Below are positions 1 to 64,000 of a stretch of 64,000 nt of DNA, one piece after another. Positions within the stretch are counted from its first letter, which is position 1; every line of letters begins with the position of its first letter. The DNA lies in sequence record MW760841.1; one strand, given 5' to 3'. The translations under genes and the position numbers were made by a program. The notes beneath the pieces were generated by a model. The model was not told where the DNA came from. It was given only the letters and a program-made list of their open reading frames with translations, and did not search any database.

Positions 1-465
1 GGTACCATCCCGGTTAAAATCGGTCCTAAGCCCCAGGTTGGTGAACGTCTGAGCCTGGTTGTGACTCAAACCAAACTGGACGGTCTGGTGTACCCAGATG
101 GCCCAAGCGATGCGAAAGGCCAGGGTTACATCTACTCCTACGGCGTAGACTGCACCGCGATTGCTGACTTCCTGAAAGTTCAGGCCGAAGGTGTTATCGC
201 AGAAGACTCTGCATTCCCGGTTGAACTGAACAAAGTGGTTCCGGAACTGTGGGTTGACAGCGACACGGCGGCAGACTACAACCTACACGGGGCGAACGTC
301 CTGTACGTTGGCCCAACTGCGGATGACGGTACTGCCACTGGCGAAGAGCCGAAGAAACCTGTGGAAGGCGCAAACACTGCGTACAACCAGGTGCTGAAAC
401 TGCAACTGTCTGACACCCTGTGCTCCAACTTCCAGGGCATCATGTTCCTGCACTTCAATGCCTAA
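1..465 (+). CDS. Virion structural protein, paralogue family F (5' truncated by window)
   Basis: Frame is open from base 1 (GTIPVKIGPK...). It shares TKLDGLxYP, YSYGxDxT and a C-terminal LHFN/YN motif with the next three ORFs. Confidence 0.7.
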   Translation, partial: GTIPVKIGPKPQVGERLSLVVTQTKLDGLVYPDGPSDAKGQGYIYSYGVDCTAIADFLKVQAEGVIAEDSAFPVELNKVVPELWVDSDTAADYNLHGANVLYVGPTADDGTATGEEPKKPVEGANTAYNQVLKLQLSDTLCSNFQGIMFLHFNA

Positions 466-477
466 TTAGGCCGCGCT

Positions 478-499
478 GGGAGGAGGGATTCCTCCTCCT
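478..499 (+). terminator. Stem-loop GGAGGAGG-GATT-CCTCCTCC, probable intrinsic terminator
   Basis: 8-bp perfect stem just after the stop codon; T-tract about 10 nt downstream. Confidence 0.55.
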
Positions 500-537
500 G
501 GCACACTCCTTTCTTTTTTTAGGCCGAGGAGGCTACT

Positions 538-1377
538 ATGGCTTTATATAGTCTGTCTCAGCGACAATTCCTGTACGATGCGATTAACGCCGAGAACCCT
601 GGTGCGATTATGCCCATGGACCTGGACAACGCCAACTTTGGCGTGCCGAAGGCTATCACACCGACAGCAAGCGGAGCCAACACCGAGATTACCGTGCGCG
701 GACGTCAAGGTCGTGGTTACGTGGGCGTGCAGACGTTCCGCTATAAACGCTTGTCGCTGAACGACTTGTTCAGGAACATGACCCCACAGGTCACTGCGCC
801 GAATGCGTACGGCTGGTTGAACGTGCCGTCCAAACGGTTGGCTTTTGCCCAGAACCTGAACGGCCGTTATGGATTGAACCTGGAAGCAGATGATATCCCT
901 GAGCAGTACATCTACCTGAACCTGAGCAATACCTTGCGAGTAAACGCGAGCTGTATTCAGTACACGGGTACCATCACCTTCATGTCGATTCGTGGGAAGA
1001 ACAACCTCGAAGAACTGGTGGTGAACGATATCCTGCTGGCACTGTCTCACCCGACCGATGCGAAGCTCGACAAGAAATACATGGGCTTCCTGACCTACGG
1101 GGAAGACTTCACGGATGAAGTGCAGGTTATGGCGTCGTTCAAAGACGGTCGTCTGGACGTGGGTGGCAACTTCGACAGCGGGTACACCACAAACTTGATG
1201 GCGACTTTAGTAGCGCGAGGCATTCCGGCGTTCGATCCTACCGGGGCAAGTATTAAGCGGTATAAAACCACTGCACTCCCGGCAGCGAATCAGGCGTACG
1301 ATAACGTATTGTACATCACGCAGATTCAAAAGGATGCTAACGTCATCGGCGAGTGCATGCTGCACTACAACAATTAG
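538..1377 (+). CDS. Virion structural protein, family F (279 aa)
   Basis: GAGG RBS. N-terminal GANT..RG..G.GY.G...F.YKRL.L domain and C-terminal TYGEDFT...LHYNN, both shared with neighbours. Confidence 0.75.
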   Translation: MALYSLSQRQFLYDAINAENPGAIMPMDLDNANFGVPKAITPTASGANTEITVRGRQGRGYVGVQTFRYKRLSLNDLFRNMTPQVTAPNAYGWLNVPSKRLAFAQNLNGRYGLNLEADDIPEQYIYLNLSNTLRVNASCIQYTGTITFMSIRGKNNLEELVVNDILLALSHPTDAKLDKKYMGFLTYGEDFTDEVQVMASFKDGRLDVGGNFDSGYTTNLMATLVARGIPAFDPTGASIKRYKTTALPAANQAYDNVLYITQIQKDANVIGECMLHYNN

Positions 1378-1388
1378 GAACTAAGCGA

Positions 1389-2276
1389 ATGGCAATTTAT
1401 CAACCTTCAAAAGACGTCCTGTTGGCGGTTTTGAACTCTGCGAACTCGCTGAGTGTCAAGATGACCGACATCACTTGGTCTGCGCCGAAGGACATTCGTG
1501 GGACGGAGAAAGAAACCACGACTGGCCGTAACACGCAGATTAAAATCACTGCCGATGGTGTAGTGGGTTCTACCTGGTCAGGTAAGAAGAACATCTACTA
1601 TAATCGCATGAAAGTGGAAGACCTGGTTATCCTGCTGGGTGACACCCTGGCTATCGGGCCATCCAACGCCAGCCTGTATGCCGCTATTCCTGGTCTGAAC
1701 CAGCGTTATGGCTTCGTGCTGGAAACTGCCGACCTGGTGGATGCTGAAATCGAATGGAACCCGGAGAAAACCGCCGGTACAGTTCGTGTGGCAGCCGCGC
1801 ATGATTCTATCGGTTGGATTGGGGCTTACACCTTCAAAGTCGTCCGTGGCGATGAATCTCTGGTGTCTGCGGTCACGACCAACGTCCTGACGGGTCTGAA
1901 ATACCCGAACGGTCAGATGGGTTCCGAAACCGTCAACGGTATCATTGCGCCAGTGTACTCTTACCCGTACAACTTCACCAAGTACCGCGACCAGATGCTG
2001 GCCTTCACACCGGGTGTGCTGTCCGGTCAGCCGCTGACCGATATGGTCAACATCCTGAAAGACATCACGGGTACGGCATGGGTCTCTACCACTGCGGCCT
2101 CTTACGGTCTGGCCGGTGGCGAAGTGCTGAGCGTGGGTCTCAACGATCCTGTTGCAATGCCAACCAACGCGAAGTACAAGTACGCTCTGGTGCTCAAACT
2201 GCCAGCTACCTGTACCTCCATCGTCGGTACCATGTACCTCCAGTTCAACGACCTGGATGACCCAAGCGAGGTGTAA
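1389..2276 (+). CDS. Virion structural protein, family F (start moved to ATG 1389)
   Basis: AGGAA RBS before MAIYQPSK. TGRNT..YYNRM domain, LTGLKYP, YSYPYNFT, MYLQFN. Confidence 0.75.
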   Translation: MAIYQPSKDVLLAVLNSANSLSVKMTDITWSAPKDIRGTEKETTTGRNTQIKITADGVVGSTWSGKKNIYYNRMKVEDLVILLGDTLAIGPSNASLYAAIPGLNQRYGFVLETADLVDAEIEWNPEKTAGTVRVAAAHDSIGWIGAYTFKVVRGDESLVSAVTTNVLTGLKYPNGQMGSETVNGIIAPVYSYPYNFTKYRDQMLAFTPGVLSGQPLTDMVNILKDITGTAWVSTTAASYGLAGGEVLSVGLNDPVAMPTNAKYKYALVLKLPATCTSIVGTMYLQFNDLDDPSEV

Positions 2277-2279
2277 GTC

Positions 2280-3107
2280 ATGCTCAATTACGCTAAACCG
2301 TCAAACGAGCTAGTCTTTGACCTCATTAACCGCGACAACCCGAATTTGCCTATTAAGGTCGATGCCAGTAACTGCTACGTGGAGAAGATTACCACCGTGC
2401 CAGTGAACGCAGCTTCGAATAACCGCAATACGTCGGCGCGTTTACGTGGGGTGCAAGGCTCGGGCTTCCGTGACGCGATTACGGTGTATTACGACCGTGT
2501 CAACCTGTCCCGTTTAATGCCGTGGGGTACCGCAGTACAGACGCAGTTTGTCACCTTTGATGCACCAACCCTGCATGCGGCGTTTGCGGTGCTGCTCGAT
2601 ACGTACGGGATTAACTTCGCGGCTATCGACATCACCAACTACGCGTTGAGTGGGGTAAGTTCACCGAACTACACCAGTACGGTTAACATCAGTGCCTTGG
2701 GCACGTCTCCGGCCTACGTCGGTTCGACAGCGGCGCGCTATAGCCGTGGTCTGCCGGTACTGGACACCTCGGTGAAAGTGGATGGTCTGGATGCACTGAA
2801 AGCGCCAGTAGACCCCGCACTGAACAAGAAGTGTGTGGATATGCTGACGTACGGTATCGACTTCACGGCGTACAAAAACCTGCTGACGGTAGATGCCTCT
2901 GGTCTGCCACAGTGGGCGGGGTTACGTAAGGTACTGGATGACCTGGGTATCCCAGCATACGCGGGACCACTGAACAGTAACACCGTTCAGGACGTGGCAA
3001 CCTCCACGGCACAGTTTGCGAACAAATCGTACGACCGTGTGGTTATCCAGACCGGTATCGATGAAACCGGCATCAAGGGTGTGGCCTATTACCACTACAA
3101 CAGTTAA
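2280..3107 (+). CDS. Virion structural protein, family F (275 aa)
   Basis: NNRNT..YYDRVNL domain, TYGIDFT, YYHYNS. Confidence 0.75.
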   Translation: MLNYAKPSNELVFDLINRDNPNLPIKVDASNCYVEKITTVPVNAASNNRNTSARLRGVQGSGFRDAITVYYDRVNLSRLMPWGTAVQTQFVTFDAPTLHAAFAVLLDTYGINFAAIDITNYALSGVSSPNYTSTVNISALGTSPAYVGSTAARYSRGLPVLDTSVKVDGLDALKAPVDPALNKKCVDMLTYGIDFTAYKNLLTVDASGLPQWAGLRKVLDDLGIPAYAGPLNSNTVQDVATSTAQFANKSYDRVVIQTGIDETGIKGVAYYHYNS

Positions 3108-3110
3108 TGT

Positions 3111-3128
3111 AAGGCCCTTCGGGGCCTT
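3111..3128 (+). terminator. Intrinsic terminator AAGGCCC-TTCG-GGGCCTT
   Basis: Perfect stem, UUCG loop, followed by T's. Confidence 0.8.
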
Positions 3129-3158
3129 TTGTAGTGTTGTGGGACGTTAGGAGTCACT

Positions 3159-4538
3159 ATGCAATTCTATTCTAAAGCAGCATTGGAGTTGGTCTACGAC
3201 CAGGTGAACCGGGATAACCCGCAGCTGCCTGTGAAGTTGTCTCCTACCATCGCTGCCCTGACGAGTGGCCCGTCTGTAAGCTCGACAAACGGACGTAACA
3301 CAAGAGCAGTCTTTACCGGGTTTCCTGGGAGCGGCGTACAAGGGAATGTCACCCTGTACTACGATCGGGTAAACCTGGCCACCTTATTTAATTTTGTCCC
3401 GTTGGTGTATCTGCCCTCCACGGTAACAACTTATCGAGATGCGCTACCGCTGCTGAATGTGGCGTTAGGGTTAGCCTTAACGGCTGGAGACATCACGACA
3501 CCCGATGCGACACTGGCTAAATCCAGCGGTGTGCCTCAAAACGGCAAAATAACGATTGTGACATCCTGTCCGGCTTTCGCCGGGAGTCTGAGCTTTAGCT
3601 ATATGCTCAAGGGTGCAGGGTATTATCCGAACTCTGGACCGGGACCGAAGCAGTTACTGCACGGTGACTCGCTCATGGGCTACTTTGGCCGTGTATCAGA
3701 GAAGGACTTGTATACACACTCGGAACTGTTCACTTTGTTGTTGAACGGAACCGCCGCGTCGGCTGCCAGCGGAACCGAGGGCTGGTATAAGTTCTTCTGT
3801 CAGGGTGCGGTTATCTACCTACCAGTCACGCCAATGGCCAGTGGGGTGAGTTGGAGTATGTTGTACAACGCAGGCATCGTATACGGTGTGGACGGTGTGG
3901 GGAGTTACCCAATGTCACCGAGCGTGAGCCAAGCGAAAATCCTCACGAAGGATACAACCAGCGACGGACGCATTTACCTCCGGCCGAAACTCCCGACCGC
4001 CAGTAAGGCTGATCCAATGTCGACTGCCACCGGGTCACTGTCTGCTTCAGAGCTATCGGGCAGCGTACTTGACATGATGATGAAAGTGCGTGACGGTACC
4101 TGGGAAAGCAACACGTACGCAGGCTGGACGAACTGGGTGCAGATGCTCAACAGTGTTCAGGGACAGACACAAAACAACAAACTGGTGACTATGCTAGGCC
4201 AGAGTGCCGCAAACGTCAGTAAGACAACCGCTGGGGCGGGGTATTACTGGTGGCCAGTATTGGAGCTGGTTGACAAGAACGGCACCACGCTCGGCCTGGA
4301 AGAACTTCGTGCTAACGTCGATCACACGTTGCAGCCTATTACATTTACGCCCGAGTTAACGTTGCAGATTGCACCGGTTGCGTTGACTAACGCGAAAACG
4401 GTCGACTATGCACCGATACTGTTTGGCACGGATAACAGTCTCCAGATTACACCGACAATGTTTGGTTTACCGAAGACCGTGGACTTTGCACCTATCACCT
4501 TCACCGCAGAAATCTATACGCCACCCGCAGAGGGGTAA
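3159..4538 (+). CDS. Cassette 1 gene A: virion/tail-associated protein (NGRNT domain + GPGP/GYFG domain + Pro-rich tail)
   Basis: AGGAG RBS. NGRNT..YYDRVNL, SGPGPKQLLHGDSLMGYFG, WYKFFCQG, WWPVLEL. Confidence 0.75.
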   Translation: MQFYSKAALELVYDQVNRDNPQLPVKLSPTIAALTSGPSVSSTNGRNTRAVFTGFPGSGVQGNVTLYYDRVNLATLFNFVPLVYLPSTVTTYRDALPLLNVALGLALTAGDITTPDATLAKSSGVPQNGKITIVTSCPAFAGSLSFSYMLKGAGYYPNSGPGPKQLLHGDSLMGYFGRVSEKDLYTHSELFTLLLNGTAASAASGTEGWYKFFCQGAVIYLPVTPMASGVSWSMLYNAGIVYGVDGVGSYPMSPSVSQAKILTKDTTSDGRIYLRPKLPTASKADPMSTATGSLSASELSGSVLDMMMKVRDGTWESNTYAGWTNWVQMLNSVQGQTQNNKLVTMLGQSAANVSKTTAGAGYYWWPVLELVDKNGTTLGLEELRANVDHTLQPITFTPELTLQIAPVALTNAKTVDYAPILFGTDNSLQITPTMFGLPKTVDFAPITFTAEIYTPPAEG

Positions 4539-4543
4539 TTAAC

Positions 4544-5548
4544 ATGTCATTTACATTACGTTGGAAAAACCCAAACGTAATTGCGACGGTAGTGAACATC
4601 TACCGCGACACCAAGGATATTGTGGTGTCTGCGTTACCTGCCCCTATCGCGACCCTAACGAATGGGGAAACCGAATGGAAGGATAACACCGCATTACCGG
4701 GTGGGACTTACTGGTACCTGGCGACGGTTACCGCCAACGGTAAGACCGTGGCGACCTCCAGTCAGAAATACGTGATCGAAGTCAAGCGCGGGATTGGCCC
4801 GATGACCTTCCTGTACGGCGATGACCGTCTGGGGTTCTTAGGTGCCGTGCCGTACGAAGAACAATGGCAACCAGGACAAATGCCCGCGTCCTTCCTGTCG
4901 ATGTTCCCGACGCTATTGACTGACCGAGTAGCATTGTACAAGTTCTCCCGTAATGGGAAGATGCTGTATCTGCTCTCTAACGTCAGCCAGTTCCCAGGGT
5001 TTGCTAACTGGGCGTCGCTGTACCAGGCAGGTCTGGTGTATGGGACGGATGATTTTGGGCCAGTGGGTGGGCACGGTACACTGCCGGACACACTACAAAA
5101 CGCCAAGATTATTCACAATGGGGATACCTACCGCATGCGGTTGATGCGTGGTCTGTCTGGACACAAAGACCCGGCCGCGTTCCCGTTTGTGGAGGCGTAC
5201 AATCAGAAAGACCACGATGCAGTGGCGGCATTAACTGCGCCGTGTGAATTCAACGACCTGATCTATACCATGGTAAGTGAAGTACCGGTGAAACAACGTT
5301 GGGCAAACTGGAACAACCTGAGCTATACGTACGTTGGGCGTAACGACATCACGTCTGGTATCGCGTACTACACCGGCGGAACGGTGTGTATGGAACACGA
5401 TACGGCTATTGACCGTGTACTGCACCGCGCACGTTTCGATAACACCGGCGCAACGGTATCTCCCCCGGTTTCCTGCATCCAGAAAATTAACTACTGCACG
5501 GCAGCCCAGCAGGGTCGTTACTACCCCGTGTTTGAACTGGTGGAATAA
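4544..5548 (+). CDS. Cassette 1 gene B: FN3-like N-domain + GPGP/GYFG-type domain, virion protein
   Basis: MSFTLRWKNPN...IYR...W.D...Y.Y pattern; LY.AG.VYG; YYPVFEL. Confidence 0.72.
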   Translation: MSFTLRWKNPNVIATVVNIYRDTKDIVVSALPAPIATLTNGETEWKDNTALPGGTYWYLATVTANGKTVATSSQKYVIEVKRGIGPMTFLYGDDRLGFLGAVPYEEQWQPGQMPASFLSMFPTLLTDRVALYKFSRNGKMLYLLSNVSQFPGFANWASLYQAGLVYGTDDFGPVGGHGTLPDTLQNAKIIHNGDTYRMRLMRGLSGHKDPAAFPFVEAYNQKDHDAVAALTAPCEFNDLIYTMVSEVPVKQRWANWNNLSYTYVGRNDITSGIAYYTGGTVCMEHDTAIDRVLHRARFDNTGATVSPPVSCIQKINYCTAAQQGRYYPVFELVE

Positions 5549-5557
5549 GGAGCGGTC

Positions 5558-6487
5558 ATGACTATTCGTTTAAGCTGGCCGTCTCAGGTCGACAAAGCCC
5601 TTACTGGGATTGAGATTTACCGTAAGGTGGGCTGGAACGCCACCATCGATGTGTATAATCCAGGGACACCATTGGCGACCTTGGCGGGAGACGCCGTGGA
5701 GTTCGTTGAGGATGTCGCGAATCTGACCTCCAAGACGATTTACAAATACTGGGTAGCCGCCGTGAAAGGTTCTGAACGTCTGTTCAGTCAGCCGATTACA
5801 CAAGGCTTCTTCCTGGACACGGGGCCCGGCCCCCAAACCCTGAAACGTGGTGACTGGTATGCGGGGTATTTCGGCACGTTGACGAACGCTGAGTTTTTCA
5901 ACTCAACTGAAATCAAACAGCAGCTCCCTGTCGCTAAGGGTAACTTGTTCCAGTACGATCCACCGATTTGGTACAAGTTCGTTTATAAAGGCCGTATCAT
6001 TTTCGTGCCAAACAGTCGTCACGCCTCAGGCTACGCTTTTACCGATGCGTATAGTCAGGGTATGGCCTACGGCACCGAAGACAACGGACTGATTGTCCCT
6101 ACTGGCAAAAACCCCATTAAGCAGGACACCAAAATCACCAAAGATGGGCGTACCTATCGCGTACGTTTACCGTACGCGTTGGATTACGATACCGTAAGTG
6201 GCGCGACTGCCGATTACAGTAACGGCGAATGGCGCAACACGATGGGGCGTATGTTTGCGGGAGTGTCGGCAGCTTTTGCGTTACTGGGATTGGGGGCATG
6301 GGATAATCTGCCGTTACTTGGCTCAACCTCGGCCACGACCGATGCCGGGGCTGCGGCAATGGTACCAATGTACCAGGTCGGGACGACTTTGTACGCTCAA
6401 GGATATAGCACGATGGCCATCACGACTTCCAACACACCAACTGGCGCACACACGTTGTGGTTTGTGTTCGAGTTAATTTTACCGTAA
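5558..6487 (+). CDS. Cassette 1 gene C: FN3-like N-domain + GPGP/GYFG domain, virion protein
   Basis: MTIRLSW..Q; GPGPQTLKRGDWYAGYFG; WYKFVYKGRIIFVP. Confidence 0.72.
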   Translation: MTIRLSWPSQVDKALTGIEIYRKVGWNATIDVYNPGTPLATLAGDAVEFVEDVANLTSKTIYKYWVAAVKGSERLFSQPITQGFFLDTGPGPQTLKRGDWYAGYFGTLTNAEFFNSTEIKQQLPVAKGNLFQYDPPIWYKFVYKGRIIFVPNSRHASGYAFTDAYSQGMAYGTEDNGLIVPTGKNPIKQDTKITKDGRTYRVRLPYALDYDTVSGATADYSNGEWRNTMGRMFAGVSAAFALLGLGAWDNLPLLGSTSATTDAGAAAMVPMYQVGTTLYAQGYSTMAITTSNTPTGAHTLWFVFELILP

Positions 6488-6499
6488 TGGAGTAATACC

Positions 6500-7945
6500 A
6501 TGGGGTTGTATACAGAACCTTCAATGGAACTGCTCTGCCAACAAGTTGTCCGTGACAATCCCGAACTTGCAGGACGTATTACCGCTGACTCCATTGGGGT
6601 CAGGGGTTTACCGATTGCGAAAGCTGCGAAAGGACGAAACACGCAAATCACGTTGGTAGGAAAGCCCGGTAAAGGATTTGCCGGGGAACTGCTGGTCTAT
6701 TACGACCGGTTGGCGTTAACGGTCTTGTTCCGCGCACCAATAACTTTATACGTGCCGAAGTCGGCTACGAAAGTACAAGACTTGCTGCCGTATATCCGTG
6801 AAGTTTATGGTCTCCAGTTGGAGCCAAGCGACATCGTTAATGCGACTGCTGCATTGAGCCCATTAGCCACGTTGACTAACCTAACACTGACAGTGTCGGC
6901 CAGTTGTCCTTGTTACACCGGTACATTCACCGTCAGTTATGCTGCTCAACCTTACGGGTATTATCCGAAGAGTGGCCCAGGCAGTAAACAGTTACTCGCT
7001 GGGAATGAGTTGTACGGCTATTTCGGCAAAGTGTCTCAGGCGGAATTCGCCACCAGTGCTGAGCTGTGGCTCACGGCATTCCCTGGAATGGCTAATGGCA
7101 CGATTCCCCAAACGGGTTACGTGTGGCACAAATTCTTTATGAACGGTACCGTGGTCTATTTGCCTGACCGTGGGGTGGGTTTAACGTCATGGGCTTCACT
7201 GTACGCCGCTGGGGCGGTCTATGGTGACGGTACGACGGGCACACCTCCACCGGGGCCAGACCCGACTACCCAAACGCTGTATTACAGCAAAACCGAAAAC
7301 GGCGAAACCTCGTTCTTCAGTCTCCGTATTCCGGTAGATGGCAGTCGTGACCCAAATACGGGCTTTGGCCTGATGGCCAAACTCGGTGACGGTACTACTG
7401 GCGGGGAGTGGGGTAACGACACCACCATTCAGTTCGGTGACCAGGTCATTCTGAATACGCTGAATGCGTCCAAGAACCTGGTCGGGAACATGAAGGGGAC
7501 AGGTGGGGCATGGATTGACAGTTGGACGAACTCACAGTGGTGGCCAATCGTTGAGATGCTTGACAAGTCCTCGATGGTCGTACCGTTAGCGGATATCGAA
7601 GGGGTATTAACCTGGACCTGTCGTCCTGTGGTGTTCGACACCGCGTCAAGCACCGACGGCCTCTTCCCTATCGCGATAGAAGCGGGGACAACCCCATTAC
7701 CGAAACCAATGCCGGGCGTTGCGGATACGACCACGATTCTCGTGTTCCCAATTGGTATCGAATCGCCGACTGTTGCGGTTCCACTGCCAATGATCGCCGA
7801 GAGCGACCAAATCGGCCATGCTGCACCAATCGCGTTGATGTCACCGCACGTCGACAAACCACGGCCATTAGTGGCCACCTCTGGTAACGAATTAATAAAA
7901 ATGAATATTGCGACCACCGACGGTGAGTTGGATGGTTTTCGATAA
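6500..7945 (+). CDS. Cassette 2 gene A
   Basis: MGLY.., KGRNT, SGPGSKQLLAGNELYGYFG, WWPIVEM, C-terminal DGELDGFR. Confidence 0.75.
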   Translation: MGLYTEPSMELLCQQVVRDNPELAGRITADSIGVRGLPIAKAAKGRNTQITLVGKPGKGFAGELLVYYDRLALTVLFRAPITLYVPKSATKVQDLLPYIREVYGLQLEPSDIVNATAALSPLATLTNLTLTVSASCPCYTGTFTVSYAAQPYGYYPKSGPGSKQLLAGNELYGYFGKVSQAEFATSAELWLTAFPGMANGTIPQTGYVWHKFFMNGTVVYLPDRGVGLTSWASLYAAGAVYGDGTTGTPPPGPDPTTQTLYYSKTENGETSFFSLRIPVDGSRDPNTGFGLMAKLGDGTTGGEWGNDTTIQFGDQVILNTLNASKNLVGNMKGTGGAWIDSWTNSQWWPIVEMLDKSSMVVPLADIEGVLTWTCRPVVFDTASSTDGLFPIAIEAGTTPLPKPMPGVADTTTILVFPIGIESPTVAVPLPMIAESDQIGHAAPIALMSPHVDKPRPLVATSGNELIKMNIATTDGELDGFR

Positions 7946-7955
7946 GGAGTAAGTG

Positions 7956-8954
7956 ATGTCTTTTACACTACGTTGGAAAAACGATAACCCAGCAGGGTCA
8001 GTGGTAAAAGTGTATCGCGGGACCGCCAAGTTAAACCCGACGGCCCTACCTGCACCACTAGCAACACTCTCAAACGGTGAAGAAACCTGGACAGATACCA
8101 CGGTTCTGCTGAACACCGGCTATTACTACCTACTGACCGTCACGGTGAATGACCGTACTGCGGCTGGCCCGCAGAAATACATCGTGGTGAAAAACCGCCG
8201 TGGTGTCGGTAGCGTTGATCAGATTAACATGTTTGACACCGATGACTTGGCTTTTTTAGGCTCGATGGATTTCACTGAGCAGTGGAGTGCCGATGACTTC
8301 CCTGCGGGATTTCGTGCGCTCGTTGGTGTCAGTGGACCTGCCCAACTCTCATTCCATAAGTTCTCGCAGAACGGGCGCATGAAATACATGTTCCCGAACG
8401 GGGGGCGCTACTACAACAAACTGTTCAGTTGGAACGACATTTATAACGCCGGTCTGATGTACGGTGTGGACGGCCCTGGGCCTGAAAACGGTCGGGGTAA
8501 TTTAGCCCCCGTCGACCAGAACGGTTTGTTCGACTTCCAAGGCGATACCTATCGGATGCGTTGCTTACGCGGACTAACGTTACCTAACGAATCAACGGTC
8601 ATGACGTTACCCGACGCGTGGCACGGGGTAACCATGACGTCCATTGGTAAGGGACGTTGCGAATACAATGACCTTGTATATCCGTACAACGAATTCATCC
8701 CTGAGTCTCAGCCGATACCGAATTGGTATCAGTTGCAGAATTACCAAATGTTCAGTAGCGGGGGCGTATTCACAGGCACCGGGTACCTGTGTCAAGAACG
8801 CGATCCGGTTTCCGGTAAAGTGGTCTCCCGTGGGTCTACCCCATCGGGTAACGGCGCATCGTTGCAAATCAAAGCCGATTTGGAGATGATTAAGCTGGTT
8901 GACCCTGCGGTGGCCAATGGGGTGTTTGTTCCAGTGATTGAATTAATGGAGTAA
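7956..8954 (+). CDS. Cassette 2 gene B
   Basis: AAGGAG RBS, MSFTLRWKNDN; paralogue of 4544..5548. Confidence 0.72.
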   Translation: MSFTLRWKNDNPAGSVVKVYRGTAKLNPTALPAPLATLSNGEETWTDTTVLLNTGYYYLLTVTVNDRTAAGPQKYIVVKNRRGVGSVDQINMFDTDDLAFLGSMDFTEQWSADDFPAGFRALVGVSGPAQLSFHKFSQNGRMKYMFPNGGRYYNKLFSWNDIYNAGLMYGVDGPGPENGRGNLAPVDQNGLFDFQGDTYRMRCLRGLTLPNESTVMTLPDAWHGVTMTSIGKGRCEYNDLVYPYNEFIPESQPIPNWYQLQNYQMFSSGGVFTGTGYLCQERDPVSGKVVSRGSTPSGNGASLQIKADLEMIKLVDPAVANGVFVPVIELME

Positions 8955-8957
8955 GTT

Positions 8958-9863
8958 ATGTCAATTGTATTGAGTTGGAAACCACAACCGGGACAAACAC
9001 TCGACGCGGTAGAAATCTACCGTTATGCCGCACCTCGTGGTACCGTGAATCCGAACAGTCCGGGTACGCCACTGGCTATCCTACCGGGTAATGCCACCAC
9101 CTACGAAGACACAACCGTCACGGCGAACACAACGTACCAATACCGCATCATGTCAGTGAAAGGTTCGGATAAGGTCATGGGCTTCCCGATTATCCAGGCG
9201 GACTTCACGTACACTGGTCCTGGGCCCCAGAAACTGATTCGTGGGGATTGGTGGTGCGGTTATTTCGGCACTTTACCCAATACCGATTTCATCCTGAACT
9301 TTTCGGAGTTGAACGGTCTTATTGGTTTCAGTGCCTGGAACAACAGCCCGCTGATTTACCACAAGTTCGTCTTTAAAGGTCGCATTCTGTTTATCCCGGA
9401 TACGTGTACCCGCAACGGCACTACTTGGGAAGATCAATACCGGCAAGGACTGATGTGGGGCACCGACGATGTCGGAAACTCGCCGTACGGCATGTCTCAA
9501 AACGTTAATCAACGTAAGACGGTAGCCAAAAATGGTTTCGAATACGTCGTGCGTTTACCACGGTTAGGCGACTATAACCAAGTCCACAATGTGAACATGG
9601 GTTCGTTTAATTTTTATAGCGAGGGCGAATGGTTAAACACCTTCGGCCGACTGGTACGCTATAACGGCGCGCTGAAACGTTTTTCGGATTACGATTTACG
9701 GGCTGGAACGAATTACCCCGACGTGACCGCGACGTGGTTTGCAAATGGTTACAATTCGCAATTGCCGTGGTTTTATCGCGCGAGCACACCAGAATCGCCA
9801 ACGTACACCAACCAAAACGTGAGTGGCGTCGCCTTCCATGTTTTAGAGTTGGTTCTTAACTAG
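8958..9863 (+). CDS. Cassette 2 gene C
   Basis: MSIVLSWKPQ; GPGPQKLIRGDWWCGYFG; HKFVFKGRILFIP. Confidence 0.72.
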   Translation: MSIVLSWKPQPGQTLDAVEIYRYAAPRGTVNPNSPGTPLAILPGNATTYEDTTVTANTTYQYRIMSVKGSDKVMGFPIIQADFTYTGPGPQKLIRGDWWCGYFGTLPNTDFILNFSELNGLIGFSAWNNSPLIYHKFVFKGRILFIPDTCTRNGTTWEDQYRQGLMWGTDDVGNSPYGMSQNVNQRKTVAKNGFEYVVRLPRLGDYNQVHNVNMGSFNFYSEGEWLNTFGRLVRYNGALKRFSDYDLRAGTNYPDVTATWFANGYNSQLPWFYRASTPESPTYTNQNVSGVAFHVLELVLN

Positions 9864-9874
9864 CAGGAGACCAC

Positions 9875-11272
9875 ATGGGGTTATACAGCCAACCGCCGTT
9901 AGAGTTACTCTGTCGGCTCATTATGCGTGATAATCCCCAACTCGCAATACCCCTCGACCCTACCAAGGTCATGGTGTTAAGCGGACCTTTGACAACCGGA
10001 CTCGGGACTAGCGGGCGTAACACCCGCGTTATCCTGAACGGGAAGACGGGGTCGGGGATTGTAGGCAAGAAAGAATTCTTCTACGACCGTATCAAACTCA
10101 GCTCATTGTTCAACGGTATCACCGTGGTCTTTGATGCTGCGGGTGGGGCGGCGAAGGTGTCTGACCTCTTGCCTGCATTAAACGAACAATACGGGATTCA
10201 ATTGTCCCCCGCTGACTTGAGCAACGGTGACACTGTCCTGGGCTACGCGTACACGCCTACGCCTGTGACGTTCAACATTGCGACAACCAGCCTTGCCTAC
10301 TCAGGTACTTTGACAGCCACATGGCGACGTTTGCCCGTGGGTACGTTCCCCGAATCCGGTCCCGGTTCGAAGGTGATGTTAATCGGTGATTTGAACGAAG
10401 GTTACTTCGGTCGAGTAACAGCAGCCGAGATGATGACGCAAGGTGAGTTCTTTAGCAACTACTTTGCTGACCATCCGCGTAACACAGCTGCCCCGATTAT
10501 CGACCCGGCGTTGTATTGGCTCAAGTTTGCCTTAGACGGCAAGTTTGTGTTTGTGCCAAGCCACAGCCTGATTGCTAACATCACCTGGGATCAGATTAAC
10601 GCGAATGGCAATGCGGACGGCAGTGCGCCGTTCCCACTGCTGTTGAAGAAAGGGACTGATAACCACTTCTTCAATATTCGCTTGCCGCGTTTCTCGACCA
10701 CCTATGAGATTGCCCCAGGGCGCAGTGACCCGACGGGTGACAACAACCGGCTGTTTGCGAAGGTACACAAGCAGGCGTACGGCACCGGCGTCTGGGACGC
10801 GGTGACACTGTTGGATTTCACGTCTGACTTTGTCTGGTGGAACCGACGTAGTGATATGCCTACGGTCGAACAGCGATTTATATCGCAGTTTACCACCAGT
10901 GGCGTGTCGTCACAGTTATCGAACGTGAACGCTAACTGGCGTCCCGTCTTTACGTTGGTGGATGGTAAACTTATCCTGATGCCAGTGAACAGCGTTACAG
11001 GTGTGCCCACAGGACGCATCAAAGCCCCTGTGCTGACGATTGACCGTGAACCTGACCCGTTACAACCGAAACGAGTAACGGACGTCACAGGGACGCTTCT
11101 ACGCGCTTTCCCGAAACCGCGCTTGCAGCCAATCGAACTGTATGTGGTTTTACCTGTCAGTAAAATCGTGCCGATTAATACCATCAAACGTTTCCCTGTT
11201 AACATTACGGTCACCTTCGATGCTCGCTTCCCGTTAGCTGCGGCTAATGGCGAGTTAGATGGTTTTCGTTAG
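9875..11272 (+). CDS. Cassette 3 gene A
   Basis: MGLYS, SGRNT, GPGSKVMLIGDLNEGYFG, WRPVF, C-terminal NGELDGFR. Confidence 0.75.
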   Translation: MGLYSQPPLELLCRLIMRDNPQLAIPLDPTKVMVLSGPLTTGLGTSGRNTRVILNGKTGSGIVGKKEFFYDRIKLSSLFNGITVVFDAAGGAAKVSDLLPALNEQYGIQLSPADLSNGDTVLGYAYTPTPVTFNIATTSLAYSGTLTATWRRLPVGTFPESGPGSKVMLIGDLNEGYFGRVTAAEMMTQGEFFSNYFADHPRNTAAPIIDPALYWLKFALDGKFVFVPSHSLIANITWDQINANGNADGSAPFPLLLKKGTDNHFFNIRLPRFSTTYEIAPGRSDPTGDNNRLFAKVHKQAYGTGVWDAVTLLDFTSDFVWWNRRSDMPTVEQRFISQFTTSGVSSQLSNVNANWRPVFTLVDGKLILMPVNSVTGVPTGRIKAPVLTIDREPDPLQPKRVTDVTGTLLRAFPKPRLQPIELYVVLPVSKIVPINTIKRFPVNITVTFDARFPLAAANGELDGFR

Positions 11273-11282
11273 GAGCTAGTCT

Positions 11283-12320
11283 ATGTCTTTAAAACTTACT
11301 TGGGCTAACCCCAACGTGGTGGCCAACAGTGTGGCCATTTATCGGGGTGATGCTGAATTAAACACCGCAGCATTACCGACGCCGTTAGTTGTGTTAACCG
11401 GTGGGGAAACTACCTGGACGGACCTTACTGCCGATTTCGGGAAAACCTATTACTACGTTCTCGGCACACGGACGCAGTACGACGAAGTGTTTACTGCTAA
11501 CCAGAAAATTCTGGTTGTGGATAACCGGGGTGCGGGGCCGAGTGTATTGAAATACGGTGACGATAACCTGGGTTACTACGGTTCAGTGCTGGGGGCAGAC
11601 TTCGTGGGTTACGGTGACTTCCAAGCCGTTGCAGCAGTAGCAATGTCTAACTTAGCGTGGTCCCCATCCTGGCACAAGTTCGTGCGTAACGGGAAGATCA
11701 TTTACGTACCAGACAGTGTGCCGCCGGACTTTTGGACGTGGCAGCAAATCTATCAGTTCGGGTTTATGTACGGCATCGATGCGAACTACCCGCCGGGCTT
11801 AACCTTCACCGGTCTAACGGCGACCAACCAAAATCGTATCATTGATTTCAAAGGACAGAAATACCGCGTCCGTACCATTCGCGGCTGGAGTGATGATCCG
11901 CTTAGTCAATTCGTCTCGACGGTTGTCACTAACAATGAAAGTGATGCAGCCGCCGTGCTAATAAAGAACAACGAGTTCAGTGACTTCATTTATGCCTTAA
12001 TGGCGTACGTGCCACTGAAACAGCGTACTGAGAACTACGCCGAAAATCCCGATCCGGGCACATACGTGGGGGTAGCGTATAACGCTGGGTTTAACTCCGA
12101 TAACCAGACGCTGGAGATGAACCGTGGACGCGTGTTATGTCAAGAGCGTGACCCTGGCGCGGTCACTGCAAGTATGCTGACTCGCGGTTTACGAGCGACG
12201 GGTTATTCCTCGGTTCCCGGTTGGAACAAAGCAAACCTGACGTATATTCAAAACCGACCCGTGAATACGCAGGCGCGTTGGCTCCCGGTGTTAGAACTCA
12301 TTGATAGCGTTGTTCTTTAA
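11283..12320 (+). CDS. Cassette 3 gene B
   Basis: MSLKLTWANPN; GAGPSVLKYGDDNLGYYG; WHKFVRNGKIIYVP; WLPVLEL. Confidence 0.72.
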   Translation: MSLKLTWANPNVVANSVAIYRGDAELNTAALPTPLVVLTGGETTWTDLTADFGKTYYYVLGTRTQYDEVFTANQKILVVDNRGAGPSVLKYGDDNLGYYGSVLGADFVGYGDFQAVAAVAMSNLAWSPSWHKFVRNGKIIYVPDSVPPDFWTWQQIYQFGFMYGIDANYPPGLTFTGLTATNQNRIIDFKGQKYRVRTIRGWSDDPLSQFVSTVVTNNESDAAAVLIKNNEFSDFIYALMAYVPLKQRTENYAENPDPGTYVGVAYNAGFNSDNQTLEMNRGRVLCQERDPGAVTASMLTRGLRATGYSSVPGWNKANLTYIQNRPVNTQARWLPVLELIDSVVL

Positions 12321-12329
12321 GGAATCATT

Positions 12330-13214
12330 ATGGGCGTTAAATTAAAATGGGATTTGCAAGTTACCCAGAATCTGGATGCCATTGAAATCTATCGGAGCAA
12401 CAACCCCATCGATTTCGCTAATCCTGGCACCCCATTGGTGACACTGGCCGGGACGGCAACCGAGTTCGAAGACTTCACCGTCAAGAACAAGAACCTCTAT
12501 TATTACCGCATCGCGGCTAAGAAAGGAGCAGAACGCGGTTGGGGTGAAAACCAATTAACCGGTTACTTCTCAGAAACTGGGCCAGGACGTGCCTATCCGC
12601 TACGTGGGGATTGGAACGCGGGGTTAATGGATATCCTCCCGCAGGCGAACCTTATCACCATGCCGGACTTCTTTGCGAAGCTGCCACAGTTAAGTAAATT
12701 CGGCGGCGTATCCGCAGGTATTACTAGCTGGTACAAAACCTGTTACAAAGGTAAGGTCATCTTTGTGCCGAGTGGTCCAGTGCTGACGGCGTCCTGGAGC
12801 GAGCTGTACGGGGCGAAGGCTATCTTCGGTGAAGACAGTTCGGTGCAGTTACCGAACGGTACCTTAGCCAGCGGTAAGCTGACCGTTGACATCAACGGTC
12901 TGACGTACATCGTGCGTTGTCCGAAACTGTCACCACTTCCCTACTCTACGTACCTAACGACACAAGACCAAACCCTCAACAGTGAGTGGCGTGATACTGT
13001 GTCGCGTTTGTGTCTGCTGTCCACCGAACCACAACCGGGAGCTAAGTCACGTCTGTTTGACTTGGGCGCAGCACCGGCGACGGTATTGGGTGGCCACATT
13101 CAAACTACCGTTAACTGTTCGGCGATATTGCCTGCTGCACCGGGTGCTTTATCTTACGGTGCGATGGCCAGTCGCTATGCCGTCGGGCTTGTGCTCGAAC
13201 TCGTTATGCCTTAA
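12330..13214 (+). CDS. Cassette 3 gene C
   Basis: MGVKLKWDLQ; GPGRAYPLRGDWNAG; YKGKVIFVP. Confidence 0.72.
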   Translation: MGVKLKWDLQVTQNLDAIEIYRSNNPIDFANPGTPLVTLAGTATEFEDFTVKNKNLYYYRIAAKKGAERGWGENQLTGYFSETGPGRAYPLRGDWNAGLMDILPQANLITMPDFFAKLPQLSKFGGVSAGITSWYKTCYKGKVIFVPSGPVLTASWSELYGAKAIFGEDSSVQLPNGTLASGKLTVDINGLTYIVRCPKLSPLPYSTYLTTQDQTLNSEWRDTVSRLCLLSTEPQPGAKSRLFDLGAAPATVLGGHIQTTVNCSAILPAAPGALSYGAMASRYAVGLVLELVMP

Positions 13215-13225
13215 AGGAGAAAAAC

Positions 13226-14752
13226 ATGGGGCTTTACAGCAAGAAGTCACTGGAGCTACTGTGCCAGTTAATCGAGCGGGATAATCCCCAGTTCACCAAT
13301 CCTCTTGATGCGCAAAGCATCATGGTGTTGAGTGGTCCACTCACATCCGGTTTAGGCTCCAGCGGGCGCAATGCCCGCATTATTCTCAACGGTCGTACCG
13401 GGACAGGTATCGTGGGGAAAAAGGAGTTCTTTTATGACCGCATTAACTTAACGCGGTTGTTTAACGGCATCACTGTCGTTTTCGATGCAGCTGGAAGTTC
13501 GAAGACATATGCAGATTTGCTCCCTGCGCTCAATGAGCAATACGGGATGGCTTTAGAGGCAGCAGACCTCAGCAACGGAACCACTAAACTTCCGTTCGGC
13601 TATACCCCAACACAGGTGACACTTAACATCGCTACTACCTCGGTGGGCTACACCGGTAGTTTAAGTGTGACTTGGACACGTAAGCCCGTAGGTGTGTATC
13701 CGGACTCTGGGCCGGGTACGAAGGTATTGTTGATTGGTTCGATTGAAGAGGAAGGGTACTTCGGTACTGTCTCCGAAGCTGAACTGTTCGGTGCCCCGGC
13801 AATCGTATCGAAAATCAACGAAGGAATGGCGAGCCCCGCAGGGACATTGACGGCTATCCCCGCTACCCGACTGTGGTATAAGTTTGCGCGAGATGGGAAG
13901 ATTCTGTACCTCGCCAACTATAACCAAATCACCATCAAGTGGCAAGAGCTGTATGTCCGTGGTGCAGCCTATGAAACTGACCAACACGAAGACAAGCAGT
14001 TCCCGACGGACGGTGTGTTCGTTGCCCAACGTCCGGTTATCCGGAAGATGGAGAATGGACGTGCCTGGTATCTGTCGCCGTGTATGCCACGCTTGGCAGA
14101 ATCAGACCCGTGGGATTATCAGGCGGTTAACCAGACTCCTGACCCAACCGGTGATGTTGCCCGGTTGTTTGCCAAGATTGTAGCAAGCGGTGGGTTTGCC
14201 ACCGGGGAGTGGGACGGGCAGAGTATCGACGCCACTGGCTTCTGGTTCTCCACGACGTCGATGAAAGAACCTGCGAAAGCCTTCGGGAGTAGCATGACCG
14301 GCATCCAGCAAAACATGTACGACAAAGCGACCTACAATGGTGGCTGGCGTCCGATGCTGGAACTGGCTGATTTGGATAAAATCGCTATTCCGTTGGAAGA
14401 GTTCATTGGGGAACCCGATGGGGTGTTGCGTAAACCACGGTTTACCATCAGTCCAGATACCGGCGAAGTGTTGCTGATTGTCAGTGATGTCGCCTGGGAA
14501 ATCTCGGGTGCGTTGGATAAGCCACTGATTGACATGGTTCTCGAACCTCCGTTGAATACGAAGGAAATCAGTTGGGAACGTGACCTGCCAACCCCACTGA
14601 TGCAAGTCGTCTCTGAACCCCTGTTATCAGTGAACACCTACGGTTGGAAAAAACTATTGCGAGCACCCGTGACCCGGATTACGTCCGAGTACAAGGAAGT
14701 GGTGGCCTACGACCTGAGAACGGCCGATGGCGAACTCGATGGCTTTAAATAA
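13226..14752 (+). CDS. Cassette 4 gene A
   Basis: MGLYS, SGRNA, GPGTKVLLIG..EEGYFG, WRPMLEL, C-terminal DGELDGFK. Confidence 0.75.
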   Translation: MGLYSKKSLELLCQLIERDNPQFTNPLDAQSIMVLSGPLTSGLGSSGRNARIILNGRTGTGIVGKKEFFYDRINLTRLFNGITVVFDAAGSSKTYADLLPALNEQYGMALEAADLSNGTTKLPFGYTPTQVTLNIATTSVGYTGSLSVTWTRKPVGVYPDSGPGTKVLLIGSIEEEGYFGTVSEAELFGAPAIVSKINEGMASPAGTLTAIPATRLWYKFARDGKILYLANYNQITIKWQELYVRGAAYETDQHEDKQFPTDGVFVAQRPVIRKMENGRAWYLSPCMPRLAESDPWDYQAVNQTPDPTGDVARLFAKIVASGGFATGEWDGQSIDATGFWFSTTSMKEPAKAFGSSMTGIQQNMYDKATYNGGWRPMLELADLDKIAIPLEEFIGEPDGVLRKPRFTISPDTGEVLLIVSDVAWEISGALDKPLIDMVLEPPLNTKEISWERDLPTPLMQVVSEPLLSVNTYGWKKLLRAPVTRITSEYKEVVAYDLRTADGELDGFK

Positions 14753-14764
14753 GAGGACTTAAAC

Positions 14765-15748
14765 ATGGCCTTAAAACTTAAATGGAAAAACCCCAATAAA
14801 GGCGCAACCACGGTTGACATTTATCGGGGCGATACCGCGAATGTGGATTTAACCACACCGCTCGTTTCTCTATTGGCCGGAGAGCTTGAGTGGATTGATA
14901 CCACGGCTCTCTTTGGCAAGACTTATTACTACGTGTGGGCTGTTAACACCGCCAATGACCGCGTAGTCAGTCGTCCTCAGAAAATCGAAGTGAACGACCG
15001 TCAGGGCCCAGGCCCGAATCTGCTGATGCACGGTTCAGAATCTTACGGATACTTTGGTACCGTACCGTCGGCGGATTTCGTCAACAGTTCTGCTATCTTC
15101 GCGGCCCTGAAATCGATGTCGGGTATCCCAAACAACATCATCTACCCAACGTGGCATAAGTTTATCCGCAACGGTAAAGTGTTATTCGTACCGGATAACC
15201 GCATTGGGGATGTGACCTGGAACAACCTGTACGCGGCGGGTGCGGTCTATGGCACCAACGACAACGGCCCGTCCAACAGTCCGGGGAACGTCAACCAGTT
15301 GTGTACGTTTGAACTCAACGGTGACTTGTTCCTGGTGCGTGCACCGAAAGCTGTCCCCGATGGCATGGTGTGGGACAACACTGCGGTCGACCTTGACACC
15401 TTACCGGCGGCGAAGGATATCTATTCTGAATACGAAGACATCTTCTTCCCGCTGATCGCCTTCACCCCTTTACGTCAGCGTATGGTGAACGTCGCAGAGA
15501 TGAACCCACAGTCGATTCTACCTACGGGTAGTGGTAACGATCGTACCAGCATCGGTGTGTGTTGTCAGGAAGTGGCAAGCGCAACTGCCGCAGCACAGCG
15601 TGGGATCGGGTCTTACAACTGGGCCAGCAGCAGTAGCCGCGACCAGGTGCGTAACTTCTCACTTCGTGGGCGTACTTCGGCGAACGTTTGGTGGCCAATT
15701 GTGGAGTATATCGGCCGTGTGGGTGAAGTTGACCTGGCACACATTTGA
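14765..15748 (+). CDS. Cassette 4 gene B
   Basis: MALKLKWKNPN; GPGPNLLMHG..SYGYFG; WHKFIRNGKVLFVP; WWPIVEY. Confidence 0.72.
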   Translation: MALKLKWKNPNKGATTVDIYRGDTANVDLTTPLVSLLAGELEWIDTTALFGKTYYYVWAVNTANDRVVSRPQKIEVNDRQGPGPNLLMHGSESYGYFGTVPSADFVNSSAIFAALKSMSGIPNNIIYPTWHKFIRNGKVLFVPDNRIGDVTWNNLYAAGAVYGTNDNGPSNSPGNVNQLCTFELNGDLFLVRAPKAVPDGMVWDNTAVDLDTLPAAKDIYSEYEDIFFPLIAFTPLRQRMVNVAEMNPQSILPTGSGNDRTSIGVCCQEVASATAAAQRGIGSYNWASSSSRDQVRNFSLRGRTSANVWWPIVEYIGRVGEVDLAHI

Positions 15749-15757
15749 GGATAAGTC

Positions 15758-16660
15758 ATGGGTATTACAATCAAGTGGGACAGCCAGGCTGACCAAAATC
15801 TGGATGCGATTGAAGTGTATCGCTCCACCTCGCGGATTGATGAAAACAATCCCGGTACGCCAATTGCAACACTGGCAGCCACAGCGACAGAATACGTGGA
15901 CAACAATGTTCGTGTAGGCAACACGTATTACTACAGCGTGGCGGTAGTGAAGGGTGCCAACCGTTCGTTCGGCGCTAACCAAACTCAGGGGTATTACTCT
16001 AACCTGGGGCCAGGCCCACAAAAGGTTATTCGTGGGGACTGGGTACGGGGTTACTTCGGTGAAATGACACCGGCTGAGTGGGTGACACCGGTCGATGTGG
16101 CGAACAAGATTAAAGATCAGTTGAAGAGTGTGGTGGGGATGTCTTTCGCTACCTCTACCAGCGGAACCTGGTTCAAGTTCGTTTATAAAGGTAAGATCAT
16201 CCTGGTGAACACCACCGCTTTGGTGAGTGCGACCAACTGGACGAACATGTATAACGCAGGCTTCATCTACGGAACCGATGACTTCGGTAAAACCCCGACA
16301 GGTGATGCAGGGGCGGTTAACCAGCGTTGCGTTATCGAAGTGGGTGGTTATCAGTTCCTGGTGCGTGGTGTACGCATGAGCGATAAACCGTTTACTGAGT
16401 ACATCACTACGCAGGAAGACTTCAACAAAAGCGAATGGAAGAGCACGTATGCCCGTCTGAAATCGGACAGTGCCGCTCTGACTGACCCAACCATTCTCCC
16501 GCGCTTCAACGATAACGGGACATCCTTAGCCTCGGTGAGTGCCCATGCGTTTGATGCCACCAACCAGGTGAGTATTGCCGCAGCGACGCCTGAGGTACTT
16601 GGGAAAGCCGCGAAGACCGGTACCCAGCCAGTGTTGGTTGTGCTCGAACTGTTGCAATAA
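15758..16660 (+). CDS. Cassette 4 gene C
   Basis: MGITIKWDSQ; GPGPQKVIRGDWVRGYFG; WFKFVYKGKIILV. Confidence 0.72.
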   Translation: MGITIKWDSQADQNLDAIEVYRSTSRIDENNPGTPIATLAATATEYVDNNVRVGNTYYYSVAVVKGANRSFGANQTQGYYSNLGPGPQKVIRGDWVRGYFGEMTPAEWVTPVDVANKIKDQLKSVVGMSFATSTSGTWFKFVYKGKIILVNTTALVSATNWTNMYNAGFIYGTDDFGKTPTGDAGAVNQRCVIEVGGYQFLVRGVRMSDKPFTEYITTQEDFNKSEWKSTYARLKSDSAALTDPTILPRFNDNGTSLASVSAHAFDATNQVSIAAATPEVLGKAAKTGTQPVLVVLELLQ

Positions 16661-16673
16661 AAAAAAGAAGAGA

Positions 16674-16699
16674 CTCTACACTCCCGAAGGAGTGTAGAG
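16674..16699. terminator. Bidirectional terminator CTCTACACTCC-CGAA-GGAGTGTAGAG
   Basis: 11-bp perfect stem between convergent genes; A-run on the left, T's on the right. Confidence 0.8.
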
Positions 16700-16706
16700 G
16701 TCTTTA

Positions 16707-17177
16707 TCATTTAGCCAGTGGCTCGCCGGGGTCCGGCGCAAGGACACACTGCAAGAAGGTCATGCCCGTGCCGTTGCCTGTGGTTGCATCCACCGTGGAG
16801 GTGGAGAACACCGGCGGTTTATCACGACCTTTAATGCGGTAATAGCGTGCGCCATCCGTCAAGTCAATGGCCCCGTCAATCTTACCGAGCAGGTCTTTAT
16901 AGAGCTGTGGGGATTCGACTTTCCCACCGGGATAGGTTGCTACCCAGCCTGCACCATTATCAATGACCGTCGCCGAGTAGGGCTGTAGTTGCAATGACCC
17001 CAGCTGCGGTTGGAAGTGGGTGAAGGTTTCCTTCGTCGCGCTACACTGGTAAATAGTGAAAGAGGTGGCTTCGACGGGAACGGTGCCGAATTGGCCAGAT
17101 TGGTTTGGTGCGATTGCACATCCTGCCAGCAGCGTCGCCATGACGACCGTGACCAGCAGCATTAGACGTTTCAACAT
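16707..17177 (-). CDS. Lipoprotein (156 aa), function unknown
   Basis: MLKR + hydrophobic stretch + lipobox LAGC; AAGGA RBS. Confidence 0.7.
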   Translation of the reverse strand: MLKRLMLLVTVVMATLLAGCAIAPNQSGQFGTVPVEATSFTIYQCSATKETFTHFQPQLGSLQLQPYSATVIDNGAGWVATYPGGKVESPQLYKDLLGKIDGAIDLTDGARYYRIKGRDKPPVFSTSTVDATTGNGTGMTFLQCVLAPDPGEPLAK

Positions 17178-17294
17178 AACGTTTCCTTTTTTCTAAAATA
17201 TTGACGAGCAGTCGTCATAATACAGACCACGTCTGTAATTCGTGGGGCCTGTCCCCGTTGTTATGAACCATGCAATACACAAGAGGAAAGCACA

Positions 17295-17822
17295 ATGGCT
17301 ATTGTTTCCGCACAAGCGCAACTTGTTGCCCTGTTCAATACTAAAAACTCCGGCCTGGCGCAAGCTCTGGCGGTGGCTGATGTCGATTTCGGCGCAGTTG
17401 CCGAACTGACCGGCGGCAGCGAAGGTCGTAACAGTAAAGTCACCATCACGGCGAAAGCGGGTTCTACCCATTTCTCCGGTGAGAAAGAGCTGCACTATAT
17501 CCGTCTCGCAGCGGGCATTGTTGGTGCGAAAGCAGTGACTGCGGATCTGGCAGACTGGGATACTGATGATGAAGTCATCGCATTCCTGAATGCCGACGTT
17601 ATCACGGCTGGTAAAACCGAAGATGCGTTCGTGGCTTCCGAGCTGACTATCAGCCGTAGCGGCGCAGGTACCGATGAAGACCCACAAGTGATTGTTGTTG
17701 CTATCAAAGATGGCCACATTAAATACCTGGCGGGTACTGTCGCGACCTACACCGTGACGCAGGAAATCGTGAAGACTGACCTTGCCAGCACCAACGGTGA
17801 GCTGGATGGCTTCACCGCCTAA
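17295..17822 (+). CDS. Short virion protein (EGRNS domain + NGELDGF tail)
   Basis: GAGG RBS. GRNS..LHYIRL domain; ends NGELDGFTA. Confidence 0.72.
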   Translation: MAIVSAQAQLVALFNTKNSGLAQALAVADVDFGAVAELTGGSEGRNSKVTITAKAGSTHFSGEKELHYIRLAAGIVGAKAVTADLADWDTDDEVIAFLNADVITAGKTEDAFVASELTISRSGAGTDEDPQVIVVAIKDGHIKYLAGTVATYTVTQEIVKTDLASTNGELDGFTA

Positions 17823-17836
17823 GTAATGCTGTAATC

Positions 17837-17858
17837 TAAGGGAGCTGTGGCTCCCTTA
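17837..17858 (+). terminator. Terminator TAAGGGAGC-TGTG-GCTCCCTTA
   Basis: 9-bp stem plus T-rich tail. Confidence 0.7.
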
Positions 17859-17891
17859 TTTATTTTTTCTTAAAACATGGAAGATACAATT

Positions 17892-18395
17892 ATGGCTAAA
17901 AATGCCCTTGAGCAATTTCTTGCTTTGTACAACACCAATAACCCGTCGTTGCCACAACCCCTGACCCTGGCAGACGCAGAAATCTTAGACCCCAACGCTT
18001 ATGAAGGCGGTGGTAAGAATACGATGGTCGAGATTCATGCCCTGCCGGAGAGTACCGTATTCACCGGGATGATTGAAGTCCATTACACCCGACTGGATAC
18101 CGGGCTTTCCAATGAAACCGTTGAAGGTTCACCGGACGACTGGCGGGACGATGCATTTGTCACCGCGGCGTTAAACACCCGTTTGCAGGCCAACTTCCCT
18201 GACGATATGTTCATGCAGGGCGAGTTGAATATCGGGCGCAACGATGAACTGAACGGCAGTCTGTCTGTGATTGTTAACTGGCCACGGAGCTTTAAGTTCC
18301 TGCCACCACAAGGCCCTAACGGAGTCGTCAAGTTTACCATCAGCAGTAAAACACAGTTAGCAGGAACCGATGGTGAGTTGAACGGCTTCAGCTAA
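17892..18395 (+). CDS. Short virion protein (GKNT domain + DGELNGF tail); start 17892 or 17877
   Basis: MAKNALEQF parallels the next gene's MAKTLQEQF; GGKNT..HYTRL; ends DGELNGFS. Confidence 0.7.
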   Translation: MAKNALEQFLALYNTNNPSLPQPLTLADAEILDPNAYEGGGKNTMVEIHALPESTVFTGMIEVHYTRLDTGLSNETVEGSPDDWRDDAFVTAALNTRLQANFPDDMFMQGELNIGRNDELNGSLSVIVNWPRSFKFLPPQGPNGVVKFTISSKTQLAGTDGELNGFS

Positions 18396-18411
18396 CCTCT
18401 GGAGATGTTAA

Positions 18412-18927
18412 ATGGCGAAGACCTTGCAAGAACAGTTCATCGATTTGGTAAATGCTAAGAATGCAGGATTAGGGTTAACTATCGATGATGTTGACTTTAG
18501 TGACCCGAGTCCGTACGACGGCAGTGGTGAAGGCGGTAACGGGAAGAACTCTGTTTTAACCCTGACCGCCAAAGCCACGAGTCCTAACTTCAAAGGCAGT
18601 CAAAACTACTACTTCAGTCGCTTTAACCTGACGCATCCAAATGGTGAAGATGTCCACAGTTGGGCGGTCACTGACTTGCATGAGTCGTGGCAGGATGATG
18701 CCTATGCATTGCGCTGCTTCAACATGAACCTGACCAACAACTTCCCAACGTTATCCGATGTGGTGATTACGCGTTGGGTTGACCCAGAAGACCCTACCCA
18801 CCTGTTCGTGAAGATTAAGCTTGACTCACGACTGTTGAAATGGTGGGGTGCATTTACCGTAATGGTGGTGGATATCGGTAAACAGCAATTGATGTTCGCT
18901 GATGGGCAGTTGGATGGGTTTAATTAA
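18412..18927 (+). CDS. Short virion protein (GKNS domain + DGQLDGF tail)
   Basis: GGAG RBS; NGKNS..YFSRFNL; ends DGQLDGFN. Confidence 0.7.
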   Translation: MAKTLQEQFIDLVNAKNAGLGLTIDDVDFSDPSPYDGSGEGGNGKNSVLTLTAKATSPNFKGSQNYYFSRFNLTHPNGEDVHSWAVTDLHESWQDDAYALRCFNMNLTNNFPTLSDVVITRWVDPEDPTHLFVKIKLDSRLLKWWGAFTVMVVDIGKQQLMFADGQLDGFN

Positions 18928-18936
18928 ATAAAAGTG

Positions 18937-18962
18937 TACCTACACCCTTCGGGGTGTAGGTA
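18937..18962. terminator. Bidirectional terminator TACCTACACCC-TTCG-GGGTGTAGGTA
   Basis: 11-bp perfect stem with UUCG loop between convergent genes. Confidence 0.82.
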
Positions 18963-18992
18963 TCTTTATTTTAAACGGCCTGTAAGCCATTC

Positions 18993-19703
18993 TCAGACGT
19001 TTAACATCGGAATCTGATTAACCGGTGGGTGCAACGGTTGAGACGGCCAGAACTTGTCTAAGGCGTTAATAGCACGCTTGATGTTCTGATAGCGCATGTT
19101 CACACATTTGCAGGTGGTGATGTCCCAATGCTCGTGTGACGGGATGGCTGGTTCGATATCGTTACGGAAGAACAGATAGTTACGTGCGTAATTCAACGTA
19201 ATGTCCGACACCGACGGATAGCGATACTGATGCGGGTCATCGTTCTTGTCCGCATACGACGGCCAACCAAAGTTACTGACGGCTTCGTAGAACGACTTGG
19301 CGATGAACTTATCCACGCCCATCATTTCCATAATCCGCAGGAACATCAAATCCGCAAACTCTTTGGTGGACGCCCGCGACAGATTTCCTTCCGGGGTGTC
19401 AGGATACGGCACCGGGGTTGGGGTCTTCTGATACAACATGTCATGGACACACGCCGCAGCAGCCCACGGGCCATCCGGATGCAGCATCGGTTGTAACACA
19501 GGCGGGATACTGGCCAGGTCGGTGACAAAGCCCGCTGGGACCGTGACATACATCTGCTTGTCCGGATGCACACCCGACTGGTACACCATCTCATCCATCC
19601 CCGGATGGTCACGGTACAACGTACGTAACGTGAACGGAATGTAGAAGTCTTCGGTTACGATGAACCACTGCTTCTCCAGCACTTTATATTTCAGCTCTAA
19701 CAT
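18993..19703 (-). CDS. DUF1353-family protein
   Basis: VPAGFVTDLASIP...AAACVHDMLY...ADLMF..IM..MGV motif set typical of DUF1353. Confidence 0.75.
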   Translation of the reverse strand: MLELKYKVLEKQWFIVTEDFYIPFTLRTLYRDHPGMDEMVYQSGVHPDKQMYVTVPAGFVTDLASIPPVLQPMLHPDGPWAAAACVHDMLYQKTPTPVPYPDTPEGNLSRASTKEFADLMFLRIMEMMGVDKFIAKSFYEAVSNFGWPSYADKNDDPHQYRYPSVSDITLNYARNYLFFRNDIEPAIPSHEHWDITTCKCVNMRYQNIKRAINALDKFWPSQPLHPPVNQIPMLNV

Positions 19704-19852
19704 CAGCTCAGCACCTTAATCAACGAGAGCACCAACATACCGACCATGCAGCCCCACAGTACAATCGGAGGTGGGTCGTCATCATCAAAGAACTTATAGT
19801 CTTCACGGATTACTTGCACTTCAGGAAATACTGGGGGTACAGGTTTTTGCAT
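19703..19852 (-). CDS. 49-aa small membrane protein (not in ORF track)
   Basis: Translated by hand: MQKPVPPVFPEVQVIREDYKFFDDDDPPPIVLWGCMVGMLVLSLIKVLS. AAGGG RBS; TGATG overlap with the DUF1353 start. Confidence 0.5.
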   Translation of the reverse strand: MQKPVPPVFPEVQVIREDYKFFDDDDPPPIVLWGCMVGMLVLSLIKVLS

Positions 19853-19872
19853 GGTGATGCCCTTTATGATTA

Positions 19873-20475
19873 TTATTTAGAACATACGCCTACCTTGATA
19901 GCGTAATCGCCCATCTCACGGTAGACACGGTCGTACCAGCCGTACGTGAACTCTTCGTTCTGTACACGCTTCTCAGAAATCTCGGTGTAGTACGCCACCT
20001 GGTGTGAGGTCAGCGCAAACATCAGACGGTTAAAGCCATCCAGGCCGCGAGCTTTCAGGAAGCCGTTCAGTGCGTTCATGGTCAGCGTACCGATACCGCC
20101 ATCAGCGTCGATGTCAGCATACAGTTTGCCCTGACGGTTCAGTACGTTCAGGATACGTTGCAGGGATTTAATGCAGTTCGCACGACCGGCATTGATACCG
20201 AAGTCGAACATACGGTCAGCCAGCAGTGGATTCCACGCGAGAATCTGGTCGAGACGCATACGGTCCCACCACATTTTCTTGTAGATGTCGATTGCCATTG
20301 CCTGGGTCAGGTCACGCATGTTGCCTTTGTAACCGTACTCAGTAGCAGTGGCTTTGGTGATACCCCAGATGGTTTCACCACCCAGGTCGTTCGGGTTGTT
20401 TACATAACCCGCTTCGATGTTAACCTTGGCACGGATAATGCCTTCCATGCTCCAACGGTCTACGGCCATTGCCAT
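19873..20475 (-). CDS. Glycoside hydrolase family 108 lysozyme with PG-binding C-domain (endolysin candidate)
   Basis: EAGYVNNPNDLGGETIWGIT, MFDFGINAG, DADGGIGTLT, EFTYGWYDR; GAGGA RBS. Confidence 0.88.
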   Translation of the reverse strand: MAMAVDRWSMEGIIRAKVNIEAGYVNNPNDLGGETIWGITKATATEYGYKGNMRDLTQAMAIDIYKKMWWDRMRLDQILAWNPLLADRMFDFGINAGRANCIKSLQRILNVLNRQGKLYADIDADGGIGTLTMNALNGFLKARGLDGFNRLMFALTSHQVAYYTEISEKRVQNEEFTYGWYDRVYREMGDYAIKVGVCSK

Positions 20476-20531
20476 ATATAGTTCCTCGTACGTTAATGAA
20501 TGTCATACGAAGCGTAAAAAAAATAAAGAGA

Positions 20532-20551
20532 GTGTGCCCCGAAGGGCACAC
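20532..20551 (-). terminator. Terminator closing the tail-fibre/radical-SAM unit
   Basis: GTGTGCCC-CGAA-GGGCACAC (UUCG loop on - strand) followed by a T-rich tract on the - strand. Confidence 0.8.
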
Positions 20552-20555
20552 CGTC

Positions 20556-21212
20556 TTACGCCAAGTTCTCTTCCTTGGCCATTGCCATCACCGCAGTGAA
20601 GTTATTCTGCTCAGCCAGCGTGCGAAGTTTTTGTTTCTTCACATTCAGCGCCATGTGCAGTTCGTTATCACGTTGGATAATCGCCGCATACAGCTCTTTC
20701 ACGTTTGACAGGTCAAACGGCTCGACTGGGGTGTTCATCGCATCAATCCAATACATCGGATCAACACCGGACTGGATATAGCCAGCCAGCGCTGTACGCG
20801 ATTTCTCGGTAGCCTGATAACGATGTTCACCAACCACGATGTCTTCGTAGCGCAGGTTTTCGTAACGGGTGTTTAACTCACCCAGAATACGGTTAAACTC
20901 ACGCCACAAATGCCCTACCGTGGACGCCAACCCTTTACGGATATCATCCAGCGGCAGTTCCAGTACATCGGCGATAAAGTCTTTGGTCTTCTTCATGATG
21001 AAGTTGACTTCGACATCTGACAGGTCGTAACCTTTCAACGCAGCCATTGCCGCTTTGTCGGTCATCCCGTTTAACAGATGGTAATGCAGCAGGGTACAGA
21101 ACCCCTGCTTGGTAGCATCTTCGGTACGGTGAATCGCCTGGTAATTGCCATGACGGTCAATTGGCGCACCCATTTCGAAGTAACGACGTTTTATTTCGTC
21201 ATTAGTAAGCAT
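20556..21212 (-). CDS. DUF4376-like protein (tail-fibre assembly associated)
   Basis: C-terminal half YQATEKSRTAL...YWIDAMNTPV..DL..VKELYAAI..R...H...KQ resembles the DUF4376 pattern; recognised by eye. Confidence 0.55.
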   Translation of the reverse strand: MLTNDEIKRRYFEMGAPIDRHGNYQAIHRTEDATKQGFCTLLHYHLLNGMTDKAAMAALKGYDLSDVEVNFIMKKTKDFIADVLELPLDDIRKGLASTVGHLWREFNRILGELNTRYENLRYEDIVVGEHRYQATEKSRTALAGYIQSGVDPMYWIDAMNTPVEPFDLSNVKELYAAIIQRDNELHMALNVKKQKLRTLAEQNNFTAVMAMAKEENLA

Positions 21213-21748
21213 TCATTCGCTCCTACCAGCCCCAGTTCCATTGCCAGCCCGAAGTCGAACATTTGGAAATCGACTTCTAACTCATCACCGAAGTGGAAGT
21301 TAAGCAGCTTGGCATCGTCCTGGTTCTGTTCCATGAAACTAAACATCATGTGCATCTCTTCCCCGAAGGCATCATACTGCTCCAGGGAACGACAGGCACG
21401 GACGCGAATCTCAGGCCAGTTCATGGCGAGACCCAGTAAGTTATCGGCATCCATATTGCGCGTAGAACGGCGCAGGATTTCGATTTTGTGGCGCGGGAAG
21501 GTTTTGATGCGTTCCTCGACACCGGGGTTACGCTTCTCCACTTCCTGCAACGAGAGATGACCACCTTCCAGACCGGACAGCGGAACAATCACGTTCAGCC
21601 CAAAGCGAACACACAGGGCTTCCACTTCCTTGGAGAAGTCTTCAGCCGGTACAATCGCGTGAACATTGTACAGCTTATGTTTACGGAGAAACAAGTCTAC
21701 CAGGTGAAGACTACGCTTCGTAAAATTGTGTATCAGCAGGGACTTCAT
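21191..21748 (-). CDS. Hypothetical protein (185 aa) in the radical SAM cluster
   Basis: Overlaps both neighbours (operonic); no recognised motif. Confidence 0.65.
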   Translation of the reverse strand: MKSLLIHNFTKRSLHLVDLFLRKHKLYNVHAIVPAEDFSKEVEALCVRFGLNVIVPLSGLEGGHLSLQEVEKRNPGVEERIKTFPRHKIEILRRSTRNMDADNLLGLAMNWPEIRVRACRSLEQYDAFGEEMHMMFSFMEQNQDDAKLLNFHFGDELEVDFQMFDFGLAMELGLVGANECLLMTK

Positions 21749-23051
21749 TCGCAGGTGCTCCTAATTGAGTTTTCTTTTCTGCCTCAGAGCGCGCACGTAC
21801 ACAGGATACGCAGTAGCACTGGGTCTTATCGTTCAGGTCGGTGTAGCGGATTGTGCCGGTCTTCTGATAGAAGTATTCGGCGACAAGCAGCTTAGCCGTC
21901 GTCCAACCACACTGGCGACGTTCGCCATGGTATTCGCGACGAGCTTCCAGTTCACCATCACCGTTTTCGTACGCCGCCGCAGCACAGCTACCACAGGCGT
22001 GTTTCATCGGGCAACCCAGGCAAGTTTCTGGGTAGTTGGTGTACTGCTTATTGATTTCACCTAACAGCTTACCGCCGTCGGTGTTCACAATCTCACGTCC
22101 CACTAACTCGCCAATGGCCTGGCGGGTGGTAACAGTTGACATGAAGCGGTTACAACCGTAAATCTTACGGTCGAAGCCCAGGCAGGTCATGTGCGTAACG
22201 GTACCGCAGAATGGACGCACACGCTCAGGGTCGAGACGGGTTGCTTCATCATCCAGCAGTTTCTGACGCCAATCCGGGTCCCACGTTGCCATGAAGTCCA
22301 GACCATCTGGGAAGATGTGAGTCAAACGGTTACGCGGGTCTTTCTGCAAGCCCTTCTCAAACCAGTAGTCAATCACGTCCATCATCTGGTTCGCGATTTC
22401 CAGCGCGGAGCTACGTGGCAGTACGTCTTCGTACGTTACGTTACCGGACAGGGTGCCACCGCCGGTGACGTCAATCAGGTGCTTCATCGACGCGCCGTAT
22501 TTCGGCAGCGTGTCAGCAGTAAAGGTGGCCTTCACACCCAGTTCGAGGATACCCACGGACTTGAGGTAGTTATAGCCTTTCATCGCCTTCTCGTACGACC
22601 CTTCACGCGTAGTGGTGAAGATACGGTACTTATCGTGCACTTCCGGCAGACCATCGATGGATACGCCGATAGACAGTCTGTCTTTCCAGCGTTCGATGAT
22701 TTCACGGTTCAACGGTTTGTCGAACAGCGTACCGTTCGTGGAGATAGAGAAGATGACATCACGCCCATCACGGGCGGCCAGTTCTTCTGCGGCTTCAAAC
22801 ACACCCAGCAGAATCTTCGGCTGCATCATTGGTTCACCACCGATGATGTCGATAATCACTTCCACGTTCGGGAGGTGACGGTCACGGTCGAAGCACGCAT
22901 GGATGAAGTCTACCGCATCCGCCACTTTGTTGTTACGCGGATACTTACGTTCGTAGCAATACTCACAGTCGAGATTGCACGACAGGTTGGTCACGACCTG
23001 ATAGGTCTTTGTGATTTTCGGCTCTACGGCCGGAATGAAACTATCGCGCAT
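21711..23051 (-). CDS. Radical SAM/SPASM peptide maturase (Cxxx-repeat target type)
   Basis: CNLDCEYC (CxxxCxxC), IIGGEP, ISTNGT, SIDG..HD..R; SPASM FCG..C..GC and CLGCPMKHACGSC...C. Confidence 0.92.
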   Translation of the reverse strand: MRDSFIPAVEPKITKTYQVVTNLSCNLDCEYCYERKYPRNNKVADAVDFIHACFDRDRHLPNVEVIIDIIGGEPMMQPKILLGVFEAAEELAARDGRDVIFSISTNGTLFDKPLNREIIERWKDRLSIGVSIDGLPEVHDKYRIFTTTREGSYEKAMKGYNYLKSVGILELGVKATFTADTLPKYGASMKHLIDVTGGGTLSGNVTYEDVLPRSSALEIANQMMDVIDYWFEKGLQKDPRNRLTHIFPDGLDFMATWDPDWRQKLLDDEATRLDPERVRPFCGTVTHMTCLGFDRKIYGCNRFMSTVTTRQAIGELVGREIVNTDGGKLLGEINKQYTNYPETCLGCPMKHACGSCAAAAYENGDGELEARREYHGERRQCGWTTAKLLVAEYFYQKTGTIRYTDLNDKTQCYCVSCVRARSEAEKKTQLGAPANEVPADTQFYEA

Positions 23052-23946
23052 TGTTTAGCCCCGCCTGAATAGTTCGATTGATGTACTTGTACGCGTCAAA
23101 GCCAATCACTTCGGCCAGACGGTTACACCCAGAGTCAATGGCATCAACTGCGTTCTGACTCTGCTCAAAAGTCGAATCCGACTTCACCCACACCAGGCTG
23201 CTGCAATCGTCACAATGCTGAGCGAAGAACTTATTGATGCTCAGGGGAATGTGTGAATCGTTGATACGATTCAGATAGGTCAGCTGCTCGTGCATTTTGT
23301 TGTAGCCGTACATGAAGTTCATTACATGGTCAGGCGACAGCGGTTTAGGCATGAAGTTATCGAACATCAAACGGAAGCCGTTAAACCCGTAGTGATACGT
23401 AGCGCGATGCAGTTCCAGTAAATCGTCCTGCCAGCGCTTATCACCCAGCTGCTCACGGGTTACGACAGACCACAGGCTCACATTGTTGAGAGCGTGCAGG
23501 GTATCAAACGCCTCAAAGCGACCTTCTTCTGCAATCCGCAGTAAAGGACGTTCTGATTTAGCGTACCCGTCAAACGAGACGAAGATACGGTCAAGCTGGG
23601 AGAGTAGCGGAAGCTGCTCAGGGCTCAGACGCAACGCGTTAGTGTACATCTCGTGTTGCAGGTGCGGGTAACGTTCTTTCAGTTCTGCCATGAACTCCTG
23701 GATTTTCTTGAAAGCCAACAGTGGCTCTCCGCCTGTCCAGTTAATCTGGCGGATTGACGGATGCTTTTCCAGCACCTCGAACAGTTTATCTTTCTGGATG
23801 TCGCGCGCAACGTCCTTGACATCCATATACCCCGCACCACCACAGAAGCTACAATCTAAGTTGCACTTCGAGGTGGTAACGATAGACAGTTCCATGGGAG
23901 TGTCTGTCGGGTCGCGACGAATGGCCGACACAGCTTCTTCACTCAT
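23041..23946 (-). CDS. Second radical SAM enzyme (301 aa, short C-terminal Cys motif)
   Basis: CNLDCSFC, WTGGEPLL, MYTNA, VSFDG; C-terminal CDDC...GC. Confidence 0.88.
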   Translation of the reverse strand: MSEEAVSAIRRDPTDTPMELSIVTTSKCNLDCSFCGGAGYMDVKDVARDIQKDKLFEVLEKHPSIRQINWTGGEPLLAFKKIQEFMAELKERYPHLQHEMYTNALRLSPEQLPLLSQLDRIFVSFDGYAKSERPLLRIAEEGRFEAFDTLHALNNVSLWSVVTREQLGDKRWQDDLLELHRATYHYGFNGFRLMFDNFMPKPLSPDHVMNFMYGYNKMHEQLTYLNRINDSHIPLSINKFFAQHCDDCSSLVWVKSDSTFEQSQNAVDAIDSGCNRLAEVIGFDAYKYINRTIQAGLNNAR

Positions 23947-23967
23947 TGCAGGTTTACTCCAGTATTT

Positions 23968-24855
23968 TTATTCGAATGTCAGTGCAAACAGTGGGTCTTC
24001 TTTGATGTCCACACCCTGCTTCAATACGAAGGGGTCGTGGTAAGCAGCAAGAATCTTGTTCAGCACTTCATGACGCTCGTTAATGCGTTCCAGGTCATCG
24101 AGAGTAACCTTACGTTCCAGGATTGCACTAGCGGCCACTTGCTCTTCAACGCTCAGGTCAACCTTCTGCATTAAGAAGCTCACCAGCTTCGTTAAGTCTG
24201 CTTCGGTTCCCGGCGCTTCACCGTACTTCCACTGCACCAGATACTGCATCCACGGTTTGCGGATACGTTTGGTGATTTCGTGTTCGTCAGTGATAGCAAC
24301 GAATTTCTTTTCCGCGTGCAGCCATTTAAACTTATAGCTGAATGCTAAGAGGTCGAGCATCTTGTGGATGCCCAGGCTTTCGTAGCCTTCGATTGGGTAA
24401 TAGATTTCTACCCCTTCGTAATGCTCGGTGTCCGCAGGCACTTGCGAATACCAGAACGGCAGGGAACTCGGGTAGTCCCAGCTCCATTCACGACGCACCA
24501 TTGGCTTGAGGCCGGTTTCAGCAAACGGAGTCAACAGCATTTCCAGATCGCCACACTGGTTCAGCACACCGTCGCTGAAGAAGTATTTACGGTCAATGAA
24601 CTTGCCGTTGATTTCCTGCTCGCCGGTGTTCAGGTAGATATGCTCAACCTTGTGCCCAGCCAACATGTAATCGTTCAGCACTTCGAAGTTCTTCGGATTG
24701 ATTAACTCACGCCCACGCACCTTCGGCCATTCAGCAGGCAACTGCGTAATCAACAGGATTTCGCCTGTCAAGTGATACTTTACGCTGTCGTAAATACTGA
24801 CTTGTAACGGAAAGTTCTGCGTTGTGCGGAACGCAAGGTGCATATCGTTCTTCAT
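23968..24855 (-). CDS. Hypothetical protein (295 aa) between the peptides and the radical SAM genes
   Basis: GGGGAG RBS, tight spacing, long ORF; no recognised family. Confidence 0.7.
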   Translation of the reverse strand: MKNDMHLAFRTTQNFPLQVSIYDSVKYHLTGEILLITQLPAEWPKVRGRELINPKNFEVLNDYMLAGHKVEHIYLNTGEQEINGKFIDRKYFFSDGVLNQCGDLEMLLTPFAETGLKPMVRREWSWDYPSSLPFWYSQVPADTEHYEGVEIYYPIEGYESLGIHKMLDLLAFSYKFKWLHAEKKFVAITDEHEITKRIRKPWMQYLVQWKYGEAPGTEADLTKLVSFLMQKVDLSVEEQVAASAILERKVTLDDLERINERHEVLNKILAAYHDPFVLKQGVDIKEDPLFALTFE

Positions 24856-24867
24856 TTAAAACTCCCC

Positions 24868-25074
24868 TTAGCGGTTTCCTGCGCCGTGACTACAGCCGCC
24901 GCTGCACGTCCAGCTGCAAGAGCCACCACAATTGTAATGCGATAATGGGAGACCCGCCAGGTTGTTGGTGGTGCTTACCGTGCCACTGTTACGAATGTAA
25001 TCGTTCGCATCGTCGGTACGGATATAGCCTTCCACTTGCGCCAGCTTGTCTCTGACAAGTTTAAGTGATATCAC
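24868..25074 (-). CDS. Cys-rich peptide 3 (68 aa, 4 Cys; GTG start at 25074)
   Basis: MISLKLVRDKLAQVE matches the peptide 1 leader; core CGGSCSWTCSGGCS; GGGGG RBS-like run upstream. Confidence 0.75.
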   Translation of the reverse strand: MISLKLVRDKLAQVEGYIRTDDANDYIRNSGTVSTTNNLAGLPLSHYNCGGSCSWTCSGGCSHGAGNR

Positions 25075-25121
25075 AGTAACCCCCAAGTGTGTAAAAAAGA
25101 TGACGAGGGTCGGCTACACTG

Positions 25122-25517
25122 TTAGCGCATCGGTCCAGAGCATCCTGAGCAACCGGAGCAGCTTGAGCTGCACGATGAACTACAACCGCCTGTACAAGTG
25201 CCCGAGCAACCGCTAGAACAGCTACCAGAACAGCCTGAACAGCCCGTACACGTCGACGAACAGCCTGACGTACAACTCGCAGAGCAACTGGCCCCACAAG
25301 TTCCTGATGCCGAGCCTGAGCATCCGCCGGAGCATGAGGAGCAGCTCCAACTACAGGTACCACCGCAGTCATAGTGTTCACGGGAGAAACCCCCGAAGCG
25401 CTGTGAGTTGTTGGTGCCTTTGTTGCGGATGTAGGTTTGCACACCGGCTGTGTTCTTCAATGACGCTGCATCGATAGCATTAAGCCGGTTTTGAATATCT
25501 TTAAGGTTGATTGCCAT
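25122..25517 (-). CDS. Cys-rich (Cxxx)n precursor peptide 2 (131 aa, 20 Cys)
   Basis: 50-aa Cys-free leader + 81-aa core made almost entirely of C/S/G/T; GGGGA RBS. Confidence 0.88.
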   Translation of the reverse strand: MAINLKDIQNRLNAIDAASLKNTAGVQTYIRNKGTNNSQRFGGFSREHYDCGGTCSWSCSSCSGGCSGSASGTCGASCSASCTSGCSSTCTGCSGCSGSCSSGCSGTCTGGCSSSCSSSCSGCSGCSGPMR

Positions 25518-25526
25518 GTTTTTCCC

Positions 25527-25910
25527 CTACGGCCCCGAACAGCCGGAACAGCCACCGCAGCCGGAACCACAGGAACCAGAACAGCCGCTACATTTACCAG
25601 AGCAGCTACCAGAGCAACTCCCGGAACAACCGGAACAACCTGAACAGCCGGTAGAACACCCGCCTGTACATGCACCGGTACACGTTGAGGTACAAGTACC
25701 CGAACAACTCGTACACGATGCGGAACAACCATTAGAGCACGACCAGCTACACGTTCCACCACAATCCAACTGAGCAGGCGTCCAACCAGCGAAGCGATCC
25801 GCTGCGTTAAAAGCCCCTGATGCTACTTGGGCATCAACCCGAGGTCCAGTTGCGTAAGTGTTCTCCACGCTTTGCAGGCGGTCGCGTACGTTTTTTAATG
25901 AGATTGCCAT
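25527..25910 (-). CDS. Cys-rich (Cxxx)n precursor peptide 1 (127 aa, 21 Cys)
   Basis: 49-aa Cys-free leader + 78-aa core of Cxxx/Cxx units; AAGGA RBS. Confidence 0.88.
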   Translation of the reverse strand: MAISLKNVRDRLQSVENTYATGPRVDAQVASGAFNAADRFAGWTPAQLDCGGTCSWSCSNGCSASCTSCSGTCTSTCTGACTGGCSTGCSGCSGCSGSCSGSCSGKCSGCSGSCGSGCGGCSGCSGP

Positions 25911-25972
25911 ACGTTTCCTTTAATAAATAAGGGAGGACACTGCCATATAGACAGGTCCTCGCGTAAAGAGAC

Positions 25973-27178
25973 TTATTTGGTACCTGCTTCCGCCTGTACG
26001 TCGTCGCGAGATGTGAGGCTCGAGTTGACGTGTACCGCAGCTTGTACAACACCGCCGTACTGTTTGTGGAGGTATTTCGGGTGCGGGTTATCGGCGTTGA
26101 TGTGGTTCGTCAGGTTCTGAGACACCGTCGAGATACCCGAGGTGTTATTCGCAACCTGCTGTTTCAACGCGGTCAAATCCTGTTGCAACTGCTGAATCTG
26201 CTGCTGGGTATCCTGGCCTGAGTTTTCCAGGTCAGTGACACGCTGATTCAACCCGGCAATCACCTGATTCTGGTCAGTGACCATCTTCTGGAGTTGCGCG
26301 ACCAGGTCGTTCAGATTCGCCATCTGCAACGCCATACGCTGATAGTTCTGCGCCACTGCGTTCAGCTGATCATTCCAGGAACCCAGAGCCGCGACAATCG
26401 CGTCGATGCGTTGGTTGATAGCCGTGTCTGCCGCTTTCAGATCCCCAATGTCTGCAAGGACAGCGTTAATCGCCGTTTGCACACCTTGAATCAAAGCACG
26501 GATTTCGGTTTCCGTCAGACCGTTGGCCTGATGGATATCCAGACTGTGAACGTTACCTTGAGCGTTGATGTGATTATTCAGTGCAGCCATAAACTGCGTC
26601 TGCATATTCTCAATCAACGATTTCAGCTGTTCAAGCTGGACCGTGTTCCCGGCGTTGATGCTATCCTTGATACCTGCCAGTTCAGTGATGATGTATTCAA
26701 AACCGAAGATGTCGCCGATGTCTTTAAAGGACGGAGCAGCCGCAAAAGTATCTGGAACGTTACGCAGGTCTTTGAAGTCGACCACCCGGTCATCGAGGTT
26801 CGCATCAATAATCGCTTGCTTAATCGCAGCAATCACCGCTGACTGTGGACCACCGACAACCTGGGTAGAGGCAATGACGTCTGTCGGGATGGCGCTGTTT
26901 GTGACAACGACCGCCATACAGACTTCTTTGTTACCGGCAAGTTTTTGGTAAACGGGATGGGCAAAGATTAACTCGTAATCCACCCCACGTTTGTAGGTCG
27001 TGTTAGGCGCATTCGCGGGACGCAGTTTAAAGTCATCTGCGTAGAACGGCCCTGCTGGAAAGGCAAACGCACGGTTTACTTTCCCACCACCCAACACAAT
27101 AGGAATGCTGACGGCATTGCTCGTCATCTTCCCCGTCAAGTCGAGCGGGTACTGAAATAAAATATCTGGCATGGCCAA
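25973..27178 (-). CDS. Tail-fibre-family protein with long coiled coil (401 aa)
   Basis: N-terminal YPLDLTG..SN..GPFY..GVDYEL domain shared with the three long fibres; heptad-rich Q/L segment; HINADNPHP. Confidence 0.72.
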   Translation of the reverse strand: MAMPDILFQYPLDLTGKMTSNAVSIPIVLGGGKVNRAFAFPAGPFYADDFKLRPANAPNTTYKRGVDYELIFAHPVYQKLAGNKEVCMAVVVTNSAIPTDVIASTQVVGGPQSAVIAAIKQAIIDANLDDRVVDFKDLRNVPDTFAAAPSFKDIGDIFGFEYIITELAGIKDSINAGNTVQLEQLKSLIENMQTQFMAALNNHINAQGNVHSLDIHQANGLTETEIRALIQGVQTAINAVLADIGDLKAADTAINQRIDAIVAALGSWNDQLNAVAQNYQRMALQMANLNDLVAQLQKMVTDQNQVIAGLNQRVTDLENSGQDTQQQIQQLQQDLTALKQQVANNTSGISTVSQNLTNHINADNPHPKYLHKQYGGVVQAAVHVNSSLTSRDDVQAEAGTK

Positions 27179-27210
27179 ACTCCCTTATCAGGACATCCTT
27201 GTCCCCGTGT

Positions 27211-30200
27211 TTATAACCTCGGCATAAGATTAACGGCGATGTCAGTCGCGGTTTCCAGCCCATTCAGACTCACCCACTTCGTCGCCACAATCATCGAGGT
27301 GGCATCCTCAGCAACAATTACCGGTGGAGAGCACGAACAGTTCCCAGCCGAAACGATAGGCCAGAAGTTCTTCGTGGTCACAGGCAGAGCGATGGTCTCC
27401 GCATTAATAACCACCCCCGGCATCTCATTAGCAATGAGGTAGTACGGCATCGGAGTAGATGGGCCCGACGACGCCAGTAACGTTTCAGTGGTGGTTGCAG
27501 AGTCGTAATCGTAGATAGCAAAAGCCACCCAATTACTGGCGCTGCTTAACCAGTCGCCCGGTGTCCACATGCCGTCAATCTGCATCAACATCTGTTGGTT
27601 CGGCGTCACGGTAAAGGCCATCGTGGCACTGCTTCCCCGCGTCACTGTCATGGTTCTGCCGTTGAGCTTGAAGTCAATCGTCCCATTACCCCCAGACTTC
27701 GGTAAGTAAATTCTTACACGAATCTCGGATTTGGTTGGGGTGATTTTCGGCAAGCAACTGTACATTACGTTTGACGGCGGACGAGTAAACGTATGCCCCA
27801 CCCAGGTTAGCCCAGCGGTTGCACCTTCTGGGTTGTCACCGGATGTGATGGCTGCCGTTTTCGGCAACGGGAAGAACGAGGCTGCCATGTTACCAATTTC
27901 ACCCGGTGCGAACACCTTCGGCGTTTTGATAATCGTAGCCCGACGCTCAGAACGTCTCTGCGGTGAAATCACCGAGTTACTGTAACGCGCATCCAGATAC
28001 GAAGGCACCGAGGTCGGTTGCATCAGCGGTTCTTTGTGCAGCAAACCTAGAGGCGATAACGACAAGTCAGTGTGACGGTCAACGTCGTGACGGTATTCTG
28101 TCCCGGCGTGTTCCAGCATCTGCTTCAACCCACCCATGCGTTTCACTTTCTCAAGCTGGGTAGCAATGATGCGTGATGCATCAGTGGTCACGGTCCCGAG
28201 ATACAGACGGGTGTCCGAATCGGCTTGACGTGCATCCAGCAGTTGGTACTGCGGAACGTTATTCACCAACACGACATGCACGTAGAAGATGCGGTTCTGG
28301 TAGTTGCCTGGGAAGGCAGCTTTCAAATCCACCGAGTACGGTTGTGCCGTGTAATAGGTTGCCCCGATACGCCAGGAGGTGGCTTCCGTCATGTAGAAGT
28401 TCCACCCTTCGGCGGTCTTCACCCCTGCCAGAATCTCCACCGGTGAACCACTCGGTGTGTACATTCCCGCTGCCATCCAATCTGCAAGCGGTGCAGAGTT
28501 ACCCGCACAGAACGCCGGACCAATCGCCGTCAGGTTAGTGAGGCACAACTTGTCTTTCAGCGGCACCATATACGACGGGTCGTAATTGGTTCGGTGCATC
28601 CGGAGATGACCCGAGGTCGCCACGAACGACGTGGTAGCGTCGTATACAAGTTCCAGGTTTAACGCACCCGTGTTCCCCACTTGGTTAACCGAGAGGACGT
28701 TTGGAATGTACAGGATACCTTTCTTGTCCGTGCCTTCACAAAGGATAGACTGACCATAACGACGACCACGGCCACTGAAATCCGTAATGGAGATATTGAC
28801 AGTGGTGTAGTCCAGGTCATTCGTCGACCAGATACGCGATACCGTGCTGACCGGGAAGGTCACATCGCCCGTTACAGAGACTGACGGCGTTACACGGAAC
28901 ATGTAGTAGTCAACGAGGGTCTTACCGTTACGCACAGCCATACACGCCGCCTGTACCATCCACACCGCGTTAGCGGCTTTAGGACGGAACGTGAACAGCG
29001 AGATGAGCAGACGGTCAGCAGCATTGATACGCTCGAACGCATAGCCATTTGCAGAACCGGAACCCGGCGACGACTTCACGATGCCAATCAACTTGTTCCA
29101 TTCGGTCGAAGAGATGTTCAGCGTGGCCGCCGTTGGGGCAGCACCGACAGCCTGATAGTTCTGGCTACCAGCGGCATCCCAATAGCACCCGTCTAACGTA
29201 CCGTCATTAATAGCGGCGGTACACACATACGGCATGGTGGTCAACTTGAGATACGTGTTCCAGTCAAAATCCGTACGGTTGTTCGTCGGGCCGAACCCGC
29301 CATAGGCTGGGTCATACTTCGTGTCAGGGTCACACTCGACCAGAATAGCCTTGTTAGCCTGTACCGGACTCAACAGATAACTGTTTGAACCTACAAATAC
29401 CGGCGAACTCATGGACATCTCGTAGACTGACCCACGACCTTGGTTAAAGGCCCAGGCAGCAGCCTGCGGAGCACCCGGCTTCGACTTGCCTGACAAGAAG
29501 TCAAACGCGTCTAATCCGTTCGGTAACTTACCGGTGCTACAGCCCGCCATCGAAGTGGTTTCAGGTTGGTCCCAGAACACGGACAGGACATCGTCGCTGA
29601 ACGACACGTAGGTGCGGTTATTCGCCGACCCGTACGACCACTTCACATCCTGGTTGTAGTCGTTAATCTTCACGCCGGTGGCGAAGGTGATTCCCGTCTC
29701 ATCTACCACCATCGGGAAGATTTCCGGGTTATCAATAGCGATTGCTTTAGTTTCGAAGTCGAAAGTAAAGGAAGTCGGCCAGCGTCTGAATCCGGTACTT
29801 CCGGAGGCAGTGGCTAACCAGACCGACACGCAGAACCCCATGCGGAACTGGGTGTTCTTCACGACACCTGCGCGGTTCGCGTGGGGGCCATGTTGAATGT
29901 TCTTACCCTGTGTCCAGTAATCCCACCCAGCTTGGGTGAAATAGTGGGTACCGTCACGTTGGGTAATGCGGTCAGCCAGCGTTGCTTTCAGTAAGGTATA
30001 GTCACCGTTAGTACCGACGCCACCCGTCAGCGGGAAGTTCGTGAAGGTTTCACCTGGCTTACCTGACCATACACCCACACAGTAGCGTGTGTTGTCCAGC
30101 AGTGCTTTGATAAGGTAGACCTTATCTTTATACACAACCAATTGCATGGTTAAAGCGTCGATGGTAAGTGGGCGCGTGGCACCATCGCTGTTTTCCGTCG

Positions 30201-32229
30201 GAGGCGTGAACTCAAACACCGCGGTGTGCTTAGCATGGTTCAGCGTGCCATTGAACAGCACCAGATAATACTTACCGTCAGAACCGTAAGCAATCATCCC
30301 GTCATCACCCGGCAGAAGAATCTTCACGAGTCTTACACCTGGCGTCAACCCTACAGGCTTATAAGCCACGGATGTCTGTTGGCGGTTATTCAGTAGCCCC
30401 TCATCCGTCATCTCCGCATACGCGTAATAGATGTTGTCAGTGCCCGCGATGCCGTCGGAGGCATTACGTAACACATACAGTGTTCCGGCCTCTTTCCGCA
30501 CGATACCTAAACGACCGTTGTTGTCCAGGTTCTTCTGGTAGCCCGCAAAGTTACCCACTGTCGGAATTGGCAGGAAGCCTGGGTTACCGAACTGCGAACC
30601 GGCCGTTGTCCAGGCAGGCAGCAGCTTGTTGGCAATCTCCTTAACGGTGTTGATTTTCTGCTGAACGTTGTAACCTTGTTTCGCAGTCGCCACCTTATCC
30701 GTGGTAGCGTCAATCGCATCCCACAGCTGCACCAACCCTGCCACGGTATCAGAAGCGGTCGGTACGCCCGTCAGGTCAGCAAAGGTGTGCGTGTGGTCAG
30801 ACAACGCTTTGTTGTTCAGAACCGCCCTAATGGCGTTCGTGACCGGTTTCTCGTTCGGTCCCGTATTCTGCACATTCCCCAGACCGATATCCGCAGCCGT
30901 CAGGGTCAGTTCCTGATCCCCAGTGGTTGGGTTGGTAACAAACCCTTTGCCGTTGACTTTGTACGTCGCATCGACGTAGTTGTCCAACGTGGTTTTCAGA
31001 GCCGTCACCGCAGCCTGAGAAATCGCAGCACCGGCGGCGATGTTCGCTGAAATGGACGTCACCAGCAGCAGACCCGGAACGGTGTCGGTCGCCGTCGGGA
31101 CAACCGTCGACATGTTGACCGGTGAGTAGTCTTTCCCGCTCCCGTAAATCTTCACGGTTTCCGTGGACGAGAAATAAGCGTTGGCAGGCAACAGCTTCAC
31201 CGCTGACAGGTATAAAGAAACCATGTCCGGGGTAATCAGGTAGGCACCGTTAAAGATAGGAGCCTTCGCGCCAGAGAGCGCATACATGGCGTTCAAGCCC
31301 GAGGTGACTTCTACCCCGATACCTGGTTCGTTCTTATCCGCATCTGCCGTAATGGTAATCGGCTTGGTGGTGGTGATAAGGAACTTGTCGCCCTGCAAGG
31401 TGATGACATGGCTGGAGTCTGCGGTACGGAAGGTCAATGCTCCGTTGCTCAGAACCTTCATGCGTCCACGTAGTTCACCCAAGACCACCGGCATCAGTGT
31501 GTCGATATGGGTTTGCTGGATACCGCTGCGCTTCATCAGATCGACCAGTTCGTCGATAGTCTTCCCGAAGGCTTTGGTGGCATCAATCGCTTTGGTCAGT
31601 ACCTTTAAGGCCCCGACTTCCTCAGCAGTGTATTGGTGCGCGTTCTTCACCTTGTGGTGCTGGTACATGTTGTCGTCGAAAATCTTCTTGCCGTTGGCGA
31701 AGATTAAATCGGAGACCTCGGAATAGGCTTCATCCAAATCACCCGCACGCTCAACGATACCCAGACGAATCGCATCCAGTGCCGCAACGACGTCGTCACG
31801 CAGGATAGCTTCTTCCAGGCTGGTTGGTGGATCAATCGGAGCCACCACCGGTGCGTACTTCATCAGTTCAGACCAGTCCACATTACGTGGGTCTTTCAGG
31901 TCTGGCTTAACCAGGTACTTCCCGATTTCCGATTGCGGTACGCGGTATTCACGCCCAACGGAATAGATGGTGTAATCACATGCCGTTTCCGTGAGCAGCA
32001 TGATGCCGCCGAAGATTTGATCCTGATAGGCTTCGGCTGCTTCTTTGAAATAGTAGCAAAGGTAGTAATCCAACCCCTCCGTCAATGGACGTGGGTTCGG
32101 GCCAGTGCTAGTCAGCTTGAACCCAGTGCGGTAGAACGGCCCCTCGGGCGGTATTACAGCATTAAAGCGGTTCGGATACGTCTCTAGCTTTAGCGTCCCA
32201 CTGAACGGGGCTGGGGCTGTCGTCGACAT
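27211..32229 (-). CDS. Long tail fibre protein (about 1672 aa; start moved to ATG 32229)
   Basis: CAGGAG RBS before MSTT; PPEGPFY..L..GLDY, ADIGLGNVQNT, HTHTF..TAS..AGLVQL fibre motifs. Confidence 0.8.
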   Translation of the reverse strand: MSTTAPAPFSGTLKLETYPNRFNAVIPPEGPFYRTGFKLTSTGPNPRPLTEGLDYYLCYYFKEAAEAYQDQIFGGIMLLTETACDYTIYSVGREYRVPQSEIGKYLVKPDLKDPRNVDWSELMKYAPVVAPIDPPTSLEEAILRDDVVAALDAIRLGIVERAGDLDEAYSEVSDLIFANGKKIFDDNMYQHHKVKNAHQYTAEEVGALKVLTKAIDATKAFGKTIDELVDLMKRSGIQQTHIDTLMPVVLGELRGRMKVLSNGALTFRTADSSHVITLQGDKFLITTTKPITITADADKNEPGIGVEVTSGLNAMYALSGAKAPIFNGAYLITPDMVSLYLSAVKLLPANAYFSSTETVKIYGSGKDYSPVNMSTVVPTATDTVPGLLLVTSISANIAAGAAISQAAVTALKTTLDNYVDATYKVNGKGFVTNPTTGDQELTLTAADIGLGNVQNTGPNEKPVTNAIRAVLNNKALSDHTHTFADLTGVPTASDTVAGLVQLWDAIDATTDKVATAKQGYNVQQKINTVKEIANKLLPAWTTAGSQFGNPGFLPIPTVGNFAGYQKNLDNNGRLGIVRKEAGTLYVLRNASDGIAGTDNIYYAYAEMTDEGLLNNRQQTSVAYKPVGLTPGVRLVKILLPGDDGMIAYGSDGKYYLVLFNGTLNHAKHTAVFEFTPPTENSDGATRPLTIDALTMQLVVYKDKVYLIKALLDNTRYCVGVWSGKPGETFTNFPLTGGVGTNGDYTLLKATLADRITQRDGTHYFTQAGWDYWTQGKNIQHGPHANRAGVVKNTQFRMGFCVSVWLATASGSTGFRRWPTSFTFDFETKAIAIDNPEIFPMVVDETGITFATGVKINDYNQDVKWSYGSANNRTYVSFSDDVLSVFWDQPETTSMAGCSTGKLPNGLDAFDFLSGKSKPGAPQAAAWAFNQGRGSVYEMSMSSPVFVGSNSYLLSPVQANKAILVECDPDTKYDPAYGGFGPTNNRTDFDWNTYLKLTTMPYVCTAAINDGTLDGCYWDAAGSQNYQAVGAAPTAATLNISSTEWNKLIGIVKSSPGSGSANGYAFERINAADRLLISLFTFRPKAANAVWMVQAACMAVRNGKTLVDYYMFRVTPSVSVTGDVTFPVSTVSRIWSTNDLDYTTVNISITDFSGRGRRYGQSILCEGTDKKGILYIPNVLSVNQVGNTGALNLELVYDATTSFVATSGHLRMHRTNYDPSYMVPLKDKLCLTNLTAIGPAFCAGNSAPLADWMAAGMYTPSGSPVEILAGVKTAEGWNFYMTEATSWRIGATYYTAQPYSVDLKAAFPGNYQNRIFYVHVVLVNNVPQYQLLDARQADSDTRLYLGTVTTDASRIIATQLEKVKRMGGLKQMLEHAGTEYRHDVDRHTDLSLSPLGLLHKEPLMQPTSVPSYLDARYSNSVISPQRRSERRATIIKTPKVFAPGEIGNMAASFFPLPKTAAITSGDNPEGATAGLTWVGHTFTRPPSNVMYSCLPKITPTKSEIRVRIYLPKSGGNGTIDFKLNGRTMTVTRGSSATMAFTVTPNQQMLMQIDGMWTPGDWLSSASNWVAFAIYDYDSATTTETLLASSGPSTPMPYYLIANEMPGVVINAETIALPVTTKNFWPIVSAGNCSCSPPVIVAEDATSMIVATKWVSLNGLETATDIAVNLMPRL

Positions 32230-32260
32230 GAATAACACTCCTGCTCTTAAATAAAACGGA

Positions 32261-32313
32261 TACCGCCCCCGAAAGGGCGGTAGCTTGCGGACTAAGCACG
32301 CCCGCAAGCGTGC
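32261..32313 (-). terminator. Double stem-loop between tail-fibre genes
   Basis: TACCGCCC/GGGCGGTA and GCACGC/GCGTGC stems; weak T-tract. Confidence 0.5.
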
Positions 32314-32317
32314 CGTC

Positions 32318-35300
32318 CTATGCCCAACCGCCGAAGTCTGTACCGTCAGTTTGACGTTCAGTATCCATACGGTCTAACAACCAATTCCACATCTTCTCGG
32401 TCATGTGGAACGGGTTCTGTCGTACCATCATGTAACGCTTACCGGTGGAGAACAACTGCACCGGACTAGCCTGGGTCAATGTCTCCAACTCAACACTGGC
32501 GTTCGTGTAAGTCTTCAACGTGAACTCAAGTTTCAGATCGGTACGCAATGTGGATGGAGGTGTGAATTCCAGGAATACTGGACTTCCGCCAACCCAGTGG
32601 GAGTTATTCACCATCACCTCGATGACTTGTGGTGTGGTGTTATCCGGTGAGGCGGTCCAGGAACCCACGGCAATGCCTGTAGAGGCGTGCCATATTTTCC
32701 CAGCATACGTCGAACTGATAGTCAGCTTCATGCTGTACGGTGCCACATCATCACGCAGCTTTAACATGGCCGTAATGTTCGACAGGTGTGCTGCTTGCCC
32801 ACCGCTGGTTGCGTTCCAGGCTGAGAACCATTTCATTCCCGCAGCCAGCTTCAACGGTGAACCCTGACGCTGGTCACCTTGACAGAACGCAGATGGGAGG
32901 AACCCATCATGCGAACGTCCCACCGTACCACTGTCACCCGGCAAGGAAATCCATTCGGTTGACAGCAGCTCATCCGGCACCAAAGACGTTACGGTGTTGA
33001 ATGTGGTGTTCGTGCCACCGGTCAACGTCAAGGCATCCGCATCCACATACGACTCAAACAGCGAGCGGTAATAGTGGTACTTACTGTCGTCAAAGCCTGC
33101 TGAGGATAAATCCATCAGCGACGGTAATCCGACATAGCCCTCGGCAATACCGGTGGCGACCGGGCGTTGCACACCCACGAACCCTGAGAGATAATGGTGG
33201 AATTCGATATCGAACTTCACTTCAATCTCAGTGCAGTTGATGCTTTCTTGGGAACCATCGAAGAACAGCTGGAACACTCGCAGCACACGCGTATGGCAAT
33301 CGTAGCGATAACGAATGACGTAACGCGGGAACTGCTTCTTCAATGACACCAAGTCCAGCGCCGCAGCGCCGTCAGCGATATTCCCAGACCGCAGCACCGA
33401 CACGGTACACGGAGCATCCATTAACTGGAACTCTGGCATCGTTGCACGGACAGTGGAGTTTGTTGTCAAGGTTTTAGCGAAACCAATCTTTGGTTTCTGC
33501 AACCCATCAACACGCCACACCATCACGCGGTTACGGCGGTAGGAATAATCCGCACCGGCGGCATCGATTGCCCCCGCGAACACCAAATCAAACCCAGGGT
33601 GTGGCGCGTAGGTCGTCCTGAACATCCCGGTCGCAGCGATAGTGAAGCCGCCTTCGATAGTGGTGTGCCCGTCGGCTTTCGGGTTAAACGGCGTTACCCA
33701 GCGGAGTGGGGACTGTTCTTTCGCTTCCCATAAGGCCAGGAACGGAACGTCACCATTACCGCCAAACGTCATCATCCCTTTGTTGTTAACCCCGAGTGAG
33801 GCAATCTCACCGTAGACAGCACACCCTAACTCGAAACGCATTCTCCCCATCGGCACCATGGCTGGGTTGTCAGACAACTTCCAGTCGGCTTTCTGTGGTT
33901 TATGCGCATCCACCAGGGCTGCGTGATCGGAGAGTTCTTTCGCCATCCCGAAGTCAAACGTTTTCGGGAACGAGACAGACGATACCGTGAGGCCACCTGT
34001 CGGTAAATCCACGTAGCCAATCAACGCGTGCTCGATGTCGATATCCTGCGACTCCACCGGTTCCGCACGGCTGTAGATAGAGCCGGTAATCATGTTCAGG
34101 TACAGGTAATGACGCAAGCCATCGGCCTGGGTCACAAACTCTTGCAGCTGAGCAATTGGCTTACCCACATCGGAACGCACCAATGGCGCTTTCCCATCCC
34201 AGATTTCGTACATCATGCTGGCCGGTTTGGCCACGTCGGTACAGTCGGCACGAATTGCTACCGTGTGGGCGGTACCGTCATCGTTATCAAACTGCACGTT
34301 CACGTAGGCCGGGGAGTTCGCGGCGATTTTCTCGACACCGTCGACATACACCGTCACCTTACCACCGGCTGCCACATAGATGTCCAGTTTCCCGGTGTGG
34401 GTGACCACCCGTTCTTTCGACAGGATGGAAACCACCGACAGGTCACCCATCTGTCCCACGGTTTTCCCGACAGGTACAGCCAGTAACGGCAAGGCCGGTT
34501 GGTTCGAGATACCCGTCCACGCCAGTGTGCCGTTGGTGACGGACTTAGGCCAAGTACGCTCCATGGCATTGTACGGACTGAACCACTGGAACATCGGGGT
34601 CGTTTGCAGGTCAATCGTCCCGCTGACGACACCCGACTTCTTCTCGCCTTGTGACAGGTAGAAGTAGTCCATGTCCTGTACCGTTAACCCACGCTTCGTC
34701 CCCGTGACTGTCCAGGTGGAAGCGTCGACCGCAGCGAAGTCGGTAGAAGCACCGGTCTTCACGTCCGATACGGCGGCGGCCACGATATCTAAACGGTCAC
34801 TCAACGCTTTGAGCAGGTTAGGAGCCACACCCTTCTGGGAAGCCAGGCCGTCTTCTAACGACGTGTACCGGGCAATCCCTTTCTGGTTGTTGGACGCTAA
34901 CGGCAACAGCAGCTCATCCCAGGCGTGCTTGTGTCCCTTGATTGACAGTTCATCAAGGTCAACTTGCTGTTCCTGGGAAATCGGCTTATCCAGGTCTTTG
35001 GTGTTATCCACGTTACCCAGACCAATATCGGCTTTCACCAAGGTACGGGAACCGGTGTCCATTGCCCCGGAGTTAATCATGGTGGTCTTCGGTACGTACC
35101 CGCTGGCCTTACCTTCGTACGGCGTCAGTGACGCAGGCGTTGAGGCGAGGTTCGTTTCTGGCCCTGGGCCAGTTTTCAGCTTGGTAATCCCTTTGACCGT
35201 GGTGGAGGCCACCGGCGGGGTCAGGGTACCTTTAACCGGGTCAGCTCGAGAACCTTTACCGGTAAAGGACAGGCCATTACGACCTTGCACCCAAAGCTTG

Positions 35301-36412
35301 TTATCATCCGGGTCGGTGTTACCGCCCTCACTGCCATCTGACTGGTATTCCAGTAACAGGTTGGTGGTGAGCAGCACACGATCGTTCAAGGTCAACTTGT
35401 CCATCCCCAGCGCAGAACCCGAAGATTCAATACGCAGGGTGTTGACCCCCGACTTCCACTCCATGAACCGCACTGTGGCTGCTTCATCGTAACCGGCAGA
35501 CAGGATCACCGAACCGTTGGTCTTAATCGTGAACGCCGTATCCGTGAAGGTAATCTCGGAGGTGCCCGATTTCGACTTGAACAGCTGACGGTTAGCCGCC
35601 AGGGTTTGCACAAACACCCCGTTGACATCTTTACAGGCCCACTTCTCGATATAGTTATCGATATCGCTCTGCTGGAGGCCCAAGGCACGGATTTCAGCCG
35701 TCAGGGTACGTAAGGTCTTCCCGTAGGCTAAGAACGTGTCAGGGGTCTTCAGGTTCGCAGGATGGGCACCGGTCTGGGCACCGGTAATGTCGTGCGCTTT
35801 GTGTTCCGCAATGTGGGCCGGGTAGTTGAACGCCGCAATCTCGGTCTGGAGACCTTCGACGGTGGTTTTCAGGGCAGCGAGTTTGTCACGAATCAAATCG
35901 TTAGCCGCACCCGCATCCAGTTCCACATCACGTACCGCAGACGCCAGATACTTTTTGTTCAGCAGGTCAGCCCAACTGGTTGCCGCCGGTTTCGCCGGAT
36001 ACAAGGTTGGACGACCATCGAGTTTTAACCAATCCACATCGACCGGGTTGTTCAGATACTTCACCAAATCATCGAGCATGTCAATGAACGGTGAGTAGAA
36101 CGTATCCCCTAGCGTTTGACCGGTAATCTCCAGTGCCCCACCAATCAGTGGGTTCAACAGCTGGACACCGCAGAATACCGGGGAGGCTACCGAGTCTTCG
36201 AGTTCAGGCAACTGATACGCCAGTTGATAGTCAACCCCCAAGGTCAGGGGGTTGGTGCTACCGGCCGCTGTCACCACGAGACCCGTACCGAAGAACGGGC
36301 GGTGTTTGAGCATGAGAACCCGGTTTTCCGGGTCATCACTGTCTACCAGCCAATCTTCATGGAACGCGTTCTCAGGATTGGTACCCTTCCAGTCGTAAGG
36401 ATACGATTTCAT
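32318..36412 (-). CDS. Long tail fibre protein (1364 aa)
   Basis: YPYDWKGTNPEN..PFFG..LGVDY, ADIGLGNVDNT, HKH..LAS..KGI; GGAG RBS. Confidence 0.8.
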   Translation of the reverse strand: MKSYPYDWKGTNPENAFHEDWLVDSDDPENRVLMLKHRPFFGTGLVVTAAGSTNPLTLGVDYQLAYQLPELEDSVASPVFCGVQLLNPLIGGALEITGQTLGDTFYSPFIDMLDDLVKYLNNPVDVDWLKLDGRPTLYPAKPAATSWADLLNKKYLASAVRDVELDAGAANDLIRDKLAALKTTVEGLQTEIAAFNYPAHIAEHKAHDITGAQTGAHPANLKTPDTFLAYGKTLRTLTAEIRALGLQQSDIDNYIEKWACKDVNGVFVQTLAANRQLFKSKSGTSEITFTDTAFTIKTNGSVILSAGYDEAATVRFMEWKSGVNTLRIESSGSALGMDKLTLNDRVLLTTNLLLEYQSDGSEGGNTDPDDNKLWVQGRNGLSFTGKGSRADPVKGTLTPPVASTTVKGITKLKTGPGPETNLASTPASLTPYEGKASGYVPKTTMINSGAMDTGSRTLVKADIGLGNVDNTKDLDKPISQEQQVDLDELSIKGHKHAWDELLLPLASNNQKGIARYTSLEDGLASQKGVAPNLLKALSDRLDIVAAAVSDVKTGASTDFAAVDASTWTVTGTKRGLTVQDMDYFYLSQGEKKSGVVSGTIDLQTTPMFQWFSPYNAMERTWPKSVTNGTLAWTGISNQPALPLLAVPVGKTVGQMGDLSVVSILSKERVVTHTGKLDIYVAAGGKVTVYVDGVEKIAANSPAYVNVQFDNDDGTAHTVAIRADCTDVAKPASMMYEIWDGKAPLVRSDVGKPIAQLQEFVTQADGLRHYLYLNMITGSIYSRAEPVESQDIDIEHALIGYVDLPTGGLTVSSVSFPKTFDFGMAKELSDHAALVDAHKPQKADWKLSDNPAMVPMGRMRFELGCAVYGEIASLGVNNKGMMTFGGNGDVPFLALWEAKEQSPLRWVTPFNPKADGHTTIEGGFTIAATGMFRTTYAPHPGFDLVFAGAIDAAGADYSYRRNRVMVWRVDGLQKPKIGFAKTLTTNSTVRATMPEFQLMDAPCTVSVLRSGNIADGAAALDLVSLKKQFPRYVIRYRYDCHTRVLRVFQLFFDGSQESINCTEIEVKFDIEFHHYLSGFVGVQRPVATGIAEGYVGLPSLMDLSSAGFDDSKYHYYRSLFESYVDADALTLTGGTNTTFNTVTSLVPDELLSTEWISLPGDSGTVGRSHDGFLPSAFCQGDQRQGSPLKLAAGMKWFSAWNATSGGQAAHLSNITAMLKLRDDVAPYSMKLTISSTYAGKIWHASTGIAVGSWTASPDNTTPQVIEVMVNNSHWVGGSPVFLEFTPPSTLRTDLKLEFTLKTYTNASVELETLTQASPVQLFSTGKRYMMVRQNPFHMTEKMWNWLLDRMDTERQTDGTDFGGWA

Positions 36413-36423
36413 TTATACTCTCC

Positions 36424-39400
36424 TTAATCACGCACTACCACAGCGGTGTAGTTCACACCGTCGCTGTAGGTCGCTAAGCGGTCTTTGTTCAGATAATCAG
36501 GAACCCCATCTGGACGCTTGGCAGCCGAAGCGAGGTCCTTTGCAGCCGCAGCTGTACGAACATCGGTATTCGACAGCTTGGTTGCAGAAGGTGCGGTGAT
36601 AACGCGAATACGGTTCATCTCAGAAATGTTCTGGATGTAATCGAACGCGGTTTCATAACCCGGACGTGGAGTGAAGGTAGCCATTTCGTACGACAGTCCG
36701 ACCGTCGTGTCCGCGTCTAACGTGCCACCGATGCCGTGATACACGGGCCAGGTGATATCGTTAACCAACGGCGAGATGTCAATTTGTGCAGCGGTCAGGT
36801 ATGGTGCCAGGTCGTAAATTTCGGTGACTGCTGCCGCCCCGTAGGTACGCCAGAAGGTCACTTTCTTCCCGACCAGGTCTACCGCGAAGCTAAACCCATA
36901 AGGGCTAACATTCACCGTACCGGTAATCTGCAACGCCCCATTACCTACACGACCTAAGTTGAAGGTCACGAGCGGTGTGATGCTGTTCCAGTTCGCTGCC
37001 GTAGTAAACGAGGAAGCGTTAATACCGATTAACACCTGACGCATGGTGCCGTAGTTGATAGCAAAGCCCAGGTAACACAACATCCCTTCACTGCCGGTAA
37101 TGTTGTTGGTGCGCTGCATCAGCAGAGAGATGCGATTGCGGCGACCTTTACTGTCTTCCCAGGAGGCCATCACCACTTCGAATACCGACGCTGCTGTGTC
37201 CACCGACGACGTAAAGGCCGCGATGATGTTGCCTGAGGTTCTGATCGGGCACTGGTGAATCAGGTGGCGGTGGTTTGCTACCCCAGTAGCCGTCTTTCTC
37301 AGCAACAGGCTCGACGCGTTGTTCCAGTCCACGTTCTCCATTGGAACATAGTCCGGCCCTTTCAGCATACGCCAGTCACCGTCAAAACGACGAGTACCCA
37401 CAACCGCGTTGTTCCATACCGGCCCATCCTTCGTAAAGGTATAACCGAATTGGGCTTGCGTTGGTCCGCGTGGAATATGCGCGCTGACATCAGCGGCGTG
37501 TTCTTCCAACTCACGGAACGCACCAAGGCGCGTGGTATTGCGAACGGACAGCCCGGAGATTTGGGTTTCATCGGTATAGATTTCACCGACCCGCGTCAGG
37601 GTTTCCGTTTCTGCAAAGGCCACGTTGTCCTTTAACACGTATTGCGCGTTGTCGCCCACGAGGTCGACGAAAATACCAATCACAGTATCTTCATGCGTCA
37701 CCGGGAACAACTCTGCCAGGTTAAAGGTTGCGGTCGGTACCGGGTAGTCTTTCTTCACGAAGTAGTTATTCGGATTCAGCACTACCATCCAGCCATTATA
37801 GCTGGCCCCGTTCATCACTTCGCTGTTACCGGATGCGCCAAAGCGCAGGATATCGATAATCGCTTCGGTGTTGGAGTTGTTTACCGTGTCCTCGAGTTTC
37901 TCCACCGCATCAAACTGCCCCACCACGTACTGCCCGTCTAACGCCAGTGTGGCGTCATTGACCAAGCCCCCGAATTGTACCAGTCCGGCTTTTGCCGTCG
38001 TGGCATTACCAATCCCGAAGGTTGCTGCATCATGGGTATGGCCGTTCTTCGCATACTTCGCCATTTCTTGACGTTGTAGGCTAGAGGTCGGTAAAGAGAG
38101 GTCAGCAATGTTTTCCACGCCGTCCAGGTTGAAGCTGGTTTTATCCAACGACACGGATGACATCAGGGACAGGCCGTTGATGTACGCTTTGGCCTGTTCC
38201 AGTTTACCGGTGAACTCGTTCGCCAGTTTCTGAATCAGAGCGGGAGTAGCCGCCAGAGAATCTGACGTACCAAACTCCGTGGTCAGCATACGCATCGCCA
38301 ACGCGGCTGTATCAACGTCGTCCGGTGCAACCCAGGTAAAGATAAACGGCATAGACTGAATACCGCTACCTGTCACCGTAACTGTTGTGGTGCTGGAACC
38401 GTAGAAGATCCCGGAACCTCCACCCTCGTTACCCGGTAAATAAGGCGCGATGGTGGTCGGGTCAAGAATCTTCTTACCGTTCCATTGCAGCTCACGCGCA
38501 TCCGGGTACAACACCAGCGCATTCGCGCCCGCATTGAAAGTAATAGGCTGACTGCCTGCACTGATGGTTGATGAGCCACGCGCAATCAAGCGCACCACTT
38601 TATCATCCACTTGCAGGTTAGTCCCCACCCCTGAGGCTTCGGTGTCTTTGGCTGAGGTAATAGAAGACAAACCCGGCAGCATGGTAAACGTGCCCGTAAT
38701 CGTACGCGGGGTCGCTGTCTTCCTGAGCATCTTGTCAGAGAAGTCAGTGGCCTTCGCACTACGCTGGTTCACGTAATCCGCTAACTGTGGCTGTGTCTTA
38801 CCAAACGCCAAGGTGGCGTCATCGGCAATCCCGTTCAGCTCGATAGCCCGCATCCGACCGTAAGACTGGTCGCCGTGTGGGTTGTCTTTACGCAGGATGT
38901 GTGGGTGTGCTGGCGCTTCACGGTATAGCTTGTCAACGAGGCTATGATATTTTTTCAGCAATGACAGAACATCAGAGCCGTCCGGGGTACCCGCATTCGC
39001 ACCAGGGATTTCCTGGAATGAGAACGTATCGTTCACCCCGACGGGGAACCAATAACGAATATCGGTTGTGCGCTTTGATAGCCGTGAGGCAATCCCATCC
39101 GCTGCCCAAACAGCAGACAGTACAGCAGGCGGGTTTGCAAAATCCAACGTCGTGTCCAGGAGCACCGCACCGTCTTGTTCCACTTTAATGGAGATGGTGT
39201 CATTCGTCCAGCTGTTAACCACCGTCACTTTGAACGGTTTAGCGAACAACGCTTTTCCGATAACCGCAGAAGATGCGAATGTGGTTTCCGTGGTCGGCCT
39301 GGAACTCGGCGAACTGTACAACAGCGCCTGTAGCTTGTCATCTTTAAATAACAAGTGAATACCGGCAAAGCCGCTACCCCAGAAGTTACGCAGGGAAAGT

Positions 39401-40125
39401 CGGAAATCCGGTGTCGCTGCGATGGACTGGGATGGAAGATTTAAAGTCATGACGACTTTATAATCCGACAACCGATTACTGGTGCCCTGGATGATGTAAA
39501 ACGCGGAGGTCGGTTTCTTTTTGAATATCCAACTGGCGTCATTACGGTACAGTATTTCACCGCGACTGTAATTCCCTTCGTGCCCAGTAAAGCTGTACGT
39601 GTTGTTGATGATTGGATCGGGAACCGGAGGAAGTTCGGTTATCTTTTTACCGATATCCACGATAGCCTGCATCAGCTCACGTTCACCCTTCCAGTTCTCC
39701 CAGTCAAACTGGATATCCACTGGCGGGAAGTACACATCACCGATGGCATCTTCCCACTGGCAATCACTTGGGTATTTGTTCGCGTTAGCCAAGCGCTCAG
39801 CAGTAATCTGGGCTGGGGTCGCAATGCCCTTGCCCACGTAGTGTGCAGTGACTTTAAAATCGGTGGTGTATTTCGGGTTAACAATCCAAATCATCCCGTG
39901 TACCGAACGGCCAGTGCGCAACGTGCCAGTCATGTACGGATGGGTAATCAGATAGTCGTTACCGAGTTTTAAAACGGTAGAGCCGCTCTTCACGACCAGA
40001 GAATGGGAGTAAAAAGGGCCGTTAGAAGGTACCAGCATTCGGTACTTGGTGCCGATAACCGAGACCGCTTGATCGGGGATTAAATTCCCCGCGATGTTCT
40101 CATGCGGGTCAAATTCGACTGCCAT
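36424..40125 (-). CDS. Long tail fibre protein (1233 aa)
   Basis: PSNGPFY..LGNDY, DNPHG, HTH..NAT..AGLVQF; AAGGAG RBS. Confidence 0.8.
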   Translation of the reverse strand: MAVEFDPHENIAGNLIPDQAVSVIGTKYRMLVPSNGPFYSHSLVVKSGSTVLKLGNDYLITHPYMTGTLRTGRSVHGMIWIVNPKYTTDFKVTAHYVGKGIATPAQITAERLANANKYPSDCQWEDAIGDVYFPPVDIQFDWENWKGERELMQAIVDIGKKITELPPVPDPIINNTYSFTGHEGNYSRGEILYRNDASWIFKKKPTSAFYIIQGTSNRLSDYKVVMTLNLPSQSIAATPDFRLSLRNFWGSGFAGIHLLFKDDKLQALLYSSPSSRPTTETTFASSAVIGKALFAKPFKVTVVNSWTNDTISIKVEQDGAVLLDTTLDFANPPAVLSAVWAADGIASRLSKRTTDIRYWFPVGVNDTFSFQEIPGANAGTPDGSDVLSLLKKYHSLVDKLYREAPAHPHILRKDNPHGDQSYGRMRAIELNGIADDATLAFGKTQPQLADYVNQRSAKATDFSDKMLRKTATPRTITGTFTMLPGLSSITSAKDTEASGVGTNLQVDDKVVRLIARGSSTISAGSQPITFNAGANALVLYPDARELQWNGKKILDPTTIAPYLPGNEGGGSGIFYGSSTTTVTVTGSGIQSMPFIFTWVAPDDVDTAALAMRMLTTEFGTSDSLAATPALIQKLANEFTGKLEQAKAYINGLSLMSSVSLDKTSFNLDGVENIADLSLPTSSLQRQEMAKYAKNGHTHDAATFGIGNATTAKAGLVQFGGLVNDATLALDGQYVVGQFDAVEKLEDTVNNSNTEAIIDILRFGASGNSEVMNGASYNGWMVVLNPNNYFVKKDYPVPTATFNLAELFPVTHEDTVIGIFVDLVGDNAQYVLKDNVAFAETETLTRVGEIYTDETQISGLSVRNTTRLGAFRELEEHAADVSAHIPRGPTQAQFGYTFTKDGPVWNNAVVGTRRFDGDWRMLKGPDYVPMENVDWNNASSLLLRKTATGVANHRHLIHQCPIRTSGNIIAAFTSSVDTAASVFEVVMASWEDSKGRRNRISLLMQRTNNITGSEGMLCYLGFAINYGTMRQVLIGINASSFTTAANWNSITPLVTFNLGRVGNGALQITGTVNVSPYGFSFAVDLVGKKVTFWRTYGAAAVTEIYDLAPYLTAAQIDISPLVNDITWPVYHGIGGTLDADTTVGLSYEMATFTPRPGYETAFDYIQNISEMNRIRVITAPSATKLSNTDVRTAAAAKDLASAAKRPDGVPDYLNKDRLATYSDGVNYTAVVVRD

Positions 40126-40157
40126 GTTATACTCCTTTTGTCTAAGGCCGTCACGTT

Positions 40158-40166
40158 CATACTATG
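40158..40166. promoter_or_regulatory. Possible back-to-back late promoters (CATA-C-TATG)
   Basis: TATG on both strands in the 66-bp divergent gap; TATG is the reported phiKZ late-promoter core. Confidence 0.3.
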
Positions 40167-40191
40167 ACCTTCAACCTTAGAGGAACCGCTT

Positions 40192-41448
40192 GTGGACGCT
40201 ATTTATCAAGTGCGGGCGGACAGCGCGTATGGCTTCAACCGAGAGTCCCGGACTTGGGGAACCATCGACGTTACACAGCCGCTAAAAACCCTGTACGCCA
40301 CCTATCACTCATTCGAGGTAGGTCTGGAATCGCTGGGCATCTCTTATACCCTGCACAGCCAGGACTACAAAGCTGAATTACAAAACCGTACCGGTACCCT
40401 ACAAGCGTGGTTGAACACCAAAGCCGGGGTTGCCTTGACATTACTGACCAGCGGTTTGCCGGTACTGGAATTCTCACACGCTCACTGGCAATCACTGAAT
40501 GCCAATGTCGGGCCAGAAGCCTATATCTGCCCGCCGAACTATCACTACACGCAGGACTTCGCCATTGAAGATGCCCATGACGTGGTTATCGTGAGTGATG
40601 CCGACCGGACGGTACTCCGTAATAATGCGCTCTACTGTATCAACGGTCAGTGGGTACCTTCCGCTGCGGATGCAGTCGGGGTACGTTTACCGGGAGCCGG
40701 GAACATTGTCCGTCGTAGTGGGTATCTGGATATCGGTTGTCTGGTGTTTAACGACATCGGTAATGTGCAGACCATTCCTATCAAAGGACTGACGCTGACC
40801 AAACTCGATACCAGTCGCGATTACAACTCAACGCTCATGCTCTCGTTACCGGTCAGCATCACCGGGAAGAAAGTGGGTTACGTGATTGGTGGGATTCTGC
40901 ACTGGTTGAAACCGGAGTTCTATTTCAGTGACAAAGCAATTATGCTGAGTCTGCCGAACTTTAGTCTGGTGAAAACGGTACTGGAAACCCGTGACTATTA
41001 CGACTGGGATACCATTGGTACCGGTGACTTGTCTTCACCGACGCTGGTCTCACGTATCCGTAATCCTGAAACCATGAAGGCGTTGCTGGAACACGAGTCG
41101 TCCTTCATCGTGGTGGTCGATAACCCGTATCTGGAGTTTGAGCACATCGGGATTAACCATGGGGCGTCGTACGGTCGTTTCCATCTGCGTGACCCGCAGG
41201 ATATCGACAGTGAGAAACCGTTGGGGATGCTGAACAACGACTTCGGCAAGACGGTCAGCTACTGGCCGACCTGGGAGGAAGGGGAGTGGACATTCCACAC
41301 GACCGAGATTACTCGGCAGAACTATCTCTTTACTCACGCGAAGTGGCATAACCAAAACGCCATCACCGACATCAAACCTATCGTCGCACCGAATGTGTAT
41401 CGTGTGGTGAATGTTGAAATGGTGCGTATCAAAGCACGAAAAAAATAA
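40192..41448 (+). CDS. Hypothetical protein, probably virion structural (418 aa)
   Basis: GTG start with GAGGA RBS; long ORF within the structural module; function inferred from context only. Confidence 0.6.
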   Translation: MDAIYQVRADSAYGFNRESRTWGTIDVTQPLKTLYATYHSFEVGLESLGISYTLHSQDYKAELQNRTGTLQAWLNTKAGVALTLLTSGLPVLEFSHAHWQSLNANVGPEAYICPPNYHYTQDFAIEDAHDVVIVSDADRTVLRNNALYCINGQWVPSAADAVGVRLPGAGNIVRRSGYLDIGCLVFNDIGNVQTIPIKGLTLTKLDTSRDYNSTLMLSLPVSITGKKVGYVIGGILHWLKPEFYFSDKAIMLSLPNFSLVKTVLETRDYYDWDTIGTGDLSSPTLVSRIRNPETMKALLEHESSFIVVVDNPYLEFEHIGINHGASYGRFHLRDPQDIDSEKPLGMLNNDFGKTVSYWPTWEEGEWTFHTTEITRQNYLFTHAKWHNQNAITDIKPIVAPNVYRVVNVEMVRIKARKK

Positions 41449-41455
41449 AGGTAAA

Positions 41456-41481
41456 CTCCTACTCCCGATTGGGAGTAGGAG
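41456..41481. terminator. Bidirectional terminator CTCCTACTCCC-GATT-GGGAGTAGGAG
   Basis: 11-bp perfect stem between convergent genes. Confidence 0.8.
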
Positions 41482-41499
41482 ACCTAATAATTTTTGCGC

Positions 41500-41709
41500 T
41501 TAGTCTTTTTTGTAGACGATCGCATCACCGTGCTGCTGGTTGTTACCGGAGATACCGATAACTTTGAACGCGTCGCCGCCTTTCTCTTCAGCTGCTTTCG
41601 CCAGCTTAGCAGTTACGTCGTCAACGGTGCTGCCAGTTGCAGTCACGTTACCAATTTTCTTGTACTCAGCTGGAATATTCTCAGCAGAAGCGAATTCTTT
41701 AATGCTCAT
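41500..41709 (-). CDS. DUF1471 (YdgH/BhsA/McbA-like) small protein lacking a signal peptide
   Basis: KIGNVTATGST..DV..KL..AAEEKGG.AFKVIG.SGNN..HG.A..YK; AGAGGG RBS. Confidence 0.78.
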   Translation of the reverse strand: MSIKEFASAENIPAEYKKIGNVTATGSTVDDVTAKLAKAAEEKGGDAFKVIGISGNNQQHGDAIVYKKD

Positions 41710-41784
41710 CGTATTTCCCTCTATTGATTAAATCGGCAGTATGCCATAAAGCATAGTAACAGGCTGTCCTGTAAAAAGAAAAAG

Positions 41785-41809
41785 ACCGCCATCCCGAAGG
41801 ACAGCGGTT
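41785..41809 (-). terminator. Terminator after the spike gene
   Basis: On - strand ACCGCTGTCC-TTCG-GGATGGCGGT followed by a T-run. Confidence 0.72.
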
Positions 41810-41981
41810 TTCCCCTACGACTTTAATTTAAACCCGAAGGTCTGTCGTAGCCCTATTGTGAATCTTCAAACTTTTTTGCGAAAAAAGTAGCCGATGCTCG
41901 CAAGCGATGAGATAAAAGAGTTTGTCGATTATTCGACGCTTGTGACCTTCGTCATATACCAGGCACCATCTGTAAAAAGAC

Positions 41982-42914
41982 TTAGCCATTCTTCGGTTTG
42001 GATACATCGTTACCATCACCCTGCTCTTTGTGAACGTGCAGTGAGAAGGTAATGTCAGCAATTTTCGCATCAGTAACCGTGAACAGACCTTTACCTTCGC
42101 CTGTGCCACCGTAGGAGAAGTTTTTGCCCACGTCGAGGTTACCGGTGTACAAGGACTTCGGTGAATCTGTTGTCCAGTCGGCGGTTTTGAACCTGACCGA
42201 CTTATTCGCAGTCACATCCCAAACGTCGCACTTACCTTTAATCAGTTTCGTTTCCAGGTTAATGGAGCGCGTGGTAAAGATGAAGGCGTCTTCTTTATTG
42301 ATGTTAATCTTCGAGCGCATGGCGTTCTCGAAGCCCAGGTCGTATTCCTGGGAGTTCATGTAATACTGGTTGCCTAAGTCATCTCGACACAACCACGTCC
42401 CGTCGCGCGTGTTGAACTGCCAAATATAGGCATTCTTCTCACCGTTCGACATTGACGTACGAATCGTGATGTGTTTATCCATCGGAGAGAAGTTCATGAC
42501 GTAGGCGTTCGACAAGTCATCAGCCATCTGGTTCTTCGGGTCACCTGACCAGGCGTAAATGGCATCCTCTAAACGCTTCACGTTTGAGGAGTTCAAGTCT
42601 ACCCAGAAATAGATGTCCGTTTTGCCGAGGCGATAAATGAGGACTTGGTCTTCCTTCTTTACATCCGGTGAATTGACGCGGTTCGAGTTGAACTTCCACC
42701 ACTTGGCCGTGATGTGGTTCCCCTCTTTGACTTTCAAGCTATCGGTCGCTGTCCCGGTCGAATACTGGTGCTCAGTCTCGCTCTCTTGGACGGCGACCTT
42801 CGTCGGCTCCATGAAGCTGACTTCGATCGGTATGATTTTCACTCGGTCGGTGCCACGCGGTTTATCTTCTGCCACCACACCCAGCGAGTAGAAATCGACA
42901 TTAGACTTTTCCAC
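41982..42914 (-). CDS. Baseplate central spike (gpV/gp138-like); probable GTG start 42914
   Basis: GAGGAGG RBS; OB-like N-domain (AKWW..NSNRV.SPDVK..DQV.IYR), short beta-repeats, C-terminal LHVH (HxH apex). Confidence 0.65.
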   Translation of the reverse strand: MEKSNVDFYSLGVVAEDKPRGTDRVKIIPIEVSFMEPTKVAVQESETEHQYSTGTATDSLKVKEGNHITAKWWKFNSNRVNSPDVKKEDQVLIYRLGKTDIYFWVDLNSSNVKRLEDAIYAWSGDPKNQMADDLSNAYVMNFSPMDKHITIRTSMSNGEKNAYIWQFNTRDGTWLCRDDLGNQYYMNSQEYDLGFENAMRSKININKEDAFIFTTRSINLETKLIKGKCDVWDVTANKSVRFKTADWTTDSPKSLYTGNLDVGKNFSYGGTGEGKGLFTVTDAKIADITFSLHVHKEQGDGNDVSKPKNG

Positions 42915-43191
42915 GCTTACCTCCTCGGTTCTCATATTACTCGCATTTTTTACGGATCGATCTGTTCTTTGTGCTTGAGGGAAACTTCAGGGGGTAAGGG
43001 GGATCTGTGTGGATATTCCATAGATCTCGGAGGAGGAATGGAATGACTCCGACTTCCTTTAGTTCTTTTATCTGTTGACCTAACTCTTTTTACAGATGCA
43101 GCTAGTGCTATGGCGATGAGCCATACGCTAACGTTTCATTGGCGAATACCCAATGTCGTTGGCTGAACTTACTTAGATTAGGAAAGCACGA

Positions 43192-43899
43192 ATGAACCGT
43201 AAAGATACCAACAACTATTTCCGCTTAAACGACGCCATCCATTTACTGACCGATATGAATAAGCTGGAGCGGGGAAGCGATAAAGCCATTGCCTACCACC
43301 GAAAACTCGGTGAGACGTTAGGCCGTACGCTCTTCTCAGAAATGCTGGAGCCGTATTACAGCGTGAACTCGGTCAGATGCCTGACTTCCGAAGAAATGCA
43401 CCGTGGCAATCTGTACCTCACACTCACCGGTATGCCGGAGATGAATGAATTCGTCGAACAGTACCGTAAGGCATTGGTGCAGGCTGAAATCGATGCCGAA
43501 ACCAAACGCCCCATTGATGACGTGACGGCTACGTTGGAATTTTTTGCGCCACTGGATACCGAGATACACACGACGGCGATGTTGCGTATTCGTTACACGA
43601 TGGCGGGTACAACAGACCCGATGAGCTATGTGACGGAGATGCACCACGACTTCAAGTTCAGTATGGTCATGAGCCATTCGAACAATCTGGTGGAGAATCC
43701 ACAGATGCCGGATATTGAAGAGCGTTCGATTGCCTCGCCGGTGTATCTGGTGAATTCGCAGAACGTGAAGAGCACTTTTGGTCATACCGTCAGAGAGAAT
43801 CCGTTGGCGATTTACCTCTGTGCCCGCCGTTACGGCTGGAGTGAAGTGTTCTACCACGGACAGCAGGTCTTACTGAAAGCGGACATCCACGTTCGTTAA
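43192..43899 (+). CDS. Hypothetical protein, paralogue family P (235 aa)
   Basis: AGGA RBS; C-terminal PVYL...K...A..YGW..V motif shared with the next two genes. Confidence 0.7.
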   Translation: MNRKDTNNYFRLNDAIHLLTDMNKLERGSDKAIAYHRKLGETLGRTLFSEMLEPYYSVNSVRCLTSEEMHRGNLYLTLTGMPEMNEFVEQYRKALVQAEIDAETKRPIDDVTATLEFFAPLDTEIHTTAMLRIRYTMAGTTDPMSYVTEMHHDFKFSMVMSHSNNLVENPQMPDIEERSIASPVYLVNSQNVKSTFGHTVRENPLAIYLCARRYGWSEVFYHGQQVLLKADIHVR

Positions 43900-43907
43900 G
43901 GTAAATA

Positions 43908-43927
43908 AGGGAGCCTTCGGGCTCCCT
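43908..43927 (+). terminator. Terminator AGGGAGCC-TTCG-GGCTCCCT
   Basis: 8-bp stem with UUCG loop. Confidence 0.7.
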
Positions 43928-43941
43928 AGGATTATAATTTT

Positions 43942-43965
43942 TTTCAGATATATATTACCTAGGTG
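43942..43965 (+). promoter_or_regulatory. Candidate early phage promoter (contains TATATTAC)
   Basis: 21/24 identical to 47151-47174; intergenic; resembles the phiKZ early-promoter core. Confidence 0.6.
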
Positions 43966-44010
43966 AGAATTCAATCAGTTCTTTTAATCTTGACTATCGA
44001 GGAGTCCTTT

Positions 44011-44664
44011 ATGAATCTGTTCCATACTGCTTTTGCCCGTTTACTCGACGACCAGAATACCGACGAGTTGATTGCCACATTCCAACGTGCCGTGGCCGTC
44101 TATACCAAGACTAACGCTGAAATTTACCAGCACTTCTCAATGAGCGAAGAGTTCATCACAGAGAATCGCGTCAGACTGATGGAGCACAAGACGGGTGAAA
44201 TCGAAGATAACATTCGCCGCATGATGGTAGAAGCATTCCACGTTGCGGCGGTAGACGCCAAGATTCCGGATATCGAAATCGATGTGATGGTGTCAGGCGG
44301 CATCTCATGGCCAAACGGTCGTCCGCAGTCACAGGGCCTGTTCGAAGGTGCCGTTGAAATGTTCGCCATGGAATTCAAAATTACCCGCGACCACAATACA
44401 GTGCAATGGCATCGGGTCATCGTGTGCCTCAGGCCGTACCACGGTTACCAGCCGATTGAAGAAAAGCTGGAATGGGAGCGTTCCACTTTCCCAACGCCGG
44501 AGCAATCAGTAACGGACGAAGCGCCAGTGTTAACCCTGCGTGCCGAGGACATGAAACTGATGACCACCGGCAATGAAACCATTCAGGATTTTGCCGTGCT
44601 CGCTATCAGAGCAGGTTGGAGAACGGTGCAGATTTTCGGTACCCAGTTAGTGTTAGTTAAATAA
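44011..44664 (+). CDS. Hypothetical protein, family P (start moved to ATG 44011)
   Basis: GAGGAG RBS; C-terminal PVL...K...AIRAGW. Confidence 0.7.
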   Translation: MNLFHTAFARLLDDQNTDELIATFQRAVAVYTKTNAEIYQHFSMSEEFITENRVRLMEHKTGEIEDNIRRMMVEAFHVAAVDAKIPDIEIDVMVSGGISWPNGRPQSQGLFEGAVEMFAMEFKITRDHNTVQWHRVIVCLRPYHGYQPIEEKLEWERSTFPTPEQSVTDEAPVLTLRAEDMKLMTTGNETIQDFAVLAIRAGWRTVQIFGTQLVLVK

Positions 44665-44690
44665 ACCCATAGCCCATCAAGGAGTATCTC

Positions 44691-45320
44691 ATGAACTTAA
44701 TCGAACGCGCAGTAAAAGCTAACGACGACATCGCATTGGTTAACGTGGTTATCTACAAACTCAGCCAAAAGATTGGCTATCAAGTGGCGTCTCTTAACTA
44801 CGTGGAGATTCTCGAAAGCGAACCGTTTGCTATTCACATGGTGCCTACCCTCCCCGAGAACGAAGTGGGTGATGCGGGTACATTGGCTAAGCGTATCGAA
44901 GATGCACTGCGTGCGCGGCATCCGGGAAACTGGGTAGAAGTGAAGTTGGCGAAAGGCTACCGTATCAATGGTGAATTCCATCACGGTAACGGTGCCGTGA
45001 CTGACCATCTCGATATCCCACTAATCGCCTTCCAAGTGAAGGTCGGCAACGAAGACGATGGCAACATCATTCACTTCCACGTCGATATGCAAGTTCTGGA
45101 AGCCCCGTTCTACGCGGTCGATATCAATCGCCTGATTGAAATGAAAGCCGAAACCACCGGTGAGTGTCCGGTGTATCTGTTGAAGCATCAGCAGATTAAA
45201 GACATTACTAATCTGGATGTCGTGGACGATCACGTTCTCGACTCCGTGGGGATTGCTGCTTTGGCCGCAGGTTGGACAGACACCGAAACCCACAGCCTGT
45301 CAATGTTGTTGATTGACTAA
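44691..45320 (+). CDS. Hypothetical protein, family P (209 aa)
   Basis: AAGGAG RBS; C-terminal PVYL...K...ALAAGW. Confidence 0.7.
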   Translation: MNLIERAVKANDDIALVNVVIYKLSQKIGYQVASLNYVEILESEPFAIHMVPTLPENEVGDAGTLAKRIEDALRARHPGNWVEVKLAKGYRINGEFHHGNGAVTDHLDIPLIAFQVKVGNEDDGNIIHFHVDMQVLEAPFYAVDINRLIEMKAETTGECPVYLLKHQQIKDITNLDVVDDHVLDSVGIAALAAGWTDTETHSLSMLLID

Positions 45321-45327
45321 AACAATG

Positions 45328-45347
45328 AGGCCCTGAATTCAGGGCCT
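45328..45347 (+). terminator. Perfect 20-bp palindrome AGGCCCTGAATTCAGGGCCT, terminator-like
   Basis: Intergenic, followed by a T-rich tract. Confidence 0.65.
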
Positions 45348-45376
45348 TTCTTTTTGCCATTTCAGGATTATCTATC

Positions 45377-45943
45377 ATGTTAATTTACCAAATGACCGCG
45401 GAACAAATCATTAACAAGTACGGCAAGAAAATGCCGAGCATTATTCCGGCGTTAGAGAAGCACGAGGTGGAGCAGTATGCAGTATTCGAGCAGGATGACA
45501 TTCCGAAGGCTGTCTTTGCGGTTCTCCATCACCGTGACCCGTCGATTGGTCGCGGCATCTATCACCTTTCGGCTATCGCCACCCTGATGTTGGACCTTAA
45601 TCCGAAGCTGATGCGTCGTTACCGTGAACAGTACGGTAAAAAGAACGACGTGCTGGCTTACGATTTACCGACGTCCGTTCATGTTGAAGAGATTCAACCG
45701 AACATCGTTCGCTTCTCACCCATGGAAGAATCGGAAGGGTCGGCTGCAATGGCTTTCCATGGGGTAGAGCTGGATGACGAAGACCAGAACATCACCGAGC
45801 GTGAAATCAACGACATCGTGCAACAAGCACCGGGTGTCCGTTTCAGTCTCGGCTTCACCAGTCAAGCCCAACAAGGCAGTGTGGGACGCTACTTAGCGGA
45901 AGTCCACAATTACCAAATCACCCGCCGTGTTTACATTCTGTAA
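45377..45943 (+). CDS. Hypothetical protein (188 aa)
   Basis: ORF with AGGA RBS on the locally coding strand. Confidence 0.65.
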   Translation: MLIYQMTAEQIINKYGKKMPSIIPALEKHEVEQYAVFEQDDIPKAVFAVLHHRDPSIGRGIYHLSAIATLMLDLNPKLMRRYREQYGKKNDVLAYDLPTSVHVEEIQPNIVRFSPMEESEGSAAMAFHGVELDDEDQNITEREINDIVQQAPGVRFSLGFTSQAQQGSVGRYLAEVHNYQITRRVYIL

Positions 45944-45954
45944 AGGAGAACACC

Positions 45955-46491
45955 ATGCAATACCAAGGTTATGTTGTCGCAAACGATTACCAGAATGAGT
46001 ATCCACCCATCGTTCTGAAACGTGCGAGTGCACTGGAACTGGCGGACGTTATGCAAAGTCACACGTTGATTCCAGTTACGGTACCGATTGATAATCCGTT
46101 TATCGATCGTGTCGATGACCCGTTTTTCGAGCCTAAGATGCTCCGTGAACTGGGTTGGGACGACGAGAAGATTCGTGCTCGTCTGCTGGATAACCCACGG
46201 ATGCTGGCACAAATCACCAACACCAACTTCTGGGCCGATGTCGTAGAGCATATCGAAGACGTTAATTACACAGCCGGGGATTTATTTGAGCGTGACCGTG
46301 ATAACTTCATGGAACTGCCGGTAAGCACTGAGCTGTTCTTTAGCTTCAACGAAAACATCGCCGATGCACAAGCTCAGCATTACGACGGTGTGGTATTCAA
46401 AGGTATGGCAGCCTGCCGCGACAGCATCATGGTTATCAGCTTCCGCTCCGCTGCTATCCGCTACGGCACTGAAGAACGCCTTCCATTATAA
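45955..46491 (+). CDS. Hypothetical protein (178 aa)
   Basis: AAGGAG RBS. Confidence 0.68.
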   Translation: MQYQGYVVANDYQNEYPPIVLKRASALELADVMQSHTLIPVTVPIDNPFIDRVDDPFFEPKMLRELGWDDEKIRARLLDNPRMLAQITNTNFWADVVEHIEDVNYTAGDLFERDRDNFMELPVSTELFFSFNENIADAQAQHYDGVVFKGMAACRDSIMVISFRSAAIRYGTEERLPL

Positions 46492-46499
46492 CTGATTGC

Positions 46500-46517
46500 G
46501 GGGCGCTAAGACGCCCC
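46500..46517 (+). terminator. Terminator GGGGCG-CTAAGA-CGCCCC
   Basis: GC stem with a downstream T-run. Confidence 0.55.
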
Positions 46518-46565
46518 CTCTCTCATTTTTTACGCGACGACCCATTCATTTTAGGAGTATCAACT

Positions 46566-47141
46566 ATGCTACAGATTCACAAATATTTCGACACCGTGGA
46601 ATTAGAACGTCTGCATCGCGAAGGTGAATTACCGAAAGGTGATATCCTTGGTACTGCCCGTCTTTACATGGCGAAAGAACAAGGCAGCGTTTTGATTCTG
46701 TTGCGCGACGCGGGGTCGTGGGACGTGAATGCCGTGTTTGTGGATATCCCGGATGCGAATGACCGCTTGAATCGCAACATCTATTGTCTCTACTCTGACG
46801 TGGACACAATTGACAATGAGTTGTTCCAAAGCTATTTGCGTGATGGCCGCTTCCGTTTCGCCGAAGTGCATCTACCATCCAATACACGACTGGATAACGA
46901 TTTTTCGATATGGCGTATCATGCGCCACAAAAAGCAGGCCATTGGTCAACTGACGCGTTTCAGTTTCATGAATGCAGATACAATTGAGAAGGACATCAAG
47001 GTCATTGCGGAACACGGTGAAACAGCACGCCTTGAAATCCATCTGTCCATGGCGGTACGTAAAGCCGATGCAGACATCTGTAAGCGTTTAACGAAGTATG
47101 GCTTCACCACCCGTAAATACATCTATCACGTTATCCCGTAA
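46566..47141 (+). CDS. Hypothetical protein (191 aa)
   Basis: AGGAG RBS. Confidence 0.68.
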   Translation: MLQIHKYFDTVELERLHREGELPKGDILGTARLYMAKEQGSVLILLRDAGSWDVNAVFVDIPDANDRLNRNIYCLYSDVDTIDNELFQSYLRDGRFRFAEVHLPSNTRLDNDFSIWRIMRHKKQAIGQLTRFSFMNADTIEKDIKVIAEHGETARLEIHLSMAVRKADADICKRLTKYGFTTRKYIYHVIP

Positions 47142-47150
47142 TAGAAAAGA

Positions 47151-47174
47151 TTTCAGATAGATATCATCTAGGTG
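47151..47174 (+). promoter_or_regulatory. Candidate early phage promoter (second copy)
   Basis: TTTCAGATAGATATCATCTAGGTG, 21/24 identical to 43942-43965. Confidence 0.6.
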
Positions 47175-47223
47175 GAGTTAGGCATTTACTCCCTTTAACT
47201 ATTGCCCCTAAAGGACCAATTGA

Positions 47224-47667
47224 ATGAAAGACATGATTAAGCACATCAGCAACAAACCTGCGGTTATGACTACCCTGAAGAAATGGCGTCCCGCATTAGT
47301 CTCGCTGTTCCAGGCAGTTGTACAGGTGAGCACTGAGGTGCAGCCACAAACTGGCACCAAGACTATCAACTTCACCAACGAAGTGATTCTTGACCTGCCG
47401 CCGCGTATGCGTCACCAGATGCTGTCTGAGTTCACCGGGTGGCTGAACATGAAAGGTCGTGACTTCCTCGAGCCCGAAGATTTTCAGTCGGTGTCGATAC
47501 AGCTGGAAGCGCGTCTGCTGCGCGAACGCATTCAGGTCTGCCTGGTTGATGAAGAGACCGGATATAACATCGTAGAAATTCTCGACTACGCCGACCTTGC
47601 CCCATTCCTGCAAGCGGGCCTCGATTACCATAAACGTGCGAATACCTTCTTCGTTCCACGTTCGTAA
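47224..47667 (+). CDS. Hypothetical protein (147 aa)
   Basis: AAGGA RBS; downstream of the promoter motif. Confidence 0.65.
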   Translation: MKDMIKHISNKPAVMTTLKKWRPALVSLFQAVVQVSTEVQPQTGTKTINFTNEVILDLPPRMRHQMLSEFTGWLNMKGRDFLEPEDFQSVSIQLEARLLRERIQVCLVDEETGYNIVEILDYADLAPFLQAGLDYHKRANTFFVPRS

Positions 47668-47674
47668 GTAAACC

Positions 47675-47692
47675 GGCGGCCTTCGGGTCGCC
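47675..47692 (+). terminator. Terminator GGCGGCC-TTCG-GGTCGCC
   Basis: UUCG hairpin with T-rich tail. Confidence 0.68.
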
Positions 47693-47711
47693 ACCTTTAT
47701 TTTATTCGGCA

Positions 47712-47963
47712 GTGGAGACTATCATGGAAGTTATTGCGGTTAACGTAAAATGTAAGGAAGTTATGCGTTACCGTGTTGTCACTTGCGATACCGACATCGG
47801 CGACGTTAACGAAGTGTTGTTGTTCCCAGAAGGCATGGTGGGCACCTTAGGCCCTCTTGCTACGTTGCACCCAATTTGTTGCAGTATGCTCATTACCGAG
47901 CTAACCCCACCGTACGAAACACATCGACTGAATGTGAAGTGCGGCAAATACGTCCTTAATTAA
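47712..47963 (+). CDS. Hypothetical protein (about 79-83 aa)
   Basis: GGAG RBS (ATG 47724 more likely than GTG 47712); fills the gap on the coding strand. Confidence 0.5.
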   Translation: METIMEVIAVNVKCKEVMRYRVVTCDTDIGDVNEVLLFPEGMVGTLGPLATLHPICCSMLITELTPPYETHRLNVKCGKYVLN

Positions 47964-47974
47964 GAGAATAAGAA

Positions 47975-48352
47975 ATGCGTAAGATGTTGATTGCAATTGC
48001 GGCTGTTTGTTTCACTCTGGCTACAGGCTTAACCTTTGCGGATAGCTCCCCTAAGGACCTGAACGATTTCAATCCTGCGGAGGATACCTATCCGATGACC
48101 CCAGACGAGCACGCCGTGCCGTTGGCGGTACGTTATGGTTTCTTCGTGTATCGCTTAGAGAACGACAAAGGTGAATGTACTGGCGTGGCTCTGGCGAATA
48201 GCAATACCCGGTTCTACCAACGCATGGAAGATGTCGGTTGTGACCCTGTGGTCGACCATGTCTCCCTGTCCCCATCCGAAGTAGCAGACTATGTCACTGT
48301 TAACTTCTATCACAAGACGGTCAACATCGGCCGAATTACGATTCATCAGTAA
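47975..48352 (+). CDS. Secreted/periplasmic protein, family S (125 aa)
   Basis: Sec signal MRKMLIAIAAVCFTLATGLTFA; C-x20-C. Confidence 0.68.
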   Translation: MRKMLIAIAAVCFTLATGLTFADSSPKDLNDFNPAEDTYPMTPDEHAVPLAVRYGFFVYRLENDKGECTGVALANSNTRFYQRMEDVGCDPVVDHVSLSPSEVADYVTVNFYHKTVNIGRITIHQ

Positions 48353-48364
48353 AGGAGTAGCATC

Positions 48365-48772
48365 ATGAAACGTTTTATCGTCGCAGCAGCAGCAGTGGCA
48401 CTGGCTTCACTCGTGACGTTCTCCGCAGCGGCGGTGGACGTTTTCATTCCTAACAATGTGGTCGATCGTAATGACCACAATCAGCAATATTGGTGTCAGG
48501 CCGAAGACCTCAAGACCTCTATGTGTTCTTTGGTCTCTGTGTCAGATGACACGAATTACGTACTGATTAAAGACCTGCCGGGTGTGGCCTGCGAAGACAG
48601 TAGCTTCGGGGTCATCAACACCGTTGACGGCGTAGGTGAAAATATCGAGTACGATGGCGGTCAATGCAAAGGTGATGTGAAAGCACGCTTTGTACGTGGC
48701 ACAGCGAACGGCCAGCTGTACGTTCAAGTTTACAACAGCAAGAAAATATTTGGCAATTACCCGGTGCATTAA
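48365..48772 (+). CDS. Secreted/periplasmic protein, family S (135 aa)
   Basis: Signal MKRFIVAAAAVALASLVTFSAAA; four Cys; AAGGAG RBS. Confidence 0.72.
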   Translation: MKRFIVAAAAVALASLVTFSAAAVDVFIPNNVVDRNDHNQQYWCQAEDLKTSMCSLVSVSDDTNYVLIKDLPGVACEDSSFGVINTVDGVGENIEYDGGQCKGDVKARFVRGTANGQLYVQVYNSKKIFGNYPVH

Positions 48773-48781
48773 GGAGTCACC

Positions 48782-49162
48782 ATGAAACGTTTTCTGTTGT
48801 GTGCGTTGGTTTTCTCGGGAGCTGTAGCTGCAAATACGACCGTCGCTGATTTAACCTTGAAGAGTGCGGTGGACGCGCGTTATAGCCCACCGACCTTTGC
48901 GGTCTGTACGACGAACGACACAGACTGTTACGAAGCGGCATCAATGGAAGAGTTTACGCTCATCCATAAGCCAGGTGACACGTCCTGCCCCGCAGGCTAC
49001 TACTTCATGCTCAACCGCAAAGAAGGGGTTGTTGACAACGTTAACACCGCGACCTGTGATGCGAGCTTGAAGTTATCTTTCCTTTCGAAGCAACGTGCGT
49101 TACAGCTGGAACTGTTTGGCAACCCAATCGGTAATGTCCCACTGGACCAGCAACCGAAGTAA
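48782..49162 (+). CDS. Secreted/periplasmic protein, family S (126 aa)
   Basis: Signal MKRFLLCALVFSGAVAA; four mature Cys; AAGGAG RBS. Confidence 0.72.
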   Translation: MKRFLLCALVFSGAVAANTTVADLTLKSAVDARYSPPTFAVCTTNDTDCYEAASMEEFTLIHKPGDTSCPAGYYFMLNRKEGVVDNVNTATCDASLKLSFLSKQRALQLELFGNPIGNVPLDQQPK

Positions 49163-49253
49163 TAGTGAGTGTAGTCTTTGGCCCTATCCAGGATTTCCCA
49201 TAAGTGGGATAGGGTCCTTTTTTCAGACCATCAATGATTATCAAGGAATACCC

Positions 49254-49793
49254 ATGAACGTTTTAAACACTTTCACCGAAGCACGTAAATATTTCGAAGT
49301 CATCGCCGCTTACAACATTGACCGTTTTCGTTTCCAGTCGATGATAAGCACCGCCCATAAACTCGAAACTCTCAACGACGCCATTCGCGCCGGTATGCCA
49401 ATGGAAGAGATTTCGAAAGGGGTCACCAGTGTAAGCGATTACTGGTACTACAAAGCTATCCATTCTCCAATGCTCAAAGGACAACGCGAAATCTTTGAGC
49501 ATGTTAAAGTGTGGGCAGAAGACAACGGACTGGCATTCAACACTGCCGCCGACAGCTTCCACACCGATGCTTACTGTAATCACATGCTGGTCAAGAACCC
49601 GCATTCTGGTGGTTACGAAATCTTTAACCTGGAAACCGGCACTGCTTTTGCAGCGTCAACCTTACCAGGCCGGAATACTAGCCCAGCGGGCGTAGCCGAA
49701 ATTAACGGTAAGTATGTTCCGGTATTCAATTTTACTCGCCGTGAGTGTGGTGCGAAGTCGTTGGCTGTTATCAGTCATCAGACAACGCATTAG
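49254..49793 (+). CDS. Hypothetical protein (179 aa; start moved to ATG 49254)
   Basis: AAGGA RBS before MNVLNT. Confidence 0.65.
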   Translation: MNVLNTFTEARKYFEVIAAYNIDRFRFQSMISTAHKLETLNDAIRAGMPMEEISKGVTSVSDYWYYKAIHSPMLKGQREIFEHVKVWAEDNGLAFNTAADSFHTDAYCNHMLVKNPHSGGYEIFNLETGTAFAASTLPGRNTSPAGVAEINGKYVPVFNFTRRECGAKSLAVISHQTTH

Positions 49794-49799
49794 TCGCAG

Positions 49800-49823
49800 G
49801 GGGTGGGGGTTATTGCCCACCCC
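49800..49823 (+). terminator. Terminator GGGGTGGG...CCCACCCC + T8
   Basis: 8-bp stem and long T-run. Confidence 0.75.
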
Positions 49824-49848
49824 TTTTTTTTACCACAAGGAAAAAATT

Positions 49849-50502
49849 ATGTCGCAATGTGATCACTTTTTGCTGAACGCCATCCGCTCACTGGATAACT
49901 TCGAACGTTACCGTGCCGGTATGTTCATTCACATCGGTTGTCCGAAAGAGCTGTTTGACAAGTTCATGGACCATCCGGAAATCGGTACGTACTTCCGTCG
50001 CTCGTTCCCGACTGGCTTAAAGATGTTGGCAGACTGGGACAGCAAACCCTTAACCGACGAGCGTGACCGTCGCCTTGACCCGTACAAGGTGCTTAACGAT
50101 AACTACCTGGCTCAACGTGTCATCATGTATTACGTCGACAAGGGTAATATCTGTGCCGAGTGGATGGACTGGGAAAACGATACCCGTCACGTCTACACAA
50201 TCGAACCCGCAGATAAATATCAGGCTCCGGGAATGCCGGGCGCGATTATGGACTTTGACAATCCGAAGTCTATTTATCTGGACTCGCTGTTCCTCGATGG
50301 TATTGCACCGTTGTACAACCACGACCTCTGCATCTGGTTGGCCGAACAGATGCTGGAAGAAATGAAAACTGACAAGGCCCGTAAACAAGGCGAAGGTATT
50401 CGCACGTTATCCGAACTCAAAGCGGAAAACGATTTGAAGACCGACCGCGAAAAAGAAATGGCCGACCATTTACGTACCATGGCTGGGATTAAAAACCAGT
50501 AA
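49849..50502 (+). CDS. Hypothetical protein (217 aa; start moved to ATG 49849)
   Basis: AAGGA RBS before MSQCDH. Confidence 0.68.
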   Translation: MSQCDHFLLNAIRSLDNFERYRAGMFIHIGCPKELFDKFMDHPEIGTYFRRSFPTGLKMLADWDSKPLTDERDRRLDPYKVLNDNYLAQRVIMYYVDKGNICAEWMDWENDTRHVYTIEPADKYQAPGMPGAIMDFDNPKSIYLDSLFLDGIAPLYNHDLCIWLAEQMLEEMKTDKARKQGEGIRTLSELKAENDLKTDREKEMADHLRTMAGIKNQ

Positions 50503-50507
50503 TAACG

Positions 50508-50529
50508 AGAGAGTCCTTCGGGGCTCTCT
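50508..50529 (+). terminator. Terminator AGAGAGTCC-TTCG-GGGCTCTCT + T-run
   Basis: UUCG hairpin with T-tract. Confidence 0.78.
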
Positions 50530-50600
50530 TCTTTTTTTCTATTTTTTACATGAGGTATTAGTCAATATGTAGAACTCAAACTTTCGTAGTAGGTCAAAAA

Positions 50601-53111
50601 ATGTTCAAAGTTGAACGGATTACATTAAAAGGCTTCACCGGGATGGGTCTGCATGAAATTGAGACATTTGATTTTAAAGTGGAATCAATGACGACCATTA
50701 TCCTGGGTGGGAACGGATGCGGTAAGACCAGTTTACTGGCAGTGTATTTCCCGCTGGCTCCAAGCAAGACCGAATTTACCGATGGGGGTTCGTATACCAA
50801 CATCGCAATGTGTGATGACAAACGCTATAAGTTTTTTGTCAAAAAGCAGGGTAGCAGTCTGGTGTGCTCCATTACCGATATGGAATCGGGCGCATTAATC
50901 GTCGACGGGGTCAACCCGAAGGTGTACAACGCACGCGTCGAAGACTTGACCGGCCTGAATAAAGAAGTGAAAGAACTCATTAACGGCGAGTCAGTATTAA
51001 CCCGTGCGAATACGGAGTTGCGACGTCGTTGGTTTACCCGTTTGTCTACCTCGGACTTGAGCTTTGCGTTAGACTTCTACAAGAAGCTGCGTAAGAACCT
51101 CAGTCTGACGAATGGTGCGATTGACCATACTGCGAAGAAGGTCGCAGATATGAAGATGCGTGTCATTGAGGACGAAGGGGAACGGGAACGTCTGTCACAG
51201 CGCCTCACGGAACTGGAAGGGGAATTGGGTGAGTTGAACAAACTCATCAATGCCCTGCCGGGGATTAGTCTGGGTGTGTCCGCTACGACTATCCGTGCTA
51301 AGCTCACGGGTTTGGGTCCGGATGTGGAAGAGATCCTGGCAACGAAGTCTTTACCGACCCCGACCACTATCGAGGCGGCGTTGCACGACCTGAATACGTG
51401 GCGTGAGTTAGCCTCGGCGGCAGAAGCCAGCGTGGGAACGTACAATAAAGAACTTTCCGTGTTGCTCGATGAGGTAAACCGTCAGGAATACCTGATGCGT
51501 AACCATGCTGGGTTAAAGGATACGCTGGAAGTGTTGTCTGTGGACCTCAACAACCACTGTGTTGATGACTGGACGTGGGGCGAGTTGGCACTGAGTGACA
51601 CCATCTCTATCCAGATGCTGCGTAAAGCGCAGTCAGACGCTCGTCAGTGGTCTCGTGAACTGTCAGGGGCTGTGGACTACATCCACACCACCGATAAGCT
51701 CAGACAGGCTGAGGAGCAGCTGTTAAACCACGATGCAACCTCCGTGGCGTATAAAGAGAAACGTCAACGGGCGGTGAACATCCTGGAGCGGTTACAACAC
51801 GACCGTACCCATTTCCTTGATACGCAGGAAGTGGACTGTCCGAAATGTAACTACCGTTTCCGTCCGGGGGTGAATGACAGCCTGGAAAACATCGATGCCA
51901 GTATCGCGAAACAGAATGCCTGGATTCGTGAGTTGGATGTGGCGTTGGAAACGCACATGACGACCCGTGGGGAATTAGAAGAAGACGTGAATGCGAAACG
52001 GAAAATCCGTGACGTTATCATGACTTACTCCCGTGACCCAATTGTGGCGCTGTTCTTCAAAACCGTTCAGGCGGAAGATGCGTTTGTCGTGAACCGTCAT
52101 AAGCTGCCGGGGCTGACCAATCACTTCCTGTCAGAACTGGAAGATGCGATTAGTTATCGCACCACTTGGGACAAACTCAAGAAAGCCGAGCAGGAATGGG
52201 ATGAAGCGGTACGTGCAGTAGGCAATGTGGATGCCGCCCTGGAGAAGAAGGTGCAGCGTTTACGTGGCTTACTGGATGAAGAGTCCGTGAAACTCACTAC
52301 GGCTCGTGGGGGACTGCGTGAGGCACAGGATGAACACGACCGTCAGCAGAAGCTCTATGCGCGTGCTGACGTGGTTCTACGTGCTTGGGAAGGGATAGAG
52401 CAGGATATCGAGACTTCGACCAATAACGAGGCTGTACGTTACCTTATACAGCAGCGTGAGAACAAACTCGATGCCTACACGACGGCGCGTGAGCGTTATC
52501 GTAGCATGGAATCAGAATTAACCGCATTAACAGGGCTGGAAGCTGAGTTAACGGATTTGAAAGTCCGTCAGTTCAACAACCGCCAGATGATTACTGCGTT
52601 CTCTCCGGAGAAAGGTGTACTGAGTCGCTACATCTATAACTCGGTGGTACGTATCACGGAATTGATGAACAAATACATCGGTGCGGTATGGAACTACCCG
52701 ATGCAGGTGTTGCCGTGTGACGTCAGTGAGGGTGACATGGATTACACCTTCCCGTATTTGCTGAATAACCAACCGACTCCCGTACCGGACGTCTGTAAGG
52801 GTTCCAAGGCACAGCAGAACATCTTTAACCTGGCATATCGTCTGACAGGTTACAAAGCCATGAATTTACATGGGTTTCCATTGTTATTGGATGAACCCTC
52901 TGAAGGCATGGATGAAGAACACCGTCATGCGTTAGTGGGCTTCATTAAAATGCTAATAAATTCTGGTGAGTTCTCGCAGGTCATCGTGGTGTCTCACGAT
53001 GCTGATGTGCACTCGAAACTTAACGAAGCAGCCTATTGTGTTATCGACCCGTCGGGCGTTACATTACCGCCGGTGTACAATACGGGTGTGAAGATTGTCT
53101 ATGCGGAATGA
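50601..53111 (+). CDS. sbcC: SbcC/Rad50-like SMC ATPase (836 aa)
   Basis: Walker A GGNGCGKTS, coiled coils, CPKC zinc hook, signature-like KGSKAQ, Walker B LLLDEP, SH. Confidence 0.92.
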   Translation: MFKVERITLKGFTGMGLHEIETFDFKVESMTTIILGGNGCGKTSLLAVYFPLAPSKTEFTDGGSYTNIAMCDDKRYKFFVKKQGSSLVCSITDMESGALIVDGVNPKVYNARVEDLTGLNKEVKELINGESVLTRANTELRRRWFTRLSTSDLSFALDFYKKLRKNLSLTNGAIDHTAKKVADMKMRVIEDEGERERLSQRLTELEGELGELNKLINALPGISLGVSATTIRAKLTGLGPDVEEILATKSLPTPTTIEAALHDLNTWRELASAAEASVGTYNKELSVLLDEVNRQEYLMRNHAGLKDTLEVLSVDLNNHCVDDWTWGELALSDTISIQMLRKAQSDARQWSRELSGAVDYIHTTDKLRQAEEQLLNHDATSVAYKEKRQRAVNILERLQHDRTHFLDTQEVDCPKCNYRFRPGVNDSLENIDASIAKQNAWIRELDVALETHMTTRGELEEDVNAKRKIRDVIMTYSRDPIVALFFKTVQAEDAFVVNRHKLPGLTNHFLSELEDAISYRTTWDKLKKAEQEWDEAVRAVGNVDAALEKKVQRLRGLLDEESVKLTTARGGLREAQDEHDRQQKLYARADVVLRAWEGIEQDIETSTNNEAVRYLIQQRENKLDAYTTARERYRSMESELTALTGLEAELTDLKVRQFNNRQMITAFSPEKGVLSRYIYNSVVRITELMNKYIGAVWNYPMQVLPCDVSEGDMDYTFPYLLNNQPTPVPDVCKGSKAQQNIFNLAYRLTGYKAMNLHGFPLLLDEPSEGMDEEHRHALVGFIKMLINSGEFSQVIVVSHDADVHSKLNEAAYCVIDPSGVTLPPVYNTGVKIVYAE

Positions 53112-53115
53112 CGAT

Positions 53116-53265
53116 ATGTTTAACCTGTTAGTAGTGGCGATTGGTTGGCTCTGTGGAGCTGCGTACGTGGCGGGTCTTGGTACCGCCATTCTTTTCTCGA
53201 TGCTTTGGCCATTGCCTGGCCGTGCACTGGATAGTTGCTGGAAGAAATATAAGGAGTCGAAATGA
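53116..53265 (+). CDS. 49-aa membrane protein (not in track)
   Basis: MFNLLVVAIGWLCGAAYVAGLGTAILFSMLWPLPGRALDSCWKKYKESK; ATGA overlap with the next ORF. Confidence 0.55.
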   Translation: MFNLLVVAIGWLCGAAYVAGLGTAILFSMLWPLPGRALDSCWKKYKESK

Positions 53266-53402
53266 CCGCCGAGTTGTTCGATGCGATTATCACCTCAGTG
53301 GTCTTCACCGGCCTCTGTGTGTGGATTATGGGTAAAGCCCTGGGTTGGGTTTTGAAGTACGCTGAGAAGAAAGGAGCTTTAGATGGGCAAACAAACTGGT
53401 AA
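53262..53402 (+). CDS. 46-aa membrane protein (not in track)
   Basis: AAGGAG RBS; MTAELFDAIITSVVFTGLCVWIMGKALGWVLKYAEKKGALDGQTNW. Confidence 0.6.
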   Translation: MTAELFDAIITSVVFTGLCVWIMGKALGWVLKYAEKKGALDGQTNW

Positions 53403-53607
53403 GTCAAAGAAGTGGACAGCGAAAAGCTTTTGGTTAGAGCTGGCTTTTGTGGTGCTGTTAACCGGCATGGCCATGTGGAAAGGGCCTGACCGCTTTGACT
53501 TTATCATCGCGCTGCTGGTCGGGTTTGTGTGGGGGATGCGTTTCGCGAAGGAACCATGTATTTTCAAACGGATGATTCTGCGGAAGAAATGCGACTGCTG
53601 CGAATAA
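53383..53607 (+). CDS. 74-aa two-TM membrane protein
   Basis: AAGGAG RBS; two hydrophobic helices; ends CDCCE. Confidence 0.6.
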   Translation: MGKQTGKSKKWTAKSFWLELAFVVLLTGMAMWKGPDRFDFIIALLVGFVWGMRFAKEPCIFKRMILRKKCDCCE

Positions 53608-53693
53608 CCTTTGGCCTACTCCTTGCAGGTGGGGTAGGCGTGACCAGTTTCACACTCGGTGCCGTGTGGGGATTAACACACGGCTGGTTCTAA
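53589..53693 (+). CDS. 34-aa membrane peptide (not in track)
   Basis: MRLLRITFGLLLAGGVGVTSFTLGAVWGLTHGWF; GGAAG upstream. Confidence 0.4.
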   Translation: MRLLRITFGLLLAGGVGVTSFTLGAVWGLTHGWF

Positions 53694-53697
53694 GGAA

Positions 53698-53934
53698 ATG
53701 ACAATGTCTGAAATCGAAGACCGTGCCAAGACTATCATTGCCGTTGGGCTGGGAATTATAGGCTTACCGGTAGGTCGGGGTATTCAGTTCTCTGACGAGG
53801 CTGAGATTTGTCGTGATGATGGATATGCAGTAGAACGTCGTTTTGGTGAGGACTGGCATGGGGATGCCCGTCGGCACGAATGTCGAATGCGCAACAGAAC
53901 GCACGGACGAATTATACGGCCCAAGGGACGTTGA
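53698..53934 (+). CDS. Hypothetical protein (78 aa)
   Basis: AAGGA RBS; coding strand. Confidence 0.5.
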   Translation: MTMSEIEDRAKTIIAVGLGIIGLPVGRGIQFSDEAEICRDDGYAVERRFGEDWHGDARRHECRMRNRTHGRIIRPKGR

Positions 53935-54039
53935 ATAAAAACACCGCAATCGTATGCGGGTGATAAGATGACACGCGCACAATACTTCGACTCTTTGCCT
54001 GGCAGTGTGAGTCTGTCAGGTTCACTCAGGAAATCCAAG

Positions 54040-54519
54040 ATGACCGAGATTGTTATCCTCGATAACGCTTCAGAACTGACATCAGAGCAGCAGAAGCAAG
54101 TTCTTAACCTGCATTACTCATTTTTGAATTACCAACGGACTGCACTTGAAGCTAACCATCCCATCCCCGAATTGCGTATCGGTCAACTGTTTGCGGGCAA
54201 CCGCATCGGTCTGGCAATGCACAATGGGCAACCGGTTGGCTACTGCGTTTACCGCATTATTGCCGGAGTTTTGAAATTACGCTCCATCTTTGTTTTGGAG
54301 TCGTTCCGGCGCAATGGCCTTATGACTGAATTACTCAATACCATCCGTCGGAACTCTACGTTCTGGCAGGCGTGTCTGGTTGTCCACAAAAATTGTAAAG
54401 CAGCGGTTCAGTTCTTCAATGACCGTGGTTACAAAGCCACCCCTGACGGTGAGTGGGTACAGATGGCCTACTTTGTTACCGAAAGCAGCTCAGAAACGCC
54501 CTTAGCGGCAACTGCGTAA
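54040..54519 (+). CDS. GNAT-family acetyltransferase (start moved to ATG 54040)
   Basis: VGYC..., LRSIFVLESFRRNGLMTELL (motif A), N..AVQFF..RGY (motif B). Confidence 0.78.
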   Translation: MTEIVILDNASELTSEQQKQVLNLHYSFLNYQRTALEANHPIPELRIGQLFAGNRIGLAMHNGQPVGYCVYRIIAGVLKLRSIFVLESFRRNGLMTELLNTIRRNSTFWQACLVVHKNCKAAVQFFNDRGYKATPDGEWVQMAYFVTESSSETPLAATA

Positions 54520-54673
54520 AGCTTAGCTCTCCTGCGTATACTTTTTCACTATGAGTGAAACTGTGTTTACGTAAGGAGAGCTATTTATGTTTTACCCTCA
54601 ATTTTCAAACCTTCTGGTGCATATCTGCGAGCAGGAATATGCTCGCGTCGTCCCTTTCTTAAAGGATACCTTG

Positions 54674-54916
54674 ATGGAAAAGCCGAATCATGTCAATGTG
54701 GGTACCATCGGTCAGGTTGACCATGGTCGCTCTGCCGTTTCGTCTTGCGTCTCTGGTGCGTTAGGCACGCTACCGAAGCAGGATTACAACTGGACACCGC
54801 TGACCAAGCATCAGCAGCCGTTAAACGCCATGAACGCCACGATGTTGGACGTGCTGGAAGACGCCCTGCTCAGTGGTAAAGATGTCTACGTCGACCGCAT
54901 CCAAGCGGTAGAATAG
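54674..54916 (+). CDS. 80-aa protein whose N-terminus resembles the EF-Tu G1 region
   Basis: AAGGA RBS; [20 protein letters not shown] versus EF-Tu [17 protein letters not shown]. The track start is 54587. Confidence 0.65.
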   Translation: [80 protein letters not shown]

Positions 54917-54962
54917 TTTTTTACGTCAGGTGTATTTGTTGTGTTGAAACCCTAAGGAGCAG

Positions 54963-55232
54963 ATGATGAAGACAACCGTCCCTGAGGTGGCATTGTGTGC
55001 TCTCAAGGAACTAGGTAATGAAACGCCCGTCGAAGTGTTCTCCATTGATGATGAAAGCCGTTCGTATCTGCATTCGGGGTTAGCGATTGCGCTAACCTAT
55101 TACGAACAGTATATCCAGCCGGTTCGTCCGGGAGAACGCCGGGTGTTCTATTATTTCAGCAAAGCCGAATTCCCCCACCCGTTTATTTTTACCCACGTCG
55201 ACACGGAGGCCCCATGCGTCGCACCTCAGTAA
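54963..55232 (+). CDS. Hypothetical protein (89 aa)
   Basis: AAGGAG RBS. Confidence 0.6.
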   Translation: MMKTTVPEVALCALKELGNETPVEVFSIDDESRSYLHSGLAIALTYYEQYIQPVRPGERRVFYYFSKAEFPHPFIFTHVDTEAPCVAPQ

Positions 55233-55426
55233 ACATTGCTGTCCGTATGGCGTTAATGTGGCCAGCGGTACCTGCTGCCGTACCGCAGTACATTAAGCCG
55301 GTCATGAACACCGAAGAGTCGGCATTGAAGCAGGCGGTTATTGCCCGTGTGACCATGCAGATTGGTGAAATGATTGACCGTGCCTACCGAGTGACCGGTT
55401 GGCGAAAGGACGGTGTTCGTTGCTAA
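55214..55426 (+). CDS. Hypothetical protein (70 aa)
   Basis: GGAGG RBS; overlaps both neighbours. Confidence 0.55.
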   Translation: MRRTSVNIAVRMALMWPAVPAAVPQYIKPVMNTEESALKQAVIARVTMQIGEMIDRAYRVTGWRKDGVRC

Positions 55427-55905
55427 TATTCCGCGATGAAGCGCACATCGACGGAGACCTCTTTAATGCGAAAGAACCCTACAAAGTGATTACGATTAAC
55501 TGCGTAGGGGCTATGGGCAAAGGGATTGCCCTCGCCTGTAAAGAGCGTTTTCCTAGAATCTATGAGGACTACCGCTTGCGCTGCAAGCGTAATGAGATTC
55601 TGATCGGTAATGTTTATCTCTACGAGGAAGAGAAAATCATCCTGTTACCGACGAAGACCCATTTTAAGTACCGTTCAGAAATCGCATACGTGACCACCGG
55701 TATTGACGCCCTGGCCCGTCTTGGAAACGACCTGAACGAAGACATCGCTATCCCGCCTTTAGGCATGGCGAATGGTTGGCTGCGCGAGTATGAACGCGCC
55801 ATCATTTATCGTCATCTGTACGACGCACTGAATTCCGGAGAACGCAACTATCGTATCTACTTACCCAAAGCGTTAATGACAGAGGCTAAGAAAACTCTAC
55901 TGTAA
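55420..55905 (+). CDS. Macro-domain protein (Poa1p/DarG-like ADP-ribose hydrolase); TTG start 55420
   Basis: GDLF..., INCVGAMGKGIAL..K.RFP, LLPTK.H, IAIPPLG..NG.L. Confidence 0.85.
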   Translation: MLIFRDEAHIDGDLFNAKEPYKVITINCVGAMGKGIALACKERFPRIYEDYRLRCKRNEILIGNVYLYEEEKIILLPTKTHFKYRSEIAYVTTGIDALARLGNDLNEDIAIPPLGMANGWLREYERAIIYRHLYDALNSGERNYRIYLPKALMTEAKKTLL

Positions 55906-55909
55906 ACAT

Positions 55910-55933
55910 TCTTAAATAGATATTATCAATTGG
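55910..55933 (+). promoter_or_regulatory. Weaker copy of the candidate early promoter (core ATAGATATTATC)
   Basis: Intergenic; central core aligns with the two 24-bp copies. Confidence 0.4.
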
Positions 55934-56018
55934 GCACTTAACAAGGAGTCAATCGCTGGTTGCGCCGTCATCTCGTGGTGAGAGGCGGAAAAGTATACAT
56001 CCATCCGGAGAACCTATC

Positions 56019-56786
56019 ATGTTTCGTATCATTTTTCTTATTCTGGCAGTAATGTTGACGTTTAATGCACACGCATCAAAATCCACCACTGCGAAGAACG
56101 ACTACCGTAAAGAGTTCGCCAAAATCGAACACCGGTTTGTGAAAGTCAAACCGATGATTGTGAAAATTTCAGCGCAGCAAGGTGTACACCCTGGCCTGAT
56201 GACTACTCTCATCTATAAGGAATCCCGCTTCGATCCGAAAGCGAAAAATCAATCTAGCAGCGCACACAGCCTGGTTCAGATGACCCGTGGCACCAAACGT
56301 TCGATGCTCAAGTTGTACGGCCCGCAGCTAGGACTGCCCAAGAACGCCGATTTGAACAATCCCCGCAATGCTATTCTGTTAGCTACTGCTTATCTCAACC
56401 ACATTGAGGGTGAACTGGAAAGACGACTCAAACGCAAGCCGACTAATGCCGAGATTTATCTGGGCTATCGCTTCGGCGAAGGTACTGCGTACACCATGAT
56501 TAAGAAGAAGTCTCCCCGTGGGGCACGAGAGATGCGTCAATACAAACGCGATGCTTCTTTCTACAGCGCCTTAGTGGAACGCGTGGTACCCGCAGAAACA
56601 CCGAAACAGCTTGCTTTTGTGAAGACAGATGACACTGAGAAGGTCATCGAGATTCAGCAAATCTGGCACACACTGTACGGCACGTACGCACCTGTAACGA
56701 GCCCAAGTGTATTAGCAGCCAATAACATCAATATAGGAGCGACAATTGAACATCGTCACACAAACCTGGTATCCGGGATTATGTAA
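56019..56786 (+). CDS. SLT-type lytic transglycosylase with Sec signal peptide
   Basis: LIYKESRFDPKA.N..S.AHSLVQM, N..LATAYL, Y..G; signal ...FNAHA. Confidence 0.82.
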   Translation: MFRIIFLILAVMLTFNAHASKSTTAKNDYRKEFAKIEHRFVKVKPMIVKISAQQGVHPGLMTTLIYKESRFDPKAKNQSSSAHSLVQMTRGTKRSMLKLYGPQLGLPKNADLNNPRNAILLATAYLNHIEGELERRLKRKPTNAEIYLGYRFGEGTAYTMIKKKSPRGAREMRQYKRDASFYSALVERVVPAETPKQLAFVKTDDTEKVIEIQQIWHTLYGTYAPVTSPSVLAANNINIGATIEHRHTNLVSGIM

Positions 56787-57270
56787 AGCAGCCCAGCTGA
56801 CAGCCGAAGATGTGCTGTCGTTGGTTTTACAGGCGACCGCCAAACCTGACTCTGGGGAAATGGTGACTCGCGAGGACTTTGCTACCAAGCACGAGTTCTA
56901 CGATGCGCTTAACAGTGCATTCGGCGACGATGAAGACGAAGGGCTGGAGTTCGACTGGAACATCAACCTTTCGTTGCTGTGGATTTGTGGACTCCGTCCA
57001 TCTATTAGCGACACGGAAGAAGGCCAGGTATTAACGTGGCGTCATTCCGACCCGTATAGCACTGACATGACCTTCAAGCAAGCGTACATGGCTGTGACGG
57101 TAGAGTTGCAGAAACTGTGGCTGGGTGATGTGACGTATTGCCAACGCTCGTTCCTGACCATCATGGAAAAGCTGGCGATTACGCACAAAATCTGGCGTAG
57201 CGAAACGGCACCGGAACATATGTTCGTCATTGAAACGAAAGTGATTCCGAACACACCGTTCTTCGAATAA
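56746..57270 (+). CDS. Hypothetical protein (174 aa, TTG start)
   Basis: AGGAG RBS. Confidence 0.6.
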   Translation: MNIVTQTWYPGLCKAAQLTAEDVLSLVLQATAKPDSGEMVTREDFATKHEFYDALNSAFGDDEDEGLEFDWNINLSLLWICGLRPSISDTEEGQVLTWRHSDPYSTDMTFKQAYMAVTVELQKLWLGDVTYCQRSFLTIMEKLAITHKIWRSETAPEHMFVIETKVIPNTPFFE

Positions 57271-57275
57271 AACCT

Positions 57276-57297
57276 AACCAGACCTTCGGGTCTGGTT
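57276..57297 (+). terminator. Terminator AACCAGACC-TTCG-GGTCTGGTT + T-run
   Basis: 9-bp stem, UUCG loop, T-tract. Confidence 0.8.
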
Positions 57298-57324
57298 CTT
57301 TTTACTTTTAATGGGAAATCCAAC

Positions 57325-57810
57325 ATGTGGAAAAAAATTAAGCTGTTGCGACAGCGTGACCCAATCATGACTGGGTTGGTAGACACGAACCTGTTCGCCA
57401 CGTTCTTGTACTTCGTTGGCGTCTACATTGCAAGGCAGGACCCCTTAGGCACTTTCATGGTGTGTTACCTGGGGATTGGGACATTCGGTGGGATGATCGT
57501 GGGTGGGTCATACTGCGGTTATAAGTCGGACTGGATTGACGCTTGTCCGTATACCCGCGACAGGTTGAAGATGTGGAAGAATGCTGCCGAGGACATCACG
57601 GTGGGCGAAGCTAAACAATTGACTTTTGAAGAAGCTAACCGCTTCGCCCTCAAGCTGAAAAAGCAGTTTGAGGATATCCCGTTCGAATACGCTTTCGCGG
57701 CAATATACCACGGACACCGCAAGTACACCAGTGAGCAGTGGTTACCGAAGGAAGCCAAAACCTTCCGTAATGAGAACCCGAAGGTGTGGCACATCATGGA
57801 CTACGTTTAA
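57325..57810 (+). CDS. Membrane protein, paralogue pair M (161 aa)
   Basis: Two TM segments; C-terminal LPKEAKTFRNENP. Confidence 0.65.
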   Translation: MWKKIKLLRQRDPIMTGLVDTNLFATFLYFVGVYIARQDPLGTFMVCYLGIGTFGGMIVGGSYCGYKSDWIDACPYTRDRLKMWKNAAEDITVGEAKQLTFEEANRFALKLKKQFEDIPFEYAFAAIYHGHRKYTSEQWLPKEAKTFRNENPKVWHIMDYV

Positions 57811-57855
57811 TTACGTGATATGTCAGTTATTTGACTACACTACTGGAGCATCGAC

Positions 57856-58449
57856 ATGCCTGCTTTACCTGAAGTCTTAATTGATAAGCTGATTGCCTGG
57901 ACACCCACCGGAAACACCTTCCGTGGCAAACTGGCCACCCGTTACCTGTTCCCTGTTCTTCTGGCCTTTAGTTTCCTGGTCTCGGCGATGTTCTGGTTCG
58001 GTTTGTTCTCTTTGCTGAACCTGTACCTTGACCGTACTCCCGACGACGGTATGGGTTTAGCCTTACTCGAAACTGTCATCTGTACGCCGTGTCTGGCATT
58101 TGCTTGGCGTGGGTGGCTGCGAATTCGCTGGGCGAAGAAATCTATCCTGACCACAGACGACGTGTACGCGTTGACTGGTTACGGGAAGGAACTGATTAAA
58201 ATCCACGGGAAGAAAATCCCGTGGACGGCGATTACCGGGGCCAGTAAGCCGTTGATGCAAACCGGTATCCTGGAAAAGGATAGTGGACGTTCACGCTTCC
58301 CTGACCGGGTGCGCAGTAACGATGTTATCGGCGGTATTCTCTGCGCCATGTATCAAGAAGGCGGTTGGGCTGTACTTCCTAAAGAAGCCTGGTCATTCTT
58401 CAACGAGTACCCGTTTGCTTTTCGTGCTTTCTATTCCAATTACCGTTAA
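57856..58449 (+). CDS. Membrane protein, paralogue pair M (197 aa)
   Basis: GGAG RBS; two TM segments; C-terminal LPKEAWSFFNEYP. Confidence 0.65.
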   Translation: MPALPEVLIDKLIAWTPTGNTFRGKLATRYLFPVLLAFSFLVSAMFWFGLFSLLNLYLDRTPDDGMGLALLETVICTPCLAFAWRGWLRIRWAKKSILTTDDVYALTGYGKELIKIHGKKIPWTAITGASKPLMQTGILEKDSGRSRFPDRVRSNDVIGGILCAMYQEGGWAVLPKEAWSFFNEYPFAFRAFYSNYR

Positions 58450-58473
58450 CCCCGTTTTAACAAGGACAATCTA

Positions 58474-59418
58474 ATGTTTACTCAAGACATCATCAACAAA
58501 ATCGCCTCTGCTCTGAACAGCCGCTACTACCAATCCAACCTGCAAGCGCTGGGTTCACTGAGCCAGCTGCTGTTGCGTAAGCGTAACGGTTCGAACTATG
58601 TCACCCACCGCGAATTCTCTGACATGCTGCACACGCAGATTGAGAACGTGTTCCCAGTGCCATACATGCGTGTCGCAGTTGACGGTCGTGCAGGCACGGT
58701 AGTCATCGACGGACATATGTTCGTTCGCCCGGAAGAAAAGGCACCGCTCGGTCATCAGGTGTCGCTGCTGGGTTACAACAACAACCCGTGGAACGTCGTG
58801 ATTGTGGATATCCATGGCGACTATCACATGATCGCGTCAGGTGACGGTTACGCTATCCCGCATGGTCAGTACAGCGTTCCGTTTGACATGAAAACCGCGA
58901 CAAGTATGCCGGGTGTGATTTGCCACGACAACCTGTTGATTTCTGGCAGTACCGTGACCTGGGTTATTCAGGACTGGAAAGGTGCGGGTAAAATCCTGGC
59001 GAACGAAGGGACGTTGTTGCCAATCCAATTCGACCGCGTCCAGAACATTGACCGCAGTCCGTTGGAACTGGATACCTTAGACTCACTGAAAGGTACGTTC
59101 ATCGGTCAGGACCTGTCTGACTCGCTGGGGCTGGAACAACAACCGTATCCGTACAGCGTACACGATGTGGTTGAAGCACTGGTAGAAACACTCAAGCTCG
59201 TACTCGACCTGCAAAACCGTATCCCGAAAAACCAAACCACCGAAGCCGATAAAGAAGTGCTGGGTGTTGCGCTCAAGATTCAGGGCAACATTCACTTCAA
59301 TGATTTGTTGTCTGAAGTGATGGCACTTCCTGCTAAGAAGCGTACGCAGAAAGCACTCAATGAAATTATTCCACGTCATCTGGAAAATATCTTGAACGCG
59401 CTTAAAGCGAAGAAATAA
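58474..59418 (+). CDS. Hypothetical protein (314 aa)
   Basis: AAGGA RBS; long ORF. Confidence 0.7.
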   Translation: MFTQDIINKIASALNSRYYQSNLQALGSLSQLLLRKRNGSNYVTHREFSDMLHTQIENVFPVPYMRVAVDGRAGTVVIDGHMFVRPEEKAPLGHQVSLLGYNNNPWNVVIVDIHGDYHMIASGDGYAIPHGQYSVPFDMKTATSMPGVICHDNLLISGSTVTWVIQDWKGAGKILANEGTLLPIQFDRVQNIDRSPLELDTLDSLKGTFIGQDLSDSLGLEQQPYPYSVHDVVEALVETLKLVLDLQNRIPKNQTTEADKEVLGVALKIQGNIHFNDLLSEVMALPAKKRTQKALNEIIPRHLENILNALKAKK

Positions 59419-59423
59419 AAGCA

Positions 59424-59451
59424 CTACCCACTCCTTTACGGGAGTGGGTAG
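59424..59451. terminator. Bidirectional terminator CTACCCACTCC-TTTACG-GGAGTGGGTAG
   Basis: 11-bp stem between convergent genes. Confidence 0.8.
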
Positions 59452-59461
59452 CTTTCTTTTT

Positions 59462-60079
59462 TTAGTTCGTCAAACCATTGGCTTTCAGAATCTCAATCAA
59501 CTGCGCATTGAGGATTTCTAACTCGTTGTTACGCTGAGTCAGGGTATAGACCTGCTCTGAAAGCGGAGTGGTGTTACGAATGTTCTGCTTGCGCAGAGCC
59601 TCCATTCGAACGTGGTCCTCTTCGGTGATGACGCCTTCGTACTCCAGCACCGTCACTTCCGGGGTCGTCTGCACACCGATGGTTCCCGTCACTAAGGTGC
59701 CGAGGTCGGTAGCAAGCTTGTTCACGTCCACATAGCCAGGGGTTGGCCCACAGTCGACAACTATCACATTGCGACGGTAATCGAGCGTAGACTGCCCTGG
59801 GTAGCTTTCCAGGAAGGTGTTCGGGATATAGCGAATCTCACCGTCGGTAGACTTGAAGGTCAGAATCGCTGCATCCATATCAGCATCGTCCAGGTATTCC
59901 TGGCGAGCCAATCCAGCCGGTTCGTAGTATTCAGAGAACACATCAATCCCGGCGCGTTTCAGCTCCGGGAAAGTACGGATGGCTTCTAAGCGATAAACCA
60001 CGTCAACCGGAACTTCATACGGCGTGTTCGTGACGAACGAACCTTCTGTATTCTCCGGTGGCGTTAATGGAAAACGCAT
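59462..60079 (-). CDS. Hypothetical protein, probably virion-associated (205 aa)
   Basis: GAGGAGG RBS; C-terminal coiled coil; function inferred from context only. Confidence 0.65.
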   Translation of the reverse strand: MRFPLTPPENTEGSFVTNTPYEVPVDVVYRLEAIRTFPELKRAGIDVFSEYYEPAGLARQEYLDDADMDAAILTFKSTDGEIRYIPNTFLESYPGQSTLDYRRNVIVVDCGPTPGYVDVNKLATDLGTLVTGTIGVQTTPEVTVLEYEGVITEEDHVRMEALRKQNIRNTTPLSEQVYTLTQRNNELEILNAQLIEILKANGLTN

Positions 60080-60088
60080 TTAGCCTCC

Positions 60089-61450
60089 TCAGCTCTGCCA
60101 GATGGCTTTACGGGCCAGTACGCGGAACTCAACGTTATCGAACTCAAACACCCAGAAGTAGATATCCGGATTCTCATCATCCACCAACTTCACGATATCC
60201 AATGAGGTGTTGTACGGATGATACTCCTCGGCAGCAATCATCGCACGGAAGTACAGGTCAACCCACTCGCTGGTCGTTTTCGACATACGAGCAATATCTG
60301 GGTTGGTCGTACCAATCAATGCGTAGTCCGGAATGATGTCATGCAAGGTTGCTTTGCGTGAATCGTTTTCCGTACCAGCGATAGCTACAGCCCCGAGTGA
60401 TTTGTACACGGATGGCAGTTGACAAACATCGGTTTCCGGCATCGGAATTTCGTTGTTGTTTTTCTGTGCAGCCGTGAGAGTCTCCCAAGCCCCGAAGGTT
60501 GAGATTGCCTTCACCTGGAAATCATATGGGAGGAGCGGAGAGTATTGTGCCGCGATATCTTCCTGGTTAGGGATTCCACGGATACTCCAACCAGGAACGA
60601 TGGTGAACTTGGTCGTGGTAAAGATTTCCGGGAACACTTTCACCCACTCGATAACACCGTTATTCGAGTTCGCTAAAATATACTCTCGTAATGCTTGTTT
60701 GATTCTGCTCGGGTTCATCCCTGCGCGGCCATAGATGAGCAGCGACATCGGGACAGGCATCGTGGAGTTATAATCTTCACGATCATGCCAGGTGTAAACG
60801 TTGGTCAGAATGGAGGTGTACGGGTACTCACCTCGAATCTCGTTCGCCTTTTTATGGTGGTCCGGAAGGTTGAAGGAAGACATCGCAACCTCAACAACCG
60901 ACTTGACACCCATGAAGGTATCCACCGGAAGAATGGGCATTAACACCTCAATCTCCCATCCGGTATAGTCCTGACTAAAATCTTCATCAGCGAACCAAAC
61001 CATGATTTGGTTTTCACTGTCGGCTGGGTTTTCAACCTGACCGGCAGCGACTTCATATTTCCAGCTTATCCAGCGTGGGAACCAATTGCCATTCATCTGG
61101 ATCATTGCTCCAGTAGAAACGGCGCTGATGGTGTTCTGGTACTGTCCTACTAACAGACGTTGAAACTCGGTCTCATCGTTTTTGAAATTACCCAGAATGG
61201 ACTGATTGTAAACCCATTGGGTAAGTGCTAAAATGTGGTCGGTGAAGTTCGCCGGAACTTTTACCTTTACCGTATTACGAAGGTAAGTAAAAGCTACGAG
61301 TTCGACCTGGAGGTTTGCCTTCGCGAAGACTTGTTTGTTCTTCGCAAAAGACTTGGACAGCTCAGACAATTCACCGACGGGAGCAACCGCACCTTCGGCA
61401 TCATTATCAGTCAGCGCTGTAATATTGATAAAGCCTTGTATATCTAACAT
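60089..61450 (-). CDS. Hypothetical protein, probably virion structural (453 aa)
   Basis: Long ORF; position next to RNase H resembles the phiKZ-like layout as recalled (unverified). Confidence 0.65.
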   Translation of the reverse strand: MLDIQGFINITALTDNDAEGAVAPVGELSELSKSFAKNKQVFAKANLQVELVAFTYLRNTVKVKVPANFTDHILALTQWVYNQSILGNFKNDETEFQRLLVGQYQNTISAVSTGAMIQMNGNWFPRWISWKYEVAAGQVENPADSENQIMVWFADEDFSQDYTGWEIEVLMPILPVDTFMGVKSVVEVAMSSFNLPDHHKKANEIRGEYPYTSILTNVYTWHDREDYNSTMPVPMSLLIYGRAGMNPSRIKQALREYILANSNNGVIEWVKVFPEIFTTTKFTIVPGWSIRGIPNQEDIAAQYSPLLPYDFQVKAISTFGAWETLTAAQKNNNEIPMPETDVCQLPSVYKSLGAVAIAGTENDSRKATLHDIIPDYALIGTTNPDIARMSKTTSEWVDLYFRAMIAAEEYHPYNTSLDIVKLVDDENPDIYFWVFEFDNVEFRVLARKAIWQS

Positions 61451-61473
61451 TATAAGAAAACTCCGAGGTGAGC

Positions 61474-61971
61474 ATGATAGCTGGAATCGTTAAACTACTT
61501 CCATTTCTACAAATACTTCTGGAAGCCTTTCAGCCGGGCGATGGTGAGAGAGTCACCCGCGTCGGTAAAATTACTACACTCGCCTTTGTTTTGCTTTTGA
61601 CTTATTCGATGTTCGTTTCCTATGCATACGTGGTTCAATACCACTCTCTGGTACAAGTGCGTGAGCATGACCAATACATGGAACGTCAGTCCAACGACAA
61701 AGACAAAACTTTGCAGTTGCAAGCTGATGAGCTACGAGCGCTTTACGCGCGTATATTCGAATGTCTAAGCAGTCGGCCGCCATATGAAAGTGGCAGTGGG
61801 CATGCTCAGAAACAACCGGATATGCCTGCGGCACCTGTGGCTGCCCCAGAAGCCCCAATTCATGCTTCGCCATCGCCCACGAAAAAGGAAACCGTGGCGA
61901 ATAAACCTGTTGGCCCTGCCGACATGAATAAGTTCCGTATGGAGATTCTTAAAAATCTTAACGAGGAGTAA
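61474..61971 (+). CDS. Single-TM protein with coiled coil and Pro-rich linker; candidate i-spanin
   Basis: TM ITTLAFVLLLTYSMFVSYAYVV, then helical region and P/A-rich segment; GAGG RBS. Confidence 0.5.
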   Translation: MIAGIVKLLPFLQILLEAFQPGDGERVTRVGKITTLAFVLLLTYSMFVSYAYVVQYHSLVQVREHDQYMERQSNDKDKTLQLQADELRALYARIFECLSSRPPYESGSGHAQKQPDMPAAPVAAPEAPIHASPSPTKKETVANKPVGPADMNKFRMEILKNLNEE

Positions 61972-61973
61972 AG

Positions 61974-62444
61974 ATGAGAGCCTTGTTACTCTGCATGACA
62001 CTGTTCCTGGTGGCTTGTAGTGGCATGGTTATTGATGATAGAAAGGGCGCAAGCACGGCCTCTGTATGGCCCCTGCGTAACTTGGAGTCTCCACCGACGT
62101 TGCAAATGGGGATACGGTCTACTGAAGACCCCGGTTTTCAGACCTACATCTCCGAAGTGAACGCGTATGCTTATTACGTGTTCGTCTACGCCCGGAATCT
62201 TAACGACTATGCAAAAATGCGCAATTGGCGAATCCCTCAACCGGCTCCCATTTGTGAGCGTTTTGAAGTTGGGCCATTAAACCCGATTCCGAGCAAAGTA
62301 GAACTGTCAGAGACCGCACGAAATCCTCAGGATATCAGCCGGGATTTGGCAACGCAATTGAAACGACTTCTCGGCAATTACCGCCAGGATAGAACGGCGT
62401 TTTCACGCGCACTTGAAGCACATTATGCCACATGCATTAACTAA
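61974..62444 (+). CDS. Lipoprotein; candidate o-spanin
   Basis: MRALLLCMTLFLVAC lipobox; GAGGAG RBS; directly follows the TM gene. Confidence 0.5.
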   Translation: MRALLLCMTLFLVACSGMVIDDRKGASTASVWPLRNLESPPTLQMGIRSTEDPGFQTYISEVNAYAYYVFVYARNLNDYAKMRNWRIPQPAPICERFEVGPLNPIPSKVELSETARNPQDISRDLATQLKRLLGNYRQDRTAFSRALEAHYATCIN

Positions 62445-62451
62445 AAGAGCT

Positions 62452-62477
62452 ACTCCACTACCTTCGGGTAGTGGAGT
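62452..62477 (+). terminator. Terminator ACTCCACTACC-TTCG-GGTAGTGGAGT
   Basis: 11-bp stem, UUCG loop, T-rich tail. Confidence 0.8.
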
Positions 62478-62531
62478 GCTTTATTTTTACAGCACCAACC
62501 ATTCTAATGTATACCCCAAAGGAGAGTTCAC

Positions 62532-63299
62532 ATGTCTACAGACATCGCACCAGGCAGCCAACGCACGCCTTCCATTTACGAAGCAGCACCCGTTCGTGTA
62601 CCTCAGATCGTCATCGGTGTTGATGGCGAAACCAAATCCATGCGTTCTGATGCTTACCTGATTTCGTTAGGTATGGCTGCGTGGGACGTGACCACATTGC
62701 GTCTTATCGGTGCCTTCTACCAGACCATCGATCCCAACGATGAAAAAGCCAAGGCCATCTTCCATGAAGACCCGAGCACTTTGGCCTGGTGGCGTGGTGA
62801 AGGGGATAATCCTGACTATGCTCCGTGTCCGGAAGCATATAAGGAAGCATTCTCAGGCACCATGAAGATGCCCGAAGTGCTGTGGTCGGCGTATAAGTTC
62901 CTGGAAGGGTTTAAAGCCCCGAACCGTAACGTTACCCTGACTATGCGTGGCCCAGATTTCGATCATCCGATTCTGATGAACGCATTTGCCCAGTGTGATG
63001 TCCCGACGAGCTTACTGCGTCGCTTCTCCATGCTGGATTCAGACCGTACTGCGGAGCGTATTGCTTCGGCAATGGGTCTGGAACCGAACTACGATGCTGA
63101 GTCCCATAACTGGACTCGTGGTAAGGAAGCGTATTTGCACCACGCAGGCTACGATGCTGCGCGTGAAGGCTACATCACTGCCCGTATCTATCACCTGGCA
63201 CTGGTTGCTAAGCGTCACGGCTTTGAGCGTATGCTGGAAGCACATCATCAAATCTGTACTGGTGAATACGCCCCGATGGAATTTTTAAGAGAGGCATAA
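62532..63299 (+). CDS. DEDDh 3'-5' exonuclease (Exo VIII/Rv2179c-like)
   Basis: GVDGET, RGPDFD..IL, HHAGYDA..E. Confidence 0.82.
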   Translation: MSTDIAPGSQRTPSIYEAAPVRVPQIVIGVDGETKSMRSDAYLISLGMAAWDVTTLRLIGAFYQTIDPNDEKAKAIFHEDPSTLAWWRGEGDNPDYAPCPEAYKEAFSGTMKMPEVLWSAYKFLEGFKAPNRNVTLTMRGPDFDHPILMNAFAQCDVPTSLLRRFSMLDSDRTAERIASAMGLEPNYDAESHNWTRGKEAYLHHAGYDAAREGYITARIYHLALVAKRHGFERMLEAHHQICTGEYAPMEFLREA

Positions 63300-64000
63300 T
63301 GGACATCAAAGATGTAGATGTTGCAGTCATCTACACCGATGGTAGCCACCTGACTACCCCGCCCGGAACCGGCGCGGGGATTCACGGCTATTTATTTAAT
63401 CACGGTGTACTCGAGGACACTCAGGCGTATCGCTACAACGGTGCGACTGAGCATGTCACCACGATAGGCTACAAGAAGTTCCCGCAGGATGTGAAAGTCC
63501 CTGATGTTCCGGACACAGTGGAGTTCGTGGATGCGTTCATTCCTGTTCCTGCACACTTCTGGTCTGACGTGGCTGAACTGACAGCATTCATTACGCTGTT
63601 TGAATCTGCGCCATTCCGTGCCAAGAACTATATCGTCTACGTCGATGCCTCGTATCTGGTGAACGCCTGGAACCAGTGGATTGCTAACTGGAAACAGAAG
63701 AACTGGACGAAAGCGGACGGCAGTCCTATCGGCAACCGGGATTTGATTATCAAAATCAGTGAAATCAAAGACCGTCTGCACAAAGAAGGCCGCAGTGTCA
63801 AGGTGATTAAGATTAAAGGTCACGCTGGACATTACGGTAACGAGCGTGCTGACCAGATGGCCGGTAAAGCGTCGGCGATGGTGGCTGCTGGGAAAGGAAT
63901 TGAGTACCGTCCGTATTGGTCAACCGAAGAACTGCCGGAGGAGTTAACGCTCCAAGAGCCAGAAGAATCGATTGCGCCGGGCATTACCAACTTCCCACTG
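63299..64000 (+). CDS. rnhA: Ribonuclease HI (3' truncated by window; missing from track)
   Basis: TAATG overlap with the upstream gene; IYTDGS, AELTA, VDASY..N..WI.NWK.KNW..ADG.PI.NRDL, IKGHAGHYGNERADQMA. Confidence 0.92.
   Translation, partial: MDIKDVDVAVIYTDGSHLTTPPGTGAGIHGYLFNHGVLEDTQAYRYNGATEHVTTIGYKKFPQDVKVPDVPDTVEFVDAFIPVPAHFWSDVAELTAFITLFESAPFRAKNYIVYVDASYLVNAWNQWIANWKQKNWTKADGSPIGNRDLIIKISEIKDRLHKEGRSVKVIKIKGHAGHYGNERADQMAGKASAMVAAGKGIEYRPYWSTEELPEELTLQEPEESIAPGITNFPL

Follow-up and report, generated by a model that had tools for sequence, protein, structure and literature searches.

Cysteine-rich paralogues of an SPN3US-like Erwinia jumbo phage as likely substrates of radical SAM enzymes and possible detached tail-fibre modules

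To our knowledge, SPASM maturases that act on Cys-repeat peptides come almost only from bacterial RiPP-like clusters. The CXXX-repeat system (TIGR04114, TIGR04117, TIGR04115; PF27846), which was defined in silico, has a Cys at every fourth residue many times over, as have the phage peptides described here, and in both cases the substrates are encoded beside a SPASM radical SAM enzyme. PapB, the enzyme of PapA (freyrasin), works without a large N-terminal extension on repeated C-x3 units and, according to two reports, forms Cys-Asp/Glu thioethers (PMC9413430, PMC10739248). CteB, with its SCIFF substrate, and SkfB likewise form Cys thioethers in peptides. A recent exception to the bacterial pattern is an archaeal protein substrate, CrpA of Methanococcus voltae, for in the CrpA/CrpB/CrpC system a SPASM enzyme puts ranthionine crosslinks into a Cys-rich whole protein (PMC13692751). 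The paralogous Crp substrates share a 47-residue N-terminal region, and a Cys-poor paralogue among them is suspected to be a helper (PMC13692751), an arrangement which resembles the phage triad presented below. On the side of the virion, tail fibres of the P2 (gpH/gpG) and lambda (Stf/Tfa) type combine specialised C-terminal tips with dedicated assembly chaperones. We know of no fibre maturation system with radical SAM enzymes or Cys-repeat tails, and the literature searched, with most subscription journals outside its scope, describes neither these peptides nor any action of radical SAM enzymes on tail fibres.

Among the well-studied phages concerned here are SPN3US, a model in giant-phage genetics for which an amber-mutant system is available, and biocontrol phages of Erwinia amylovora. 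Here, we analyse a stretch of 64,000 nucleotides of sequence record MW760841.1 (the window), which belongs to the SPN3US-like Erwinia jumbo phage pEa_SNUABM_4/8. On its minus strand, from position 25910 down to 24868, three paralogous genes are translated into products of 127, 131, and 68 aa:

25527..25910, minus strand: pep1, 127 aa, a 49-aa N-terminal region followed by a 78-aa core with 21 Cys; C-terminus CSGP
25122..25517, minus strand: pep2, 131 aa, a 50-aa N-terminal region followed by an 81-aa core with 20 Cys and an Ala at one Cys register
24868..25074, minus strand: pep3, 68 aa, a 48-aa N-terminal region, the first motif, and 4 Cys; C-terminus GAGNR

All three match phrog_6085 (pep1, E 4e-45; pep2, E 6e-53; pep3, E 4e-26). 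An AGGAA Shine-Dalgarno sequence can be read in front of pep1, while pep3 starts with GTG behind GGGGG, in agreement with the public annotation; its mechanical open reading frame extends to a TTG at 25086. The products begin with MAISLKNVRDRL (pep1), MAINLKDIQNRL (pep2), and MISLKLVRDKL (pep3). An earlier note on this DNA, made from the sequence alone, had described homologous leaders of about 48-50 aa, a YIRN.GT element in pep2 and pep3, and RFAG, RFGG, or NLAG shortly before the core. These descriptions are borne out by the lengths given above and the shared N-terminal region, by YIRNKGT in pep2 and YIRNSGT in pep3, and by the third element, which ends 7 residues ahead of the first Cys in each product. 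The cores start with DCGGTCSWSCS in pep1 and pep2 and with NCGGSCSWTCS in pep3, and this first motif is the only Cys-containing part that all three paralogues have in common. The DNA pattern for C-x-G-x-C-S-W occurs three times in the window, at these sites only (0.02 expected; three or more in 0 of 100 shuffles). As possible acceptors, the cores offer only S, T, G, A, and N and, rarely, K, R, H, V, I, or Q; they have almost no tryptic sites, and Asp and Glu are absent from the cores in the window.

The three genes are real and under strong purifying selection, with a pN/pS of 0-0.11 in the cores at pS 0.5-0.9. Compared with relatives, pN/pS is 0.03-0.11 in the pep1 core and 0-0.17 in the pep3 core, against 0.17-0.28 in the N-terminal regions (pS 0.3-0.9), and the pep3 core is identical at the protein level in three diverged relatives despite a pS of 0.5-0.9. 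These low values, together with the conservation, rule out a low-complexity artefact as well as open reading frames called on the wrong strand. The AlphaFold2 model of the pep1 monomer is unstructured past an N-terminal helix (pLDDT 43). A promoter scan upstream of pep1 found no sigma-70-like site, which is expected since the phage has its own polymerases, and RNA folding of the pep2-pep3 spacer (z = -0.3) gave no attenuator-like structure. Sequencing runs contain relatives that are 92-97% identical, including short contigs in wastewater RNA libraries, which attest the presence of the sequence only and not its transcription.

All three peptides are present in every SPN3US-like locus read. Exactly 21 Cys are found in 19 of 19 distinct pep1 sequences and again in the pep1 homologue of a distant phage (L103; such labels denote loci outside the SPN3US-like phages), while the pep2 homologues have 20-23. 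Consecutive Cys are separated by three residues in about 80% of the intervals (309/380 in the pep1 set and 296/360 in the pep2 set, a few entries of the latter stemming from one false regex match). An alignment of homologues had been proposed as a check on the first motif, and the motif turns out to be the most deeply conserved element, persisting in the distant phages L103, L106, and L108. Its claimed invariance holds in the window and its genus; beyond them, the part conserved among SPN3US-like phages is C-x-G-x-C-S-[W/F]-x-[C/S]-S, and R or H may also stand in front of the first Cys. Similarly, the core Trp keeps its place throughout the window, but Phe replaces it in the SPN3US-type pep2 and Tyr in one distant relative. 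Two further particulars of the earlier note likewise hold in the window but not in all relatives: the Ala in pep2 (CSGSASGTC), at a register where Cys is expected, is a Cys in the CR5 and Kwan lineages, and pep3, which here ends after its first four Cys, retains no more than two core Cys in the lineages of CR5, Kwan, and Derbicus. Two distant phages also have a short third paralogue, so that pep3 is to be seen as a functional member of the set and not as a decayed copy.

Pfam has no family for the peptides or for the Cys-tailed fibres described below, even at E 10, and tblastn against the phage collection gave clear homologues in SPN3US-like phages only. A search of the protein database with the N-terminal region of pep2 returned just two matches, because gene callers miss these genes. 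The tblastn matches in Vibrio, in Campylobacter, and in gut entries named 'Bacteriophage sp.' are generic radical SAM proteins.

The genes around the triad, together with a terminator-like element, are the following:

25973..27178, minus strand: 401-aa short fibre-like virion protein, homologue of SPN3US gp167 (phrog_2163)
23968..24855, minus strand: 295-aa accessory protein with an orphan fold (phrog_8030)
23041..23946, minus strand: radical SAM enzyme 2, 301 aa (PF04055), with the cluster motif CNLDCSFC and three conserved C-terminal Cys
21711..23051, minus strand: radical SAM/SPASM enzyme 1, 446 aa (PF04055), with CX3CX2C at residues 25-32 and conserved SPASM cysteines
21191..21748, minus strand: 185-aa protein (phrog_7988), overlapping both neighbours
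20556..21212, minus strand: 218-aa DUF4376 protein (PF14301, E 4e-10; phrog_8169), last gene of the co-directional run
20531..20552, minus strand: terminator-like hairpin from a consensus scan, 9 bp with 6 GC and a T-rich tail, just 3' of the DUF4376 gene
18993..19703, minus strand: DUF1353 protein (PF07087, E 1.6e-18; phrog_1158, 'tail assembly chaperone')

The triad thus has the layout of RiPP precursors, a shared N-terminal region of 48-50 aa and a Cys-rich C-terminal region, directly upstream of radical SAM genes, and this position makes it very likely that pep1-3 are substrates of the two enzymes. The best NCBIfam matches of enzyme 1 are PapB (126 bits) and TIGR04115 (114.4 bits, or 114 when rounded), both far below the respective cut-offs of 340 and 350 bits. 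TIGR04115 ranks first or second among the families matched by enzyme 1 and by every subfamily member sampled, the latter reaching 125-183 bits against the cut-off of 350. An exhaustive search recovered dozens of full-length clusters of this subfamily above 190 bits. Models of the maturases of three-residue (aromatic-x-x) cyclophane peptides, the XyeB/GrrM/FxsB/YhhB type, score only 30-55 bits with either enzyme. Among solved structures, CteB is closest to enzyme 1 (5wgg, E 4e-15) and SkfB to enzyme 2 (6efn, E 2e-5), with matches that span the radical SAM core only. Six aligned orthologues of enzyme 1 share an invariant CX3CX2C as well as C282, C290, C300, C344, C347, C353, C356, and C381, and the same cysteines stay invariant once a 30%-identical Campylobacter enzyme is added, a complement sufficient for three Fe-S clusters. 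CteB has an N-terminal RRE, whereas enzyme 1 has none and, with its CX3CX2C beginning at residue 25, no room for one; the substrates of CteB and SkfB are unrelated to the phage peptides.

The substrates point to the same families with clear differences. Precomputed PF27846 matches include Cys-rich neighbours of the enzymes in L105, L106, and the P0057 contig. For pep2, matches to the TIGR04117 and TIGR04114 target models are weak and below threshold (14.5 bits against a cut-off of 20), while pep1 and pep3 do not match the CXXX-repeat target models. The definition of that family includes neither the aromatic junction motif nor the mixed three- and four-residue period of the phage peptides, and the phage set differs from it further by its tail-fibre context, a second radical SAM enzyme, an accessory protein of orphan fold, and DUF1353. 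The C-x3-D/E donor-acceptor pattern of PapB is not seen in the phage cores, whose repeat positions are S/T/G, G/S/A, and S/G/T, and the phage substrates are proteins of 68-131 aa or whole fibres with about 20 repeats. The Crp enzyme belongs to another family (TIGR04463) and has an RRE, its substrates are built from 17- and 34-residue units with C-x-x-Q/D, and the system is archaeal and cellular, tied to growth on pyrite and to neither viruses nor fibres.

The accessory protein is predicted with good scores (AF2 pLDDT 87, pTM 0.81), and it has no fold match beyond its orthologues in PDB Foldseek, the wide VIA set, AFDB clusters, the ESM Atlas, or BFVD; one uncharacterised AFDB protein is found at E 6e-9 with a TM-score of only 0.41, and a language-model search was without result. 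Its homologues of at least 40% identity lie mostly on unnamed contigs, the named ones being SPN3US-like phages, Salmonella records, and one Shewanella MAG. The 185-aa protein gives a weak language-model lead to sulfotransferase-like families, and its homologue adjoins the SPASM enzyme in L103. Pfam, NCBIfam, and PHROGs recognise no peptidase, exporter or transporter, or immunity family in the operon.

The context of the triad is that of a tail-fibre/baseplate module, the peptide genes being positioned between the gp167-170-like fibre paralogues and the DUF4376, endolysin, and DUF1353 genes. Homologues of the 401-aa protein are annotated as virion structural proteins in relatives, and the protein has an N-terminal attachment domain shared with giant fibre-like proteins of 1364 and 1233 aa, followed by a coiled coil with Pfam matches. 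SPN3US gp168 is a tail protein (PMC5105663). Such a setting is not confined to jumbo phages, since in other phages and prophages the enzyme cassette sits after recognised tail-fibre proteins whose C-termini carry the junction motif and a Cys-rich CXXX tail as in pep1-3. A P2-like prophage of Campylobacter pinnipediorum has the order gpJ, gpI, a PF12571 fibre, a 250-aa accessory protein, the SPASM enzyme, the second enzyme, DUF1353, and sheath; its fibre has a total of 12 Cys and terminates in a tail of CSG repeats, and the cassette takes the place that the chaperone has after the fibre gene in P2. In the lambda-like elements L104 and L108, gpJ is followed by a Cys-tailed fibre, the accessory protein, and the enzymes, with two extra genes after gpJ in L108. 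L106 encodes one short and two long fibre paralogues in tandem, with the same junction (Y-Y-x-C-x2-C-S-W); the short one matches tail-fibre PHROGs, the 268- and 288-aa proteins match phrog_6085, and the former also matches the tail-fibre family phrog_28766. In L103, a triad whose members have 21, 21, and 2 Cys is accompanied by homologues of the accessory protein (322 aa; BLASTP E 1e-6) and of the 185-aa and gp167-like proteins. A DUF1353 gene comes after the radical SAM pair in both L036 and L104, and in the P0061 contig one is found two genes past the SPASM enzyme. Enzyme 2 is orthologous over its full length to the 284-aa enzyme of L036 (hhalign 97%, E 1.6e-10).

The relationship between peptides and fibres covers the second half of the N-terminal region and the core. 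A peptide profile finds the 217-aa fibre of L106 over the junction (hhalign 85%), and the junction motif is also present in the L108 fibre; with the L036 fibre, the profile aligned a low-complexity stretch only. The 295-aa accessory protein is, judged by profile comparison, probably remotely homologous to the protein of 250-254 aa encoded behind the Cys-tailed fibres of prophages (hhalign 75%, E 2.6e-5); this homology is only moderate, which counts against the tail-fibre reading proposed below. A non-exhaustive GTDB scan with the enzyme profile and two motif patterns returned only remote radical SAM proteins (Saccharibacteria, Omnitrophota).

We propose, with a probability of roughly 55%, that pep1-3 are detached distal modules of tail fibres which the radical SAM enzymes probably crosslink, rather than secreted RiPPs. 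They would be small structural or adaptor proteins, equivalent to the Cys-rich C-terminal module that ends the fibres of other phages. The unstructured pep1 model, the silence of the SPN3US virion-proteome paper on gp163-166, and the RiPP-like cluster L105 count against this reading. The earlier note had regarded them as precursors with leader and core, a framing made doubtful by the second half of the 'leader', which together with the core forms the C-terminal end of fibres of 217-384 aa elsewhere. Taken further, that framing describes a classical phage RiPP, in which the leader of 48-50 aa guides the enzymes and is cut off, and the cross-linked core is released at lysis as a diffusible antibacterial, signal, or metal chelator. 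The leader/core-like layout with several paralogous 'precursors' upstream of maturases agrees with this, as does the fact that the nearest enzyme families are RiPP maturases. The related cluster L105, moreover, has a C39 peptidase (Peptidase_C39) and no recognisable fibre, which indicates that the enzyme subfamily also serves RiPP-like systems. We nevertheless consider a diffusible product unlikely. The operon has no recognised protease, exporter, or immunity family, an N-terminal RRE is missing from the SPASM enzyme, and the core is better conserved than the 'leader'. In L036, L104, L106, and L108 the junction and core are fibre C-termini, and wherever a phage context was readable, the cluster was embedded in a tail-fibre module.

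If pep1-3 are detached fibre modules, one co-directional gene run would supply them together with the conserved cassette of accessory protein, SPASM enzyme, and second enzyme, with the chaperone-like DUF1353 protein encoded nearby. The shared 48-50 aa may then be a handle for recognition, for fibre attachment, or for both, laid out as an amphipathic helix and, behind it, a junction of fibre type, [N/D]-x3-[L/F]-x-G-x5-Y-x-C. The SPASM enzyme, nearest to the CXXX-repeat and PapB thioether maturases, would crosslink the C-[S/T]-[G/S]-x repeats, most likely through thioethers, although the cores lack the Asp/Glu acceptors of characterised PapB-type ranthipeptides. A further step, possibly at the C-x-G-x-C-S-aromatic motif, may fall to the second radical SAM enzyme. 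These data do not support the earlier view of the first motif as the primary enzyme site, and a crosslink specific to Trp is weakened by the Phe and Tyr allowed at this position. An aromatic residue (W, F, or Y) is kept there in the modules of the jumbo phages, L103, L106, and L108 and is absent from the Cys-rich fibre tails of the prophages L036 and L104, which have the same enzyme cassette. In this manner the fibre tip could gain covalent staples that are insensitive to redox conditions and are made in the cytoplasm, a compartment in which disulfides cannot form.

A different use of the cysteines is conceivable, namely a module that binds metal or iron-sulfur clusters with free thiols, in the manner of metallothionein or the needle of the T4 long tail fibre, while the enzymes modify one or a few sites such as C-x-G-x-C-S-aromatic. 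Metal sites do occur in fibre tips, as in the iron-binding needle formed by gp37 of T4, and a Cys at each third or fourth residue with Gly, Ser, or Thr in between, no obvious PapB-type acceptors, and a Cys number fixed at 21 (in pep1, in pep1 and pep2 of L103, and in the core of the 288-aa protein of L106) would suit such a role. A metal role has also been suggested for CrpA, whose gene cluster is upregulated on pyrite (PMC13692751). However, the closest relatives of the enzyme subfamily act on the CXXX repeats themselves, a single site would hardly seem to require the two or three radical SAM enzymes found per cluster, and the prophage fibres served by the same enzymes do without the aromatic motif, so that we regard a free-thiol module as improbable.

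Less probable still, and in our judgement very unlikely, are assembly factors that do not become part of the virion, with pep1-3 as sacrificial scaffolds or chaperone-like partners of the gp167-170 fibres and pep3 as a helper. The nearby chaperone-like DUF1353 and DUF4376 genes would fit, and a chaperone function has been suggested for CrpB (PMC13692751). The peptides are also unmentioned in reports on the virion proteome; the SPN3US paper never mentions gp163-166, and pep1 and pep3 are unannotated there, with cores nearly devoid of tryptic sites. On the other hand, the module is covalently part of the fibre protein in relatives, and a transient scaffold would not usually show such extreme conservation over a repeat core of 80 residues.

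As detached fibre modules, the products would join the short gp167-like fibre, perhaps as a heterotrimer of two long chains and one short. More broadly, and only tentatively, we infer that the accessory protein, the SPASM enzyme, the second radical SAM enzyme, and DUF1353 may constitute a mobile cassette which lets unrelated lineages (SPN3US-like jumbo phages, P2-like prophages, and lambda-like prophages) put RiPP-type crosslinks into distal fibre ends, the tip of the jumbo phages being split into three proteins that would form the two-long-plus-one-short heterotrimer with a fixed ladder of 21 Cys. RiPP-type maturases appear to be wired into the fibre module of SPN3US, of Erwinia amylovora biocontrol phages, and of Campylobacter prophages. 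If the mobile-cassette reading is true, it would reveal the first case of a virion protein modified by radical SAM enzymes, and with it a new way of building receptor-binding tips. A real modification would bring a new post-translational chemistry into virion assembly, explain two conserved 'radical SAM' genes that are left without a function in every genome paper on these phages, make pep3, with its 68 aa, a minimal substrate for enzymology, and possibly matter for host recognition and for the stability of the fibre. In public annotations of these phages, the peptide genes are systematically missed or placed on the wrong strand, and the opposite-strand open reading frames annotated in several records are by-products of the repeat.

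The window is 100% identical, over the 5 kb tested, to pEa_SNUABM_4 and pEa_SNUABM_8, Erwinia amylovora jumbo phages of about 249 kb that are filed under Machinavirus and that a conserved peptide/enzyme cluster ties to the Salmonella phage SPN3US group. Three Cys-rich paralogous genes, pep1, pep2 and pep3, are tightly packed on the minus strand at 25910-24868. Each has a Shine-Dalgarno sequence ahead of it, as read from the sequence, and all three belong to phrog_6085 ('unknown function'). The genes downstream of pep3 are co-directional and overlap or nearly do so:

25910..25527, minus strand, pep1, 127 aa, 21 Cys
25517..25122, minus strand, pep2, 131 aa, 20 Cys
25074..24868, minus strand, pep3, GTG start, 68 aa, 4 Cys
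24855..23968, minus strand, 295-aa protein
23946..23041, minus strand, radical SAM enzyme (second enzyme), 301 aa
23051..21711, minus strand, radical SAM/SPASM enzyme, 446 aa
21191-21748, co-directional, after the SPASM enzyme, 185-aa protein (phrog_7988)
after the 185-aa protein, co-directional, 218-aa DUF4376 protein
20552-20531, terminator-like hairpin at the end of the co-directional run

The earlier note had treated the three peptides as precursors with a homologous leader and an invariant core start, and its description of the window peptides was borne out: the N-terminal regions are homologous (49, 50 and 48 aa in pep1, pep2 and pep3), pep2 and pep3 contain YIRNxGT, RFAG, RFGG and NLAG stand a few residues ahead of the core, all three cores open with (D/N)CGG(T/S)CSW(S/T)CS, pep2 has Ala at one Cys register, and pep3 is truncated after four Cys. 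At the DNA level, C-x-G-x-C-S-W has three matches in the 64 kb, against 0.02 expected, at the pep1-3 sites only. The three are genuine genes. In comparisons with Caitlin, Stratton, Asesino and SPN3US, divergence is strong at synonymous sites (pS 0.3-0.9) and there are few non-synonymous changes: pN/pS is 0.03-0.11 in the pep1 core and 0-0.17 in the pep3 core, and the N-terminal regions have 0.17-0.28. Tighter constraint thus acts on the low-complexity core than on the 'leader'. In several GenBank/RefSeq records (compared loci L001, L003, L005 and L007-L010) pep1 and pep2 are missing, truncated or displaced by opposite-strand ORFs, and the SPN3US annotation holds only a fragment of pep2 (gp166), with pep1 and pep3 unannotated. 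Because many public records omit these genes or annotate the opposite strand, a protein-database search with the pep2 N-terminal region gave almost no matches. Contigs of one public run with a close relative break within the pep1 repeat region (window 25510-25630), and difficulty in assembling this repeat may contribute to the annotation gaps.

Within the SPN3US-like group, the triad was retrieved from 11 annotated phages and 18 IMG/VR genomes. Pep1 has exactly 21 Cys in 19 of 19 distinct sequences; pep2 has 20 (12 sequences), 21 (three) or 23 (three), and the pep3 core has four (15 sequences) or two (seven). Three residues separate neighbouring Cys in about 80% of cases and two in about 20%, the repeat unit being C-[S/T/G]-[G/S/A]-[S/G/T]. 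The alignment of homologues proposed as a check finds the first motif, which opens the core, conserved across the SPN3US-like homologues as C-x-G-x-C-S-[W/F]-x-[C/S]-S. It is the most conserved element and the sole one common to all three paralogues. The motif is thus real and deeply conserved, but not literally invariant: W/F and C/S vary, and the first Cys is preceded by D, N, R or H. SPN3US-type pep2 has Phe in place of Trp, and the CR5 and Kwan lineages have Cys at the Ala register of pep2. The Trp-linked crosslink that had been suggested is unlikely as the core chemistry, since the aromatic position takes W, F and Y and is missing from prophage fibres with the same enzymes; one step may still depend on the aromatic, or its part at the junction may be purely structural. 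The idea that pep3 is a minimal, capping or regulatory variant is in keeping with a conserved short third paralogue.

The CX3CX2C motif of the SPASM enzyme already lies at residues 25-32, which leaves no N-terminal RRE, and the set of conserved SPASM cysteines is complete. Among curated families the enzyme scores best against PapB (126 bits, where the cut-off is 340) and the CXXX-repeat maturase TIGR04115 (114 bits against a cut-off of 350), and among solved structures its best relative is CteB, which forms thioethers. The second enzyme carries CNLDCSFC and three conserved C-terminal Cys, with SkfB as best solved relative. In SPN3US (L008 4346-5281) and CR5 (L009 4200-5057) its gene is annotated about 40 codons late, so that the CNLDCSFC cluster motif is lost from the annotations; the full ORF is intact. 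One metagenomic SPN3US-like lineage (L025 and L034, 2542-3453) has an extra 303-aa paralogue of the second enzyme between pep1 and pep2. The AF2 model of the 295-aa protein is confident (pLDDT 87, pTM 0.81), and fold searches with it matched no known fold; in sequence searches its clear homologues (>=40% identity) are only named SPN3US-like phage proteins and unnamed contigs. For the 185-aa protein, which accompanies the SPASM enzyme in the distant phage contig L103 too, the only lead from a language-model search is a weak one, towards sulfotransferase-like families (score 0.89, with few features in common).

When the SPASM enzyme served as the query of an exhaustive profile search, dozens of full-length clusters belonging to its subfamily scored above 190 bits, and TIGR04115 and PapB were the best families, sub-threshold, for five of five sampled members. 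Eleven further genomic contexts were read, ten from this search and one (L036) from another; contigs L107 and L110 were too short for context reading. L036, identical with L099-L102, is a P2-like prophage of Campylobacter pinnipediorum chromosomes, one of which, CP012546, is named in PMC6226163. Its gene order is gpW, gpJ, gpI, fibre, 250-aa protein, SPASM enzyme, second radical SAM enzyme, DUF1353, sheath and tube. The 384-aa fibre (PF12571, 12 Cys) ends in a CSG-repeat tail of 40 residues, and the SPASM enzyme is 30-32% identical to that of the window over its full length. The second enzymes are orthologous (hhalign 97%, E 1.6e-10), and the accessory proteins of the window and the prophages are probably homologous, judging by their profiles (75%, E 2.6e-5). 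A DUF1353 gene is also present in the window itself, at 18993..19703. In L036 the cassette occupies the place of P2's fibre-assembly chaperone.

Two lambda-like contexts have a comparable arrangement. L104 encodes gpJ and then a 296-aa fibre whose C-terminal tail is Cys-rich (the whole protein has 9 Cys), followed by a 252-aa accessory protein, three radical SAM genes, DUF1353, holin, GH108 endolysin and integrase. In L108, gpJ and two further genes precede a 273-aa fibre that ends ...AQDAEKLEGKTGSYYRCTGCTWTC... with 15 Cys; next come a 254-aa accessory protein, a radical SAM enzyme, the SPASM enzyme and further fibres. In contig L106, three fibre-like paralogues (217, 268 and 288 aa) stand in tandem. 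The first ends in ...LGGQDPDYYRCTTCSWTC followed by 14 residues, and the other two have C-terminal Cys tails (18 and 21 Cys) and match phrog_6085 (E 4e-9 and 2e-11). The N-terminal parts of the 217- and 268-aa paralogues match tail-fibre phrog_28766, and the peptide profile aligns with the 217-aa paralogue at the junction (85%). L103 combines Peptidase_S74 fibres, the SPASM enzyme and the second enzyme with homologues of the 185-aa protein, the 295-aa protein and the 401-aa fibre protein; its triad is pep1-like (21 Cys), pep2-like (21 Cys, Tyr at the aromatic position) and pep3-like (2 Cys). The P0061 contig has DUF1353, and in P0057 and L105 large CXXX-repeat proteins (PF27846) were found and no recognisable fibre. 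On sequence and gene order, the enzyme cassette is one that belongs to tail fibres. A count of 21 core Cys recurs in 19 of 19 pep1 (window 25527-25910), both long L103 peptides (6809-7598) and the 288-aa L106 fibre (3022-3888).

We propose that pep1, pep2 and pep3 would be the detached equivalent of the Cys-rich distal module of a tail fibre. The N-terminal helix together with the fibre-type junction [N/D]-x3-[L/F]-x-G-x5-Y-x-C would serve as the handle for recognition or attachment, the SPASM enzyme would probably staple the CXXX ladder by thioethers, and the second enzyme may contribute a further step. Less likely rivals are that the peptides are a diffusible RiPP, mainly a metal-binding module, or a transient assembly factor. 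Assembly of phage particles takes place in the reducing cytoplasm, which offers no disulfides. Enzyme-made thioethers could plausibly give a thin Cys/Gly/Ser-rich rod covalent, redox-insensitive stability. Fibres are trimers, and the triad of two long and one short recurs in the window clade, L103 and L106. Both points together hint at a heterotrimer, which would have the N-terminal region and the first motif in common. An AF2 monomer prediction of pep1 was uninformative. In CrpA/B/C, a direct precedent, radical SAM thioethers are formed in a whole Cys-rich protein, the paralogous substrates have 47 N-terminal residues in common, and a Cys-poor paralogue is a suspected helper (PMC13692751). 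Asp and Glu, the acceptors in PapB substrates, are absent from the phage cores, and PapB-type chemistry is therefore not simply transferable. Systems that pair a Cys-repeat substrate with a SPASM radical SAM enzyme are an already known kind (TIGR04114/TIGR04115, defined in silico; PapB; CrpC). New are the tail-fibre context, the cassette of two enzymes, accessory protein and DUF1353 that recurs in phages of unrelated lineages, the division of the module into three genes and the constant 21 Cys, all undescribed in the searched literature, which was thin in subscription journals.

Upstream of pep1, a 401-aa protein is the homologue of SPN3US gp167, a 'virion structural protein'. It has the N-terminal domain common to the 1364- and 1233-aa proteins, from which a 1698-aa protein separates it; a coiled coil comes next, and a tip domain is not obvious. 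SPN3US gp168, of the same paralogue family, belongs to the tail and is a relative of phiKZ gp131, a protein located at the baseplate periphery (PMC5105663). The same paper makes no mention of gp163-166; pep1 and pep3 lie outside the SPN3US annotation, and the cores of the peptides are nearly without Lys/Arg.

Some further observations concern related or neighbouring genes. In L105 (2955-4620, low GC) a 322-aa protein with 62 Cys in CXXX repeats and a 227-aa paralogue (PF27846) adjoin a subfamily SPASM enzyme and a Peptidase_C39 gene. The viral contigs L037 and L109 hold a distinct family of 190-240 aa with 31-39 Cys and five or six radical SAM genes per cluster: in L037 (2523-3745) a conserved N-terminal domain of about 95 aa precedes 'C-T-C-N-C-N-Y'-type repeats, and L109 has a 'CTCNCNY'-repeat protein (9627-10343) with five radical SAM genes. 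This looks like an analogous yet distinct system. A few genes downstream of the cassette, the window (19873-20475) and L104 (8391-8954) each have an endolysin with Glyco_hydro_108 and PG_binding_3, which may be coincidence or a shared module. Adjoining the fibre module, about 17 tandem paralogous genes of about 275-510 aa occupy 538-16660 on the plus strand, a striking paralogue expansion in which sets of three of similar sizes recur from the first triplet on, and six of six genes tested fall into the 'virion structural protein' PHROGs 1037, 3589 and 1062.
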